A stretch of DNA of 64,000 bases from the NCBI GenBank assembly GCA_965655095.1, contig OZ296649.1, positions 94,674,001-94,738,000 of the forward strand, read 5' to 3'. Source of the DNA: Haplodiscus bocki. Lineage: Eukaryota. The notes under the pieces are model-generated. The model worked only from the letters and a program-made list of their open reading frames with translations. It was not told where the DNA came from and did no database searches. The translations under genes were made by a program, and so were the position numbers. This document shows, piece by piece, positions 1-64,000 of the stretch. Positions within the stretch are counted from its first letter, which is position 1. Every line of letters starts with the position of its first letter.

Positions 1-2819
1 TGGAAGTCAGCTCAGAAATTTCAAAGTCCAAAAGAGGTCTGAATTCAATATTCAAACTTTCTGACAGTTGCCTTAACGTAGCCGGTTTTTCTTACACAGT
101 TTTGTAACTCTCTTCAAACGGGGGTTAGGTAGTCGGAGAAGCCAACATGGAAAATATAGTTTCGTTTATCCTGATCAACTCAGTCTACTCATGGACGTGA
201 AGAAACGGTCCCCATGGAAAAACTTTTTTTATGTGGGTTTGATAAAATATGGCCATTTGCTCAAAATAAAAGGAAACCAAACCTTCCATCATCCCAAGAC
301 GGTGGGCCAAACTCGGTTTTCTTGTGTTTGTATTTATTCTGATGAAAAAAGGAGTTCCTGGTGCGAAGAGCAAAACTACTTATTGTGGTACTGTAAAAAA
401 ATGCAAAACTTCAACGAGCGTCGTTAACTTTTTCCAGCGTCTAAAGCAATGTCTTCAGCTTCTTCACCATCTGTTGAGTCAATCATATGCTCTTCAACCT
501 CGTTAAGAATTGATTTTGAAGAGCACAAGTGTTTTTTGAACTCCGTTGTTTGAAGAGTCAATATTACCGCAAAGTAGTAAGAAACATTGATTTTTATTTT
601 GCGGGTAGAAATTATATTAGTTGTGTAGTCTATGCTAGATGTCAAACTTATTTGACATTTTTTTCGCCTACTTAGAAAACATGGTGAGAAAAAGCTTCCT
701 CTAAAACGTGGTGTCAACCAGATAGGTCTTTTGCAACTTGTTTTGGTAAACTCGCGTCATCGATTTTGTCAAGTTCGATGTGACTGATAAAATTTCTACG
801 TAGTCTAATGGGAGATTGTTGTGGTTCTTGATGAGTAGTTGCAATCGATGTCGGACATTGCTTTTGTTGTAGTGAGAAGTGTACTGCAGTAAAATGTTGA
901 CTAAATTGACAGTTTTCTTGAATCAGCTGAATTCCTCAGGGGTCGTTTCGATGATGACGATCCTGTGAACGTTATGACCTGCAATTTCCAAAAACTTCTC
1001 CCTAACAAAGTAAAAACTAGAACAGACATCATTGGCTGAAGTTTTTTCGAAAGGTGCAAAGACAATTGATGGATAGGGTAAGTAGTAGACTCTGAAGTTT
1101 CAACTGGTTTGGTGGAAGTTTAATGAATCTGTTCGATGAATATTTGTATTGGAATGCTGTTTGCCTCGAACATTGGTCAAAGTAACGTTCAGTAGTTGTG
1201 ATTAAAGCAGTTAAGGTTATTACGTTATTACAAGTAGAGAACTCTGGGACATCCGACTGTCCCAAAACGATGACATGGAAATAAGTTCTTTGCAACAAGT
1301 CGCACTGCTGTCCTTTCACAGAGGAAACGGCATTTTAACATCGAATTTTCAGACCCGTGAGGAACATGAACACAGAAAAGCGACCGTAAGTTCCAACATT
1401 CTAGTCCAGACCATAAAAAATTTCTTGTAACCCTACGAAAGTGTTTTCTTGCGTCTTGAGGATTAGATTTACCAAAAGAGGGCCGAGCTTACAGTGTGTC
1501 TTGGAAACTTGGCTGGTCGACCACTGTTTTTTGAAAATGAATAGAAAAATGTGTCTAAACTCCTCAAAGTCCAAAACGACCTTGTCGGAAATCAACATTC
1601 TAACTGCTTGAAACAAGTTGGATGCAAAAGTTTGAAGTTTTGAGTGAATATCAAAAGTAGATTTGTTGCGAGTGACATTATACAATTTGCTTGCAATTGT
1701 CCAGAAGAGAAATGTTGTTTTTGGAAGGCAAATTTACTGGTAGATCTAGTTTTTGTAAAACAACCAACTACTTTGACTTGCGATTTCTCTATTATTTGCT
1801 TTCGATAATCATCAATATCAACGAATGGGCGCTTTCTTACATAAACAAAACACTGGAAAAGAGTCTTCGTCTGTTTCATAAATTAATTTTTCCTCCGATG
1901 ACAGAAGATCGCTAATTACAATTTCTTCGATGGATGTCAGAATTCGTTTGAGCAAAGTTCAGGGAACCTCCAAGAAAACCCCAACTATCATAAATAGTGT
2001 AATAAGAGTTTCAAATCTTCGTGATTATAACTGAGGCAGACAGATTCCTGTTTCGATACACGTTGTTCGAGTCGCTGTAATGTCAGAGTAATGCAAGTTG
2101 AATTGAAAAGTTCCTCGTGATGTGATAAAATTCTCATTGCTTGATGTTGATAATAAACAAGCTAACATACTAGCAACCAGTTTTCATCATAGTGCTGCAT
2201 TCGGCCTTTGACAGCTAAGTAAGTGGCAGTAGTCAACTTGCTGAGTTGAGGTGATGATCAGTAGAACATTCCGCTGGCTTGTTTTCCGTGGTTCTGCGCC
2301 AAAAGGTGCGTGGCTTCTTGGGTTACAATAACCCACAGATAAAACTTAGAGATTTCATGAAACGGGCTGGAACGTGATTTTTTTAACATTCCTTCGGTAT
2401 TTGTATGCATAGTCTCATGTTTTCTGGAAATTATGCCATGATCTTTTCAGTAGAATTTTCGAGAACAGAAATGTTTTCAATTCTGAGCTTCGTTAATTGT
2501 TGGTGCAACATTTTACTGTTACTTTTCTCCCATGCATTGATACCCGACTGATAGATTACAATTTTCTGAGACAAATGTTATTTTCATCACATCTATATTG
2601 TAGATCTCTTCCGCCCCAATTTTTTGTGGAAATGCACGCACAGCTTTCAGCATCCACTGAATGAAAGCATGTTCCTGTGTTCGGCCAATAGCCGTTATAT
2701 TCTTGTGAGCATTCAGTGCCATTGTTAATTTTCGCCGCATATGTAATATGCTAGATAATTTATTCATTCAGTAGGGTCGTTTTTTTGCAGACCAAAATTG
2801 CGAACTCTTTATTCAACAA

Positions 2820-3405
2820 AAATGACAGCAGTGAGGTTAGGACAACAGGGTTCTCCAGTGGTAGGTTCGAGTCTCTCGTGTCAAATATTTTTACGATTTA
2901 TCCCTGACATTTTTCGATACCCGAAATTAATGAAACACTGAAGGATACCCTACGAAATTTTCAGCACTGAGACAAAAAATATTCGACAGAAAATTTTGGT
3001 ACTTCCTCCCTCCCCCCCCCCCCCCCCATTCTTATCCAAAACTTTTTTGCTACCGAAAATTTTCTGGAACACAGCACAGAAATGTTCCCCTACTAAGTTT
3101 TTCTGTACTGCGAGACAGAAAATTGTGACCTAACACTCTTGACCAGGAAATTTTTCGATACCCGAAATTAGTGACACTAAAGGGTTCCCCTGGGCGATGT
3201 TTCGGTACTGTCAGACAAACCAATTTCAACGGAAAATCGTGATACCCTTTTGCATAAAGTACAGAAATCAGTGGTGGAATTGATGCTTGTAAAAACTCTG
3301 AAAACTAAATTCAAAACAGTTTTGTTTTTAACCATTCGCAAAAGTTGATCAAAATATTCGTAGTTGGGCGAAAAATCTACCGCTGCTAGCCGGCCGTCTT
3401 GTTTT
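2820..3405. repeat. Interspersed repeat with internal degenerate subrepeats (SINE-like or non-autonomous element)
   Basis: Recurring motifs tttttcgatacccgaaatta, ggttcccctac/g and gtactg(t/c)gagaca; a B-box-like GGTTCGAGTC near 2863; non-coding. Confidence 0.5.
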
Positions 3406-6021
3406 TCAATTCATTGAGCTTTTTGGGCGTGATCTGGCAATGCAAAATGGCACAAAATCTTCCTTGCTGGGTACTTTTTCAGAACGAATTACAGAAATTT
3501 TTTGAGTGAAATTTGATTTTCAGAAAAATGATTGATCATCAAAGAAAAGTTTTGTAGGTATCCTTTCTAAAAATGACCGAAATTTCAAAACCAGCCAGTT
3601 CAACCTTCAAAGGAAGAATTTTCAAGAGAATAGCAGGAAAACCTTTTGTCAGATTGCAAAATGCCAGTAGTAGTCCACTTAAAATATCCTAATATCAATC
3701 CATTTTGCAAGTGACCTAAAGCTTCTTACGTGGCATCTAAGTGTTCAAGTATTTTCTTCAGGACCAAGTTTCACCGATCCCCTTCTATCTCGAAAGTTTA
3801 TTTACTATCGATCTCCTGCCGTCGAGATTATTCTGAATTCCACACGTCAGTAACTTAGTTCAACGCTTTGTTTCACAGTTCGTTTTATATGTCCCCACAG
3901 CGAGAATAAGAAACTTGTTTCTCTTTGCAAAACGGAGCAGGAACTGAATATCCATGGTTTCTGCACTGTGAAGCGTGCAGGTTGATGGGCCATGCTATGA
4001 AACAGTTAATCACGTTAGTCCAAAGCATATGCTCGGTTCTGTTTGCAATTTAGTCCAACAACTTTCAAGAAACGTGATCCAGAATTTAACAGTTTAGCTA
4101 AATGCTTTCGGAGGTACAAATTTTAATTTAGTTTGCAATCACAGCTTCAGTATTTGTTTCAAAACCACGCTTTGACGTTTCTTGATTCCAATCATAATAA
4201 TGTTTTTGAATCCCCACATTTCTTCCATCTGAATCTTTGAATTTCTCATAGAAAGCAAAATATTTGCCACTCTATGTTTAGGTATTGACCAGCTCCTTCA
4301 ATTAATTTTACGGGCCTGCTTTATTTGGGTACAACTAAAGCGGAAAAGTAAAAATATCAAAAATTGATTGATAAAAACTTTTCTATATTACCATTTTCTA
4401 GTCAACGAATGAGCACCACAGAGTGAAGATATGTTTCACAGCTTAATGTTGAATATGAGAGGTAGATTGAGTGCAAATATTTATCTAATATCATTTAAGC
4501 AGGTGTTTTATAAGCTTAAAGATGCAAACTGTAAAATAACTTCAGCAGCGAAACTATTTTCATAACAATTGTAGTTTTTCATTTAGGTGACTGAGAAACG
4601 GCTGCTTTCAAAATATTGATTTCCATTACTCAAAGGCGAATTTCGTGGAAATTTTAGATACCGGGGTAGTATTTGTGAAAACGAACGTGAAGAGCAACTT
4701 TCTCGGCTCAAGTTCGCAATATCCCGTCTCCGAATCTACGTAGTTCATAGCCCCCCCCCCCATCCGCTGCGCAGTCAATACTGAACATGAAATTGCAAGT
4801 CAGCCAATCAAACTTCAGCAGTTCACATGCTCGCGCATTTTGAACCAGACACCATAAAGTACCGTAGTGAGACAAATAATACTTCAAATACCAAACTTTA
4901 CTTGAGGCACGAGGTAAAATCCCGGAGAAAAGCGAGGGCGGGCATACTGCCAGCAATACGCGAGAAACGACGATGTGGAGGTACCGAAGGCACCCGTCCA
5001 GTATTGATCAGCATTTCACACTACCTAAATTATTTTATTATAACGGAAATCGTTTTGTAACGTAGTTCTTCATCTCGACCCCATTGCCATTTGGGGCAGA
5101 TTAAAAACTTGATCCATTTCTTCGGCCAGATTCACAAAGTTCAAATTTACAATTGCATCATTTCGTTTCATAATGAAGAGTTGTGAATTTCAAATAAATT
5201 CACTACAGTTTCGGTTCTATGGGCAGCTAGCGATGTCCAGTGTTTTCAATAAGATTTTGATGATGCAAAACCAGAAAACATGCACACACACACGTGTTAG
5301 AACAGTTCTCCCTTGAAGAGTATAGTATATTCATCTTTTGGCAAAGAACTGGAAGCAATCTCTGCAACACACAAAAAGCTATCAACTTGAAACTTTCACA
5401 AAGCGGCTCTTTGATTACATTTAGCTCCAGTATGAAGTTATATAGCAGAAAAAATATATAATATAAAGAACAAAATTCCAGCAGTTACTGAAAACAAAAC
5501 AGATTCCGCTGATTACTTCTTCGCCGAACTCCCTCATTCGGTTAAGTTATATTACTTTTGTCATGTCAACAAACTAAATAATCCCGAATCTGTTGTGGAA
5601 TCATATGGAGATGATGAAGTCTTTGTGATTCTGATTTTTGGTTTGTATAAATTTTGAGACAAGTTCTCATTTCTGACACAAACTATTGAACTATTTGTAT
5701 CTAGATTATCATATTTACAAAGTGGGAGGTTAAATCCACATCACAAAGTTCACATTTGGGCAAATTGGAACAGCAGTTTCCTTAAAAAGTAAGTCCTTTG
5801 TTTTCCAGGCAATGACCTTTATTAACAGTTCTCACACTGAACAAAGACAAGACGTCAGGTTTCTTAAATACCATTTTCATGCATGAAACTACCATATTCA
5901 TCAGATCGATTGGATTCGATGTCTCGACGCTATCTTGGATTTGATTGCCCGCCCATGACTTGTGTAGAGGGACGAAAAGGCCACACAAATAAGCAGACAT
6001 GAGGCGTGGTTCCATTTTATT

Positions 6022-6797
6022 CTAAGGTATTTCTATATAAAGAAATGATAACGAAGAGCCAACGGTTAGGCCTAGGGACAGAAAAAAAGTTAGCACTGTT
6101 CCAGCTTGTTCCAACAAGTCACCACGCTCTACATTGCGAGCACCATATATCATACATAAGGAAGCAAAATAACCATTAGTTAAGGCCAGTATCACATTAA
6201 AAGTTAATGTGTAGCCATCTGATTTGAAAGCTACATTGATTCCATGATGACGAGGTTGGTAGTTTGTGAACAAATATAGCACAGGAAAAGCCAATCTAGC
6301 AAAGCAACACATTACAATGGCGAATGTTTGCTTCGGTAATTTTATCAAGCCGGCCAATACTCGACCTGTCAGGTCAAATACATTAAAGATGAGGAAGCAC
6401 GAGATTGGGACCCAAAATGACCCCTTTTGTAATTCAATTGGATCTATTTGGCTGATGAAGTTGGGGAAAATGGCGAGTGTAACTCCAAAAATCAAAACCA
6501 GGGAAAAGCCGAGTGGTAATGTCTTTCTGAACACCAAAAGTGTTTCTTTGAAAACAGAGCCCTTTACGGCGTTCTCGCTGCGTGAATAGATGTGCTCACT
6601 TGTGACATTTGACATTGCATATTGATAGAACGGACTGCGAAGCATCAACAAATAGGCACCAAGTAAAACAAGGACAAAAAGCTCAGCTAAACAAAAATAG
6701 AGGATGGCACTGTCTTCTGAGTTGTGAGGAAAAACTGCGATACAGAAGATTTGAACGAGCGATGAGAAAACACCGGCTACAGCTTGCCCCGACATCG
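6022..6797 (-). CDS. SLC29A: ENT/SLC29 transporter, coding exon 4 (terminal)
   Basis: Acceptor tttcAG at 6798. Encodes MSGQAVAGVFSS, VTLAIFP, FLIFNVFDLTGR, LTNGYFASLCM and FFLSLGLTVGS, all ENT hallmark motifs. TAG stop at 6022-6024, followed by AATAAA. Confidence 0.95.
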
Positions 6798-6892
6798 CTG
6801 AAACATCATCAATATAATATCACTTTGCAACAGACTGGTCATACTTCAACGTAAATTGAACTATTCATTGAAGTTGAAAATGGTAAGCTAGC

Positions 6893-7132
6893 CTGCTTCG
6901 GTGTACTTAGGCGCCAAGACTGCAGCCACTCCCATTGAACCACTTTGAAGAGTTGCACTGAAGACATTCAACACCACCAGATTCAAAAGCGAGAACATGA
7001 AGAACGCAACTTGCCATGAGTCTGTGTCCACTTTTACTAATATTAGCGATGGCAAGAATGATATAATGATGCCAACCAGTGATCCAATCAGCCTCGTCGA
7101 ATTGCCAATATATCGTACTAAGAAGGTATTTC
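6893..7132 (-). CDS. SLC29A: ENT/SLC29 transporter, coding exon 3
   Basis: Acceptor atttttAG at 7133, in phase with exon 2. Encodes GNTFLVRYI...LVKVDTDSWQVAFF...ATLQSGSMGVAAVLAPKYTEA, typical ENT TM3-TM4. Its 3' boundary requires a GC donor at 6892. Confidence 0.88.
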
Positions 7133-8039
7133 CTAAAAATTTACGCCTTAGAAGTACATTGAACACTTCCCAAAATACATTATCTTCGATGCACGTAAAT
7201 GCATAATGCCAGCGAATGTAGTACATTTGACCTCGTAGAAGTGTTTAAAAAGAGATGACCTTTAAACACTACTCTGATAAAAATGAGTCAATCTAACCCA
7301 ATTTACTGAACTGACATTGAAACAGAACGAGCAGAGTGAAAAAATACTCAATATTGAAAATTAACAGGCATCAAAAATGTTACGCATTAAGCTCTAAGAA
7401 AAAAGCTAGTATAAAAAGAGGAAGTGATCTAACTTTATCTAAACTGGTTGCAAGTCCTTTTCCGTAGCCACTTGACCAACACACGTTCGTCCTTAAAATT
7501 TTGAAAACCAATTAATTAGTGCAAAATAGGCCCATTGATGGTGCGCGATTAACGAAGAATTTGAAAACGAAAGGGAATTTATGTAGAAGGAAAAAATCAT
7601 CGACATTGAAGTTTTCTTTCCAAACTTTCCAAAAATTCGAGAAAAATTGTAGAAACGTATGACTCTATCGTCTTTGAAGGAAGTTGTAGTATAGGAGGTG
7701 ATTTAGAAGATAGAAAACCAGAAAATCCCAAAAGATAAGTGGAAAACTAAACTTCTTGGTACTAAAACAGTCCCATCGTTGAAACATTGAGACAAATCTG
7801 CTAAACTGAAAAAAAAACATGAAATTTTGTATCGTTTTGGAATGAACTGGTTGCCAAAGTTGACCTAGACTTCTAGAGTGCAAATATCTAGATTATTCGA
7901 GAAAACAGCGACATTCAATTTACCTCAAGAGATTTAAAAAATTCGATAGAAATTTCAAAATTCCCAAAAGTTAACCAATTGCATTATCTCATGTTGGATT
8001 TGTAACTGAAAGTTAATTTGGAAGTCAGAAGAACAAAAA

Positions 8040-9200
8040 ATGGAAAATGCGATGAACAAAGCTGTTTTCTGGCTCACTATAACGAACCATAAGTTCCATT
8101 CTGGATGAAGTTTTCAAAAGTATGAACAAATCTTGCAAATATATCACCAGGAGCTCAGCCAGTTGGATACTCAGCCACGAACGTCATTTGAAAGCAGAAA
8201 AAAATGGAAAAAATCGCGAAATAAGCTATTTTTACGTACTCGATAACACAATAAATGACCTTTTCCACACAATAGAACCACTTCCATAAGAATTTTACCG
8301 AATATTTTCCCTTGCATCGTTCTGGTGCACTGAAAGCTAGAAAACTATACTAGAAAACGAAAAACAAGAGTCGAAAATTTAGCTATTTCTCTTCGACGTT
8401 AAGACAACGAAAAAAGTTAAAGAAGAATCTTTTTCAAGAGAGTTTGCTGCCTTTTTCTAGGTCTCCGCTCGAGTATCGTTGTATTTTGGAAAGTTTAGCA
8501 ATTTATTTACAAGATCAGAAAAAAATCAAAACTGAAAAACAAAAACAAATTGAGGAAAAAGTACACTGTCATTAATTTAGTCAAGACCTGCGAGATAAAA
8601 ATGACTATCAGAGTAAAGTACTACAAAATTGGGACAAAAAAGCTAGTAATTCGGGTTAAATTTTGCTAGCAATTATGCAAAAATTTGGAAAAGTCATCGT
8701 GTGAGGTTCAAAACAAATTCCTGACACTTTTGAAGTTGATATTCAGTCAATTGCAAAGGTGCACAGTCTTACAAAAGAGGATATAGCAACTGAGACTTTA
8801 ATCACTGGGTGAGGCAGATGTGTTCGGGACATAGTTCACTGGTCTGAAAAACAGAGCAGACCAAAGCGGATAGGATTTCGGTATATTTCGAAAATTTTTT
8901 ATTCCGTCCGTAGCGACGGACCCTACGCTCTATAGTCGCTCCTGCACTGTTGAAATTAAATTTTACTTCCAAAGTTCGCACGAATATTATTCTATATTGA
9001 CTGGAGAACACTAAAACTTGCAAAATTTTTCCATTTGCACTCTGACCGCTACTATGACACTCCGTACAGTCCCTTCTGTATTCGCATGTAGCTTTGCTGC
9101 GTTTGAAAGAAAAATATTTTCCAAAAGTAGCAAAAAAACTCCTTATTTTGGACGAAGTCTTAAAATCTCATAGGAAAAAGCGTCAAAACATCCTAGTAAC
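8040..9200. repeat. Intronic interspersed repeat, copy related to 12050-12545
   Basis: Shared segments: aagacaacgaaaaa, gggacatagtt..tggtc/agtcc, and ccttattt(t/c)ggacga(a/g)gtc..aaaat.tcata. Confidence 0.5.
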
Positions 9201-10059
9201 AAATTGACTATTCTCTAAAAATACCCTGATGCATTGATTTAAGGTAGATTTGTAATTAAAATTTCATTTGTAAGGTCAAAGAATGAAACTTCAAAGATAA
9301 TTCGATCAATTAGGCTGGGTGTTGGCTGCCTATAAAGCACAAAAGTATCATTCATGATGAAATTGTCATTAAAAAATTATTGCAAATTGCATGGCAGCTA
9401 TTGCATCGTAGCTAATTCAGTTGGACGCTTAGATGAAAAAAGGTCATTCGAAAGGCAGGACTAGAAAAATTTTGGGAAAATCGAGAAGTAGGCTATTCTT
9501 GCCGAACTGAAAACGACCAAACTGCCGGCCACCACCGGTAAATGGTTATGCCGTCTGACTCAGCCAAAAAGCTTTTCAGAAAGATGAAAGCATTTCTTTG
9601 AAAAAATACTATTTTCAGCAGATTTGGATAAACTTTCCAAATTTGATATTCTTCTGATTTCTGCAAAAAACTCAAATCAGATGGATAAACGACACTTCTA
9701 TGAAATACTATCATTTGATATGCAACTGTTGATTTGCCTCATTTTACTATTTTGGAAAAACTTTTTTGCGGAGAAACCCATTTACATTTTCATAAAAAAG
9801 ACAAATGTTGTACGTTTCGAAAACTCTTTATTTCAGTCGCACTCTACGGCAAATATGCCATGACTTGTTGATAAAAATTTTCAAGGGCAACCGCGTCACA
9901 GCGAATATTATCAGTTGGCAGGGCAGTGCAAAAAAAACGCACCGGTTTCAGTAGAGGACTTTCCTTCCATATCAAAAAATGGGGCGAAAAACGTTCAGTA
10001 GCGAAGAATTTAAGGGGACAGATTGGAGTTCTTCATCAAGTGAAAAGCATACAATCATT

Positions 10060-11590
10060 CCATTCTCCTGAGGCGTTTCTGCTTCATGTGATGCGTCTAC
10101 AGACTGGCGTGGATCTATTCGTTTTTTGCTGCAGTTTTGTACGGAAAATGTTGGTTTCTGTATGCTGGTGATTGGGATATCCATATGTGTAGCAAATGTT
10201 TGCAATAGTTAGCTTGGGCGATGTGTCCGTCGTTGCAAGATTCTTGTAATAGTGAATTGTTGAATCTGTTATAGTTTCTGCCATAATAGCTTCTATAACC
10301 GTTAAGTCTGCAGCGTCCAGAAGAAAAAAGGGTTCCACGTCCTCGAAAGTGTCGTGAGTTGTTGAATCTATTATTTCCTCTGTAGTAATGTCAGTCTGTT
10401 GCTATTTCAGTTCGTGTTGCTGTTATGTAAGTTTCGTAGGTGCTCCTACCAGATTTTCTGAAACCGTTGAGCTAACCTCGCTGAAGGCATCTCTCGACCA
10501 GTCGTCAGTTTGGCAAAATTCAAAAAAGACTACCCCTTTCGTCTAGCGACTGTTCATGACTCTTGTGCTGTTGCATTACCAATTTCGTCCCGCATTTTCC
10601 TTTTGATGAAATTTGGGATTGCGTTTGTGAAGATTTCCTTCATCTTCCAGTTTCTCTGATTCACCGCTTTATTGAGAACCACATGGTTAGCGGCCTGAGC
10701 TGCTGCAACACTGTAAATGAGCTTGATTGTTCGGTAGTTTGGCTGGTGGAACTGGGTCAAAAACTGGGTCAGGGCAAGCTTGTGTAGCCTTGATTTGCAC
10801 TTGTACCAAAAAGTCTGGGTTACCAGTTTTGTGGTCAACCTTCAGGTTCTGGAAATGCAATTTGTGTAGTTCTCTGAGGTTAAGACTACAGTAGTGGGTT
10901 CTGAGGCTGTATTAGATAGGTCAAAGTTGCCATTAGTTGATTGTGGTAACATTCTGAAGAATTGTAGGGGTTGATCAAGTAAATGGAGTTAAAAATGGAA
11001 GTGCGGTTGGTTCGCTGCCGCAATATTTCCAACATTTATCAAGCTTTTCAGTAACCTTTCAAAGTCTGGCCACGTTCCGTCCGATTTTCCACGAAACAGG
11101 TTGAATGTGATGTGTGGTTGAGGGTTTGCAGCTGCCATTCCGGTTCAGTTGTTGTCCTCACTTCCTTCCTGTCACCATGTAAAATCTTCATCGTATTTTT
11201 TTTCTTGAGATATCTCTTGTTTCAGTCAATTTCAGAGCGGGGCTTCAGTAAAAGAATTTTACAGAAAGACTGTGTTGATTAGTCGACTTTCCTATAGAAG
11301 TCCAAAGTTCTGTGTGTCAAATTGATCTCATCATTTTTTACTATTCCAATCTATTCAAGCGTGAATTATTGTTCAATTATTAAAAACCAATAGAGTTTTT
11401 TAAATTAAAAATAGCTCATGCAGAGATTAAAGAGGGCCGATTCCAAATTGTTCTTGAGGGTTTTTGATTGTTCCGGATATTACCATTTGCGTTCCGGGTG
11501 TGGGTCTTTCATAAATAAAGTCATTCATTAACAGCTCCAGTTTAGAGATCTAATTCTGGGTTAAAGGGGGTTTAACTATTTCATAATTAG
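10060..11590 (-). mobile_element. Decayed Ty3/gypsy LTR retrotransposon fragment (LTR end, PBS, gag) in ENT intron 2
   Basis: Minus strand reads ...TTTTACA|TGGTGACAGG (LTR end at 11178, then a TGG-initiated PBS-like sequence). ATG at 11138 starts MAAANPQPHITFNLFRGKSDGTWPDFERLLKSLINVGN...LHLLDQPLQFFRMLP, a gag-like sequence with stops and frameshifts. Outer boundaries are approximate. Confidence 0.65.
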
Positions 11591-12049
11591 CTCCAATTAA
11601 GATAATGCGCTCCAATATTCAAAGAAATTACATTACGCATTCTATTACGAACTTGCCACCTCCAACTGTTTTGAAAAAAATCAAGAAAATTTTCCGAAGA
11701 AACTCATCAATTCTTTCAAAAAACCGAGGTTTCGTACATTTTGAGAAATCTTACCATTTCACTCCTTCTGTACGGCAAACTTGCAACAATTTGGGGATTA
11801 AAAATTTTCATGGTCAGAACCGTCGAACACCGGACATTTTCAACATCGTCGGACATTTATCAAATGGTAAGTCAGCGTGAAAAGGCACCACTTAGTGTAG
11901 ATGATTTTCGTTTCCTTTACAAAGATCGGCAAAATAATTGACTTTTTACTCACAAAATAGCCGTTTTGACAATAATTTCACAGAATAGTTTCCATTGCAT
12001 CGGTTCCTATTGCAATTGTGGCTACAACGCCGATATAGAAAGCAAAACA

Positions 12050-12545
12050 CAGAAAAATACGCGAAAGTTGAAAATATGGCGATTTCGTTTCTACTTTAAG
12101 ACAACGAAAAACTTCAAAGATGAATCATTTTCAAGATATCTGACGCATTTCTCTTGGTTTGCGCTTGTGTATAGTATTACTTTCGACAGGTAGCGGAAAA
12201 TTTGATAGAATGGCAACAGTAGGAAAATTTTGGGAAAATCATAAAATTAGCTGCTTTTGGCTAACTTTAAAGTACTAAAGAGCAACTGAGGTTCAAAAAA
12301 TTGGATTATGCAGTGTATGGGACATAGTTTAGTAGTCCAGAAAAAACCGATCATTTTTTGATTTGCGCTTTCTCGCGGCAAGTACGATACTCGAGGTGGT
12401 CCCTCTTATACTCCCATTTTTTCAAATGTCGCAAAATTCCTTATTTCGGACGAGGTCACAAAATGTCATACAAACAGCGTTTAGAAAACAAAAACCGAGT
12501 TACGCTCCAAGTAGTTCGTAAAATTAAATTTTTCCGAAGTGTTTA
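12050..12545. repeat. Intronic interspersed repeat, copy related to 8040-9200
   Basis: Same shared segments as the 8040-9200 copy, in the same orientation. Confidence 0.5.
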
Positions 12546-12689
12546 AAGGTCGACGTTGTTCCGTAAGATCTTCCACCTTCATCTTTGATACTAATGAGAA
12601 AACAATTGCGATCCATGTAACACGAAACTCAAGCCAGAACGGTTAACTCGCATCTTTGCAACAAATCAGTACATTTCAGTCCCGAATGA

Positions 12690-13290
12690 ACTGAAGAGGA
12701 CATCACTGTCCCGTTCAAACTCAAGGAAAACCTGTACAAATTGCACGGTCACACTGGATACACGTTTCCCATCTTGACTTACGCTAGCCAAGCTTGGTAT
12801 CCTAATAAGCAAGCACATAGGATACTCGTAAATGTTCAGAAAAATGCGACTGCGACTAGATGGATTTACCACAGAGAGGAAAAACAGAAAAAGACTCAAA
12901 GTCCTCAGGCTCTTAGCTTTGCCGTTGTATATCGAATTACATGACATTTTGTATCTCCTCGATCTCAGCAAAGAAAGATATGATGTAAGCCTGACCAACT
13001 ATATTCAGACAGTGGCTTCTGAAAACACTAAGCAAAGTGCCAACCAAGACTAAATTCAAAATTCCAGAATCTGCTATCAAAAAGACTCACAAAAAATTCT
13101 TCAACAGGCAAGTGACGAATATAATCTGAGGGACGAAGATGATCCGAGAGACGAAACGAGTTCACTCGGACGCTAAAATTAGCAGTCACGACATTCTTTA
13201 ACAACGCGACAATTAGAGCCGAACGCGCGCAGACAAATGACAACATAATCATAATCCGATACAAGAAATACACTCGGCAGTAGTAGTAAG
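12690..13290 (+). mobile_element. 5'-truncated CR1/L2-group LINE fragment (RT C-terminus plus short (AGT)n tail)
   Basis: Frameshifted PILTYASQAWYP...VQKNATRWI...RLKVLRLLALPLYIELHDILYL, the standard C-terminal ORF2 region. Ends in cagtagtagtaag. Confidence 0.75.
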
Positions 13291-14033
13291 GGATCCTCCT
13301 GTCGTTTCATTAAGCAGGATCCTCAAATTTCTGAGGAAAGCCGGTCGTTTTCCTTGCGACTCTTGTGTTCTTATCAACATCCCGAAAAGGAGTGGAAATG
13401 ATAGGTACAACAAATTAACCTTTACTGGAAATACCTCATATCACAGGACAGCACCAACAACCCTCGTTCTTGTTTGTTTCTGTGGAACGTGCAAAACCCA
13501 GGTAAAACTGATAACGATAGAATCTTGCACGGCTACTAACCTTGTGGATAGAGGCCAACCCAACTATTGACCGACATTCTAAAGCGCTTCACTTCTACTA
13601 AATAGAAATGCTTCAGCAGCAAAATTTGAGGTAGGCTATGCTAAGTAGTGATTATCTCTAACTAAGCATAATCCCCGGAGAGATCAATTTTCACATCCGA
13701 GAGGTCTCAAAAAATAATCCTTGACTTTTAATCGCTCTGATATTCATGCTTTAGATCATTCTTCATTCACTCTGATTATCAACACGTGGCAAAAATTGCC
13801 AAGAAAAAGGTTAAAGCAAAAGACATTAGGCTTTCGCTTGATGCCTACAAAATGAATAACTAAATTATGAAGGCAATGTCCTGGTAAATTTGGTTAGTCA
13901 TGTCATCTTGATTAAAAGGAATGATGGTAACAACGACATATTATGAAGTCTAGTTTCGACAAGCCAATTTCATCAACACTCTATATATGGTTCAAATATT
14001 TAAAAAACTGGATGTCTGACAGCTTGCACTAAC

Positions 14034-14219
14034 CGAAAACCATTAACAGAATGGATACTGTCGAGCATGTTGCGAAATAACTCTCAAATTGGTTTTGTAA
14101 CTTTGTTTTGTCACCATCTGAATCTTGGGTGTCGTTCGAGTTGACATCCCTTAGTTTGTAATTGAAGTAGTCTGATGCATTAATGAACATATTATAAGGA
14201 AGCAAACTCCCCATCCCCA
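14034..14219 (-). CDS. SLC29A: ENT/SLC29 transporter, coding exon 2
   Basis: Acceptor ...ttgttatAG at 14220. Encodes LGMGSLLPYNMFINASDYF (ENT TM1 motif GxGxLLPWNxFI) through FESYFATCS. Donor GTTAGT at 14033. Confidence 0.92.
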
Positions 14220-14284
14220 CTATAACAAACAACATTAGAGCTCATGAAAAATGGATAGTTCATATCGATGTCCAAAAAACTTAC

Positions 14285-14432
14285 AGAGGAGAAATACCCA
14301 GTAGACATAATTATAAGAATCTTTGAAAGGGTTTTGGCTGGTGGGGTCTTGCAACTGTGGGTTCATCAACATTGCAGAATCAGATTCCTCAGTTTCATCA
14401 CCCTCAAAGCTAACGGAAGACCTAGAACTCAT
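14285..14432 (-). CDS. SLC29A: Equilibrative nucleoside transporter (ENT/SLC29 family), coding exon 1
   Basis: ATG at 14432, MSSRSS...PFKDSYNYVYWVFLL (ENT N-terminus entering TM1). Ends at a GTAAG donor (14284), phase 1. The four exons (148+186+240+776 = 1350 nt) give a 449-aa open frame. Confidence 0.9.
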
Positions 14433-14625
14433 TGTACCTAAAAGAGATAAAAAATTATAACTGAAAACTTCATATTTAGACAGAGGATTCGGTTAAAACA
14501 TATTTTACTTTCACCACTTTACAAATTCAACACTTCTGTTCATCTGTTCAGTACTGTGAGCAGGTAGTCCTCTATTCACAGCTCCCAATGCTAGTGACTT
14601 CTTTCACTGCAAGTGTTACTGGACC

Positions 14626-17480
14626 TCACTGCAACGTCATCTGAGTTGGTCTCAACATGAATTTTCTTTTCTCCCAGCACTTGTCCAGCCTTGATTTGAA
14701 TGTAGTGGTGTTAACGGATTCGATAAACTCTCTAGGGAGGTTGTTCCACTCTTTCACCACCATCTGTGTGAAGAAATGCTTCCTAAGGCTAGTTCGACTT
14801 TTATTCATTTTCAGCTTCAATGCGTGGCCTTTGGTCCTATTGTGCCCCTCACGGGTCAGCAGATTTGTCGTCACAGATTGATCGTACCGAGTTGTTGGTA
14901 AGCATTTTGAAGACTTCAATCATATCTCCTCTCAAGCGTCTATATGCTAAGGTTGGCATGCCAAGTTTTTTCAGTCTCTCTTCGTAAGATAGGTCTTTTA
15001 ACTCATGTACACGTTTTGAAGCCCTTCTTTGCACATTCTCGATGAGGTTTTGGAGTTTGACTGACGTGGGGTTCCATACAGAAGTGGCGTACTCTAGGTG
15101 CGGTCTAACAATGCCTCGGAAGAGGAACCTGAATTTCAAAATATCCAATTGAAAGGTCCGTTTGATGAGGCCAACCAATCGATTGGCTTTATTGACTTTA
15201 TTCACAATGTGTTTTTCGAATTTCAGGTCTGTGTCAAATGTCACTACTAAGTCCGTCTCAGTATTATCGCTTGAGATCGGTAGTAGTTTCCCTCGCTCGG
15301 CGTAGTACTCTCGTTCAAGCTTCTTGGCTCTTCCAAACTTTAGTATCTTTGCCTTTTTCGGATGAAACGGCAGCAGCCATTTTTTGCTCCAATCTTCAAG
15401 CCTGTAGAGGTCATTTTGAAGCGATTCACCATCTTCCTTACAGTTCACCTCTTGGTAGATCTTTGTATCATCTGCGAACATCCATGCTTCATTCTCAACA
15501 GCTGCAGGTAGGTCGTTTATGAAGATCACAAAAAGAAGTGGCCCTAGAACGCTTCCTTGCGGGACTCCACTCAAGACTAGATTTTTGGACGATTTTTGAC
15601 CGTTGACAGCCACATGTTGCTTCCTGTTTGTTAGGAAAGTTTCTATCCATCGGTATAACTTTCCTCGAATTCCGTATGACCAGATCTTTGCCATCAGTCT
15701 CCTATATGGAACCTTATCAAAGGCTTTTTGGAAGTCACAATAAACGCAGTCAATGCCTCCGCCTCTATCAAGAATCTGTGTCCACTCTTCTAAGACTTTC
15801 AGCAATTGTAGACTCGTCGATCTTCCTTTCACGAAGCCATATTGTCTATCAGAAATCAAGTTGTTCGACGTCATGTGGGAAATGATATCATCTCTGATAA
15901 TGCTTTCTAGTACTTTACATGCGATGCATGTTAGGCTGACCGGTCGATAGTTCTCCACTTTCTTTTTGTCACCTTTCTTGAAGAGTGCTGTCACCCTCGC
16001 CTCCTTCCAGTCCCCGGGTAGCTCGCTTTTAGCAATGGTGCTTAAAAAAACGATCTGCAGTGGTTCAGTCAAAACTTCTGACAGTTCGGCAAGCACATGA
16101 GGATGGATTTCGTCAAAGCCCGGTGACTTTGTCCTGTTTAGTTCTGCCAACTTCTTTCTGATGGCTGATTCAGTTATGAGGGGCTCCTCAATGTATGAGT
16201 CGACAACAAATTTGTCAATTTCCGGGGGAGGGGTTTTCTCTTCTACAAAAACACTGCTGAAGTAGGTATTCAAGACTTCAGCCTTTCTGGTGTCTGAGGA
16301 TACTACCTCTCCGTCTTCCACGACGAGGTCACTTATGCCAGTTCTGGCTTTAACTTTTGAGTTCACAAAGGTTCAAAATCTCTTCGGGTTTCGTTTTGCT
16401 TCCCGGGCAATTTCGTCTTCAATTTCTCTAGCTTTGGACCTTGTTCGACTCCGGATGTAATTTCTCGCTCTACAGAACTCGTTGTAAGCTGTTTTTGTTT
16501 TGACTCTGAGGTATTTTCTCCAGAGGCTGTTCTTCTTTCGGATTTGTTGTAAGAGGTCTTTATCCAAGGGAACCGAAAACTGTTTTGTGGATCCGGAAAT
16601 GGCTTTTGGCAAACTTTTCTACTGCTGCGCTGATTCTTTTACAAGATTTCATGCTTCGTTGACGCTTGGGGCAGTAGAGAGTACATCAACCCAGTGGTTG
16701 TTTGACAGTACCTCGCGCATGCTTTCGTAGTCTCCCTTAGAATACTTCGATCTTGTTCCTTTTTTGCAGCGTGTTCTTTCCACCTGGGAGAGTTCGAAAG
16801 AAATCACCGAATGGTCACTCTTTCCAAAAGGAGCTTGGCACTGCATGTCGTCGATCTCTGTATCTGCATCCGTGAAGACAAGATCAAGAATGCTAGGGTC
16901 ATCAGATCCTCTGCCTCTTGTTGCAAATTGGACGTGTTGGTGCCAGAAGCAGTCCCTTACCAATTCAGTGAATGAGTGCTCGTTACTGTTCTCACTAAGC
17001 GGTGTCCAGTTCAAGGACCAATCAATTTTCGGGAAGTTGAAATCTCCTACGATAACTTCGTGCGTGAAATTCATGTGATACAGCTCTAAGAGTGTTCATT
17101 AAGGCCTGTTGCTCTTGGGTATCTGAATTCCAGTGACGATAGACGCACCCGAACAAGATTTTTTTCTTTTTTTCCGTTACAAAGTTGAACAAGAATAGTG
17201 TCTTCTGGGCATCCGTTGATCTCAACTCGACTAGACTGAAGCCCAATATCCTGCCTAACGTATACTATTGTACCTCGATGTTCCTTGTTGTTAATTTGTT
17301 TGCTGTAGAATGCGTCATATCCTTCAAAAGCGATATCTGCTTCCTCCAACACAAAGCCATGCTTTTTTGGTTTTACTTCCATCAGGCCGAAAACATCCGG
17401 CTTCTCACTTACTAGCCTTGCACTGATTTCCTCCTTTTTGTTTGTCATCGCATCAGTATTGGAAAAAAGAAACTTCAAGG
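14626..17480 (-). pseudogene. CR1 ORF2: AP endonuclease plus reverse transcriptase (disrupted)
   Basis: APE motifs LKFLFSN, FGLMEVKPK, VIVGDFNFPKIDW, LDLVFT, SDH. RT motifs NYRPVSLT, DFQKAFDKV, SGVPQGSVLGPLLF, FADDTK. C-terminal RTKGHALKL...RKHFFTQ..V.EWN.LP. Several frameshifts, and TGA stops at 16649 and 16373 where Trp would be expected. Confidence 0.95.
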
Positions 17481-18512
17481 ATTGTCGACGAAGGCACCGT
17501 CTAGGCTCTCCGCTGACAGTTTCTCTTTCCGCTTCAGTTTCTGTACCTCTAGTCTGTTCGGAGGTCCTCTCATTCTGTACATGTAGTTTTTTTGCATTCT
17601 CTCCATCTTTGTTTTCGGCCTCTTCAATTTTCAACTTGATCTGCTTCCTCAGATCTTGCGAGAGGTCGTATGAAACGCTGATTGAAGCGAATGATTTGTC
17701 TGCTGCTCTCAACTTTCTCAAATTTCTGAAAAGTAAGTCCCGATCCTCCTTGGAAGGCAATACAATCTTCAGTGGTCTTGAACTCACTCGTTCTGCAGTA
17801 GTACCGTCGCTGTCCTTTGATGTTTTCTTTGCTCCAAGTCTGATTGCTTTTGTTGGTTTGAGGTCACCAATACCTAGTAAGTCTTCGGTGAGCTGTTGGA
17901 AAAACTTGATGTCATCTCCAGCTCTCGCACTGGCCTCCGATTTGTCACTCTCAGGTACTCGATGAAGGATGACGTTTTTTCCCGTTTTTCTTGATCTGCT
18001 TGCTCCAGTCTTTCGTTCTCAATCGTCTCTTTCATGATGGTTCCCAAACCTTTCACCAAGGGAGCATTCCGTTGGGTAACTTCGGACCAGCTCTGTGCGC
18101 TTTTTCGGTCTTCTGAAAGTAAGTTTTCAAGTTTAACTGCAAGGTTTTGTTGGAAAAGTGACAGTTTATCTTCAATCAGCTTCGTGTTGGTGTCTCTAAT
18201 CTCATCGAGTTTGTCTTCCATGACCTTTGCAACAATCGTTTCCTGCGCCTTAGCGTCAATTTGCTTCTCGTCTTTCAACAACCGTTCCATACCCTTCGTT
18301 TCGCAAGATTTGCACAGCCACACCAGTCCAGAGGTTTTTGACATGGCCATCAAGATGCTTGATGGTAATCCTGAGCAGTTACCTGCGTGGTACCATGAGT
18401 TGCACAGAATACATGCTACCGAGCCGTCTTTACATTCACCTGCGCATGCACCACAAGGGTACTTGGTCGAAGTCAATCTCGTATTGTGATTATGACTCAT
18501 GATGTTCGGCAT
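17475..18512 (-). pseudogene. CR1 ORF1: PHD finger, coiled coil and C-terminal ORF1 domain (two 1-nt frameshifts)
   Basis: C4HC3 PHD finger CGAC...CILCNSWYHAGNC...WLCKSC, a coiled coil, and EKREKNVILHRVPES...RPLKIVL...ISVSYDLS...YMYRMRGPP after correcting indels in A-runs near 17978 and 17590. Confidence 0.88.
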
Positions 18513-18624
18513 ATTATGGCGGAAATCAGAATTGCTAGGAGATTCTCGCGCCAACAGAGATCAGACCCGAGGCACTGAGCAAGCTCGCGCCAACAGAGAT
18601 CCTTCTCTCGAGGCACTGAGGAGA

Positions 18625-19239
18625 TCAGAGAGCTCGAATTAGAGGACTACCTGCGTTTCTTTTCTGGAAGCGTTGTCGCTGTCGCTGATTTGGCCGGATG
18701 TTCTTTTTCTTCTTCACCTGTTGGGCAACTGTGATGTTGGATGATAGCACTTCTTTAATATGGTCTGTAACGGCTTGCAATACCTTCAATTCCGTTGTAA
18801 CTTTTGGATGGACTTTTCGGAGGTCAGATTCGAATTCGTTGTCCGTCAAGTCAACCTTCGATTCGATGTCGATGATGTCAATGCCGGTTTCTTTGAGTGC
18901 TGTCAACACGTTATCAGTGTCGTTTCGTTGTATGTGAACTATTGCTGTGATGCGTGATCTCAGCGATACTAAGGTTTGGATAAACTCTACAATGGGACAC
19001 GGTTGGAAGTCGTTTTTTTTTTCGTGGCTGTTGATTGTATTATTGACAGCGTCGTGCCAGATAACCAATCCACTTGCTCCAGTAAGTTCTCCTTGGAGCC
19101 ACTCTTGGGCAAGTTTGCACTTGCTTCGAGGGTGGAAGGAAAGGCCTCCCTCGGCGTCGATGCGACTGAAAAGAGTCTCTGATCGAAAAGCTGTCTTGCA
19201 GTTTCTCAAAGAGCTGGCACCAATCAGTGTAAACACCAT
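18625..19239 (-). CDS. LINE-borne SGNH/GDSL-hydrolase-like (esterase-type) ORF, 204 aa, intact
   Basis: Motif blocks LIGASSL, GGLSF, LVIWHDAVNN and DLRKVHP follow the order of SGNH blocks I, II, III and V, and there is a basic K/R tail. Clearly homologous to 23272-23925. Lies inside the TSD-bounded element. Confidence 0.7.
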   Translation of the reverse strand: MVFTLIGASSLRNCKTAFRSETLFSRIDAEGGLSFHPRSKCKLAQEWLQGELTGASGLVIWHDAVNNTINSHEKKNDFQPCPIVEFIQTLVSLRSRITAIVHIQRNDTDNVLTALKETGIDIIDIESKVDLTDNEFESDLRKVHPKVTTELKVLQAVTDHIKEVLSSNITVAQQVKKKKNIRPNQRQRQRFQKRNAGSPLIRAL

Positions 19240-19358
19240 AAGCAGACTTCACCCGTCTACGGCTAGAGCGACGGGACTTGGCATAGAAGAATAAGTCCAG
19301 GCTCTAGCGCGCAATTTATCTATAAACAAACAACGCGGTGAAAAAGGAAGGGAAAAAT

Positions 19359-19418
19359 CTATTTAATAAGTTTATCACAACAATTAGGCTATTTAATAAG
19401 TTTATCACAACAATTAGG
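19359..19418 (-). other. Two tandem copies of a 30-nt candidate spliced-leader sequence at the LINE 5' end
   Basis: Minus strand cAG|CCTAATTGTTGTGATAAACTTATTAAATAG x2, immediately inside the TSD. The last 14 nt recur at the 5' end of a different LINE (23186-23199). Confidence 0.7.
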
Positions 19419-20430
19419 CTGCACTTCAATAATCACTGACTCCAAAACAATAACTTCAACAAAAATTTGGATTCCGCCCTTCCGAGAGTCTCAAGGGCAA
19501 CCGGCTATACGAAGACATTTTGGTACTTCATGGTTTCAACTTCCTCTGCCACTGTTCAGCCTACCTCTTCGTTTACGTTGTAGGAAGTAGCGATACTGCG
19601 GCAGCTGGTGATATCCCATGCCAATAGCCTACCCACTTTCTGTTGTATGTCGCCTTTTGCCCAGCTGGGCTAAACACTGCATTGCTGCGTGGTATCGTCT
19701 AGTGGTTCGAGATCTTTGTTTTCCCAGACATCTGCTTTCGTGCCTTGCAAGGTGTTCTAAAATTTTGACTAATAATAAGTTTTGTGGCAATTAGAAACCT
19801 AATCAGGCGCTATAACTAAACTCAAATAGAAAACCATATTTTGTACATTGAACCACTTAAATTTTTAGGATTTCACGTGCTGGACCCTTAATATAGAACT
19901 CTAAGGGCACTGAAAACTTAGATTGGATAAAAAAAAACTAGCTAACATAATATGGGTGACAATAAATCAGAGTGGTAACATAAAGAGATAGCAACGTAAG
20001 ATGGCTGCGGCGAGTTTTGTTGAAGTGAAAAAGTCTATTCAGTTCATAAAAATGGAAATAGCTACCGCTACCATACAGCAACACACTGCCACAAAAAAAC
20101 CGAGATTCACACAGCAGCACCAAAAAAAACTACAACCCGAGCTCAACCTTTTATTTCCGCCCATACGTAGAAATGGAAAGCAAATAGTCCACTGAACGCG
20201 TGCTTTTCTTACGTTTACTTTCCAATTGAAAATGCCCGACGCTTCTGGATACAAAACTTTTATCAAACTACATCAAAGTTGCCGTACAAATTGACTGGAA
20301 TAGAAAAATTTCCAATTCTTACACAATGAGTTCTTTAAAAAAATATATGTATTCTCGAAAAACATTTTTTTTCAAAATCAATGAGAATGGCAAAAACGAT
20401 CTAGTCTGCGTATCTACTGGTATTATTTTC

Positions 20431-20550
20431 TGTTGCGAGAGAAAACAAGCTTCGTGTGTAAGCTTTAACTAACGTACACAATCTAAAAGCACATTAAGTA
20501 CGTACGGAACGCATAATAAAAAGATTCACAGTTCACAAAAACACGAAATT
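20431..20550 (-). repeat. Putative 3' LTR of the gypsy element
   Basis: Shares gagaaaa.aagct, aagctt.aactaacgtacacaat.taaaag and cggaacgcata with 36768-36905. Begins TGTTG on the + strand. An adjacent C-run at 20553 would be a PPT on the minus strand. Confidence 0.6.
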
Positions 20551-21748
20551 ATCCCCCAATAAAGTTTGATACTGAAATCGCTGAGTTAATTTCGTCATTT
20601 CGGATTGATCAGACTAGGGAGATTTTCCGAAGCGATGATTTTCGCAGCTGTACGGGACATTCTTTCGATTCCGCGAACGTTTCTCTGCCATTTGGACTGG
20701 CAAAAATTGGATTCTCATTTCGCTCCTGCTGAGGCTCCTTCGTCGACTGTTGACCATTGTCTTCGTCGGGTGTACACACTTGATTTTCGATTTCGCTGGC
20801 CGGGACTGGTGCTGCGGGCATCGTTGCTCTTTGGTCAGAATCAACAACGTCGGCGGAATTTGGTTATAAACGAGGGACGTCGCATTGCATTCTCCGGCTA
20901 TTCTCTTTCGATTGCACTTGGTTCGAGTCTAGTATTTCGCTGCACCCTGGGGCCAATGTCTTTGTGGAAACGGTGTCAATGCGACCGCTAGGGGAAGCGA
21001 TTCGGGTTTAATGAGGGCCAACAACCTCGAAAATCGTCACAGGTCAAGAAACTGGGTCCTCCTTGCCACGTAAATATTTCCGCAAGAATGCGTGATTCCC
21101 AATGGTGGGACACGGAGGCTAACACTAACCAAGTTCACGATGTCCCTCAAATTTGATGTCTTGAGTGTGGTGTTTCATCAGATGCGGTACACAACATGGT
21201 TCTGATGATAGATAAGGCATCTGGAAGTACGATTTCTCAGAAATAAGGATTCAATAGACGACTCTCCAGGGAAATGGCGGTCTTGAATTTTGTTAGCTTG
21301 AACCTCTCGCATTGACCTTTACCTCATGGATTATATGGAGTTCTCATAGAGTGTGGAATTTCAATGTCCGTGCAGAAACTTTCGAACTCCGCAGACAAAA
21401 TTTGAATTCCACGGTCGCTATGAATAATTGATGGAGTTCCCAATACAGGTAAAAATTTCCGAAGATGTAGTTTCGGTTGAAGTGACCTCCTCGATACTAA
21501 ACACCAAGGAGATACGACTGTGATCATAGATTGTTCTCGATGGACATCGGTTTTCAGTCCCATATAAAAGTCTCCTCGGACCGACGAGGTCGATAGATAA
21601 CCGTTCCAAGGGACGAGTAGCTCCAACAACGGCAGAGGGTAACTTCGGTTTGAAGAAGGTTAGTTTAATCTCTTGACATGTCCGGCACTCAGATTTAGAT
21701 GACTTGACCCCGGCTAGAGACAAGGCGTAACTGTGCCGTCATAAAATT

Positions 21749-23185
21749 CTGCTGCTGCAAATGAATTCTTACTAAAATCAGTCAATATCTTGCTAAATAT
21801 TGTAAGAAGCTTAATCGACTTGAACAAAAGAATTAAATTTGCTGACTATGTCTACAGACTTAACTTTGACGTTTTACTTTTAACTGAGACATGGCTCACT
21901 TTTGACATAAAAAAGGCAGAACTGTTTCTTCCCGATTATGATATTATACGAAGCGAAAGACCAACTGAATGAGACGAACTGAATCAGATACAAAGCGATA
22001 AACCAACTGAATCAGATGCGTCTCGCCATGGCGGTGTAACGATAGCTGTGAAGAAAACAATCAAAACCGAGGAAGTTAGTGTGGCTGAATTACCCTTATC
22101 AGTTCAATCTCCACATCGCGTTACTAGGCTAATTGGCTTAGAACCTTTGTACATCGCAGTTCTCTACAATCCTCCAGCGGGAAGCAAATACCAGATATTT
22201 ATTGCGGATTTACAAAAAATATTCCGCTTCCTTGGGAAAACGTGCCCCAAGCGTCTCCTCTTTACCGGTGACTTCAACATGCCTCACACAAGTTGGAGTA
22301 CCTTTGATTCTGTCAACGAATATGAAAAGCAGCTCGCTTCGCTTCTGTTCGATTTGAAATTAAAACAATATATCGATTTCATTACAACAAAGAAAAGCTG
22401 TTTGATCTTGTGTTTTGCAATGAAGGTTCAATCATTATTGATACAAAGCTGTGCGGAAATCTGTCTCGGTTCTCAGACTATTTTCCCATCACGATCAATA
22501 TGTCCATAAATAGTAAAGTTGCAGAGAAATTATCAACGGGATACTTTAGTTACTGCAATTGTGATTTCCAGGCATTGAATGAGGATATCATTGCCAATCC
22601 ATCCGAACCGTACTCCTATAGCAATGTGGATGTCAATACGAATCTTTGGTATGAATGGATACTTAAATTGATCGAAAAACATGTTCCTATCCGAACTAAA
22701 AACAGACAACTACTGCCTCCATGGACATCTGATGAGACATCACATCACATGAACAAGATAAAAACTGAGCGAAGAAAATTACAGAAAAGGGGACTCTGTT
22801 CGTCTGAAAAACTGAAAAAGCTAACCGAAGAATGTGATCAATTGCAAACAATTGATAGAGTCGAATACGAACAAAGGCTTTTTGCCAGCAGACATAAAGG
22901 ACGAATTTTCAAATAGTTGAAAAGCCTGAAAAAAGACAGTCTACCGCCAGTCATAAAATCTGAAAGCTTGAAAAAGGATGCTAGCACAGATCTCGAGAAA
23001 GCAAACCTTTTTAAAAATTACTTTACTACGGTAGTGACTAATGACGATTATGAATACTTCGAACCAAGCGAACAGCATAATTTTGGGGAAAATGACATCA
23101 TAATAACGGAAGATTTAATAAAAGCGGAGCTAAAGTCACTTAACGTCTCGAAGAGCAGAGGTCACGATTCGATACCACCCATATT
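21749..23185 (+). mobile_element. L2/CR1-group LINE copy A, 5' part (APE domain and linker), 5'-truncated
   Basis: LLNIVRSL, LLLTETWL, YDIIRSER, HGGV, LYNPP, FTGDFNMP motifs. Breaks off at ..KSRGHDSIPPI (ATATT, 23181-23185). Confidence 0.9.
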
Positions 23186-23199
23186 AACTTATTAAATAG
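23186..23199 (+). other. Partial candidate spliced-leader sequence (3' 14 nt) at the 5' end of LINE copy B
   Basis: AACTTATTAAATAG is an exact match to the 3' end of the 30-mer at 19359-19418, and it sits exactly at the insertion junction. Confidence 0.65.
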
Positions 23200-23271
23200 T
23201 TTCAGTGCCTGATTGAAAAGACCGGATACTGGAGAGCCCTTACGTGAAAGGGATTCTAGAAGCCGGCATTT

Positions 23272-23925
23272 ATGGTTTATGTAATTGGAGCAAGTTCGCT
23301 GAACGCTACAATCGGAAGGGTACCCTACAATGTGAGGAGAGAATTATTTGGCAGAAGCTACAGCCTTGGAGGGCTCAGTTTCAACTGGAACGCTAAAAAC
23401 CCATTGAAGGTGTTACAAAATCTACTGACAGGAAGGGGTGTACTTGCCAGAAAGTATAAAGTGATAATTTGGCACGACATTATAAACAATTCGATTAGCA
23501 AACATCGAAGCAACAACTACAGGGCCATAAGTGTTGAAAATTTACTCCAAATACTGCGTGACTTCAGTCATAGAATCGAAGCCGTAGTATATTGTAGACG
23601 TGAAGGAGCCCCTGACAATTTTCGCAAATTGTTGGAGAGCAAAATTACCATACTAGACGTTAAATCAAACCTTCTATCCCACCGCAACAGTAAAGATTTC
23701 ATAGTTCTGCACGACCTGAAACAAACCCACCCGTCCACTGAACTCGAAGCCCGATTGCTCTCAACTGTTTGGCGGCACAGAAAGAACTTAAAATTTTTTT
23801 ATAAGAATAACAAGAAGAAGTCGAAACCGTGCGAACCAAAGAAGCAAAACAAGCCATCAAAAAAAGAAAGAGAAAAAGCTAAACCGAAGAAAGAAAAGCT
23901 GTCTTCATCTTGTGTTTTGCAATGA
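23272..23925 (+). CDS. LINE ORF1, SGNH/GDSL-hydrolase-like, 217 aa (last ~10 codons come from the deletion junction)
   Basis: VIGASSL, SLGGLSF, VIIWHDIINN and DLKQTHP motifs plus a lysine-rich tail. Homologous to 18625-19239. Confidence 0.72.
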   Translation: MVYVIGASSLNATIGRVPYNVRRELFGRSYSLGGLSFNWNAKNPLKVLQNLLTGRGVLARKYKVIIWHDIINNSISKHRSNNYRAISVENLLQILRDFSHRIEAVVYCRREGAPDNFRKLLESKITILDVKSNLLSHRNSKDFIVLHDLKQTHPSTELEARLLSTVWRHRKNLKFFYKNNKKKSKPCEPKKQNKPSKKEREKAKPKKEKLSSSCVLQ

Positions 23926-24685
23926 AGATTCAATCATCAATGATACAAAGCTGTGCGGAAATCTGTCTCGGTTCTCTGACCATTCTCCCATCACGATCAA
24001 TATGTCCATAAATAGTAAAGTTGCAGAGAAATTATCAACGGGATACTTTAGTTACTGCAATTGTGATTTCGATGCATTGAATGAGGATATCATTGCCAAT
24101 CCATTCGAACCGTACTCCTATAGCAATGTGGAGGTCAACACGAATCTTTGGTAAGCATGGATAATTAAATTGATCGAAAAACATGTTCCTATCCGAACTA
24201 AAAACAGACAACTACTGCCTCCATGGACATCTGATGAGACATCACATCACATGAACAAGATAAAAACTGAGCGAAGAAACTTACAGAAAAAGGCACTCTG
24301 TACGTCTGAAAAGCTGAAAAAGCTAACCGAAGAATGTGATCCATTGCAAACGAATGTTGGAGTCGATTACGAAGAAAGGCTTTTTGCCAGCAGACATAAA
24401 GGACGACTTTTCAAATATTTGAAAAGCCTGAAAAAAGACATTCTAGCGCCAGTCATAAAATCTGAAAGCTTGAAAAGGGAAGCTAGCACAGATCTCGAGA
24501 AAGCAAACCTTTTTATTAATTACTTTACTACGGTAGTGACTGATGACGATTATGAATACCTCGAACGAAGCGAACGGCATAATTTTGGGGAAAATGACGT
24601 CATAAAAACGGAAGATTTAATAAAAGCAGAGCTAAAGTCACTTAACATCTCGAAGAACAGTGGTCACGATTCGATACCACCCAGA

Positions 24686-26237
24686 TTGCTTAAAAAATGC
24701 GGGGGAACAATCGCTACGTCACGTCGAAACTTGTTCAGTAATATCAAGCGATTGCGCAAATTTCCATCTGCATGGAAGACTGGAATTGTCAGTCCGATAT
24801 ACAAAGACGGTGACAAAAAAGAAGTTTCGAACTATGGGCCAGTTACTCTCATAAACATAATCTCAAAATCATTTGAAAAATTCACTTTTGCACCAATTTA
24901 CACTGCGTTTGCTGATTGGATAAGCAATTTCCAATTTGGTTTTAGGCCGAGACGTTCAGTTGTACTGCAATTACTATACAGTTCATCTCATATCTACTCA
25001 CACTTGAACTCGAGAGACTTTGTTAATTTATTTGTTTTATTTGATTTCTCTGCAGCGTTTGACAAAATAAAGCATAGTGTCCTGATGAAAAAGTTACTAC
25101 AAATTCCCATCTCCAAGGCTTAATTCGAACTGATTCAAGACTACTTATTAGGAAGAACACAGAAAGTGCGAATAGGTGACCAGTTATCGAATGAGCGGAC
25201 TGTAACATCTGGAGTACCACAGGGATCAGTATTGGGACCCTTACTCTTCTTGATATACATAAGCGATCTCCCCACTGTTGTTTTCTCATCGATGGCTTTA
25301 CTGTTTGCCGATGATTTAAAACTGATTTTCAATGGGAGAGCTGAACAAGAATCCTTAGGAAAACTTCAAATCGATTTACAAGCCCTTCACAACTGGAGTA
25401 TGCAAAATCATCTACTATTCAATTTGAAAAAGTGTTCAATCAGCAAATTTCAGTACGGTAGAAACAAGAACACTCCCCAAGGAGTTTGTTTTATCATGGA
25501 GGGTCGAAATTTAAACCACAAAAGCCTGGTTCGGGACGTCGGCCTGTTCATAGATCAATCACTAAACTGGAACGAGCATGTGAAAGTAAGAGTCGGAAAG
25601 GCAGCAAAATTGTTCTTTCTGTTAAGAAGAAGTACCATGCCGATCATTTGCACCCAAACTAAAGCCCATCTTTACCGATCAATAATAACAACGTCGTTTT
25701 TTTGCATCCGAATGCTGGCAACTAAGAAATACGAGTTTGAAAATCATTGAAAACTTCAATAAAAAGGTTGTGAAGTGGATTTGCGGAAATTGGGACTATA
25801 GGGATGCTTTGGTCCAATCGAATTTATTACCACCACTCTACTTTAGAGTCCTCAAAGACCTTTTACTCTTCAGTAACAATTTGGAAGGAAGACACGATGT
25901 AGAGTTTTCGAAAGAATTCAAAATCAGTAACAGTGGTAGAAGAAGACGTGTTGTGCTCCCAGACACTAGACATGAAATACAGAGGCAAAACTTTTGGTAC
26001 AGGACTGTATTCAGAATAAACGTCGTCCAAAGATTTTTTGATTTCTTCAACCCGGAGAATCTGAAGAAGAAACTGATTGAATATATGTGGATGTATTTTA
26101 ATAGACATTGGACTGAAAACAATCGCTGTACTTGGATTTTCATTTGTTCATGTGTAAACTGTCTTGCCAATCCTAGATCCTAGATTGTAACAGAGGGGTA
26201 AAATTCCCCAGTGGCATATCCACGAAGTTATAATAAT

Positions 26238-26308
<71 letters not shown>

Positions 26309-29300
26309 TAAAATTTTTTAAAAAATGCGGGGGATCAATCGCTACGTCCCTTCGAAACTTGTTCAGTAATATCAAGCGATTGCGCAAATTTCCATCTGCA
26401 AAGAAGACTGGAATTGTCAGTTCGATATTCAAAGACGGTGACAAAAGAGAAGTTTCGAACTGTAGGCCAGTTACTCTTCTAAACATAATCTCAAAATCAT
26501 TTGAAAAATTCACCTTTGCACCAACTTACACTGCGTTTGCTGAATGTATAAGCAATTTCAAATTTGGTTTTAGGCCGAGACGTTCAGTTGTACTGCAATT
26601 ACTATACAGTTTATCTCATATCTACTCACACTTGAACTCGAGAGACTTTGTTAATTTATTTGTTTTATTTGATTTCTCTAAAGCGTTTGACAAAATAAAG
26701 CATAGTATCCTGATGAAAAAGTTACTACAAATTCCCATCTCCAAGGCTTTATTGGAACTGATTCAAGACTACTTATTAGGAAGAACACAGGAAGTGCGAA
26801 TAGGTGACCAGTTATCGAATGAGCGGACTGTAACATCTGGAGTACCACAGGAATCGGTATTGGGACCATTACTCTTCTTGATATACATAAACGATCTCCC
26901 CACTGTTGTTTTCTCATCGATGGCTTTACCGTGTGCCGATGATTTAAAACTCATTTTCAATGGGAGAGCTGAACAAGAATCCTTAGGAAAACTTCAAATC
27001 GATATAAAAGCCCTTCACAACTGGAGTATGCAAAATCATCTACTATTCAATTTGAAAAAGTGTTCAATCAGCGAATTTCAGAACGGTAGAAATAAGAACA
27101 CTCTCGAAGGAGTTTGTTTTATTATGGAGGGTCGAAATTTAAACCACAAAAGCCTGGTTCGTGACGTCGGCTTGTTCATAGGGGAATCACTAAACTGGAA
27201 CGAGCATGTGGAAGTAAGAGTTGGAAAGGCAGCAAAATCGTTCTTTCTGTTAAGAATAAGAACCATGCCGATCATTTGCACCCAGGCTAAAGCCCATCTT
27301 TACCGATCAATAATAACAACGTAGTTTTTTGCATCCGAATACTGGCAACTAAGAAATACGATTTTCAAAATCATTGATAAATTCAATAAAAAGTTTCTAA
27401 AGTGGATTTGCGGAAATTGGGATTATAAGGATGCTTTGGTCCAATCGAATTTATTACCAACATTATACTTTAAAGTGCTTAAAGACCTTTTACTCTCCAG
27501 TAACTTTTTGGAAGGAAGACACGATGTAGATTTTTCGAAAGAATTCAAAATCACTAACAGTGGTAGAAGAAGACGTGTTGTGCTCCCAGACACTAGACAT
27601 GAAATACAGAGGCAAAACTTTTGGTACAGGACTGGTTTCAGAATAAACGCGGTCCAATGATCTTTTGATTTCTTCAACCCGGAGAATCTGAAGAAGAAAC
27701 TGATTGAATATATGTGGATGTATTTTAATAGACATTGGACTGAAAACAATCGCTGTACTTGGATTTTCATTTGTTTATGTGTAAACTGTCTTGCCAATCC
27801 TAGATCCTAGATTGTAACAGAGGGGTGAAGTTCCCCAGTAGCATATCCACGAAGTTAAAGTAATAATAATAATAATAATAATAGTAATAATGATATTTTT
27901 TAAAAAATGCGGGGGATCAATCGCTACGTCCCATCGAAACTTGTTCAGTGATATCAAGCGATTGCGCAAATTTCTATCTGCATGGAAGTCTGGAATTGTC
28001 AGTCCGATATACAAAGACGGTGACAAAAGTGAAGTTTCGAACTGTAGGCCAGTTACTTTTCTAAACATAATCTCAAAATCATTTGAAAAATTCATCTTTG
28101 CACCAATTTACACTGCGTTTGCTGAATGTATAAGCAATTTCAATTTTGGTTTTAGGCCGAGACGTTCAGTTGTACTGCAATTACTCTACAGTTTATCTCA
28201 TATCTACTCACACTTGAACTCGAGAGACTTTGCTAATTTATTTGTTTTATTTGATTTCTCTAAAGCGTTTGACAAAATAAAGCATAGTATCCTGATGAAA
28301 AAGTTACTACAAATTCCCATCTCCAAGGCTTTATTGGAACTGATTCAAGACTACTTATTAGGAAGAACACAGAAAGTGCGAATAGGTGACCAGTTATCGA
28401 ATGAGCGGAATGTAACATCTGGAGTACCACAGGGATCGGTATTGGGACCATAACTCTTCTTGATATACATAAACGGTCTCCCCACTGTTGTTTTCTCATC
28501 GATGGCTTTACTGTTTGCCGATGATTTAAAACTGATTTTCAATGGGAGAGCTGAGCAAGAATCCTTAGGAAAACTTCAAATCGATATACAAGCCCCTCAC
28601 AACTGGAGTATGCAAAATCATCTACTATTCAATTCGAAAAAGTGTTCAATCAGCGAAATTCAGAACGGTAGAAATAAGAACACTCTCGAAGGAGTTTGTT
28701 TTATTATGGAGGGTCCAAATTTAAACCACAAAAGCCTGGTTCGTGACGTCGGCCTGTTCATAGATGAATCACTAAACTGGAACGAGCATGTGAAAGTAAG
28801 AGTTGGAAAGGCAGCAAAACCGTTCTTTCTGTTAAGAAGAAGTACCATGCCGATCATTTGCACCCAGACTAAAGCCCATCTTTACCGATCAATAATAACA
28901 ACGCAGTTTTTTGCATCCCATTGCTGGCAACTAAGGAATACGAGTTTCAAAATCATTGAAAAATTCAATAAAAAGGTTCTAAAGTGGATTTGCGGAAATT
29001 GGGATTATAAGGATGCTTTGGTCCAATCGAATTTATTACCAACATTATACTTTAAAGTGCTTAAAGACCTTTTACTCTCCAGTAACATTTTGGAAGGAAG
29101 ACACGATGTAGATTTCTCGAAAGAATTCAAAATCATTAACAGTGGTAGAAGAAGACGTGTTGTGCTCCCAGACACTAGACATGAAAGACAGAGGCAAAAC
29201 TTTTGGTACAGGACTGGATTCAGAATAAACGTCGTCCAAAGATTTTTTGATTTCTTCAACCCGGAGAATCTGAAGAAGAAACTGATTGAATATATGTGGA

Positions 29301-32300
29301 TGTATTTTAATATACATTGGACTGAAAACAATCGCTGTACTTGGATTTTCATTTGTTTATGTGTAAACTGTCTTGCCAATCCTAGATCCTAGATTGTAAC
29401 AGAGGGGTAAAATTCCCCAGTGGCACATCCACGAAGTTAAAGTAATAATAATAGGAATAATAATAATAATAATGATATTTTTTAAAAAATGCGGGGGATC
29501 AATCGCTACGTCCCATCGAAACTTGTTCAGTGATATCAAGCGATTGCGCAAATTTCTATCTGCATGGAAGTCTGGAATTGTCAGTCCGATATACAAAGAC
29601 GGTGACAAAAGTGAAGTTTCGAACTGTAGGCCAGTTACTTTTCTAAACATAATCTCAAAATCATTTGAAAAATTCATCTTTGCACCAATTTACACTGCGT
29701 TTGCTGAATGTATAAGCAATTTCAAATTTGGTTTTAGGCCGAGACGTTCAGTTGTACTGCAATTACTCTACAGTTTATCTCATATCTACTCACACTTGAA
29801 CTCGAGAGACTTTGTTAATTGATTTGTTTTATTTGATTTCTCTAAAGCGTTTGACAAAATAAAGCATAGTATCCTGATGAAAAAGTTACTACAAATTCCC
29901 ATCTCCAAGGCTTTATTGGAACTGATTCAAGACTACTTATTAGGAAGAACACAGGAAGTGCGAATAGGTGATCAGTTATCGAATGAGCGGAATGTAACAT
30001 CTGGAGTACCACTGGGATCGGTATTGGGACCATTACTCTTCTTGATATACATAAACGGTCTCCACACTGTTCTTTTCTCATCGATGGCTTTACTGTTTGC
30101 CGATGATTTGAAACTGATTTTCAATGGGAGAGCTGAGCAAGAATCCTTAGGAAAACTTCAAATCGATATACAAGCCCCTCACAACTGGAGTATGCGAAAT
30201 CATCTACTATTCAATTTGAAAAAGTGTTCAATCAGCGAATTTCAGAACGGTAGAAATAAGAACACTCTCGAAGGAGTTTGTCTTATTATGGAGGGTCGAA
30301 ATTTAAACCACAAAAGCCTGGTTCGTGACGTCGGCCTGTTCATAGATGAATCACTAAACTGGACCGAGCATGTGAAAGTAAGAGTTGGAAAGGCAGCAAA
30401 ACCGTTCTTTCTGTTAAGAAGAAGTACCATGCCGATCATTTGCACCCAGACTAAAGCCCATCTTTACCGATCAATAATGTCGTTTTTTGCATCCCATTGC
30501 TGGCAACTAAGGAATACGAGTTTCAAAATCATTGGAAAATTCAATAAAAAGTTTCTGAAGTGGATTTGCGGAAATTGGGATTATAAGGATGCTTTGGTCC
30601 AATCGAATTTATTACCACCACTCTACTTTAAAGTGCTTATAGACCTTTTACTCTCCAGTAACATTTTGGAAGGAAGACACTATGTAGATTTTTCGAAAGA
30701 ATTCAAAATCACTAACAGTGGTAGAAGAAGACGTGTTGTGCTTCTTGACACTAGACATGAAATACAGAGGCAAAACTTTTGGTACAGGACTGGTTTCAGA
30801 ATAAACGCCGTCCAATGATCTTTTGATTTCTTCAACCCGGAGAATCTGAAGAAGAAACTGATTGAAAATATGTGGATATATTTTAAAAGACATTGGACTG
30901 AAAACAATCCCTGTGCTTGGATTTTCATTTGTTTATGTGTAAACTGTCTTGCCAATCCTAGATCCTAGATTGTAACAGAGGGGTAAAATTCCCCAGTGGC
31001 ATATCCACGAAGTTATAATATTAATAATAATAACAATAATATTTTTTAAAAAATGCGGGGGATCAATCGCTACGTCCCTTCGAAACTTGTTCAGTAATAT
31101 GAAGCGATTGCGCAAATTTCCATCTGCATGGAAGACTGGAATTGTCAGTCCGATATACAAAGACGGTGACAAAAGAGAAGTTTCGAACTGTAGGCCAGTT
31201 ACTCTCCTAAATGTTATCTCAAAATCATTTGAAAAATTCATCTTTGCACCAATTTACACTGCGTTTGCTGATTGTATAAGCAATTTCCGATTTGGTTTTA
31301 GGCCGAGACGTTCGGTTGTACTGCAATTTTTATACAGTTTATCTCATATCTACTCATGTTTGAACTCGAGGAATTTGCTAATTTCTTTGTTTTATTTGAT
31401 TTCTCTAAAGCGTTTGACAAAATAAAGCATAGTATCTTGATGAAAATTTTACTACAAATTCCCATCTCCAAGGCTTTATTCGAACTGATTCAGGACTACT
31501 TAGTAGGAAGAACACAGAAAGTGCGAATAGGTGACCAGTTATCGAATGAGCGGACTGTAACATTGGGACCATTACTCTTCTTGATATAAATAAACGATCT
31601 CCCCACTGTTGTTTTCTCACCGATGGTTTTACTGTTTGCCGATGATTTGAAACCGATTCTCAATGGGAGAGCTGAACAAGAATCCTTAGGAAAACTTCAA
31701 ATCGATTTACAAGCCCTTCACAACTGGAGTATGCAAACAAATCTTGTATTCATATTGAAAAAGTTTTCAATCAGCGAACTTCAGTACGGTGGAAATAAGA
31801 ACACTCCCGAATGAGTTTGTTTTATTGTGGAGGGTCGAAATTTAAACCACAAAAACTTGGTTCGTGACCGCGGCCTGTTCATAGATGAATCACTAAACTG
31901 GAACTAGCTAGTGAACGTAAGAGTTGGAAAGGCAGCAAAATCGTTCTTTCTCTTAAGAAGAAGTACCATGCCGATCATTTGCACCCAGACTTAAGCGCAT
32001 CTTTACCGATCAATAATAACAACATCGTTACTTTTGCATCCGATTGCCGGGAACTAAGAAACCCGAATTTCAAAATCATTGAAAACTTCAATAAAATGGT
32101 TCTGAAGTGGACTTGCGGAAATTGGTTTAAAAGATGCTTTGGTCCAATTCATTTATTACCACCACTCTACTTTAAAGTGCTTAAAGACCTTTTACTCTTC
32201 AGTAACATTTTGGAAGGAAGACACAATGTAGATTTTTCGAAAGAATTCAAAATCACTAACAGCGGTAGAAGAAGACGTGTTGTTCTTCCAGACACTAGAT

Positions 32301-34155
32301 ATGAAATACAGAGGCAAAACTTTTGGTACAGGACTGGATTCAGAATAAACGTCGTCCAAAGATCTTTTGATTTCTTCAACGCGGAGAATCTGAAGAAATT
32401 GATTGAATATATGTGGATGTATTTTAATAGACATTGGACTGAAAACAATCCCTGTACTTGGATTTTCATTTGTTTATGTGTAAACTGTCTGGCCAATCCT
32501 AGATCCTAGATTGTAACAGAGGGGTGAATTTCCCCCGTGGCATATCCACGAAGTTAAAGTAATAACAATAATAATATTAATAATAATATTATTTTTTAAA
32601 AAATGCGGGGGATCAATCGCTACGTCCCTTCGAAACTTGTTCAGTAATATCGAACGATTGCACAAATTTCCATCTGCATGGAAGACTGGAATTGTCAGTC
32701 CGATATACAAAGACGGTGACAAAAGAGAATTTTCGAACTGTAGGCCAGTTACTCTCCTAAACATAATCTCAAAATCATTTGAAAAATTCATCTTTGCACC
32801 AATATACACTGCGTTTGCTGATCGTATAAGCATTTTCCGATTTGGTTTTAGGCCGAGACGTTCGGTTGTACTGCAATTATTATACAGTTTATCTCATATC
32901 TACTCACATTTGAACTCGAGGACTCTGTTAATTTCTTTGTTTTATTTGATTTCTCTAAAGCGTTTGACAAAATAAAGCATAGCATCTTGATGAAAAATTT
33001 ACTACAAATTCCCATCTCCAAGGCTTTATTCGAACTGATTTAAGACTACTTAGTAGGAAGAACACAGAAAGTGCGAATAATTGACCAGTTATCGAATGAG
33101 CGGACTGTAACATCTGGAGTACCACAGGGATCGGTATTGGGACAATTACTCTTCTTGATATAGATAAACGATCTCGCCACTGTTGTTTTCTCATCCTTGG
33201 TTTTACTGTTTGCCGATGATTTAAAACGGATTCTCAATGGGAGATCTGAACAAGAATCCTGAGGAAAACTTCAAATCGATTTACAAGCCCTTCACAACTG
33301 GATTATGCAAACAAATCTAATATTCAGTTTGAAAAAGTGTTCAATCAGCGAATTTCAGTACGGTAAAAATAAGAACACTGCCGATGTAGTTTGTTTTTTT
33401 ATAGGTGGTCGAAATTTAGACCACAAAAATCTGGTTCGTGACCGCGGCCTGTTCATAGATGAATCACTAAACTGGAACTAGCTAGTGAACGTAAGAGTTG
33501 GAAAGGCAGCAAAATCGTTCTTTCTCTTAAGAAGAAGTACCATGCCGATCATTTGCACCCAGAGTTAAGCCCATCTCTACCGATCAATAATAACAACGTC
33601 GTTACGTTTTGCATCCGATTGCTGGGAACTAAGAAATACGAATTTCAGAATCATTGAAAACTTCAATAAAATGGTTCTGAAGTGGACTTGCGGAAATTGG
33701 TTTATAAAGATGCTTTGGTCCAATCAAATTTATTACCACCACTCTACTTTAAGGTGCTTAAAGACCTTTTACTCTTTTGTAACATTTTGGAAGGAAGACA
33801 CGATGTAGATTTTTCGAAAGAATTCAAAATCACTAACAGCGGTAGAAGAAGACGTGTTGTGCTTCCAGACACTAGATATGAAATACAGAGGCAAAATTTT
33901 TGGTACAGGACTGGATTCAGAATAAACGTCGTCCAAAGACCTTCTGATTTCTTCAACCCGGAGAATCTGAAGAAGAAACTGATTGAATATATGTGGATGT
34001 ATTTTAATATACATTGGACTGAAAACAATCCCTGTACTTGGATTTTCATTTGTTTATGTGTAAACTGTCTTGCCAATCCTAGATCCTAGATTGTAACAGA
34101 GGGGTAAAGTTCACCAGTGGCATATCCACGAAATTATAATAATAATAATAATAAT
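24686..34155 (+). repeat. Tandem array of six ~1.58-kb LINE 3' halves (RT domain, 3'UTR, (TAA)n tail)
   Basis: Units end at about 26310, 27892, 29473, 31038, 32588 and 34155. Units 2-6 all restart at (at)attttttaaaaaatgcgggggatcaatcg and end CVNCLANPRS* followed by the 3'UTR and (TAA)n. Each has its own stops and indels. Confidence 0.97.
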
Positions 34156-36767
34156 AATTGCCACATTCAAACGACACCTGGACGATGGAGTTGTTTGTGA
34201 AGTAGCGCCAAAGCTGCTTGCTAGCAGCGGACTGTCGGGATGAAGCGTCCACGCCAAGGTTGTTCGAGTCCCTCTTGTAGACAACCTCGTTCGAAAACTC
34301 TAAGGGTTTTAGCTTCCACCGGTATAACTTTTCGTTTTTCAGACGAAACAGTTGACGTGAAATTCTGAAGGAGGTTGATTTCTGATCCGTTGTAAGAACA
34401 GTGGGGTAGGTTCTGACAAAATCACACCATTTCTTTATAACTTCTAAAAAAGACATATTTTCTCGCTCTATTGATGACTTTCGTTGTCTTGGCTGCAACA
34501 TTGACTTAAAAAAAGTGGAGGTGCTTAACTGGCCTTTGACAAAAAGGCCCCGATAGCTGTTTTGGCTTCATCCATTTCTATATTGGGCGGTTGCCCATCT
34601 GACCATCTGATGATGGGACAGATCGTGTCGACCAAACTAATTCGTTCTTAATTCCACCAATGACGGATAAACAGTCATTGTTGGGAGGTAGGGCGGATTG
34701 TTTCAACGCTTCCAAAAGAACTCTAGTCTGACTTTTGCAGAGTATTGGAAGACCCACTTGGCATAAAATGAGAAGAAGCCGATTGACCGCGTCAGCTGTG
34801 GCTCGCTGACAAGAACAGGATAATCCAATAAAATTCGGAGTCGCTCCCGATCAGGTCTTTCGGAACCTTGCTCGATGACTTGACCAAGTAAGTTTAGCTG
34901 CTGGGTCCCCAAGACGCATTTTTCTATGTTGAGTGTAAGGTCGACCTGAGCTGCGGCATCCAAAAAACTTTTGCAGCTCAGATTGTGTGCTTCTTCCATT
35001 TTGTCTCCAATATAAGTGTCGTCGAGATAAAGAACGGCTCCCGAGAGACCATTTTTCCCTATCAACTGTTCCATAAAACGTTGGAACGCTGGCACTGCGT
35101 TTGTATCACCAAATGGGATGCATATAGATTGCCAAAAATGTTCACACGCTTCCAATGCTTTGAACGTGTGGTCTTCTTTAGAAATCACGACCTGATGATA
35201 GGCAAACGTGAGATCGAATTTACCGAAGAACTTGTGTGCGGCGCCAGGGTTGAACGTAGGTTGAATTTCGAGAAATGGATAAGCGTCAACGCCGCTATAC
35301 AGATTGACGGTCTCTGCAAAGTCGATAATCATACTTCGTTTCTTGTTTCGCCTTTCACGTTAAAGGCCTCCGTTCTCAATGGGGACACGGATTGTACGAT
35401 TGTGCCCAGGCTTTTTCGATTGTGTACGATTCCGTTGAATTCCGTCTTTTTGAAAAGTTTTTTCGAATGAAACATACCGCGAGATTTAGCTGAAGAGATT
35501 TCGTCAGAGAAGAAGATCAGCGGATCGACTTCCATCAATGGAAAAACACACTGCAACAAACGCTGTTGTTTAGAAATGCGAAAGTGATCGGCAGTCTTGA
35601 ACCAATTGCAGTGAGTGATACTACTTTATGACTACGTAGAATGTCCATTTCGGTAATTACATCAGCAATAAAGATGTCAACGACGCAAAGTCGGCAGGAG
35701 TTTGCTTCAACTTTGATAGCGAGGTTGACCTCTGTATACCCGTGGATTATGAATTAGGGTTCGGTTGCGAGACGTGCTGTTGATCATTCCTTGGTTACAC
35801 TTAGACCGAAGTGTTGTGCTAGTTTGAGAGTGATAAAACTATCGGTCGCAGCGGGATCGTTCAGTGCTGTCACCGCGAGTGGCCCGTTGATAATAACATT
35901 CTCATGAACCTTTTTTTGTAATGAATATGTCCGATGAGTGGCATAAAACAACTGAGATAGAGTCTCCAAAACGAACGTCGCCCTACACAGCAATTGAGGA
36001 GGATCAACAAATGATGGTCCAGTGACCAACCTTAGCGCACTTTTGACAATTCTCGCGCTTCACGTGGCAATGTGCACAAGGACGAGGGCTAGTGCCGCAG
36101 TATATACATTCTTGTTCCTTGTTGTTGCTGTTGGGATTGTTTGCCCGTTTGCTAGCGATTGTTCTGTAAAGCTGATACGGAGTCGTTGGATCTTGTAGTA
36201 CCTTTGAAACTGATGTGAAACTAGATGGTTCCGATCTGTCCGCTTGAACAATCCACTGACATCTGAATGGCTTAAGCGAGCAAAATACAGTTATCCATTG
36301 ACTTATAACATGCAGCTATAACAGTCTATCACGCATTTGATAGTATCCAATTCCGACAACCATTGCGTTTCTTTAAAGTAAAAGACACTGCGCATCTGCT
36401 TTGATGTCTCCGCATTCGCATAACTCGACTAAGCTTTTCAGACGTTTGATTGAGCCGAGATTTGACCTGCCTTCTCTTTGTCGACTGGATGGAAGTTGCT
36501 ATGGGGCATGTATGAGATATATTGGTTTCTAGAATTGTCTCGAACTTTAGCCATGGCATCTGCGAATGTGCAGATTTTCGAATCAGGCGGAAAAAAAACC
36601 GGGCCTTCTCAACTACGAAGGAAAATGAGCCTCTGAGCATCTTCGGTGATCACATTTATGGATAAGTTACCGGGAATGCTTGTTTTCACCACGAAATTTG
36701 ATCGGACATCGGTTTCGGCAGCAGAGTGAGTGGTTTGAGTTTCCTTTTGAGGTACTTTAGTTAAATT

Positions 36768-36905
36768 ATTGCGCCAGAAAAGAGAAAATAAGCTCCGTTC
36801 GCAAGCTTCAACTAACGTACACAATATAAAAAGACAACAACAGTAAGTGTAAACGGAACGCATATTGAATAACAAGCTTATCACATTTCACAAACAAACG
36901 AAAGT
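36768..36905 (-). repeat. Putative 5' LTR of the gypsy element
   Basis: Diverged direct repeat of 20431-20550, upstream of the gag/protease region. Boundaries are approximate. Confidence 0.6.
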
Positions 36906-36949
36906 TTTCATTTTTTTGTTTTCGCTCAATTGGAGTTGCCATTTAACCA

Positions 36950-37700
36950 CCGGGAATTTCCTCTTAAACCATTAAAAGTTCTTTTTTTATGTTCTCTCGG
37001 ATACGCCGACAGCTGTCTTTGAGGGAATTATTTCACAATAATCTATTGGACTGGCTCTAGTTGAAAAACTGTTTTACAGATCAAATGGTTTGATTTAATC
37101 AATGGAGTAAATACAGAAGAGAATCAAAAATCTTACATTTTCAAGAGAGGTTTGGGGGTCATTGTGTGGATATAATAGGGTGCCCCTGTTTACGACGCTT
37201 CTCTGTGTTGCTAACGACGGTTCAAGCAGATCTTGGGGTTTGGGTGACATCCGGGTCGCCCAGGGTTTCTGACTTGTGGGTGATCCAAGTGCAGAGTTTA
37301 TAAGTATTATGTGGACTAATATACGGCGAAACCAACTAAAAGAACATGAATGACTAAAACTGAGAAAGGAGAAGAACATAATTTTTTTGGAAGGGATATT
37401 TGTTAAAAATGTTTTGACTGCACGTCAAATCTAAAAACTGTTTCTTAAGTTCGTTTTTTCGTTTTTTTAGCACTAATAAGAAAAATGGTACCTGATAAGA
37501 GCTAAATTTGTCTAGTTTATGATGAATTTCGAGTAGATACTCCATGTCTCTGAACAGGGGACTGAATCTTTCAAGTTTGTAAAGTACCTGCTATTTGTTT
37601 ATTTAAAGAGACGTCCCTTTGCTTATTTTACTGGCGGATTGGGCCAGTGAGTGGTGACTGTTTAGTTTTTGAGAGTTTATTATTTAATAGCGAAGCGGCA
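36950..37700. repeat. Diverged copy of the sequence at ~47200-47890 (also in the later 4.3-kb units)
   Basis: Collinear matches: gctctagtt.aaaa, tacagaagagaatcaaaaat.ttacattt, ttataagtattatgtggactaa, ataagagctaa, gagtag.tactc, gagacgtcc. Confidence 0.8.
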
Positions 37701-39946
37701 ACGACTCCTAATTTAGTCGATCCGTTGACGGATTCCGTCCTAGCAATCGAAAAGCAGATGTCTGTTAAAGAACCAGCTACGCCACGAAAACCACCAGTGA
37801 ATGAGTTTAAATGAGAGCAACGGGAAGGCAGCAGAGCCCGTTGGAAGGAAATCAAAGGTGTTTTCAACGTTAGCGGAGAACTTAAAATGACATTGGTGTT
37901 GTTTTTTTGCTGTAGCTATGGGAATTGCCGAAAAGTTGAGTAAGATGTGAATCTCAGGTTCAAATGTTCAAATGACGCTTGTAAAGCTCACACCCAACGA
38001 AAACGTGTTTTGCGGTGATTGTCTTCTCTTGTTCTAGAACTACTTTTTGATTTTTGAGCCGAATATGATATTGTAATTGAAAATGGAATACATATAGCAA
38101 ACATGCATTTCAAAATGGAAACCAAAGTCAATCACAACAATTTTTTTTCAACCTTTGTTTGTCAAAATTGGAGTAATCACATCTCCAAAATGTTAGATTT
38201 AGAACCGGTTGGTGCTATTTGTGGCTGCGACCATCCTTCGAAATGTTACAATGTTTATGATTCTGCAAACCCTCATTTCCACAGTGACAATTGTTTACCA
38301 TTTGGTTTTGTGTATTGCATAATTTATCTTAGCAAACACCATACTTTGGGAAAAAATGCAAAGTTTTCAATGAAATGTACGATCCAGGTTCTTCAAACTA
38401 CAACAGAAGCAACCAAATCTGTAATCGCACTGATGCATGCCAAAATTACGGATTTCTTGTTGCATTCACGTTTGTATCTAGATCACTACATATACGATGA
38501 AGGTCTCATCTTAGCTGTTGTGTCAGAAATCGATGGTCCGACAAAAATTGGATGCTTACAAGTCTCGAGTGCAAACATGGAAGTGGCTTGTTAGTCAACA
38601 GTCAATTGAAATCCCAAGAAGTGAATGAACTTGTTTTTGATAACTTAGACCTCGTTTTTATCGTTATTGAGTCTCGCATGTCAGAAGTTCAAGTCGGGTC
38701 GAAGCATGCTCGTTTGTTTGATGAAGACAAGTTTTTGAATTTAATGCGTTTTTCAAACGCTGTTAAAGTTCACTGCAGCAAAAACCAGCTCACGAGTCCG
38801 TTTATTTTGAGACACTTCAAAAAAACTTTTACGGCCTGGATAGACAAAACCGTTAATTGATAACGAAAAATTTTGGTAATTCTTTGCCGTAGTGATGGCA
38901 TTGTTGTGTCATCTACCTAAGACTCTACAATTGTCAAAAATCATGTCAATATTTGATCTCTTTTTTCCTTCCATCTGTGCGAGTGACTCTTCGGTGTGCA
39001 ATTTACTCTCTGATGCATTTGTTGATAACAAAGTCGAATTTTTAGGGGTCAGCCTTCCGTTGGTCATTGGCCAACCTGTTTATAAGTGAACATCACCGAA
39101 ACTTTATAATATTCTGTAGTTAAACAACACTTTACTCGTGTACACTGGGATTGCCTACCTTCCGAAAAAGACGTTGGGGAAAAGTTCATTGTTTTGACTA
39201 AGCAATTCTTTTGACAACTTCTACAATCAATCAACGAACGTATCGACATCTGTACTTTTTTCAATCCCAAGAAACAAAAATTGAATCATTCGAAATCATG
39301 TTGTGCTGCTGAATTGAATGAGTTAGCTATATTTATCAAAAAATTTCGACAAAAACTCAAGTTGAAAATACAATCAACATATCAAAATAATATCGGTGGG
39401 GCCTAAAAAAACAAAAGAGGAAAAATGCAAAAACAATAAGCGGTGGACTGATAAAACAGTAAATGGTCTAAATGACACAAACAGTAGTATATACTTCAGG
39501 GCAGCAAGTGTCTGAAAAGAATAAGTACCTATTCTGATTGACGATGGGGAAAAAGTAAGTTTTGACGCAGATCAGGCTAATTTTATTGAGAAAGTCCTTT
39601 TCCAAGGCGGACACCTCCGTTGGCAACTGTTTTGATAAATGTTTTCTCAATGTTGGTGTGTCAGTGGGTAGCGTGGCCCCAAAAAAGAATTCAGAAACAC
39701 TCTTGAAGACTTTTCAATCAAGGACATTTTGCTATAATATATGCAGGATAAGAACAACAAATGACTTTGCTGCTGCCTCCTGGGGGGTTTATAGTAATTA
39801 AGTACTGATCTTTATATCCTATACTGCGGTTTTAAAATTTTCAGCTTTTTCACGCTCTGCTTACTTCCACAATTTTTCAACACACGTTTAGATACGGGTT
39901 TGTGATCTCTTAAAAAGGCGTCGGTTAGGCTCAGGAAAGAGAGCTG

Positions 39947-40156
39947 TTGAAAACTTCTTCAATTGCTCTTTCTGTAGGACCCATCTGTTTGTCGTCTCTT
40001 TTGGGCAAAGTATTGGAACGTTACGTCCATGCAAAATTGAAAAAACCCAATTCAATCATTTTCGAGGCTGAGCAATTCGCCTTTCGGGAAGGATGTTCAA
40101 TTATGAATTATCATCACCAGCTCATAAATTGTCAAAAGACCCTAGATTGTTTCTAA
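39947..40156 (+). mobile_element. Short decayed non-LTR RT fragment
   Basis: GPICLSSLLGKVLERYV...EQFAFREGCS resembles the RPI(S/C)LLS..GKxLER...QFGFR.G RT N-terminal motif. Confidence 0.6.
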
Positions 40157-43100
40157 GGATCCCCGTGTTGCCACCTTTTGTTTTAGAGACGGCTGTCGGT
40201 TAAATCAGTCAAAGTTTACTTTTCTATTGTCTGCTTAAACTGGTTTGCATGGAAAAATTGCACCTCCAATTCAAACTTTCTCAAGTAAAGAAGTGCTCTA
40301 ACAAAAATGATTCAGTCTCGGGTCAAACTTTCCCTTCCAGCCATTTGTTTATCCCAAAGTGTGAACCATTCTGCTTTACGTTTCATAAAAGTTTTTTCCA
40401 TTTTTCTAAAAGGCTACGAAATAAAATATAACTGTTCTGATAGTAGTACCGGCCTATGTTCTGCTTTTAGATCCATCACGCAAGATGAACCTTCTGATGA
40501 GTCCTGCAAAACGCGGAAGTTGGTCATTAACAGTACTTAAACTCAACAAATGACTTTCAATACAGTTGAAAACTCGGCACATGATCCAATTACGGATGTT
40601 GTCAAACTTTTCGGTCTTCCACTAGATCGGCTATTGAGGTTTAGAAGTTTTAAGGCCGTTTGACGGACTGCAACCTGTTCGATTGGAAAATTGTTATATG
40701 TATTATGAATGAAGACTCCAAGCAGTCTTCTAGCTTGGAACTACCTAATGTGTACGTCAAATCTAAATTTGTTTGTACTGTTCACCTCTGGTTCGATAGA
40801 AGTCTTTCATAATTCCGTGAGATATGGTTGAAGTTTGTAAGAACTCTCAGTTTCTTGAATTACAACAAGTTTTACGCGCAGGAGGTTTTCGTTCTTCCTA
40901 AAATTCCTACTCCGAGAACAAACTTTTATCGTTAGGTTCCTATTTTACTTAGAGCTGTGACTCGGAAATCCACTTCGCAATTCCGCAATGTAACAGAGCG
41001 TGTGACTTTATATTGGGTTTTCTTCGGATTTCATTGATTCTCACTAGTCGGGAGAATATGATGGGTTGACTGAAATTTTCCAATATTACAGATGCAGCAG
41101 GAGTTGATGAAGATCTCTAGTTTTACTTCATACGTTTTGCACGCATGTTTGGCAAAGAGAAGCTGACAGGAAATTGAAGTCAACTGAACATCAGGGACTG
41201 ATTGTAGGAAACAAATTTCTCGAAGTATTGGATGGTAGTAATATGTCCGCCAGTCAACAGACTCTTACATTAAGGCGTTTGGTAAAAGATTTTCGTTTAA
41301 GTTTTTTCAAAGACAATACTTCGAGTACTCAGCTTCCCCACTGTGATTGCAGTTAATATGATACAAATGAACATCTCATTTTTTACTGTCAACCTGAATA
41401 AACGCGTGTTTAAAATTGACTTGATAGAGGAAAAGCCGATCTCACTGTTAGCTCTAACCGACTTGAACATTGAGAAGGAAATGGAAGCAGTTGTCGACCT
41501 ATTGAAGGTAAATCAAAGCATTCTCGACTCTTCTGATACTTCATGGAAAATGGACCCAAATCCGTGTTCAATAGAATAAAGATTTTTTGTTGACATATGC
41601 ACTTGTGAAACAAGGACAATAGAAGATCCTCTCTCCTGCTCTCTCTCTCCCTCGCTGTGTGTTGTTAGGTGGGATGCTTCACCTGGGTAGATGCTGGAGG
41701 TCATTAAAGTCTTTGGACAAGAAAAAATGTATCCTGAAATCCAACAAAATTACATCTAAACATCCGAACGGCTGTCCAAATTGATGTCACTGTACTTGGT
41801 TTCCTTGATTTTTTCGTGGGAGAAGAGGGGATGGACGGCATGAGTGGTCAGGAAGGGTTGCCATAGTTAGTTGAAAGAAGGAAATGAGTTGCTCTGTTGA
41901 CAGTATGCTACGTGAGAGACGCTACAAGGTAGAGTTTGAGTTTCTTTAACCAAATCTTTTGGACTTACGTTGTTGTTAAATTTGAGGAGTATGGTGTAGG
42001 GAAATTATTAATGATGTCATGGAAACGAATGCTCTTGATGTGTGAATATTTGTTTTCAAGCAGACAAATTGTTTATGTGGCAATTGGACTGTTTTGAAGT
42101 GAAACCGGGCAGAGCGTTTTACTAAATGCAATCTAGGAATCCTGCTAGAGGGCGGCGTTGAGGAAAAAACCACCATTGAGGCCCTTTACAAGTGCAGCTA
42201 AAAAATTGGCACTGAAGAGATGGATTGGAGGAGACCCATTCACTCAAAGAATCTGAAAACAGAATCTTTCCAAGAATTGAAGACACAGCACACGACAGTC
42301 CCATTTGGGAGCAAACAAAGGCAAAAAACGGAGTGGAGGCTCCAGAAAAAGCGGCTTCCACACAAGTGAAGCCTACGGCACAAACAAAAAGCGACAGACA
42401 TACTTTTTCTCCGTAATGGAGGAAAAGCTGCCTATGATAAATTGTTGCTGAATGAACTTATGGTATCGAGTTGCTGATTAAGTGGTGCATCAAGTTAAAA
42501 TGGGTGGCACTGAGGTCTCGTAAGTTGGACCGCAGTTGCTCTACGTTGTTTGTCGGGGACTCAAATGTTGCGCCGAGAATAAACTTGGACTCGGAAACCT
42601 CATGAAAGTGTTTTTGAGCAAATTCGGCTTGGCCGCGTGCTTCGGACACGGCCTGCTCCCTGTGATTAACGGAGTAGTTAGAAACCGGACAAAAGGGAAA
42701 CGCATTGGTCCACGGCGCCTCTTTTCGGCGAATACTATTGTACAGCAGTGTCGGAGCATTCAATAAAGACTTTGGAAGTCCAGGATCAGGGCACAGGAAA
42801 AAGGATAAAAGGAAAAACTGTGGTTGCGGAAGCTTCGGATGTGGGTGGGAAGGAAGCCATGTTTCTAGTTTGACGCGAGCAACGTTGAGACTGGTTGTCT
42901 CGATTACTGATTTTCTGCAAGCGGACAGTACTTCATTGTGAAAAAATCTTGTTTATCCGATATTGCAGATCTTCCACAAGCAAAACGTGTGTGTTCATGG
43001 CAACAAAGTCTTTTCGGGCAGAGCTAGTTTTAACTGCTAATGAAGGCGTAAGTTGCTGGTAAAGAGATTTGTAGGAACACCTAAAGAAATTAAAACATTG

Positions 43101-45636
43101 GAACTCGAACAAACTGATTACAGGAAAATATCAAGTTTGGGAAAGGAATATAAAGAGATGGAAGGGAAAAGCTAAATACGGAAACATATGTCGACCTTGA
43201 ATTACACGGAAACGTATTTACAGAGCTACTTACCTGCGAATGAAGAAGGCCCGGAAAGGTGCCGGGTGTAGAAGCAGAGGTTATTTGCTGTCAAAAGGCG
43301 CGGAAAGGACTCCTTCAAACGAGTTGGAATTTACACAGCTCAGTGATGACAGGGTTGGTGAGGTCGAAAATATATTGTACACTGGTTTCTGAGATGAAAA
43401 GTTATGTGAAAGGCCCAATATTTTTGGTGTTGCTAGTTAACGGATAGGCAAGTTGTGGGAGTTTAAGGGCATCGGTAGAAACGGCTGAAGTGGCCGGAAG
43501 TTTAGTGAAAGGGTTTGTATCAATGTTAGTGGTTTCAGCAAGAGCAAGTGGGATGTTTTCATTAGAAAGGTAAAAAACGTTTTTGGCAGGAACCGACAGA
43601 GCCAACGAGTAGGTGACTGAGAGATAGCGAAAAAGAATATCAGAAGCACGAGGTACAGAGACTTGCACAATGTGTCAAAAGCGACCGGAGGTGCCCCGGA
43701 AGAAATGCTGAAGATGTGTTAACAGACCTCCGTCTTTTAGACGGAAAAGTGTGCGGCTAATGCGGAAGTTAAACTGAGACAAAGTGATGGAAACTAGGGA
43801 AAACAGAACTGCCGTACAAGTGAGGAAAATTGGGGAAGGAGCTGTTGACGTAGCTGTTGAAATGGTATTACGCGTTAGGATGAATGATTTGGGGAAGGGT
43901 CTCAGGGAATATTCGTTTAACGCCGGGAATTTCTTTCAATTCATGACGGTCGGTGCTCTGGGCGGACTGTCGTCTTAGAGCAAAAGAATAAGTGTGGTGT
44001 TTGTTTAGCATTGGATATCAGCTTAAAAACTAGATCAAGAGACGATGTGAGTTCAACGGTAGCAAGCGAAGGCGCCGGGTTGTTTTTTGAAGAAATCAAT
44101 AACAGGCACCTTTTCGCAATCCCTTTGATCGAATGATAGTTTATTGTTTCAAATTGGGTAGACAAGACACTCTGGACACGAAAATATGGAGTCTAAAAAA
44201 CCTGCAGCAGCACTAACATTCATCATTTGGTTATTGGAAACAGGTGAGAATTTGTGATACGTGAAATCAGCTAAATAAAATGCGTATGGCGAATCCGGCA
44301 AAAGAAAAGACTCTAAATTAGTTTCTCAAGGAAGGAGGTTCCTAATTCTGAAACAAATGTAAGCAAAGAAATGTCTCGTCCGTGGTGGTTAAAAAACCAT
44401 GTTTCCACAAGTTTTTTGTCTGTGAATACAACGAGAAGCGCGTTAGGGAATTGATACAGGAAGGAGTGTAACCGACATCGTTGGGTTGACAAAGAGGTGT
44501 GGCTTGAAAGACATAGTTTTTGAAGTCAATGTACTTCCACCGACAACAAAGATGCCGTGTGAAAAAGGGAAATTTCCGGAACCATTTGAAGCGCATGATA
44601 AATGGCTTGTTGGCCCTCACCTATCGCCGGAGAGAGTTCAGTCTCTCGGAAACTTTAATCGCTATCGAGTTCATTAAATTTTGTGGCCAACAGGCAAAGA
44701 AGTGCGAATTCAGGAAAAACATAATCAGCTACATGTGACAAGGTGGTGGAGGAGAGTGCAACTTCGAACGCATAGAAAGCTGCTATGCAGGAAAAGATGT
44801 CTGCATACAAAGATCCGAGATCGCCAAACTAGTTTCTGATCTGTTTCGTGAAGCTCATGCTATGTGTCAAAGTGGTATTTTACTCAACCAGGTGTAAAAT
44901 GATGCCTTTGATCTGTACTACAAATTTCCAGTACCTTCAGTTTTTTGCCAACAACTTCTGTTCTTTTCAAAACACTTCTTCTAATTTTTGACTTCAATTC
45001 CAAGGAGGAAATCTTTTCCATCATTCTCTCTACTGGATGCAAAGCGTCGTGGAAAATCTGTCGCCTTGCCCTGGCTGTATAAACAATCTCTGCTTCTTCT
45101 TTTTCGGTGCAAAGATCGCAAATGGAAAATGCTGAACTTGCAGAGTCTTCAGCGTGTGTTCCCAGTATAAAACATGCGGCTCCAGCGGCCGTTCTAATAA
45201 TGATCACTGCTGCTTTGTTACGCGCAATGTCATATTGTAGAACGAGGAGCGGTATGAAGGAAGCGCAGTTAGCTTGGATTCTTCTTGGTTGTTTTGCGCG
45301 GCCTGTTTTTATTTTTCTAACCGGTCAAGTTCACCGCGACGCTGGTGAAAGATTATTCACATAAAATGGTCATTTGTTCAACCTGGCAACGTTTAGATGT
45401 TTTCAAAAGGTCCATTGAGTCGGAACAGCCTCTCATCTCAAGAAAGATACAGGCGTCTTTCAAACTATGGTTCGGTTCTCGGATAAGCGGGGAGACCACA
45501 TGAACGTTACTATCCGTTTTTGGTGTCACACTCAGGTATCTGAAAACAAAGGCTGCACCTTTTTTGAAGAAAACTTTTTCCAATGCATCGCTCAACTGGC
45601 TGGCAATTTGAACCTCACCAGGGTTGGAACTATAGG

Positions 45637-48600
45637 GAATGAAGGAGAGAACCATTTGGAAGTTGCTGGCTGTGGCATTTGGTGTGTTCCGTTTACTGAT
45701 GGAACAAAATTTCAAAGATCACTTGTTGTGCGACATTGGATGTATAAAAATTTTAACTGTAGAATAAGGGTCTTTTTGCAGTCTCCGTTTTAAGATTTCT
45801 CTGGCAATTTAGAGAGGGGGAACTCGGGAGCATTGACGCCTTATAGAGCGACAGAAGTGGCACGATTTTTTCAAGTCACTGTTGGGGGAATTTCCCGAAG
45901 AAGTTTTTCGTAGAGTTTTCTTGAAGATTCTTGAGTAATGGAATGCAATGCGTTGGTTTCATGGGGTTCATTTAGAACAACAAGAAAAAGTTCTACTTTT
46001 GGGTGAAAAGATATAAATCGGAAGGGTCTCTGCCTCACTTGATCGATGTTAGTAGTGGAAGTCCTCAAGTTTTTGATGCATTAGGAGTTTGGAATTGTTT
46101 GGTGTGGGTGATGCGTTTTTTGGACTGGATGTTTTATAGGAAAGTGGAACTGAGCGACATGACAAGGGTGAGTAGGGATAAAAAGTGGCCTTCCTGGGAC
46201 GTTTGGTTTTGGTGATACAAATAAAAGATTGTTCCGTTTCATCCGAATGATTGGGTAGACGTGAAGTTACGAGCGTGTTCTGGATTTTCCAAAAAGTTGA
46301 TCAAACTGAAATTTCTCAATTTGGCAGTATTGCGAGTAGTTTTTAAAGTTCGGGTGTTTGAACGAGTGGTTTTTGATGTCTACCGCCGGAAGTTTGGTCA
46401 GAACCAGAAGTGACAATCAAGTGCTACTGTGACTAATTGTTCTCCACATAAACACTCCAACGAAAACTGTTTTTTTTGTTGGCGCTTTTCTCATTTTGCA
46501 ACATATCTTGTGAAACAAGTCCCGGAAAAGTCTTCAAGACGTGTCAGTGAAAACCTATCGGCCAAAACTATCAGGAAAGTCAATGACGTTACTCAAAACG
46601 CGAAAACTAACGGTAAACAGACATAGCTCGAGACCAAACGTGATCGTAACAGTGCAATTTGTGAGTACCGGGGAGGCAAGCTGCTTGGCTACGTACAGTT
46701 CCAGGTGTTAAGGAGTAGTTGTTTAGCGTGGTTACGGAGTTTTTGGCAGAAGTAGGGACACGTATTTGCAGGGAAAAAAATTAAGATTTGATATACCCAC
46801 CGATGGACTGGGCACGGTTGAAATTTGAGAGAAAGTTAGTGATTATTCAACCAATGAGTTTTTTCTATGTGTACATCGGATACCTTTGGAACTACGCTTA
46901 CCGTTTCGTGACAAACATTCAACAAAAAAGGCTTATCCAACTGCGTACAGTGATTTTCTGTTAACATACGGGCCCTATCTGCCGTCTGCAGTGGTTCTTT
47001 GGTAGGTGGCACCACTAGCCACAACGCGGGACAAATTGCGTGATAAAATCTCACAAGAATTTGTAGATTAGAAAATAATTTCGTTTAAATAAAATTTTTA
47101 CTCGTAAAGTAATTTGAGCAATCCATATTTAACAACAGTGAGGCTGCTTTTGAACCCATGACATGAATTCTTTTCTTTTTTCTTTTTAGACACGCAAACA
47201 GTTGTTGCTGAACGTGTATTTTACCAAAAAATTTTTATGCATTTGCTCTAGTTAAAAACTTGTTTTGGAGTTCAACAAGGTTGATTTCAGAAACGGATTA
47301 AGTACAGAAGAGAATCAAAAATTTTACATTTCCGAGAGAAGAGTGTTGGGGGTCATTTTTGTTGACTTTGTGGGTTGCTTTTGCTTACCACGGTAATGAG
47401 TGTTATTATGGACGGTTAAGGTTGATCTGCGGGGTCTGCATGGTTTCCCGGTGGCTCAGGCTTTTGGATGTGTGGGAGGTTGAGGTGCAGGGCTTATAAG
47501 TATTATGTGGACTAAAGTAGGGCGAAAGCATGCTAAGGAAAAATTTAAAAGAACAGTATAACATACTTTCTATTGAAAAAACTTTGTGTCTGAAACTGTT
47601 CTGACTGCATGTGGGAACTAATGAAAATGCTTGTGAAGTTCGTTTTTTAGTGTTAGTATAAATTACAGTACATAATAAGAGCTAATATCGTATAAAAAGT
47701 GAAAGATTTAGAGTAGTTACTCAATGCCTTTAAGCAAAAGACCGATTGTTTTAAGTCTGTCAAATGCCTTCTTTGTTCTTGTAAGGAGACGTCCTATAGT
47801 TTGTAAAAATAAGAGCTTGAACAAGTATGCAGTTACTGTTTAATAATAAGAGTTTAATGTTTATTAGCAGAGCAGCGACGGCCGCTATTATAAAGAATCG
47901 GAAAGTTTTGAAATGTTGTCAAATTGGAAAATTTCACGTCATTTTTTGCCAAAAAATATTGAATTCATGGTTCTAGAAAACATCTTTTGCAAAATATATG
48001 ACAGAAACCCAGTGATAGCTGGGTGCCTTGTTTTGACTACAATTGAACAATATTTGTATTTTCCGATTGCCATCAATGTGATGGGCCAAACTCTTCTCGA
48101 GTTTTCTTTCTCCATATGGTACTCCTTAGTTTTACTTCGTAGCTCTTGGTTCTGTCTTCAGATTGCAAAGGTTGCCAGAAAGGTCCTTAGTTGACCTGTA
48201 GGCACCAGTCGGACACCCACGAACATTGTTGTAATTGAGGATTTGTAGAATTTTAGAGTCTTAACAAAAAAAACAAATTGGGGTAGAAATGATGTTTTGT
48301 GTTGCTTCAGCTTGGAGAGTTCGTTGGGCACCAGATTTTCCGTGTGGTTACATGTCTTATTGCTTTTAGACAATTTCCAGGGCAAAACTGCGTTTTGTTC
48401 GTATCTTTGGATTCATTCCGAAGTTTTGGAGCGCAGGAGCAGTATCTAAAAAACAATGTCTGTAAAATTTTAACATTCGCTCGGGAATAATATCTAAAAT
48501 CAGACAGCACGGCTGAAGTCCTGAAAAAACGTCAAGATTTTTTCACCTAAAGTAAAACGGTAATAAGATTTTGAAACCAGGAGAAAGGTGAAAATCGCCC

Positions 48601-51600
48601 ACAATACTTCTCTATTTCAATCTCTAAATGTGAAAATTCTATCAGCACAGAAAATAGCCGAACAATCGATTGATAGAAAAGATTTTTTTTGACTCAGGCC
48701 CAATAAGTATGGCAATTTTTAGTAAAAGTCTTCGATGCAGCATCTGTACAAAAAATGTCCACTCGGCGTGGTTCAAAAAATGAACCTTTCCATTTCACAT
48801 GCCCAACATTTTTGTAAAGCCTGTTTTATCCTCGTCACGTACAAACTCAATACAGCCAGGGGACTGTCCGTGGAAAAAGATCATGTCATTCACAGTATTT
48901 TTTCATTTTTTTAACATCTGCAATTTTTCAAAGATTTTTGAGAGGAAATCATGGTTTTTCAGCACATTATCAAAAGCTTCAGTTTTAATGCGAATGGGCG
49001 GTGAAATTGTTGTTTGACTTTCTTTTTCTCATGATAAACAATATTTTTGTAAGAGTAGTTAGATAAGATTTTCTGTTTGATAATTTTGATGAAGTCATCG
49101 CGTCAAAACTTTGTCTACTATCAAGGCATCAAAAAATTACCAGTTAACCCTTATATGCTCGGAATAGAATTTTTTTCCATGCACGGTGAAAGTGGGCCGT
49201 GCCAAATTAAATGCAATGGCCGCAGTTAAAAAGTTCCGCAAGTAAAATTACATGCAGATGCAGACGAAACTTTCCACAGGTAACGATTGCCAGCAGCTTC
49301 CGCAGGTAACTATTGAAAATTTACCTGCGCCCGCAAATAAACTATGTGGAGCCTCTACTGTGCGTGTCAAGTAGGATGTTTTCAAGCCTAGTGACTTCTT
49401 TTTCTATGCAGTAACAAGCATTTTGATCAAATTAAACATTTACTGCCCTTAAAGTGAACGGTGAATCCTTCGAAAGTGATTTCGTTCAGAATATTATGGA
49501 CTGTTCCTTGATGGTTATTCAAAGCTCTGTCCGAGAAACAGAGCTAGTTTGAAAAGTCTTCAATCTGGCAAAAATGAGTAGGATATGACTGCTATCACTT
49601 TTCTCTATCTTCATCGAGTTGCGGAAAAAGGTTAAAAAAACGAAGATTTGGGGAAAGACACTCACGAAAATGAAGTACGTGAAAAAAACTGCTCAACAGC
49701 ACATACACTCTGAGAGACTTTTGAAGTTTCTGAGTTTGTAGAAATCAAGGAGCTTCAATTGAAGAGATGAACGCGTTGCTTTTCATTGAAAGTCCTAAAA
49801 TTAAGTTTACAGGACAAGCATTAACCAAATTTTACTGAAACCTGGCGACAACATTTGGCGCGAAGGTTGTTAAGTCTTTGAGGTTCTAATGTTGTTCAGA
49901 ATTAAGGTTATAATTTTGCGAGAAAACACTTGGGAAGAATGAGGGAGAGAACCATTTGGAAGTTGCTGGCTGTGGCATTTGGTGTGTTCCGTTTACTGAT
50001 GGAACAAAATTTCAAAGATCACTTGTTGTGCGACATTGGATGTATAAAAATTTTAGCTGTAGAATAAGGGTCTTTTTGCAGTCTCCGTTTTAAGATTTCT
50101 CTGGCAATTTAGTGAGGGGGAACTCGGGAGCATTGACGCCTTATAGAGCGACAGAAGTGGCACGATTTTTTCAAGTCACTGTTGGGGGAATTTCCCGAAG
50201 AAGTTTTTCGTAGAGTTTTCTTGAAGATTCTTGAGTAATGGAATGCAATGCGTTGGTTTCATGGGGTTCATTTAGAACAACAAGAAGAAGTTCTACTTTT
50301 GGGTGAAAAGATATAATTGGGAAGGGTCTCTGCCTCACTTGATCGATGTTAGTAGTGGAAGGCCTCAAGTTTTTGATGCATTAGGAGTTTGGAATTGTTT
50401 GGTGTGGGTGATGCGTTTTTTGGACTGGATGTTTTATAGGAAAGTGGAACTGAGCGACATGACAAGGGTGATTAGGGATAAAAAGTGGCCTTCCTGGGAC
50501 CTTTGGTTTCGGTGATGCAAATAAAAGATTGTTCCGTTTCATCCGAATGATTGGGTAGACGTGAAGTTACGAGCGTGTTTTGGATTTTTCAAAAAGTTGA
50601 TCAAACTGAAATTTCTCAATTTGGCAGTTTTACGAGTAGTTTTTAAAGTTAGGGTATTTGAACGAGTGGTTTTTGATGTCTACCGCCGGAAGTTCGGTCA
50701 GAACCAGCAGTGACAATCAAGTGCTACTGTGACTAATTGTTCTCCACATAAACACTCCAAAGAAAACTGTTTTTTTTTGTGCGCGCTTTTCTCATTTTGC
50801 AACATATCTTGTGAAACAAGTCCCGGAAAAGTCTTCAAGACGTGTCAGTGAAAACCTATCGGCCAAAACTATCAGGAAAGTCAATGACGTTACTCAAAAC
50901 GCGAAAACTAACGGTAAACAGACATAGCTCGAGACCAAACGTGATCGTAACAGTGCAATTTGTGAGTACCGGGGAGGCAAGCTGCTTGGTTACGTGCAGT
51001 TCCAGATGTTAAGGGGTAGTTGTTTAGTGTGGTTACGGAATTTTTGGCAGAAGTAGGGGACACTTATTTGCCGGGAAAAAAATTAATTATTGATATACCC
51101 ACCGATGGACTGGGCACGGTTGAAATTTGAGAGAAAGTTAGTGATTATTCAACCAATGAGTTTTTTCTATGTGTACATCGGATACCTTTGGAACTACGCT
51201 TACCGTTTCGTGACAAACATTCAACAAAAAAGGCTTATCCAACTGCGTACAGTGATTTTCTGTTAACATACGGGCCCTATCTGCCGTCTGCAGTGGTTCT
51301 TTGGTAGGTGGCACCACTAGCCACAACGCGGGACAAATTGCGTGATAAAATCTCACAAGAATTTGTAGATTAGAAAATAATTTCGTTTAAATAAAATTTT
51401 TACTCGTAAAGTAATTTGAGCAATCCATATTTAACAACAGTGAGGCTGCTTTTGAACCCATGACATGAATTCTTTTCTTTTTTCTTTTTAGACACGCAAA
51501 CAGTTGTTGCTGAACGTGTATTTTACCAAAAAATTTTTATGCATTTGCTCTAGTTAAAAACTTGTTTTGGATTTCAACAAGTTTGATTTCAGAAACGGAT

Positions 51601-54600
51601 TAAGTACAGAAGAGAATCAAAAATTTTACATTTCCGAGAGAAGAGTGTTGGGGGTCATTTTCGTTGATTTTGTGGGTTGCTTTTGCTTACCACGGTAATG
51701 AGTGTTATTATGGACGGTTAAGGTTGACCTGCGGGGTCTGCATGGTTTCCTGGTGGCTCAGGCTTTTGGATGTGTGAGAGGTTGAGGTGCAGGGCTTATA
51801 AGTATTATGTGGACTAAAGTAGGGCCAAAGCATGCTAAGGAAAAATTTAAAAGAACAGTATAACATAATTTCTATTGAAAAAACTTTGTGTCTGAAACTG
51901 TTCTGACTGCATGTGGGAACTAATGAAAATGCTTGTGAAGTTCTTTTTTTAGTGTTAGTATAAATTACAGTACATAATAAGAGCTAATATCGTATAAAAA
52001 GTGAAAGATTTAGAGTAGTTACTCAATGCCTTTAAGCAGAAAACCGATTGTTTTAAATCTGTAAAATGCCTTCTTTGTTCTTGTAAGGAGACGTCCTATA
52101 GTTTGTAAAAATAAGAGCTTGAACAAGTATGCAGTTACTGTTTAATAATAAGAGTTTAATGTTTATTAGCAGAGCAGCGACGGCCGCTATTATAAAGAAT
52201 CGGAAAGTTTTGAAATGTTGTCAAATTGGAAAATTTCACGTCATTTTTTGCCAAAAAATATTGAATTCATGGTTCTAGAAAACATCTTTTGCAAAATATA
52301 TGACAGAAACCCAGTGATAGCTGGGTGCCTTGTTTTGACTACAATTGAACAATATTTGTATTTTCCGATTGCCATCAATGTGATGGGCCAAACTCTTCTC
52401 GAGTTTTCTTTCTCCATATGGTACTCCTTAGTTTTACTTCGTAGCTCTTGGTTCTGTCTTCAGATTGCAAAGGTTGCCAGAAAGGTCCTTAGTTGACCTG
52501 TAGGCACCAGTCGGACACCCACGAACATTGTTGTAATTGAGGATTTGTAGAATTTTAGAGTCTTAACAAAAAAAACAAATTGGGGTAGAAATGATGTTTT
52601 GTGTTGCTTCAGCTTGGAGAGTTCGTTGGGCACCAGATTTTCCGTGTGGTTACATGTCTTATTGCTTTTAGACAATTTCCAGGGCAAAACTGCGTTTTGT
52701 TCGTATCTTTGGATTCATTCCGAAGTTTTGGAGCGCAGGAGCAGTATCTAAAAAACAATGTCTGTAAAATTTTAACATTCGCTCGGGAATAATATCTAAA
52801 ATCAGACAGCACGGCTGAAGTCCTGAAAAAACGTCAAGATTTTTTCACCTAAAGTAAAACGGTAATAAGATTTTGAAACCAGGAGAAAGGTCAAAATCGC
52901 CCACAATACTTCTCTATTTCAATCTCTAAATGTGAAAATTCTATCAGCACAGAAAATAGCCGAACAATCGATTGATAGAAAAGATTTTTTTTGACTCAGG
53001 CCCAATAAGTATGGCAATTTTTAGTAAAAGTCTTCGATGCAGCATCTGTACAAAAAATGTCCACTCGGCGTGGTTCAAAAAATGAACCTTTCCATTTCAC
53101 ATGCCCAACATTTTTGTAAAGCCTGTTTTATCCTCGTCACGTACAAACTCAATACAGCCAGGGGACTGTCCGTGGAAAAAGATCATGTCATTCACAGTAT
53201 TTTTTCATTTTTTTAACATCTGCAATTTTTCAAAGATTTTTGAGAGGAAATCATGGTTTTTCAGCACATTATCAAAAGCTTCAGTTTTAATGCGAATGGG
53301 CGGTGAAATTGTTGTTTGACTTTCTTTTTCTCATGATAAACAATATTTTTGTAAGAGTAGTTAGATAAGATTTTCTGTTTGATAATTTTGATGAAGTCAT
53401 CGCGTCAAAACTTTGTCTACTATCAAGGCATCAAAAAATTACCAGTTAACCCTTATATGCTCGGAATAGAATTTTTTTCCATGCACCGTGAAAGTGGGCC
53501 GTGCCAAATTAAATGCAATGGCCGCAGTTAAAAAGTTCCGCAAGTAAAATTACATGCAGATGCAGACGAAACTTTCCACAGGTAACGATTGCCAGCAGCT
53601 TCCGCAGGTAACTATTGAAAATTTACCTGCGCCCGCAAATAAACTATGTGGAGCCTCTACTGTGCGTGTCAAGTAGGATGTTTTCAAGCCTAGTGACTTC
53701 TTTTTCTATGCAGTAACAAGCATTTTGATCAAATTAAACATTTACTGCCCTTAAAGTGAACGGTGAATCCTTCGAAAGTGATTTCGTTCAGAATATTATG
53801 GACTGTTCCTTGATGGTTATTCAAAGCTCTGTCCGAGAAACAGAGCTAGTTTGAAAAGTCTTCAATCTGGCAAAAATGAGTAGGATATGACTGCTATCAC
53901 TTTTCTCTATCTTCATCGAGTTGCGGAAAAAGGTTAAAAAAACGAAGATTTGGGGAAAGACACTCACGAAAATGAAGTACGTGAAAAAAACTGCTCAACA
54001 GCACATACACTCTGAGAGACTTTTGAAGTTTCTGAGTTTGTAGAAATCAAGGAGCTTCAATTGAAGAGATGAACGCGTTGCTTTTCATTGAAAGTCCTAA
54101 AATTAAGTTTACAGGACAAGCATTAACCAAATTTTACTGAAACCTGGCGACAACATTTGGCGCGAAGGTTGTTAAGTCTTTGAGGTTCTAATGTTGTTCA
54201 GAATTAAGGTTATAATTTTGCGAGAAAACACTTGGGAAGAATGAGGGAGAGAACCATTTGGAAGTTGCTGGCTGTGGCATTTGGTGTGTTCCGTTTACTG
54301 ATGGAACAAAATTTCAAAGATCACTTGTTGTGCGACATTGGATGTATAAAAATTTTAACTGTAGAATAAGGGTCTTTTTGCAGTCTCCGTTTTAAGATTT
54401 CTCTGGCAATTTAGTGAGGGGGAACTCGGGAGCATTGACGCCTTATAGAGCGACAGAAGTGGCACGATTTTTTCAAGTCACTGTTGGGGGAATTTCCCGA
54501 AGAAGTTTTTCGTAGAGTTTTCTTGAAGATTCTTGAGTAATGGAATGCAATGCGTTGGTTTCATGGGGTTCATTTAGAACAACAAGAAGAAGTTCTACTT

Positions 54601-57435
54601 TTAGGTGAAAAGATAAAAATGAGAAGGGTCTCTGCCTCACTTGATCGATGTTAGTAGTGGAAGTCCTCAAGTTTTTGATGCATTAGGAGTTTGGAATTGT
54701 TTGGTGTGGGTGATGCGTTTTTTGGACTGGATGTTTTATAGGAAAGTGGAACTGAGCGACATGACAAGGGTGATTAGGGATAAAAAGTGGCCTTCCTGGG
54801 ACCTTTGGTTTCGGTGATGCAAATAAAAGATTGTTCCGTTTCATCCGAATGATTGGGTAGACGTGAAGTTACGAGCGTGTTTTGGATTTTTCAAAAAGTT
54901 GATCAAACTGAAATTTCTCAATTTGGCAGTTTTACGAGTAGTTTTTAAAGTTAGGGTATTTGAACGAGTGGTTTTTGATGTCTACCGCCGGAAGTTCGGT
55001 CAGAACCAGCAGTGACAATCAGGTGCTACTGTGACTAATTGTTCTCCACATAAACACTCCAAAGAAAACTGTTTTTTTTGTGCGCGCTTTTCTCATTTTG
55101 CAACATATCTTGTGAAACAAGTCCCGGAAAAGTCTTCAAGACGTGTCAGTGAAAACCTATCGGCCAAAACTATCAGGAAAGTCAATGACGTTACTCAAAA
55201 CGCGAAAACTAACGGTAAACAGACATAGCTCGAGACCAAACGTGATCGTAACAGTGCAATTTGTGAGTACCGGGGAGGCAAGCTGCTTGGTTACGTGCAG
55301 TTCCAGATGTTAAGGGGTAGTTGTTTAGTGTGGTTACGGAATTTTTGGCAGAAGTAGGGGACACTTATTTGCCGGGAAAAAAATTAATTATTGATATACC
55401 CACCGATGGACTGGGCACGGTTGAAATTTGAGAGAAAGTTAGTGATTATTCAACCAATGAGTTTTTTCTATGTGTACATCGGATACCTTTGGAACTACAC
55501 TTACCGTTTCGTGACAAACATTCAACAAAAAAGGCTTATCCAACTGCGTACAGCGATTTTCTGTTAACATACGGGCCCTATCTGCCGTCTGCAGTGGTTC
55601 TTTGGTAGGTGGCACCACTAGCCACAACGCGGGACAAATTGCGTGATAAAATCTCACAAGAATTTGTAGATTAGAAAATAATTTCGTTTAAATAAAATTT
55701 TTACTCGTAAAGTATTTTGAGCAATCCATATTTAACAACAGTGAGGCTGCTTTTGAACCCATGACATGAATTCTTTTCTTTTTTTTAGACACGCAAACAG
55801 TTGTTGCTGAACGTGTATTTTACCAAAAAAATTTTATGCATTTGCTCTAGTTAAAAACTTGTTTTGGAGTTCAACAAGGTTGATTTCAGAAACGGATTAA
55901 GTACAGAAGAGAATCAAAAATTTTACATTTCCGAGAGAAGAGTGTTGGGAGTCATTTTTGTTGATTTTGTGGGTTGCTTTTGCTTACCACGGTAATGAGT
56001 GTTATTATGGACGGTTAAGGTTGATCTGCGGGGTCTGCATGGTTTCCCGGTGTCTCAGGCTTTTGGATGTGTGGGAGGTTGAGGTGCAGGGCTTATAAGT
56101 ATTATGTGGACTAAAGTAGGGCGAAAGCATGCTAAGGAAAAATTTAAATGAACAGTATAACATACTTTCTATTGAAAAAACTTTGTGTCTGAAACTGTTC
56201 AGACTGCATGTGGGAACTAATGAAAATGCTTGTGAAGTTCGTTTTTTAGTGTTAGTATAAATTACAGTACATAATAAGAGCTAATATCGTATAAAAAGTG
56301 AAAGATTTAGAGTAGTTACTCAATGCCTTTAAGCAAAAGACCGATTGTTTTAAGTCTGTAAAATGCCTTCTTTGTTCTTGTAAGGAGACGTCCTATAGTT
56401 TGTAAAAATAAGAGCTTGAACAAGTATGCAGTTACTGTTTAATAATAAGAGTTTAATGTTTATTAGCAGAGCAGCGACGGCCGCTATTATAAAGAATCGG
56501 AAAGTTTTGAAATGTTGTCAAATTGGAAAATTTCACGTCATTTTTTGCCAAAAAATATTGAATTCATGGTTCTAGAAAACATCTTTTGCAAAATATATGA
56601 CAGAAACCCAGTGATAGCTGGGTGCCTTGTTTTGACTACAATTGAACAATATTTGTATTTTCCGATTGCCATCAATGTGATGGGCCAAACTCTTCTCGAG
56701 TTTTCTTTCTCCATATGGTACTCCTTAGTTTTACTTCGTAGCTCTTGGTTCTGTCTTCAGATTGCAAAGGTTGCCAGAAAGGTCCTTAGTTGACCTGTAG
56801 GCACCAGTCGGACACCCACGAACATTGTTGTAATTGAGGATTTGTAGAATTTTAGAGTCTTAACAAAAAAAACAAATTGGGGTAGAAATGATGTTTTGTG
56901 TTGCTTCAGCTTGGAGAGTTCGTTGGGCACCAGATTTTCCGTGTGGTTACATGTCTTATTGCTTTTAGACAATTTCCAGGGCAAAACTGCGTTTTGTTCG
57001 TATCTTTGGATTCATTCCGAAGTTTTGGAGCTCAGGAGCAGTATCTAAAAAACAATGTCTGTAAAATTTTAACATTCGCTCGGGAATAATATCTAAAATC
57101 AGACAGCACGGCTGAAGTCCTGAAAAAACGTCAAGATTTTTTCACCTAAAGTAAAACGGTAATAAGATTTTGAAACCAGGAGAAAGGTCAAAATCGCCCA
57201 CAATACTTCTCTATTTCAATCTCTAAATGTGAAAATTCTATCAGCACAGAAAATAGCCGAACAATCGATTGATAGAACAGATTTATTTTGACTCAGGCCC
57301 AATAAGTATGGCAATTTTTAGTAAAAGTCTTCGATGCAGCATCTGTACAAAAAATGTCCACTCGGCGTGGTGCAAAAATTGAACCTTTCCATTTCACATG
57401 CGCAACATTTTTGTAGAGCCTGTTTTATCCTCGTC
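45637..57435. repeat. Near-identical 4.3-kb tandem duplication, ~2.7 copies (units start ~45637, ~49937, ~54239)
   Basis: The same short ORFs recur at ~4300-nt spacing (e.g. 47913/52215/56512). The third copy ends at tgttttatcctcgtc (57435). Confidence 0.97.
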
Positions 57436-58104
57436 CTTGGGTGATTGTGCTCTTAATCAGTATGAAAGTTCCCGAATACAATGTAGGCAGTATCAGAACA
57501 ACGTTTTTTGTAGAGAACACACCGTATGTTAGTTTTGACTTTGTATTCACTGTTTTTTGATTACCTATAACCATTACAACAAAAAATGCTTGAACCTTTA
57601 CGATGACCTTGAGTTTTCTCATAAATCATGACGCCATGAAGAAGTCAAATAATTTAGGAACACGCATCAAAAAACAAAAATTATGGCTAAATTTTTAGAC
57701 ATTACTTCCGAAAAATGACTCCAACTATGTCACTTTTAGACATTATTGAAAATTTGATTTAGAATGATTCGTTCAGATGCTATTCCCTTCTCCCCGAGTT
57801 TTTGATATGACGGTAGAACCACACAAAGTTTTCACGGATTTAGTCAGTTCGCTACTGTACGAAGGGAATTTGCCTGCGTAACTTTTACATTGTATATAAC
57901 GCAAATCTTTACCAAATTACGTCAAGCACAGTTTTAACATTATACTGGATTACTATCTCTGGCTTTGTTTCATATAAGCTTTCAGTGTTATTATTTTGCG
58001 CCATATTTATAGTATGGAAGCAAAACCCGGATCGAAATAATGGCCGAAATTTTTCCGGTTTAAGCGCGTTAACGGCGGTCAAAATTAGCCACAGAAGCCG
58101 TTAT

Positions 58105-58200
58105 TAACTGGAAAAAAACGCGGCGTTAACGGCGTTGAACTGGAAAAATAGCGGTGTTAACGGCGTCGAACCAGAAAAACAGCGGTGCTAATGGCGTTTT
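58105..58200. repeat. ~31-bp degenerate minisatellite
   Basis: ac(t/c)(g/a)gaaaaa..gcgg(c/t)g(t/c)taa(c/t)ggcgt x3, with a related gttaacggcg at ~58068. Confidence 0.7.
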
Positions 58201-58685
58201 TCATGGCCGCAGAGACTCTCCTTCTGAACTCTTGTCACCATGTCGTGGCCGCAGAGACTCTGTTTCTGAACTCTTGTCATCATGTCGTGGCCAACTTCTG
58301 GGCCAGAGTTTTGTGTAGTCTGGCTGCGGAAGACGCCTGCTTTAGGATGAGGATCACTCTGGGAGTCGCCCTCATTCGTTCCCTGGTTTTCCACGTTTGT
58401 ATTCCGGAATTTTCCCGAAACGGTTCCAGAATGCGTCCGTATCTGTGGGTTCAAGAGAAATTCGTCTAATTTAGATAGAGCACAGAAAATGCACGACTCT
58501 GTCCTGCTGAACTCCTGGGACAGTTTTTTAGTGACTCTGCCTTCAATCTCCTCAGAAACTTGTGTGATATATTCCTCGTTAATTCTAGGAACGGACATGT
58601 TTCGTGACTGGCCGTTCCTAGGATGTTCCTCTTGTGTTTCTCTTGTAACGGTTGCCAACTTTCGTTTGTTTCTCAATGTTGCCAT
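58188..58685 (-). mobile_element. Truncated ORF, probably the N-terminus of a retrotransposon gag-like protein
   Basis: 165-aa intronless ORF MATLRNKRKL...EEIEGRVTKKLSQEFSRTES..ALSKLDEFLLNPQ with internal 42-bp repeats (58202-58292), cut off by the minisatellite. The TE assignment is from general appearance, with no diagnostic motif. Confidence 0.45.
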
Positions 58686-58925
58686 TTTTTGAAGGGAAAA
58701 TGCTACGCAGTTATGAAGACTGAATTAGTTTTTATTTGTTAATCAAGTTGAGATTATAACAAAAAATGTGATTCTTTAGAATAAACAACTAGTCGCAATC
58801 AGTACCGTCAACTGATAATCAAAGTGATATTAAGTATCTCTTCCTTTAGTACTTTCATTTCTCCTATTCATACATCTTCCTTGGCGGGAAACAAAATTGT
58901 TTGCACGCCAAGTAAAGGTACAAAG

Positions 58926-59003
58926 TAGGGAAAAGTACTCTAATTATAATAATTACAAAGAAAATAGGGAAAAGTACTCTAATTATAATAATTACAAAGA
59001 AAA
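58926..59003. repeat. Perfect 39-bp tandem duplication
   Basis: tagggaaaagtactctaattataataattacaaagaaaa x2. Confidence 0.9.
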
Positions 59004-62000
59004 TATGCCGACTCTGGCGGGAAATAAACATTTTTTCCGTCCACTTTTTCCTTTACAGACCGTGTCTTTTCCATCTTTCGACAGAAAATATACGAATTTG
59101 AGCAGTCGAAAATTGACATCAAAGTGCTTATTTCCGCGCCGACACAATAAAAAATAACATAAACAATTGATCAGAAAGAATTTCCATAAAAGGAAAGTAT
59201 TAAAAAATGCACCACAATTAGGTAAAATTCACTGAAATAATCATAGAAAATCATAATTACATGCTTGGGAATTCCCTTGCGTCGACGAAAATGACTTTTG
59301 GAACCAAACTAGGCTTTTTCTTAGTCCATTCCTTGTTAAGACAGGCCGGTTCCTCATTTTGGCCAAAGCGTTCCGGAACGACTACGTAGGTGCTTGTAGC
59401 ACTGTTCGCCGCAGTGCTACTTAGAAGAATGATTTAGGTGGCTACGCAAGCGGTCCGTGTTCATCCAAATTGACAAAGCATAATAGCACAGCGGATTGGT
59501 TGAATTTTTAGTGACGTCACCAGATAGGTAGCGACGTAACAAATATTCACTCCAAGCCTAGAGTAGCTACTAGGTAGGTACGTGTCCGTTCCGTAACAGT
59601 TCCGTCTCAATCTGGATCAGTACACGGGAGTGCTACGTATACGATACGTAGAATTTATATGCAAATTTATTGGGGAGTGATACATTTTTCATACGTATCA
59701 ACTACATGTAAAGGCGTTGATATATTACTGCAATATTATTATATGAATAGAAAAGGAAAAGGTTAAAGTTTCGATACAGTTTCTTCTAATTTTCAGGCAA
59801 TCCGCGGATGTCCTTTTCTTTCTTTATGCACGTAGGTATCGCGGATATACTTCGACACACCCCCTCTTTTGTGAGAGGACATTCCCATGGTCAATCTTCT
59901 TTTCTGCTATCGATGCGCTCTGCTCATCGATGATTGTTCCACATAGAAATCACAAGTAGCAGGAGCTCACACGATGACCAATCGCCAGTAATAATTCGAA
60001 TCATAAAAGAAGATTCATGCTCACTGATAAGAGCTGATGAATTCACCAAGAATAGTTTGTCAAATTACGGAGTACATACGTAAGTTCTCCATAGTTTCCT
60101 TTTCCGCTGGGAATTTCTTTTTAGTTTCCGTATTGAATGGTTAATTGATGAAATTAAGTAATAGTGAGTAAAATTTGAGGGTGTTACTGTGTAAACAATT
60201 CGAGGAAAGCAAAGTTTTGAAAAGAGGAAGTTTTTAGTTTCGTTCCTCAGCGTATCCTTGAAATATCATTCTGACGTCATTGCTGGCAGACAAATTCATC
60301 AAAATTAAACTGAGTCAGTGGTTAATGAATAAAGCATGTAAATCCACGAATTGATAGTCAAGCCTTGCTTTTCATAGAATGTCTGAGAAGAGTGTGATCT
60401 GCATGAGGAGATCACTTTATCTCAAGCAGATACTAAGTCAGTTGTAGGTTCTGCCGGAACCCATTTTGCCACTTCCATCAACCTCCATTTGCCCCTGTAT
60501 AAAAGTTGTTGTGGATATGGTCGAGGAGAATCCGGGTGGAGTTCGGGAACAACTTGTTGTTGGAGATCATGGCGAAGCTGATGAAGATGCGGGGAGGGAG
60601 GCAGACATCGAGGGTGAGGATGTCGATGTTGATTGTGGTGCTCCCGCGTTGGCGATCTCCAGGTTTCAGTACCAGGGTTTCACTTTCTCAAACATTGTCC
60701 CAGGAAAATGACTGGAGGGACAGACTTTGTCTGAAGGTGTTGTTGACACCGCTCAACTTCCGCAATGTGAGTTTTCAAATCTTCAAAATTTACCTTTAAC
60801 CTTTTATTTAGAATTTCCTTGCTGGCCAGTCATTGAATTCTATTATGTTAGTTGTGCTGCGCGCGCTGAAACCTGAAGATGACTTCGTGAGGCTATTGTG
60901 TTTTGGTGTATAATTGTTAGTGTTTTAGTGTATCATCAAGCACAATTGTTGTTTTACTTATCTGTCCGCCAGCTCCCAAAGGATTATTTTCCCGTGTTTT
61001 GTTCCTGTTATTTGAATTTGACTTCTGTTGCGGAGGGGAACGAAACTGTAAATCCAACCTTCGTGCTGAAAGTTAACAAAAAACTACTAAGTTGAACGTC
61101 CAAATTGTCTAATTTACGACTTGTGATAAAATAATTTTTCTATGCCTGGCCATGCAACTGGGCTATCGAATTCGACAACCTTCGCAAAGCTACTAAAAGA
61201 ATGACTGTGCGTAGAGATTTTTACAGTAGCTGCCCGTCGTTTTTAATAGGTCAGCGTTTTAACCTTATGTGAGTGAATTAAGCATTCGCCCTTTTGCTTT
61301 GTTGCTTGGATTCCAGTAATTCTCAATTGTGTTGACCAGGGTTTTGAATGTTTTCTTCAAAAATCATAATTTTTGGCTACAGTCCTTCTCGCAATCTCAT
61401 TATTTTCTCAAAACTGTCAATACTCTAAACGTTCATTGCTGTCAGTCAAGGAGAAAAACAACCACAAAACCTCCAATTACTGACATATTCGAACTTTTTC
61501 ACACTGTGGTTCAACTTAGAGACACCAAATTGATTCACGGCCGGACAAATTACAGCAACATCAACATTCCAACTCAGAGCCGAAAACCAAGTCCGTCTTT
61601 CCGGAAGAATGCAAGTCAGTTGGTGAAGTTCTCAATTCAAAATTTTCCAAAATACTCGACGGAAGAGAATGTACTCTGACTAAACATCTCGGAACAATCA
61701 GTTTTCATTCTTCATGTCACTCAACTCTATTTTCAAAACCAAATATATAAAGCCTTAAAATTTCTCAACGTTTTTCTCACTGGTTTTTGTTTTAGTGAAC
61801 TCTTTTATCTTTCAGCCCAAGGTAAGCAATTTCTCCAGATTGTTCCTACCTGGGCCACGTCGTTGTGGAACTAAGTAGCGTTGATATCTTCCAAAGTTGT
61901 CGATTTCTGAAGAGAGGAACAAGAGAGACAAAAGTAGGCAATTCAGCTATGCAACAACTGACGGGTTAAAAACACAGACGCTCACAATTTATCTATACAG

Positions 62001-64000
62001 CATCTAATGAAATTTTATACAAGATTTTTGACAAATTTATGTTCAGCAACGAATGGTTAGTTTGAGAGCTCGGAAAATTGAGTTTTCGTGGCAACTTCGT
62101 CCGAATTACTCGGTAAATTTTTGGCAATGCGATAGTATCTTGTAAACATCTGCAGTTTCGACATTTCCGACAAAAGGCAGTTGTACATTATGGTAGCTGT
62201 GTCAATTTTCTCAATCAAAACAATTGTCGCAGCAGATCTGCGACGCCTACGAGCAGAGAAATCCAGATCGAGGAACACTCCCAAGCTCTCAAGCAAACCA
62301 ATAAACTGCATGCCTAACATTCATTAGACTTTCTAATTATGTTTATTTTATTTTTCAAAGAAATGATCACTAAAAAAGGATCATCAGACTAAACAGATCC
62401 AGAATAAGACGGAGCCGTTACGGAACAGCAGATAAGAACCGAGTACTTCCACTTAAAAGGTGCTACTTTGTAGCAAATTAATCACGTTTCAATTTATATC
62501 AACCTTCGAAGTACTGAATCACATGATGTGCTGTATTGTTGATAAATAAAAAAAACATATTGGTTAATTGAGCTAAAAGCAGTGTGATTTAATGAACGCC
62601 TGAAGAATCTAACAGTGAATATTTGATCTGTAGGCAGTCTGTTGCTACTAGTCGCGTTACGTCACGATAACTCCAATTAATCGTTTGTGCTGCTATGCTG
62701 TCCTAATAACACTAAAGACAGAGTCAATCCGTAATAACTCCGTCCCATCCCTAAGCTCCACTACTCGAGTTGCCGTTACCTCTGAACACGGAAATTTTCC
62801 GTAACGCACTATTGAAAACTATTGAAATTTAGGAACAGACTAGGAGTGTTCTGTAGAAAGACGGAAAGGACTACTCCTATGAGGCAGAAAGTGGAAAGAA
62901 AGGTGTTCATTTCCCACCTGAGTCGGCATTTTTTCGTTTTGTTGTCCTAATACGTAAGTAGTTTTCACTATTTTGTACCTAGCCTTGGCATGTAAGTAGT
63001 CATGTTCCATGCGAGGGAAAAAGTATGAGTAGGAGAAACGAAAGTACTCTTAAAACTAACTTGTATACAAATGCTATTAACGAATCAATGGTCTCGTTAA
63101 ACTGACAATATTTAAACAGTTGTTTCCTTTTCTTCCAGTTGAATGTTATAAAAAAACGTTAATTAAGCCTTCATAACTCTCTTTCAGTTTTCCACTCACG
63201 AATAGTAATGTTCAGAAACAAAAAGAAACCAACAGCAGTCAGTAGAGACAGACACCAAGAAAGTCCTAGAAACTACTATTCACGGGACACAAACGTTACT
63301 AGCATGAAAGAGGATTACATAACACAAATGTCCAACGAAATTGAAAGAAGTGACTGTAAAATTGCCTGAAACGTTTAGCAGGACAGAGAGTCGACATCAA
63401 AGCACTCTCTGGAAAATTTCACGAGTTTCTTTTGAACTCACAAGGGCGGGTGCAATACCGAACCACTCCGGACAAATCCTGGAATTATGGAAGAGAAAAC
63501 TGGTAGTAAAATGACGGTCGTTCCGTGAATGATCTTTATCTTGATATAGGTACATCAGTCAACAAGTCTTTTCATCCTTTGAAATAAGACCCTAATCTGG
63601 TACATTACTTGATGAGAGGAGATCAAGAATGAACCACCTACTGCACCAATGGGAATTCAAAAGGCCAGCTAAGTACTTTCTTCAAGGCTGCTACATTCCG
63701 CAGTGAGAACACCCTTGTGATGATTGAAGCAGACTAACTTTTGTTGGCCCTTCAACAACTGGCGAGCAACAGCAACACCAATGGTTTCGAAAACAACATA
63801 AACACAATGTCCCAGCTGCCACAGTAACTCACAACAACTGAACCATTCTCTGAACCCAACCTTAAAATGTTTCAACTGCTCGGAAATTTTTTTTAAACAA
63901 GCTTGATCAAACATTGTAGAGCTGAGTCGAGACGACTAGATAAATTATTATCACTTTATCACGCGTGACGATGCGTTGCAGACGTTCAAAAGCATCAAAA

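What the first reader, a model, noticed from the sequence alone, without database searches (positions are those of the whole stretch)
19359..23199. Two different LINE families begin with the same AG-terminated leader: candidate spliced-leader (SL) trans-spliced retrotransposons
Seen: the 5' end of the CR1 element, defined independently by its CACTTC TSD, reads CAG-[CCTAATTGTTGTGATAAACTTATTAAATAG]x2 on the minus strand (19421-19359). The 5' end of copy B of the other LINE family, defined independently as the point where it interrupts copy A, starts with AACTTATTAAATAG (23186-23199), exactly the last 14 nt of that 30-mer. After the shared terminal AG the two 5'UTRs show no similarity I can see. 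The families also differ in ORF layout and 3' tail. Known: metazoan SL exons are short, often AT-rich and frequently end in AG; LINE integration copies the RNA up to its 5' end and often truncates there. Inference: the 30-mer is the host SL exon. These LINE RNAs are trans-spliced and integrate with the leader, so they could use host read-through transcription and obtain a capped 5' end without their own promoter. This differs from NeSL/SLACS/CRE elements, which insert into SL RNA genes; here the leader is carried at dispersed insertions of APE-type LINEs.
Basis: partly seen in the sequence, partly recalled or inferred. Interest (0 to 1): 0.92.

Follow-up and report, generated by a model that had tools for sequence, protein, structure and literature searches.

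The report
LINEs capped with host spliced leader
In this acoel-worm genome many jumping-gene (LINE) families start with the worm's own spliced-leader exon, so their RNAs were trans-spliced like host mRNAs before being copied back into DNA, and the inserted leader can itself be used again as a splice acceptor.

Summary

- **The 30-mer is the host spliced leader (SL).** It matches the SL published for the acoel Symsagittifera roscoffensis. This genome has 673 exact SL+GTAAGT genes in 5S-rRNA-linked tandem arrays. The gene has a donor inside stem-loop I, an Sm-like site and a 3' hairpin.
- **Every CR1-like copy examined carries it.** All 40 copies that reach the 5'UTR have the SL at the 5' end, each with unrelated flanks. 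It sits at UTR position 1 in 32 copies, after an internal AG at position 40 in 6, and at position 15 in 1.
- **One copy is a chimera.** It reads SL + a single-copy host exon (AG before it, GT after it at its source locus) + UTR position 1. This indicates cis-splicing onto the same acceptor.
- **The leader is widespread.** At least 23 of 30 randomly sampled dispersed SL copies are LINE 5' ends, from about 10 families. Three families show alternative SL junctions, each directly after an AG.
- **Not shown.** No RNA runs were available. Ongoing trans-splicing and independence from a promoter are inferred.
- **Prior work.** Two flatworm papers suggest SL-bearing retrotransposons in passing, and dinoflagellate SL-relic retrogenes are the established analogue.
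- **Earlier scan notes.** First-stage notes from other windows of this genome raise the same idea.

Verdict: a new variant of a known kind, of moderately high interest.

The parts
19422..19427 (-). 5' copy of the target-site duplication GAAGTG of the CR1-like LINE
   Evidence: The same hexamer lies at the 3' end.
19419..19421 (-). One extra C, then AG. The AG is the first two bases of the 32-nt leader as encoded in the SL RNA gene.
   Evidence: The SL gene reads ...ttttAG+30-mer. AG precedes the 30-mer in 32 of 37 CR1 copies and in 24 of 32 SL copies in the random sample.
19389..19418 (-). Upstream copy of the 30-nt spliced-leader core
   Evidence: Identical to the published SL.
19359..19388 (-). 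Second copy of the spliced-leader core. It ends at the AG that abuts the LINE 5'UTR.
   Evidence: Same junction in 32 of 40 genomic copies.
14537..19358 (-). Body of the CR1-like LINE.
- 5'UTR 19358-19240.
- ORF 18625-19239.
- PHD-like ORF 17874-18554.
- APE 16649-17787.
- RT 14849-16366.
- (TGAACAGA)x2 3' end.
The frames are broken.
   Evidence: Pfam; 3' end.
19320..19321 (-). Internal AG (UTR positions 38-39, in ...tttgtttatAG). Six other genomic copies use it as an alternative leader acceptor.
   Evidence: L091-L096 have AG+SL joined to ATAAATTG.
14531..14536 (-). 3' copy of the target-site duplication GAAGTG
21751..23185 (+). Copy A of the second LINE family. It is 5'-truncated (start approximate), carries the C-terminal part of the APE, and is interrupted at 23185.
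   Evidence: Pfam; self-BLAST; depth step and loose end at 21750.
23186..23199 (+). The last 14 nt of the spliced leader (leader core 17-30), at the 5' end of copy B
   Evidence: A sister copy at C2:78148837 has the full 30-mer at the same junction.
23200..26317 (+). Copy B.
- 5'UTR starting tttcAG (23200-23205). Other copies use that AG as an alternative acceptor.
- ORF 23272-23925.
- Internal deletion of the APE region at about 23891.
- RT.
- (AAT)n tail 26230-26314.
   Evidence: L030 and two other copies have SL joined after tttcAG.
26318..34158 (+). Resumed 3' part of copy A, amplified into five further 1.58-kb tandem units

Best explanation
**What it is.** The 30-mer, with a preceding AG (32 nt in all), is the host spliced-leader exon of this acoel.

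**Shown.**
- RNAs of many APE-type LINE families received this leader by SL trans-splicing at AG acceptors in their 5' regions.
- Full-length target-primed reverse transcription then wrote the leader into each new dispersed copy.

**Inferred.**
- The integrated leader ends in AG and has a CTAAT branch-point-like motif about 25 nt upstream. It may therefore act as a portable 3' splice site.
- A copy transcribed from any upstream promoter could then be cut at the leader/UTR boundary. A fresh capped leader (trans) or a host exon (cis) would be joined there, regenerating the same mRNA.
- The tandem leader in the window would arise when the AG at the start of an integrated leader is used as acceptor, or by a template jump.

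The confidence given applies to the shown core. The portable-acceptor, promoter-free cycle is rated separately in the section on the most novel reading.
For: **SL identity**
- The 30-mer is contained in the published S. roscoffensis SL; 30.2% of that species' genes are trans-spliced.
- There are 673 exact SL+GTAAGT matches, all in arrays on C9 and later contigs.
- The fold puts the donor in stem-loop I, followed by a UUAUUUGA Sm-like site and a 3' hairpin (z = -3.6).
- A 5S rRNA gene lies in the same repeat unit.

**Dispersed copies**
- The 30-mer has 1648 matches with up to 2 mismatches.
- In 30 random copies the upstream flanks are all different, and the downstream sequences fall into about 10 families.
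- At least 23 of the 30 are LINE 5' ends with a PHD ORF1 plus APE, or an RT.

**CR1 family**
- All 40 copies examined carry the SL: 32 at UTR position 1, 6 after the internal AG at position 40, 1 at position 15, and 1 chimera.
- None extends 5' with element sequence beyond the SL.

**Alternative junctions, all after an AG**
- tatAG| in the CR1 family.
- tttcAG| in family B.
- tttgAG| in family F4.

**Chimera L098**
- It reads SL + 118 nt + UTR position 1.
- The 118 nt is a single-copy sequence at C1:48325740-48325860 (97% identity).
- At that locus it is preceded by AG and followed by GT.

**Age of the family**
- The copies are 94-100% identical and form a star-like tree.
Against: - No RNA run was found, and the four runs laid behave like DNA. 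No transcript evidence was obtained here.
- Because the SL is encoded in every copy, inheritance as ordinary DNA cannot be separated from renewal by trans-splicing for most copies.
- One junction (L097, position 15) does not follow an AG.
- Upstream SL relics in L100 and L033-36 keep the 5' part of the leader. Splicing cannot produce that pattern.
- The source copy predicted by a read-through model for L094 was not found.
- Species identity rests on the SL match alone. The assembly (1.5 Gb) is larger than the published S. roscoffensis genome (about 0.93 Gb measured).
Confidence: 0.85

Rival explanations
1. The leader was captured by trans-splicing once, or a few times, per family. It is now inherited as the first 32 nt of an ordinary 5'UTR and transcribed from an internal promoter that starts at the first leader base. 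Ongoing trans-splicing plays no part in propagation.
For: - Every copy encodes the SL, so inheritance alone would explain most of the data.
- The star-like tree fits one master lineage.
- Some SL substitutions are shared by pairs of copies.
- From my own knowledge, the Ascaris SL sequence is itself an intragenic promoter element of its gene.
Against: - Two junction types (positions 1 and 40) occur on bodies with no diagnostic differences.
- The L098 chimera shows splicing at the SL/UTR boundary.
- Alternative AG junctions occur in three families.
- Shared SL variants do not co-segregate with body substitutions.
Confidence: 0.2
2. The leader was added by the reverse transcriptase jumping from the 5' end of the LINE RNA onto SL RNA or an SL-bearing mRNA, not by splicing.
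For: - Upstream relics that keep the 5' part of the SL (L100, L033-36) fit template jumps.
- So do composites such as L063: SL + a 465-nt single-copy piece + AG-SL-CR1.
Against: - The SL always ends exactly at the exon/donor boundary, with no SL-intron sequence.
- The element-side junction is the same in 32 copies.
- The recurrent alternative junctions all follow an AG.
Confidence: 0.04
3. These are NeSL/SLACS-like site-specific insertions into SL RNA genes that were later dispersed, or the 30-mer is a conserved LINE 5' motif unrelated to the SL.
For: - An earlier scan report (s1-364264) describes a LINE in this genome that targets the first 17 nt of the SL gene.
- Relics of that length precede F2-family copies in L033-36.
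Against: - Flanks upstream of the (A)G differ in every copy and never match the SL-gene upstream sequence.
- The endonuclease is APE-type.
- The motif is identical across families whose RTs are 35% identical and whose UTRs are unrelated.
Confidence: 0.02

Closest known systems
Dinoflagellate DinoSL-relic retrogenes (PMC5585692, PMC6050394, PMC12014239)
   Same: - A host spliced leader is encoded in DNA at the 5' end of retroposed copies.
- Tandem leaders are read as repeated cycles of transcription, trans-splicing and retroposition.
   Different: - Here the tagged RNAs are mainly the LINEs themselves, as whole families, rather than host genes.
- The host is a bilaterian animal.
- The upstream leader in tandems is complete or 3'-shortened, not 5'-truncated.
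SL sequences next to mobile elements in parasitic flatworms (Schistosoma mansoni, PMC5832876; 24 flatworm species, PMC12582326)
   Same: Both papers suggest in passing that retrotransposon transcripts received the SL and were then integrated.
   Different: - Those loci were discarded by-products with partial leaders, and assembly error was offered as an alternative.
- Neither paper reports a family-level census, alternative acceptors or cis-spliced chimeras.
- The host phylum is different, and the SL is unrelated.
NeSL-1, SLACS, CZAR, CRE (SL-gene-specific LINEs)
   Same: LINEs associated with spliced-leader sequence.
   Different: - Those elements insert into SL RNA genes using a restriction-like endonuclease.
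- These are APE-type elements at dispersed sites and carry the leader as part of their own cDNA.
R2 and L1Tc, which are co-transcribed with host RNA and freed by a 5' HDV-like ribozyme (PMC3185411, PMC3383444; R2 from my own knowledge)
   Same: A LINE can depend on upstream transcription and define its 5' end by RNA processing.
   Different: - The processing proposed here is spliceosomal SL trans-splicing.
- That also supplies a cap.
- It leaves a host-derived tag in the DNA.
L1 5' transduction and chimeric retrocopies (my own knowledge)
   Same: Upstream host sequence or a second RNA is carried at the 5' end of new insertions (compare L098, L063, L094).
   Different: Here the added pieces are themselves bounded by the SL and by splice sites.

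Membership tests
Spliced-leader RNA gene / SL exon | The leader is followed by a GT splice donor in the gene | tested here: met
   673 exact matches to SL+GTAAGT; sequence shown.
Spliced-leader RNA gene / SL exon | The donor lies in a stem-loop, followed by a single-stranded Sm-like site and a 3' hairpin | tested here: met
   The fold of L047:1494-1605 gives -27.3 kcal/mol and z = -3.6. A UUAUUUGA stretch lies between the two helices.
Spliced-leader RNA gene / SL exon | Tandem gene arrays, often linked to 5S rRNA | tested here: met
   The array on C9 from 72.47 Mb has a period of 1.7-2.6 kb. A 5S rRNA gene scores 117.8 bits in the unit.
Spliced-leader RNA gene / SL exon | The leader is found on the 5' ends of many unrelated mRNAs | not testable with these tools
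   No RNA run was available. This is published for S. roscoffensis with the identical sequence.
SL-tagged retrocopies | The leader is encoded in DNA exactly up to its 3' AG, at the 5' end of a retroposed unit with unrelated flanks | tested here: met
SL-tagged retrocopies | Hallmarks of retroposition (TSD, 3' tail) | tested here: met
   The window CR1 copy has a GAAGTG TSD and an 8-nt repeat tail. Not checked for the other copies, because their 3' ends were not fetched.
SL-gene-targeting LINEs (NeSL/SLACS/CRE) | Insertion at a fixed site inside SL RNA genes | tested here: not met
   The flanks are unique and do not match the SL-gene upstream sequence.
SL-gene-targeting LINEs (NeSL/SLACS/CRE) | Restriction-enzyme-like endonuclease | tested here: not met
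   Exo_endo_phos (APE) domains are present.
CR1-clade LINE | APE plus RT, with a short tandem repeat rather than poly(A) at the 3' end | tested here: met
CR1-clade LINE | Placement of the RT within the CR1 clade in a phylogeny | not tested
   Only the architecture was assessed: a PHD-like ORF1 with E = 1e-3 in the window copy and 1e-5 to 1e-6 in sister families. I call it 'CR1-like'.

The most novel reading that the evidence does not exclude
Several acoel LINE families have given up a promoter of their own. The integrated spliced leader is a self-renewing, portable 3' splice site (CTAAT branch motif plus terminal AG). It turns any read-through host transcript into a capped, leader-bearing LINE mRNA. 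In sense orientation inside introns it also acts as a gene trap.
Probability: 0.4. Interest if true: 0.85.

Novelty: new variant of a known kind. Interest (0 to 1): 0.68.

Why it matters
- **An open question about LINEs.** How LINEs of the CR1/L2 type are transcribed and capped after insertion is poorly understood. Here the host's trans-splicing machinery appears to supply the capped 5' end. The DNA copies keep a record of it: the acceptor used, alternative acceptors, and host exons spliced on.
- **A natural tag.** The leader marks full-length, RNA-derived insertions in a bilaterian, as DinoSL does in dinoflagellates.
- **Possible cost to host genes.** Leader-bearing insertions could act as strong splice acceptors inside host genes.
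- **A practical warning.** About half or more of the genomic SL matches are LINE 5' ends rather than SL genes. Genes with a genome-encoded SL will confuse SL-based annotation.

Tried and rejected
- **RNA evidence.** The look-up of sequencing runs returned no RNA run, only four runs from one study. Laid on 18700-23500 they show uniform DNA-like depth and only repeat the genomic picture. They did confirm the uninterrupted copy-A form across 23185.
- **Inherited versus renewed SL.** The tree of 30 CR1 copies is star-like. Pairs that share an SL variant share 0-2 body substitutions, which is background level. The six alternative-acceptor copies share no diagnostic sites. Neither test resolves the question.
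- **A variant SL gene.** A gene for the recurrent ...CTTAATAAATAG form gave 0 matches with a GTAAGT donor. By my own rough estimate, the four-fold recurrence across two families is only marginally above chance.
- **Source locus for L094.** The 38-nt piece between its two leaders matched only L094 itself.
- **L063.** Its 465-nt piece has one other locus, C4:57940487 (99% identity). No CR1 copy was listed beside it, so 5' transduction and a template jump cannot be separated.
- **Limits reached.** Family-B copies were therefore scored only by coordinates, and no 3' ends or TSDs of other copies were read.
- **Rejected readings.** A NeSL-type insertion and a family-specific 5' motif were both rejected; see the rival explanations.
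Full report
**1. Observation**

On the minus strand the window reads GAAGTG, C, AG, the 30-mer (19418-19389), the 30-mer again (19388-19359), then ATTTTTCCC.... On the plus strand AACTTATTAAATAG lies at 23186-23199, between ...cccatatt and tttcagtgcc.... The 14-mer occurs three times in the window against 0.06 expected.

The minus-strand element is a CR1-like LINE spanning 14537-19421.
- Its ORFs match a PHD finger weakly, an APE endonuclease, and RVT_1 (2.6e-32).
- It ends in (TGAACAGA)x2.
- It is flanked by GAAGTG on both sides.

On the plus strand, 22386-23185 (copy A) is 94% identical to 23887-24687 (copy B).
- A's sequence resumes at 26318, after B's (AAT)n tail.
- A DNA contig carries the uninterrupted form across 23185.
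- So B did insert into A, and B's first bases are the leader tail.

The RTs of the two elements are 35% identical.

**2. The 30-mer is the host spliced leader**

A full-text search for 22 nt of it found one work, the Symsagittifera roscoffensis genome paper. Its reconstructed leader contains the 30-mer exactly, and it reports 30.2% of genes as SL trans-spliced.

In this genome the 30-mer has 1648 matches with up to 2 mismatches. Of these, 673 are exact matches to leader+GTAAGT, all in tandem arrays on C9 and later contigs.

The gene reads ...ttttAG + 30-mer + GTAAGT.... Folded, it shows three features:
- the 3' part of the leader pairs with the start of the intron;
- a single-stranded UUAUUUGA follows;
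- a 10-bp hairpin follows that (z = -3.6).

A 5S rRNA gene (117.8 bits) lies 240 nt downstream in the same unit.

The AG before the 30-mer in the gene is also present before most dispersed copies: 32 of 37 CR1 copies and 24 of 32 in the random sample. I therefore take the leader to be 32 nt.

I cannot name the species. The leader is that of S. roscoffensis, but the assembly is larger than the published genome.

**3. What lies next to the dispersed copies**

I read 30 exact copies on C1, taken in order of position.
- Upstream flanks are all different.
- Downstream sequences fall into about ten families, several with 2-8 members that share exactly the same junction.
- Representatives encode a PHD-finger ORF1 followed by an APE domain.
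- At least 23 of the 30 are LINE 5' ends. Seven are unassigned.

**4. Census of the window's CR1 family**

A search with the 199 nt after the leader returned 40 places at 94-100% identity. I read the 5' ends of all 40 (L098 is the same place as L078).

| 5' structure | copies |
|---|---|
| Leader joined at UTR position 1 | 32 |
| AG+leader joined at position 40, right after ...tttgtttatAG | 6 (L091-L096) |
| Leader joined at position 15, not after an AG | 1 (L097) |
| Chimera: leader + host exon + UTR position 1 | 1 (L098) |

No copy continues 5' with shared element sequence, so no common upstream promoter or outron segment exists. Substitutions are almost all private, giving a star-like tree. 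This indicates a recent burst from one source lineage.

**5. Evidence that splicing, not chance or template switching, made the junctions**

(a) The leader always stops at its exon boundary.

(b) Recurrent alternative junctions in three families each follow an AG.
- CR1: tatAG|.
- Family B: the window copy and C2:78148837 have leader|tttcag..., while L030, C1:120788580 and C1:121455016 have leader joined after tttcAG|.
- Family F4: L027 has leader|tttgAG atattatg, while L022 and L026 have leader|atattatg.

(c) L098 reads AG+leader, then 118 nt, then CR1 UTR position 1, with no second leader.
- The 118 nt occurs at one other place, C1:48325740-48325860, at 97% identity.
- There it is preceded by AG and followed by GT, so it is a host exon.
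- The simplest history has three steps. The exon was SL trans-spliced. Its donor was cis-spliced to the acceptor at the leader/UTR boundary of a CR1 copy lying downstream. The chimeric RNA was then retrotransposed.
- This indicates that the boundary created by an integrated leader works as a 3' splice site.

**6. Proposed mechanism**

Shown:
- The SL is the host leader.
- It sits on the 5' terminus of many LINE families at dispersed sites.
- Junctions obey acceptor rules.
- One chimera requires cis-splicing to the same site.

Inferred:
- The integrated leader carries CTAAT about 25 nt before its terminal AG, so it could serve as a compact 3' splice site.
- Read-through transcripts would then be trans-spliced at that AG. 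This would restore a capped leader and allow propagation without an own promoter.

The tandem leader in the window, and a second tandem in L022 that has a 4-nt deletion, fit use of the AG at leader positions 1-2 as acceptor. That predicts the observed 30-nt rather than 32-nt period.

Other composites point to read-through from flanks, nested insertion or RT template jumps. I could not separate these.
- L094: leader + 38 nt + AG-leader-CR1.
- L003: leader + 65 nt + leader.
- L063: leader + a 465-nt single-copy piece + AG-leader-CR1.
- Relics that keep only the first 14-18 nt of the leader: L100 and L033-36.

The 17-nt relics before F2-family copies agree with an earlier scan report of a LINE that targets that site in the SL (s1-364264).

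**7. What is missing**

No RNA data could be reached. Ongoing trans-splicing of LINE RNA, read-through transcription and the cap are therefore untested here. An internal promoter starting at the first leader base remains a live rival (about 0.2).

**8. Comparison with what is known**

- Dinoflagellate retrogenes tagged with DinoSL relics are the established analogue.
- For animals I found two passing remarks. In Schistosoma mansoni, six SL exons were merged to transposable elements, with assembly error offered as an alternative. Across 24 flatworm species, 597 discarded loci with partial leaders lay near LTR and LINE elements.
- The acoel genome paper does not mention the phenomenon. Six full-text searches found no study of LINE families that propagate with the leader.
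- NeSL, SLACS and CRE are a different thing: site-specific insertion into SL genes.
- R2 and L1Tc are functional parallels: co-transcription followed by 5' processing with a ribozyme.

I rate this a new variant of a known kind. First-stage notes from several other windows of this genome raise the same idea.

Noticed in passing
window 24690-34158 (+): Six head-to-tail units of about 1.58 kb, 90-95% identical to each other. Each runs from the point where copy B interrupts copy A to the (AAT)n tail. Unequal crossing-over between B's 3' part and A's resumed 3' part would explain the array. Repeated insertion into the same site of the family's own sequence is an alternative.
   Followed up: partly
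L047-L060 (G000:C9:72.47-72.69 Mb and beyond): The SL RNA gene and a 5S rRNA gene share one tandem unit. The period varies in steps (about 1732, 1900, 2068, 2236, 2572 bp), which suggests an internal repeat of variable copy number. The 673 exact SL genes are split almost evenly between the two strands.
   Followed up: partly
L033-L036 (G000:C2:147.40-147.45 Mb); L100: A relic of the first 14-18 nt of the leader lies directly upstream of a complete AG+leader+LINE. In L033-36 the whole structure is repeated every 15.6 kb. This fits insertion into a pre-existing leader copy at the site that an earlier report gives as a LINE target.
   Followed up: no
L038-L045 (G000:C7:57.91-57.99 Mb): A leader-tagged unit with a 307-aa ORF and no Pfam match is repeated about every 9.5 kb. 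It may be a retrocopy that was later tandemly duplicated. The leader is followed by GT here by chance, not by the SL intron.
   Followed up: no
L097 (G000:C4:42079200-42079580): Two leader-bearing LINE 5' ends from different families lie head to head, about 30 nt apart.
   Followed up: no
L068, L090, L094, L097: The same leader variant (...CTTAATAAATAG) occurs on four copies from two LINE families. No SL gene with that variant and a GTAAGT donor was found. It may be a minor SL RNA variant, a mutational hotspot or chance.
   Followed up: partly
L069, L070, L071, L075, L083: Five CR1 copies have TG instead of AG before the 30-mer. Two of them also have T as the first base of the 30-mer. This may reflect a non-templated base added at the end of reverse transcription, or a second SL RNA start.
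   Followed up: no
window 23887-23891 versus L030: Copy B lacks the stretch between the first ORF and the end of the APE domain that its relative L030 continues into. B is therefore an internally deleted, probably non-autonomous copy.
   Followed up: partly

What the first reader, a model, noticed from the sequence alone, without database searches (positions are those of the whole stretch)
19359..19421. Head-to-tail doubled leader joined at AG: footprint of repeated trans-splice and retrotranspose cycles
Seen: the outer copy is preceded by (C)AG, and the inner copy starts at CCTAATT directly after the terminal AG of the outer copy. Known: dinoflagellate retrogenes carry tandem relict spliced leaders, each truncated just after an AG that was reused as a trans-splice acceptor. 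Inference: an earlier integrated leader (..AG|CCTAATT..) acted as the acceptor for a new leader, so this lineage went through at least two RNA-to-DNA cycles. The integrated leader would then supply its own acceptor site in each new insertion.
Basis: partly seen in the sequence, partly recalled or inferred. Interest (0 to 1): 0.78.

Follow-up and report, generated by a model that had tools for sequence, protein, structure and literature searches.

The report
Doubled spliced leader on one LINE
One jumping gene (a LINE) in this acoel-worm genome starts with two exact head-to-tail copies of the worm's own spliced leader. The join fits a second round of trans-splicing, but it is the only such join in 1.5 Gb, so it is a one-off and not a dinoflagellate-style recycling habit.

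Summary
Window 19359-19418 (minus strand) holds two exact copies of a 30-nt unit, preceded by CAG and followed directly by a broken CR1-like LINE.

- **The unit is the real spliced leader (SL).** Hundreds of copies followed by GT lie in a 5S-linked array on C9, and it matches the published Symsagittifera roscoffensis SL. Retro-copied leaders are 32 nt: AG, a 28-nt core, then AG. The inner copy here has lost or shares its 5' AG, as a splice at that AG would give.
- **The join is unique.** It occurs once in the genome (up to 2 mismatches). In this LINE family, 28 of 30 full-length 5' ends have one leader, one has two, and one has a host exon between leader and LINE. About seven other nested-leader loci have other phases. 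Most keep the inner AG, and some have 3'-truncated outer leaders that splicing cannot make.
For this locus, re-trans-splicing at the integrated leader's 5' AG is still my best explanation (about 0.45). Supporting it, the LINE's first base is a real 3' splice site (a host exon is spliced onto it in L067), and seven copies carry the leader at a second acceptor (+40).
- **Rivals remain.** These are a reverse-transcriptase template jump on AG microhomology, later DNA duplication, and a doubled SL donor RNA. No RNA data were available.

The scan had already found SL-headed LINEs on other DNA of this genome.

The parts
19389..19420 (-). Outer spliced leader, full 32 nt: 5' AG at 19420-19419, 28-nt core, and 3' AG at 19390-19389 (this AG is also where the inner copy's own 5' AG would be).
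   Evidence: The 32-nt form is inferred from 61 dispersed copies and the SL genes.
19359..19388 (-). Inner spliced leader: a 30-nt unit starting at CCTAATT, with no AG of its own, ending in AG at 19360-19359. Zero mismatches.
19421..19427 (-). 5' junction. One extra C (19421), then a candidate target-site duplication GAAGTG (19427-19422) that recurs at 14536-14531.
   Evidence: Read from the sequence. The 3' end was not checked against other copies. Long contigs of X1 and X3 stop matching the window at 19424.
14535..19358 (-). CR1-like non-LTR retrotransposon body. It has a 5' UTR, an ORF with a PHD-like finger, an AP-type endonuclease split over two ORFs (so this copy is broken), a reverse transcriptase, and a 3' tail of TGAACAGA x2 at 14550-14535.
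   Evidence: RVT_1 at 112.7 bits; Exo_endo_phos_2 at 40.8 bits; PHD weak. The copy differs by 1.07% from the family's column majority over the first 1.5 kb.
19320..19321 (-). Alternative trans-splice acceptor AG inside the 5' UTR (tttgtttatAG, next exon base 19319, LINE position 40). Seven other genomic copies have the leader joined here.
   Evidence: BLAST starts those copies at position 36 only because the leader's last four bases, ATAG, equal LINE bases 36-39.

Best explanation
The doubled leader is most likely the product of an alternative-acceptor trans-splice.

1. An earlier genomic copy of this LINE already carried one retro-copied spliced leader (AG, 28-nt core, AG).
2. That copy was transcribed from upstream, probably by read-through from host DNA.
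3. Normally the spliceosome uses the AG at the 3' end of the integrated leader. That removes the old leader and adds a new one, so the product has a single leader. This time it used the AG at the leader's 5' end, 30 nt upstream, so a fresh SL was joined to CCTAATT...
4. The doubly tagged RNA was reverse-transcribed and inserted here.

**Shown:** the unit is the SL; the join is in splice phase; LINE base 1 is a true 3' splice site; the family uses at least two acceptors.

**Inferred:** that the 5' AG of an integrated leader was the acceptor in this event, and that transcription came from upstream.

The event was rare and left no descendants.
For: - **SL identity.** There are 742 hits of leader plus GTA, mostly in a tandem array on C9 with a 5S rRNA gene in each unit. 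The SL RNA folds with the donor inside stem I, followed by an AUUUGA Sm-like site and a terminal hairpin (z = -3.7). The leader is identical to the published S. roscoffensis SL.
- **32-nt form.** The retro-copied SL is AG, core, AG, so the observed AG-core-AG-core-AG is exactly the predicted splice product.
- **Chance DNA duplication is unlikely.** Only 2 unrelated perfect two-copy duplications of period 20-40 were found in 268 kb. That scales to roughly 500 of period 30 genome-wide, or about 0.001 expected in exact register on one of about 900 dispersed leaders.
- **L067 (same family).** It reads leader, then 118 nt, then LINE base 1. Those 118 nt are a host exon at C1:48325740-48325860, flanked there by ...caatgAG on one side and GTTAGT on the other. 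A normal donor was therefore spliced onto the LINE's 5' boundary.
- **Second acceptor.** Seven copies have the leader at position +40.
- **Spacer cases.** Three nested-leader loci have a perfect outer leader, a spacer of 15, 36 or 62 nt, and an equal or more diverged inner leader (L049, L080, L003). This fits re-splicing at AGs further upstream.
Against: - The join is unique in 1.5 Gb, and only 1 of 30 family copies has it.
- L044 has a 3'-truncated outer leader abutting a complete inner AG-leader. L046-48 and L081 are also irregular. Splicing cannot make these, so a non-splicing process also produces adjacent leaders.
- AG occurs in the SL only at its two ends. A reverse-transcriptase jump guided by 2-nt microhomology would therefore land in the same phase.
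- The spacers of L080 and L003 have no second copy in the genome, so no source copy was found.
- Both leader units here have 0 mismatches, so their relative age is uninformative.
- No RNA run was available.
Confidence: 0.45

Rival explanations
1. Reverse-transcriptase template jump. During target-primed reverse transcription the enzyme reached the capped 5' end (AG...) of the SL-headed LINE RNA. It then re-annealed through the 2-nt AG to the AG at the 3' end of a leader, on the same or another RNA, and copied a leader a second time.
For: - L044 is a perfect 26-nt-period leader duplication whose outer unit stops 6 nt before the leader's end and abuts a complete AG-leader with 1 nt of microhomology.
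- L046-48 show a truncated outer unit, possibly with an extra G.
- L081 has an inverted leader piece.
- L083's spacer is the 5' UTR of another SL-LINE family.
- Chimeric LINE insertions by template switching are known for L1 with U6 (abstract of 10.1101/2025.02.02.635956, seen).
Against: - With random landing, exact splice phase is about a 1-in-100 outcome per event.
- No untemplated bases lie at the join.
- The spacer cases with perfect outer leaders fit splicing equally well.
Confidence: 0.25
2. Post-insertion DNA tandem duplication (replication slippage or unequal exchange) of 30 bp between the two AG dinucleotides of a single integrated leader.
For: - The two units are identical.
- The event is unique.
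- Perfect short tandem duplications do occur elsewhere, for example window 58926-59005.
Against: - The expected number of random period-30 duplications in exact leader register is about 0.001.
- Two bases of homology are a weak guide.
Confidence: 0.1
3. A doubled SL made at the RNA level. Read-through transcripts of the SL gene array are themselves trans-spliced at the AG just upstream of the SL exon (context ...ttgcttttAG, a good acceptor). This gives an SL RNA with two leaders, which then donates both to the LINE mRNA in a single cycle.
For: - The SL genes have a pyrimidine-rich tract and AG directly before CCTAATT.
- A rate of about 1 in 900 retro-copies would fit a rare donor species.
Against: - No SL gene with a doubled exon exists in the genome.
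- No RNA evidence was available either way.
Confidence: 0.1
4. Assembly artefact: the second unit was created by the assembler.
For: The repeat is short and lies at a repeat boundary.
Against: Independent k-mer contigs from three runs hold the join, at depth similar to or above the single-copy flank.
Confidence: 0.02

Closest known systems
Relict tandem spliced leaders of dinoflagellate retrogenes ('recycled' cDNAs; Slamovits and Keeling 2008, as reviewed in PMC6050394 and PMC5585692)
   Same: A retro-copied SL sits in the DNA, and a further SL lies 5' of it, joined at an AG within or at the edge of the older leader. This is read as a new trans-splice on a transcript of a retrocopy.
   Different: - In dinoflagellates multiple leaders were reported in about 20% of full-length transcripts across many genes (PMC6050394). 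Here the join is a single locus in 1.5 Gb.
- The host is an animal (an acoel) and the carrier is a LINE rather than a cellular retrogene.
- Only 2 nt of the inner leader are lost, because the acoel SL starts with AG.
Chimeric LINE insertions by RT template switching (U6/L1 type)
   Same: A second RNA's 5' part is fused to the 5' end of a LINE copy. Short microhomology at the join is compatible.
   Different: The second segment here is exactly one leader in splice phase, with no snRNA body and no extra bases.
5'-end processing of co-transcribed LINEs by HDV-like ribozymes (R2; L1Tc, PMC3185411 and PMC3383444)
   Same: A promoter-poor LINE is released from a longer host-driven transcript by an RNA-processing step at its exact 5' boundary.
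   Different: Here the step is spliceosomal (SL trans-splicing, or cis-splicing as in L067), not self-cleavage. It also adds a capped leader that is then copied into DNA.
SL-headed LINE families of this same genome
   Same: Same leader and same junction rule (leader AG, then LINE base 1).
   Different: Those copies have a single leader. This locus is the only exact double.

Membership tests
Spliced-leader exon of an SL RNA gene | Genomic genes in which the leader is followed by a GT donor, usually in tandem arrays | tested here: met
   742 hits of leader plus GTA, mostly in an array on C9 from 72.47 Mb with a period of 1.7-2.6 kb. Each unit carries a 5S rRNA gene (117.8 bits)..
Spliced-leader exon of an SL RNA gene | SL RNA fold: donor inside stem I, single-stranded Sm-like site, 3' hairpin | tested here: met
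   MFE -27.3 kcal/mol, z = -3.7. The leader's 3' part pairs with the intron, followed by AUUUGA and then a 10-bp hairpin.
Spliced-leader exon of an SL RNA gene | Found on the 5' ends of mRNAs | not testable with these tools
   No RNA run was on record. The published transcriptome-derived SL of S. roscoffensis is identical (PMC9911081).
Dinoflagellate-type tandem relict SL (recycled retrocopy) | Inner leader truncated exactly after an AG that served as acceptor | tested here: met
   AG-core-AG-core-AG at 19359-19420. The full retro-copied SL is AG, core, AG.
Dinoflagellate-type tandem relict SL (recycled retrocopy) | Recurrent: many loci or genes with the same truncation phase | tested here: not met
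   The join occurs once in 1.5 Gb at up to 2 mismatches. Other nested leaders have other phases.
Dinoflagellate-type tandem relict SL (recycled retrocopy) | Inner (older) units more diverged than outer ones | tested here: inconclusive
   Here the count is 0 and 0 mismatches. The inner unit is more diverged in L080 and L003, the outer in L046-48, L081 and L083.
Dinoflagellate-type tandem relict SL (recycled retrocopy) | Transcripts carrying a new SL upstream of the relict | not testable with these tools
   No RNA runs were served for this organism.
RT template-switch chimera | Join at the very 5' end of the LINE RNA, with microhomology, and in phases unrelated to splice sites | tested here: inconclusive
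   The window join has 2 nt (AG) of possible microhomology but is in splice phase. L044 and L046-48 show non-splice phases.
CR1-like non-LTR retrotransposon | AP endonuclease plus reverse transcriptase, with a short repeat tail | tested here: met
   (RVT_1, Exo_endo_phos_2). The tail TGAACAGA x2 is seen. Clade assignment by phylogeny was not done.

The most novel reading that the evidence does not exclude
In this acoel, a retro-copied spliced leader acts as a portable 3' splice site. Each new LINE insertion would then need no promoter of its own: any host transcript running through it is cut and re-capped by trans-splicing at the leader's AGs. The doubled leader (5' AG used), the +40 copies and the host-exon chimera L067 would be three footprints of one mechanism, an animal counterpart of ribozyme-processed LINEs and of dinoflagellate cDNA recycling.
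Probability: 0.35. Interest if true: 0.7.

Novelty: new variant of a known kind. Interest (0 to 1): 0.4.

Why it matters
If the re-splicing reading holds, this locus, together with L067 and the +40 copies, gives sequence-level evidence that integrated SL-headed LINEs in an animal are transcribed from outside and receive their 5' end by splicing in each cycle. That would explain how many unrelated LINE families thrive without an obvious internal promoter, and it links animal SL trans-splicing to transposon biology. As an isolated doubled tag it is only a curiosity. It does not show dinoflagellate-like recycling.

Tried and rejected
- **Genome-wide AG-phase join.** Only the window matched, so a recurrent phenomenon is rejected.
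- **Source-copy test.** The 36-nt (L080) and 62-nt (L003) spacers were searched at up to 3 mismatches. Each is unique, so neither a source copy nor a donor exon was found.
- **Source LINE of the L067 chimera.** I looked for it in the intron after the host exon. There was no LINE in the next 10 kb or in two other 10-kb pieces.
- **Empty-site allele in the assembly.** A two-anchor pattern gave no match.
- **RNA evidence.** No RNA run is on record.
- **Relative age of the two units.** Both have 0 mismatches. About 0.6 are expected at 1.07% divergence, so this is uninformative.
- **3' end.** Comparison within the fetched data found no other 3' end.
- **Literature.** Searches for SL-headed LINEs in animals found none in the library. 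The chaetognath genome paper says nothing on it.

Full report
**What is there**

On the minus strand the window reads C-AG, then a 30-nt unit (CCTAATT...AAATAG) at 19418-19389. The same unit follows without any difference at 19388-19359, and then ATTTTTCCC... begins. TRF reports period 30, 2.1 copies and 100% matches. The pattern search finds two exact matches, against none in 100 shuffles.

Downstream runs a roughly 4.8-kb non-LTR retrotransposon:
- an ORF with a PHD-like finger;
- an AP-type endonuclease split over two ORFs;
- a reverse transcriptase (RVT_1, 112.7 bits);
- a tail of TGAACAGA x2 ending at 14535.

A candidate 6-bp target-site duplication, GAAGTG, lies at 19427-19422 and at 14536-14531. 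I read this from the sequence only.

**The unit is the organism's spliced leader**

The leader occurs 1648 times in the 1.5-Gb genome at up to 2 mismatches. Of these, 742 are followed by GTA, nearly all in a tandem array on C9. Each array unit reads ...ttgcttttAG, then CCTAATT...AAATAG, then gtaagt..., and carries a 5S rRNA gene.

The 111-nt SL RNA folds with the donor inside stem I, an AUUUGA Sm-like site and a terminal hairpin (z = -3.7). The sequence is identical to the SL published for the acoel Symsagittifera roscoffensis, which is written there with a leading G (PMC9911081).

**The true 5' end of the leader**

In 61 dispersed copies with unique flanks:
- position -1 is G in 58;
- position -2 is A in 49 and T in 10;
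- position -3 is at background.

The SL genes also have AG there. The retro-copied SL is therefore 32 nt: AG, a 28-nt core, then AG. The window has AG-core-AG-core-AG. The inner copy lacks its own AG, or shares it with the outer copy's 3' AG.

**How common is it?**

About 900 leaders are dispersed, heading at least eight different downstream families.

In the window's own LINE family I examined 30 full-length 5' ends at 95-100% identity:

| 5' end | Copies |
|---|---|
| One leader | 28 |
| Two leaders (this locus) | 1 |
| Leader, host exon, then LINE (L067) | 1 |

The 28-nt join occurs once in the genome at up to 2 mismatches.

Searches for two leader cores up to 92 nt apart found about seven other independent loci (details):

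| Locus | Outer leader | Between | Inner leader |
|---|---|---|---|
| L044 | stops 6 nt before its 3' end | none | complete, with AG |
| L046-48 (one event, locally duplicated) | diverged and truncated | none | AGCC... |
| L049 | perfect | 15 nt | AG-leader |
| L080 (same LINE family) | perfect | 36 nt | AG-leader with 1 mismatch |
| L003 | perfect | 62 nt | altered leader |
| L081 | has an inverted piece | - | - |
| L083 | - | 5' UTR of another SL-LINE family | - |

Only the window's inner unit starts at CC.

**Is it real DNA?**

Logan contigs of runs X3 and X4 cover 19369-19415 with no difference, at depth 32 and 70.9 against flank depths of 19.9 and 31.5. A contig of X2 covers 19349-19396. 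The join is therefore present in the reads.

All of these runs belong to one study and are probably the assembly's own data. None meets the 31-nt-each-side bridging rule.

**Mechanism**

*Random DNA duplication.* In 268 kb I found two unrelated perfect two-copy duplications of period 20-40. That is roughly 500 of period 30 genome-wide, or about 0.001 expected in exact register on a leader.

*Evidence for splicing at the LINE's 5' boundary.*
- In L067 the LINE's base 1 is preceded by 118 nt that follow a leader.
- Those 118 nt are a host exon at C1:48325740-48325860 (97% identity). There it is flanked by ...caatgAG on one side and GTTAGT on the other.
- This is a processed chimera: SL, then host exon 1, then the LINE. 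A source copy's 5' boundary therefore served as a 3' splice site.
- In nearly all genomic copies, the sequence just upstream of that boundary is the integrated leader's ...AAATAG.
- Seven copies carry the leader at a second acceptor inside the 5' UTR (AG at 19321-19320, exon from position 40).

The family thus uses acceptors at +1 and +40. Using the leader's own 5' AG at -30 would give exactly the window's structure.

*Evidence for a rival process.* L044, and probably L046-48 and L081, cannot be made by splicing. They point to reverse-transcriptase jumps at the capped 5' end. AG occurs in the SL only at its two ends, so a microhomology-guided jump would land in the same phase.

*A fourth route.* Trans-splicing of SL-array read-through RNA at the good acceptor just before the SL exon would give a doubled donor.

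Without RNA data these routes cannot be separated. My odds:

| Explanation | Odds |
|---|---|
| Re-trans-splicing at the integrated leader's 5' AG | 0.45 |
| RT template jump | 0.25 |
| Later DNA duplication | 0.10 |
| Doubled SL donor | 0.10 |
| Artefact or other | remainder |

**Age**

This copy differs by 1.07% from the family's column majority over 1.5 kb, in mid-range for the family. Its endonuclease ORF is broken, and it has no doubled-leader descendants.

**Comparison with what is known**

The closest known case is the tandem relict SL of dinoflagellate retrogenes (PMC6050394). The logic is the same, but there it is widespread and affects cellular genes. Functionally, SL or cis-splicing at the LINE boundary resembles the HDV-like ribozyme processing of R2 and L1Tc (titles and abstracts seen).

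I found no paper in the library on SL-headed LINEs in animals. Earlier notes of this scan had already reported SL-headed LINEs elsewhere in this genome. None reported a doubled leader.

Noticed in passing
L067 (G000:C2:64766600-64769778) and L087 (G000:C1:48324240-48327360): A chimeric retrocopy made of SL, a 118-nt host first exon, and the LINE from its base 1. The parent exon on C1 has an AG acceptor and a GT donor at exactly these ends. This shows that a LINE copy's 5' boundary acted as a 3' splice site for a host donor.
   Followed up: partly
window 19319-19321; seven genomic places listed: A second trans-splice acceptor sits inside the LINE's 5' UTR. Seven copies have the leader joined at LINE position 40.
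   Followed up: yes
window 19424 (records 8 and 24): Two long contigs (1440 nt in X1, 665 nt in X3) match the flank only down to 19424, then run on for 1036 and 259 unlike bases. This may be an empty (pre-insertion) allele, which would make the LINE insertion polymorphic. The X3 contig differs from the window at 5 of 227 flank bases.
   Followed up: partly
L044 (G000:C1:84945788-84948823): A perfect 26-nt-period leader duplication. The outer leader lacks its last 6 nt and its 5' AG, and abuts a complete AG-leader. It is not a splice product and looks like an RT jump.
   Followed up: partly
G000:C2:107188626-107199010 (L046-L048): A local tandem array of about 3.9 kb. Its units each begin with a diverged, truncated leader followed by a full AG-leader and an SL-headed element.
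   Followed up: no
61 dispersed leaders: Ten of 61 retro-copied leaders have TG instead of AG before CCTAATT. This could reflect a variant SL gene or start-site heterogeneity.
   Followed up: no
table 5c (run X3): The reads contain another leader, 37-nt spacer, leader arrangement that the exact-anchor searches of the assembly did not return.
   Followed up: no
window 19262-19290 and L003/L049 downstream: Different SL-headed LINE families share a 5' UTR motif (ctctagccgtRgacgggtgaag) that can pair with the preceding cccgtc. This may be a conserved hairpin.
   Followed up: no
window 58926-59005: An unrelated perfect 39-bp tandem duplication, used only as background.
   Followed up: no

What the first reader, a model, noticed from the sequence alone, without database searches (positions are those of the whole stretch)
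21749..34155. A LINE inserted into a copy of itself seeded a 1.58-kb tandem array
Seen: copy A stops at CCACCC-ATATT (23185). Units 2-6 each restart, after a (TAA)n tail, at or next to ATATT-TTTTAAAAAATGCGGGGG, the sequence that continues the ORF2 frame (PPIFFKKCGG; compare PPRLLKKCGG in copy B). ATATT therefore behaves as the TSD of B inside A. Inference: the 3' half of B followed by the 3' half of A formed a direct repeat that unequal recombination expanded to six units. This explains the identical start points, which independent 5' truncations would not give. It is a readable record of a TE-derived satellite forming.
Basis: partly seen in the sequence, partly recalled or inferred. Interest (0 to 1): 0.7.

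Follow-up and report, generated by a model that had tools for sequence, protein, structure and literature searches.

The report
LINE-in-LINE insertion seeded tandem array
One jumping gene (a LINE) landed inside an older copy of itself, and the back-to-back duplicate of its 1.55-kb rear part was then re-copied by misaligned recombination into six units; this is a well-preserved example of a known way for repeat arrays to arise.

Summary

- **The block is one insertion.** Window 21750-34158 sits inside the pol gene of an older LTR retrotransposon. Its two flanks lie next to each other in three paralogous copies elsewhere.
- **Copy A.** This LINE is cut short at its 5' end and stops at CCACCC-ATATT (23185).
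- **Copy B (23186-26311).** It starts with the last 14 nt of the family's 30-nt leader. It has a 1.84-kb internal deletion, with no second copy found, and ends in a (TAA)n tail.
- **The units.** Five more 1.55-kb units follow. Each starts at (A/T)(A/T)ATT-TTTTAAAAAATGCGGGGG, exactly where A stopped.
- **No dispersed subfamily.** Of 57 genomic sites that carry this anchor, only these five have a tail upstream. All the others run on into the LINE.
- **Recombination footprint.** Units 2-6 share array-private changes at the 5' end. Units 2-4 share B's private changes in the 3' third. That polarity is what unequal exchange between A's and B's 3' parts predicts.

Long reads were not available, so copy number is not independently confirmed. 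The mechanism is known (McGurk and Barbash 2018), and earlier scan notes report many LINE-derived arrays in this genome. I rate it a new member of a known kind, of moderate to low interest.

The parts
21250..21749 (-). Left flank: host LTR retrotransposon pol, integrase part
   Evidence: ORF 21324-21629 (-) hits PF00665 rve at 33.1 bits. In three paralogs this flank lies next to the right flank.
21750..23185 (+). Copy A, 5' part. It matches positions ~1910-3342 of the 4.9-kb family element, is 5'-truncated, and ends at CCACCC-ATATT.
   Evidence: 94.6% identity to a full-length copy over 1437 bp. About 35 dispersed matches begin where A begins. Sequence read.
23181..23185 (+). ATATT, left copy of the candidate target-site duplication of B
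   Evidence: It is part of the family sequence CCACCCATATTGTTT and recurs after each tail.
23186..26311 (+). Copy B: leader remnant 23186-23199, 5'/ORF1 region to ~23891, internal deletion junction at 23887-23891, ORF2 remainder, tail 26231-26311
   Evidence: Window 23183-23891 matches the first 707 bases of the element and 23887-26253 matches positions ~2546 to the end, with a 5-bp overlap. The deletion junction was not found again in the genome (top 40 of 88 candidate matches scored).
24684..26230 (+). Unit 1, the 3' part of B (starts AGATTGCTTAAAAAATG)
26312..27893 (+). Unit 2 with tail (tail 27858-27893)
27894..29475 (+). Unit 3 with tail
29476..31039 (+). Unit 4 with tail (its tail resembles B's tail)
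31040..32589 (+). Unit 5 with tail (body groups with unit 6; 3' end and tail are like units 2 and 3)
32590..34158 (+). Unit 6 with A's original plain (TAA)n tail, joined to the right flank
   Evidence: A unitig at the depth of unique flank sequence crosses 34082-34269 with no mismatch in run X5.
34159..35332 (-). Right flank: host LTR retrotransposon pol, RNase H-like and RT parts
   Evidence: PF00078 at E 1.6e-15 for 34703-35332 (-). Weak PF17917 hit at E 0.0011 for 34079-34501 (-). Contiguous with the left flank in paralogs.

Best explanation
The proposed history has four steps.

1. A 5'-truncated copy (A) of a 4.9-kb APE/RT LINE with a (TAA)n tail inserted into the pol gene of an LTR retrotransposon.
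2. A second copy of the same family (B) then inserted in the same orientation into A's ORF2 at ATATT. B was made from a leader-bearing transcript and lacks 1.84 kb internally.
3. This put B's 3' 1.55 kb plus tail directly in front of A's 3' 1.55 kb plus tail, making a perfect tandem dimer.
4. Misaligned homologous recombination between these repeats, by unequal crossing-over with some gene conversion, added units stepwise up to six. Every new junction copies the founding junction: B tail, then ATATT, then A's 3' part.

What is shown: the nested anatomy, the single-insertion status of the block, the uniqueness of the junction, and the recombinant mosaic. What is inferred: that the exchanges were unequal sister-chromatid or homologue crossovers, and their order. 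No function is implied, since all units carry stops.
For: - **Array and junction strings:**
- **Family sequence at the break:**
- **B's 714-bp head is the family's 5' end.** It starts at the same point as full-length copies, whose heads carry the 30-mer CCTAATTGTTGTGATAAACTTATTAAATAG.
- **Junction is unique to this locus.** A tail-preceded anchor occurs 5 times in 1.5 Gb, all here. The other 51 anchor sites read ACCC/ATCC...ATATT upstream. Other truncated copies stop at other points: B positions 270, 498, 678 and 706.
- **Empty-site paralogs.** The left flank ends and the right flank starts 7, 4 and 11 bases apart in C10, C258 and C8, where 8, 5 and 12 unaligned bases are expected. That gives contiguity with a 1-bp overlap. 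The host pol order RT, RNase H, integrase is interrupted exactly there.
- **Array-private derived changes.** These are states seen in at most 1 of 25 dispersed copies.
  - Units 2-6 share columns 4, 154 and 171.
  - Unit 1 (B) shares 7 events with units 2-4 or 2-3, all in columns 1024-1460.
  - Units 5+6 share 26, and units 3+4 share 13.
  - The chance that all 3 A-type events lie 5' of all 7 B-type events is 1/120.
- **Polarity.** A hybrid that is A-like at the 5' end and B-like at the 3' end is the only polarity an expansion product of unequal exchange can have.
- **Trees.** In the 5' part, unit 1 stands apart from (U2,(U3,U4)) at 99/97 and from (U5,U6) at 100/100. In the 3' part, (U1-U4) is supported at 91/88.
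- **Depth.** Unit-specific unitigs in run X5 have depth 33-38, and the unique flank has 39.
Against: - No spanning long reads were available. The runs are kept as short unitigs that break at the tails, so six units rests on the assembly.
- The target-site duplication is ambiguous at 2-5 nt. A itself shows 0-1 bp of duplication.
- Units 5 and 6 carry about 40% more changes than the other parts (88 and about 85, against 58-71), and A's 5' part is not older than B. A simple clock does not fit.
- The crossover point of the first exchange is only bracketed, between columns 171 and 1024.
- Earlier scan notes (unchecked), one second array in this window and one array on C6 show that kb-scale arrays form in this genome without any nested seed. 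The seed explains the register here but may not be required for amplification.
Confidence: 0.85

Rival explanations
1. A non-autonomous or habitually truncated subfamily that starts at ATATT inserted five times in a row into the (TAA)n tail of the previous copy.
For: Family members end in (TAA)n, and several 3' junctions look AT-rich, so a preference for TAA-like targets is conceivable. Tail-to-internal junctions formed by repeated insertion are known in Drosophila (PMC5932611).
Against: No copy outside this array starts at this position: 0 of 51 dispersed anchor sites. The start coincides to the base with A's break, which this model leaves to chance at roughly 5 in 4900. Units share 13-26 changes absent from 25 dispersed copies, in a mosaic pattern. 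Independent cDNAs would not carry these.
Confidence: 0.03
2. The array is an assembly artefact, for example a mis-expanded repeat.
For: No long read spanning the array could be examined.
Against: Units differ by 2.7-8.3%, with unit-specific indels and different tails. Artefactual expansion gives near-identical units. Unit-5- and unit-6-specific unitigs with no mismatch occur in read sets of two samples, at the same depth as the unique flank.
Confidence: 0.03
3. The nested dimer is the seed, but a different process did the amplifying. One option is excision of a one-unit circle by recombination between the two repeats, followed by rolling-circle copying and reintegration. Another is replication-based template switching, as may underlie the many other arrays in this genome.
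For: The three basal lineages (unit 1, units 2-4, units 5-6) are nearly star-like in the 5' part, which is compatible with an early burst. The genome holds many kb-scale arrays without nested seeds (scan notes). Units 5 and 6 show excess and clustered changes, as mutagenic repair synthesis might leave.
Against: Divergence is hierarchical: 1.6% for units 3/4 in the 5' part, about 4% for unit 2 against 3/4, and 5.5% for units 5/6. This indicates several events spread over time. Different segments of one unit have different nearest relatives, as repeated homologous exchange or conversion produces.
Confidence: 0.09

Closest known systems
TE tandem dimers by double insertion, expanded by unequal exchange (McGurk and Barbash 2018, PMC5932611; R1 array and hobo array of Drosophila melanogaster)
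   Same: Two insertions of one family create a tandem junction that holds a target-site duplication. All later junctions descend from that one dimer, and expansion is by unequal exchange. The paper states that tail-to-internal junctions can also arise from nested insertions.
   Different: Here the second copy landed inside the first, not at the same flanking target. The repeat unit is therefore only the part of the element 3' of the insertion point. Both founders are still attached to the array, and the recombinant polarity can be read. The array is small, at six units.
Other LINE-derived single-locus arrays in this genome (scan notes s1-356337, s1-382577, s1-381250; C6:67738098-67759785, seen here)
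   Same: kb-scale head-to-tail arrays built from dead LINE sequence at a single locus.
   Different: Those units are internal pieces, or LINE plus neighbouring DNA, with arbitrary boundaries. The C6 unit is 2.6 kb of LINE plus 1.49 kb of non-LINE sequence. Here the unit boundary is exactly an element tail joined to a nested-insertion site.
Tandem LTR retrotransposons formed by LTR-LTR unequal recombination
   Same: Direct repeats supplied by the element itself serve as the substrate for unequal exchange.
   Different: A LINE has no terminal repeats. The direct repeat was created by a self-nested insertion.

Membership tests
APE-type non-LTR retrotransposon (LINE) | Apurinic-like endonuclease domain upstream of a reverse transcriptase domain | tested here: met
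   In the full-length copy L055, PF03372/PF14529 hit at E ~1e-12 and PF00078 at E 8.7e-32. A covers the endonuclease region, and B and the units cover the RT region.
APE-type non-LTR retrotransposon (LINE) | Simple-repeat or A-rich 3' tail, variable 5' truncation, no terminal repeats | tested here: met
   (TAA)n tails occur on all copies. Truncations occur at several different points. The clade (CR1, I, L2 or other) was not determined.
Tandem array seeded by double or nested TE insertion and expanded by unequal exchange | Founder junction: the tail of one copy joined, through a target-site duplication, to the sequence of the other copy | tested here: met
   The order is A...CCACCC-ATATT, then B and its (TAA)n tail, then ATATT-TTTT and the rest of A. 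The duplication is 2-5 nt long.
Tandem array seeded by double or nested TE insertion and expanded by unequal exchange | All array junctions are the same and occur nowhere else in the genome | tested here: met
   5 of 5 junctions are in the array and 0 of 51 dispersed anchor sites share them.
Tandem array seeded by double or nested TE insertion and expanded by unequal exchange | The two founders are distinct insertion events | tested here: met
   B has its own leader-bearing 5' end and an internal deletion with no second copy found. A is truncated at another point. Flanks of the whole block are contiguous in paralogs.
Tandem array seeded by double or nested TE insertion and expanded by unequal exchange | Internal units are recombinants with the 5' side from the downstream founder and the 3' side from the upstream founder | tested here: met
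   Derived-site map and partitioned trees. The rank test gives 1/120.
Tandem array seeded by double or nested TE insertion and expanded by unequal exchange | Copy-number variation between individuals | not testable with these tools
   Only short unitigs were available, and they break at the tails.
Satellite DNA in the usual sense | A long array of many units, usually tens of kb or more, or present at several loci | tested here: not met
   There are six units over 9.5 kb at one locus. It is at most a nascent array.

The most novel reading that the evidence does not exclude
Self-nested LINE insertions might be a regular seeding route for the unusually many LINE-derived arrays of this genome. This locus would then be the one case where both founders, the founding junction and the first recombinant survive. 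That would make the birth rate of satellites from active LINEs measurable in a non-model animal.
Probability: 0.1. Interest if true: 0.5.

Novelty: new member of a known kind. Interest (0 to 1): 0.3.

Why it matters
How dispersed mobile elements turn into tandem arrays is usually inferred from finished satellites whose origin has been erased. Here every stage can still be read in one 12.4-kb stretch:

- the host element
- the first LINE
- the second LINE inside it, with its leader and tail
- the founding junction
- recombinant units whose polarity matches unequal exchange

This gives a concrete non-Drosophila example for the double-insertion model. It could also serve as a marker locus for copy-number dynamics. 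It does not reveal a new mechanism or a function.

Tried and rejected
- **Foreign 714-bp stretch (23186-23899).** Rejected. It is the family's own 5' end, lying about 1.2 kb upstream of the A part in full-length copies.
- **B as a member of a deleted subfamily.** Rejected. Its deletion junction was not found again in the genome among the matches scored.
- **A much older than B**, which would explain the extra divergence of units 5 and 6. Rejected. In their 809-column overlap A has 23 derived sites and B has 33.
- **A clear target-site duplication for A.** Not found. The paralog arithmetic gives 0-1 bp.
- **Tandem Repeats Finder.** It cannot see the array because its longest period is 500. The repeat finder does see it.
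- **Read support.** Only Logan unitigs were available, so there was no junction-spanning evidence.
- **Paralogous empty sites.** Only their coordinates are used.
- **LINE clade.** I did not try to determine it, because the claim does not depend on it.
- **Word search of earlier findings.** It found nothing.

Full report
**What is there.** The repeat finder shows six in-register copies of a ~1.55-kb segment between 24684 and 34158, with start-to-start spacing 1628, 1582, 1582, 1564 and 1550 bp. Tandem Repeats Finder reports only the (TAA)n tails, because its longest period is 500. Units differ by 2.7-8.3%, and all carry stops.

Reading the sequence gives the following:
- Copy A ends ...GATACCACCC-ATATT at 23185.
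- B's internal homologue reads CCACCC-AGATT-GCTTAAAAAATGCGGGGG.
- Units 2-6 follow their tails with AAATT, ATATT, ATATT, ATATT and TTATT, each followed by TTTTAAAAAATGCGGGGGATCAATCGC.

**The family.** The window is G000:C2:94674001-94738000 in a 1.5-Gb animal genome. An earlier scan note calls it an acoel worm; I did not verify that. Dozens of dispersed copies exist.

Two copies that are 99.8% identical delimit a 4.9-kb element. It has a 211-aa ORF1 without a Pfam hit, an APE endonuclease, a reverse transcriptase and a (TAA)n tail.

Full-length copies begin with all or part of the 30-mer CCTAATTGTTGTGATAAACTTATTAAATAG. This is the reverse complement of the 30-bp repeat at window 19359-19420. 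Scan notes s1-382563 and s1-382616 read it as the animal's spliced leader.

At the critical site the family reads CCACCC-ATATT-GTTTAAAAAATGCGGGGGATCAATCGC. A is therefore family-like up to and including ATATT. The units are family-like from ATATT onward, with one shared G-to-T change.

**Copy B.** The 714 bases after A's break are not foreign. They match the first ~707 bases of the element, starting with the last 14 nt of the leader (AACTTATTAAATAG). At 23887-23891 the match jumps, across a 5-bp overlap, to element position ~2546 and continues to the tail at 26231-26311. This 1.84-kb deletion junction was not found anywhere else in the genome, with the top 40 of 88 candidate matches scored.

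B is thus a separate, nearly complete-5' retrotransposition product, sitting exactly between A's ATATT and the ATATT that heads unit 2. The duplicated ATATT fits a target-site duplication. Because (AAT)n can supply the first bases, only 2-5 nt can be claimed. Other family copies show short or unclear duplications.

**The block is one insertion.** The 500 bases left of 21750 and the 502 bases right of 34158 each match five diverged paralogs at 67-74% identity. In three of them, on C10, C258 and C8, the two matches abut. The gaps are 7, 4 and 11 bases, where 8, 5 and 12 unaligned bases are expected.

The flanks encode RT and an RNase H-like segment on the right and integrase on the left, all on the minus strand. 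They belong to the pol gene of an LTR retrotransposon. A's 5' part and the last unit with its plain (TAA)n tail are therefore the two ends of one original LINE insertion.

**Is the start point a subfamily trait?** No. The tail-preceded pattern occurs five times in 1.5 Gb, all in this array. The through-reading pattern occurs 42 times. Listing 13 upstream bases for every anchor site gives 57 sites. Of these, five have a tail upstream, one is B, and the other 51 read ACCC/ATCC...ATATT or a degraded form of it.

Two further anchor sites have A-part matches directly upstream. Other truncated copies end at other positions. The chance that a truncation point matches A's break within 5 nt of a 4.9-kb element is about one in a thousand.

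**Evidence for recombination.** I took as derived any state seen in at most 1 of 25 dispersed copies. The sharing pattern is:

| Units sharing derived states | Columns or count |
|---|---|
| Units 2-6 | columns 4, 154, 171 only |
| Unit 1 (B) with units 2-4 or 2-3 | seven events, all in columns 1024-1460 |
| Units 2-4 | six |
| Units 3+4 | 13, all before column 1038 |
| Units 2+3 | six, in columns 1020-1171 |
| Units 5+6 | 26 |

Partitioned ML trees agree. In the first 1000 columns, unit 1 stands apart from (U2,(U3,U4)) at 99/97 and from (U5,U6) at 100/100. In the last 568 columns, (U1,U2,U3,U4) forms a group at 91/88.

Middle units that are A-like at the 5' end and B-like in the 3' third are what an unequal crossover gives. 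The downstream repeat (A's 3' part) on one chromatid pairs with the upstream repeat (B's 3' part) on the other. The opposite polarity cannot occur in a gained unit. The rank probability is 1/120.

Tails tell the same story. Unit 4's tail resembles B's. Units 2, 3 and 5 share a GTTAAAGTAATAA variant. Only unit 6 keeps the family-type end next to the flank. At least three gains and some conversion are needed, spread over time. Pairwise divergence is 1.6% for units 3/4 in the 5' part and 7-9% between the two main groups.

**Weak points.**
- No long reads were available. The five runs found are kept as short unitigs that stop at the tails.
- The unitigs do show unit-5- and unit-6-specific sequence at depth 33-38, beside a flank-crossing unitig at depth 39 in run X5. 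That argues against an assembly artefact.
- Units 5 and 6 carry about 40% more changes than the rest, some of them clustered. A's 5' part is not older than B: 23 against 33 derived sites in the overlap. This remains unexplained.
- The genome forms other kb-scale arrays without nested seeds. Examples are the 4.30-kb array at 45637-57435, the C6 array of this same family with 1.49 kb of non-LINE DNA per unit, and several scan notes (unchecked). The seed explains the register here but may not be needed for amplification as such.

**Comparison with known work.** McGurk and Barbash (PMC5932611) showed three things:
- TE dimers arise by double insertion.
- The junction carries the target-site duplication.
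- Such dimers expand by unequal exchange, as in the R1 and hobo arrays.

They also note that tail-to-internal junctions can come from nested insertions. This locus is a self-nested variant of that model in another phylum, with founders and first recombinant preserved. It is a new member of a known kind. It is small (six units at one locus) and has no sign of function.

Noticed in passing
window 45637-57435: A second, unrelated tandem array: 2.74 copies of a 4.30-kb unit at 98.8% identity, with no ORF of 120 aa or more and no similarity to the LINE. It coincides with the strong positive GC skew of 42-56 kb.
   Followed up: partly
G000:C6:67738098-67759785 (L056, L057): Another array of the same LINE family: at least six units of 4113 bp. 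Each unit holds the 3' 2.6 kb of the element plus 1.49 kb of non-LINE DNA, so it is a segmental duplication and not a nested-insertion array.
   Followed up: partly
window 23186-23199; L034, L038, L032, L033, L035, L036, L041 5' ends: Full-length copies start with all or part of the 30-mer CCTAATTGTTGTGATAAACTTATTAAATAG. The same leader is doubled at window 19359-19420 on the neighbouring minus-strand LINE. Some copies carry partial duplications of its last 12-14 nt. This is consistent with retrotransposition of leader-bearing transcripts.
   Followed up: partly
window 31040-34136 (units 5 and 6): These two units share 26 private changes, including clusters at alignment columns 732-734, 863-864 and 903-904. 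They are about 40% more diverged from the family than the other units or A's 5' part. No explanation was found.
   Followed up: partly
window 22396-23185 and 23892-24688: A and B share 4 derived sites in their 809-column overlap. This could be gene conversion between the direct repeats, which lie 1.5 kb apart, or a shared source lineage.
   Followed up: no
L055 2252-5142 (minus strand): In a young full-length copy, the endonuclease ORF and the RT ORF overlap by 4 nt in different frames. This copy is 99.8% identical to another one. The overlap could be a shared frameshift mutation or a frameshift needed for expression.
   Followed up: no
window 21250-21749 and 34159-35332: The host is a diverged Ty3-like LTR retrotransposon on the minus strand, with about five paralogs at 67-74% identity. 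Its pol gene is split between RNase H and integrase by the 12.4-kb LINE block.
   Followed up: partly
run X1: A 2017 run labelled coral metagenome holds a fifth of the sampled words of this LINE region. Only one unitig could be laid at 97% identity. This hints that the animal or a relative lives on corals.
   Followed up: no
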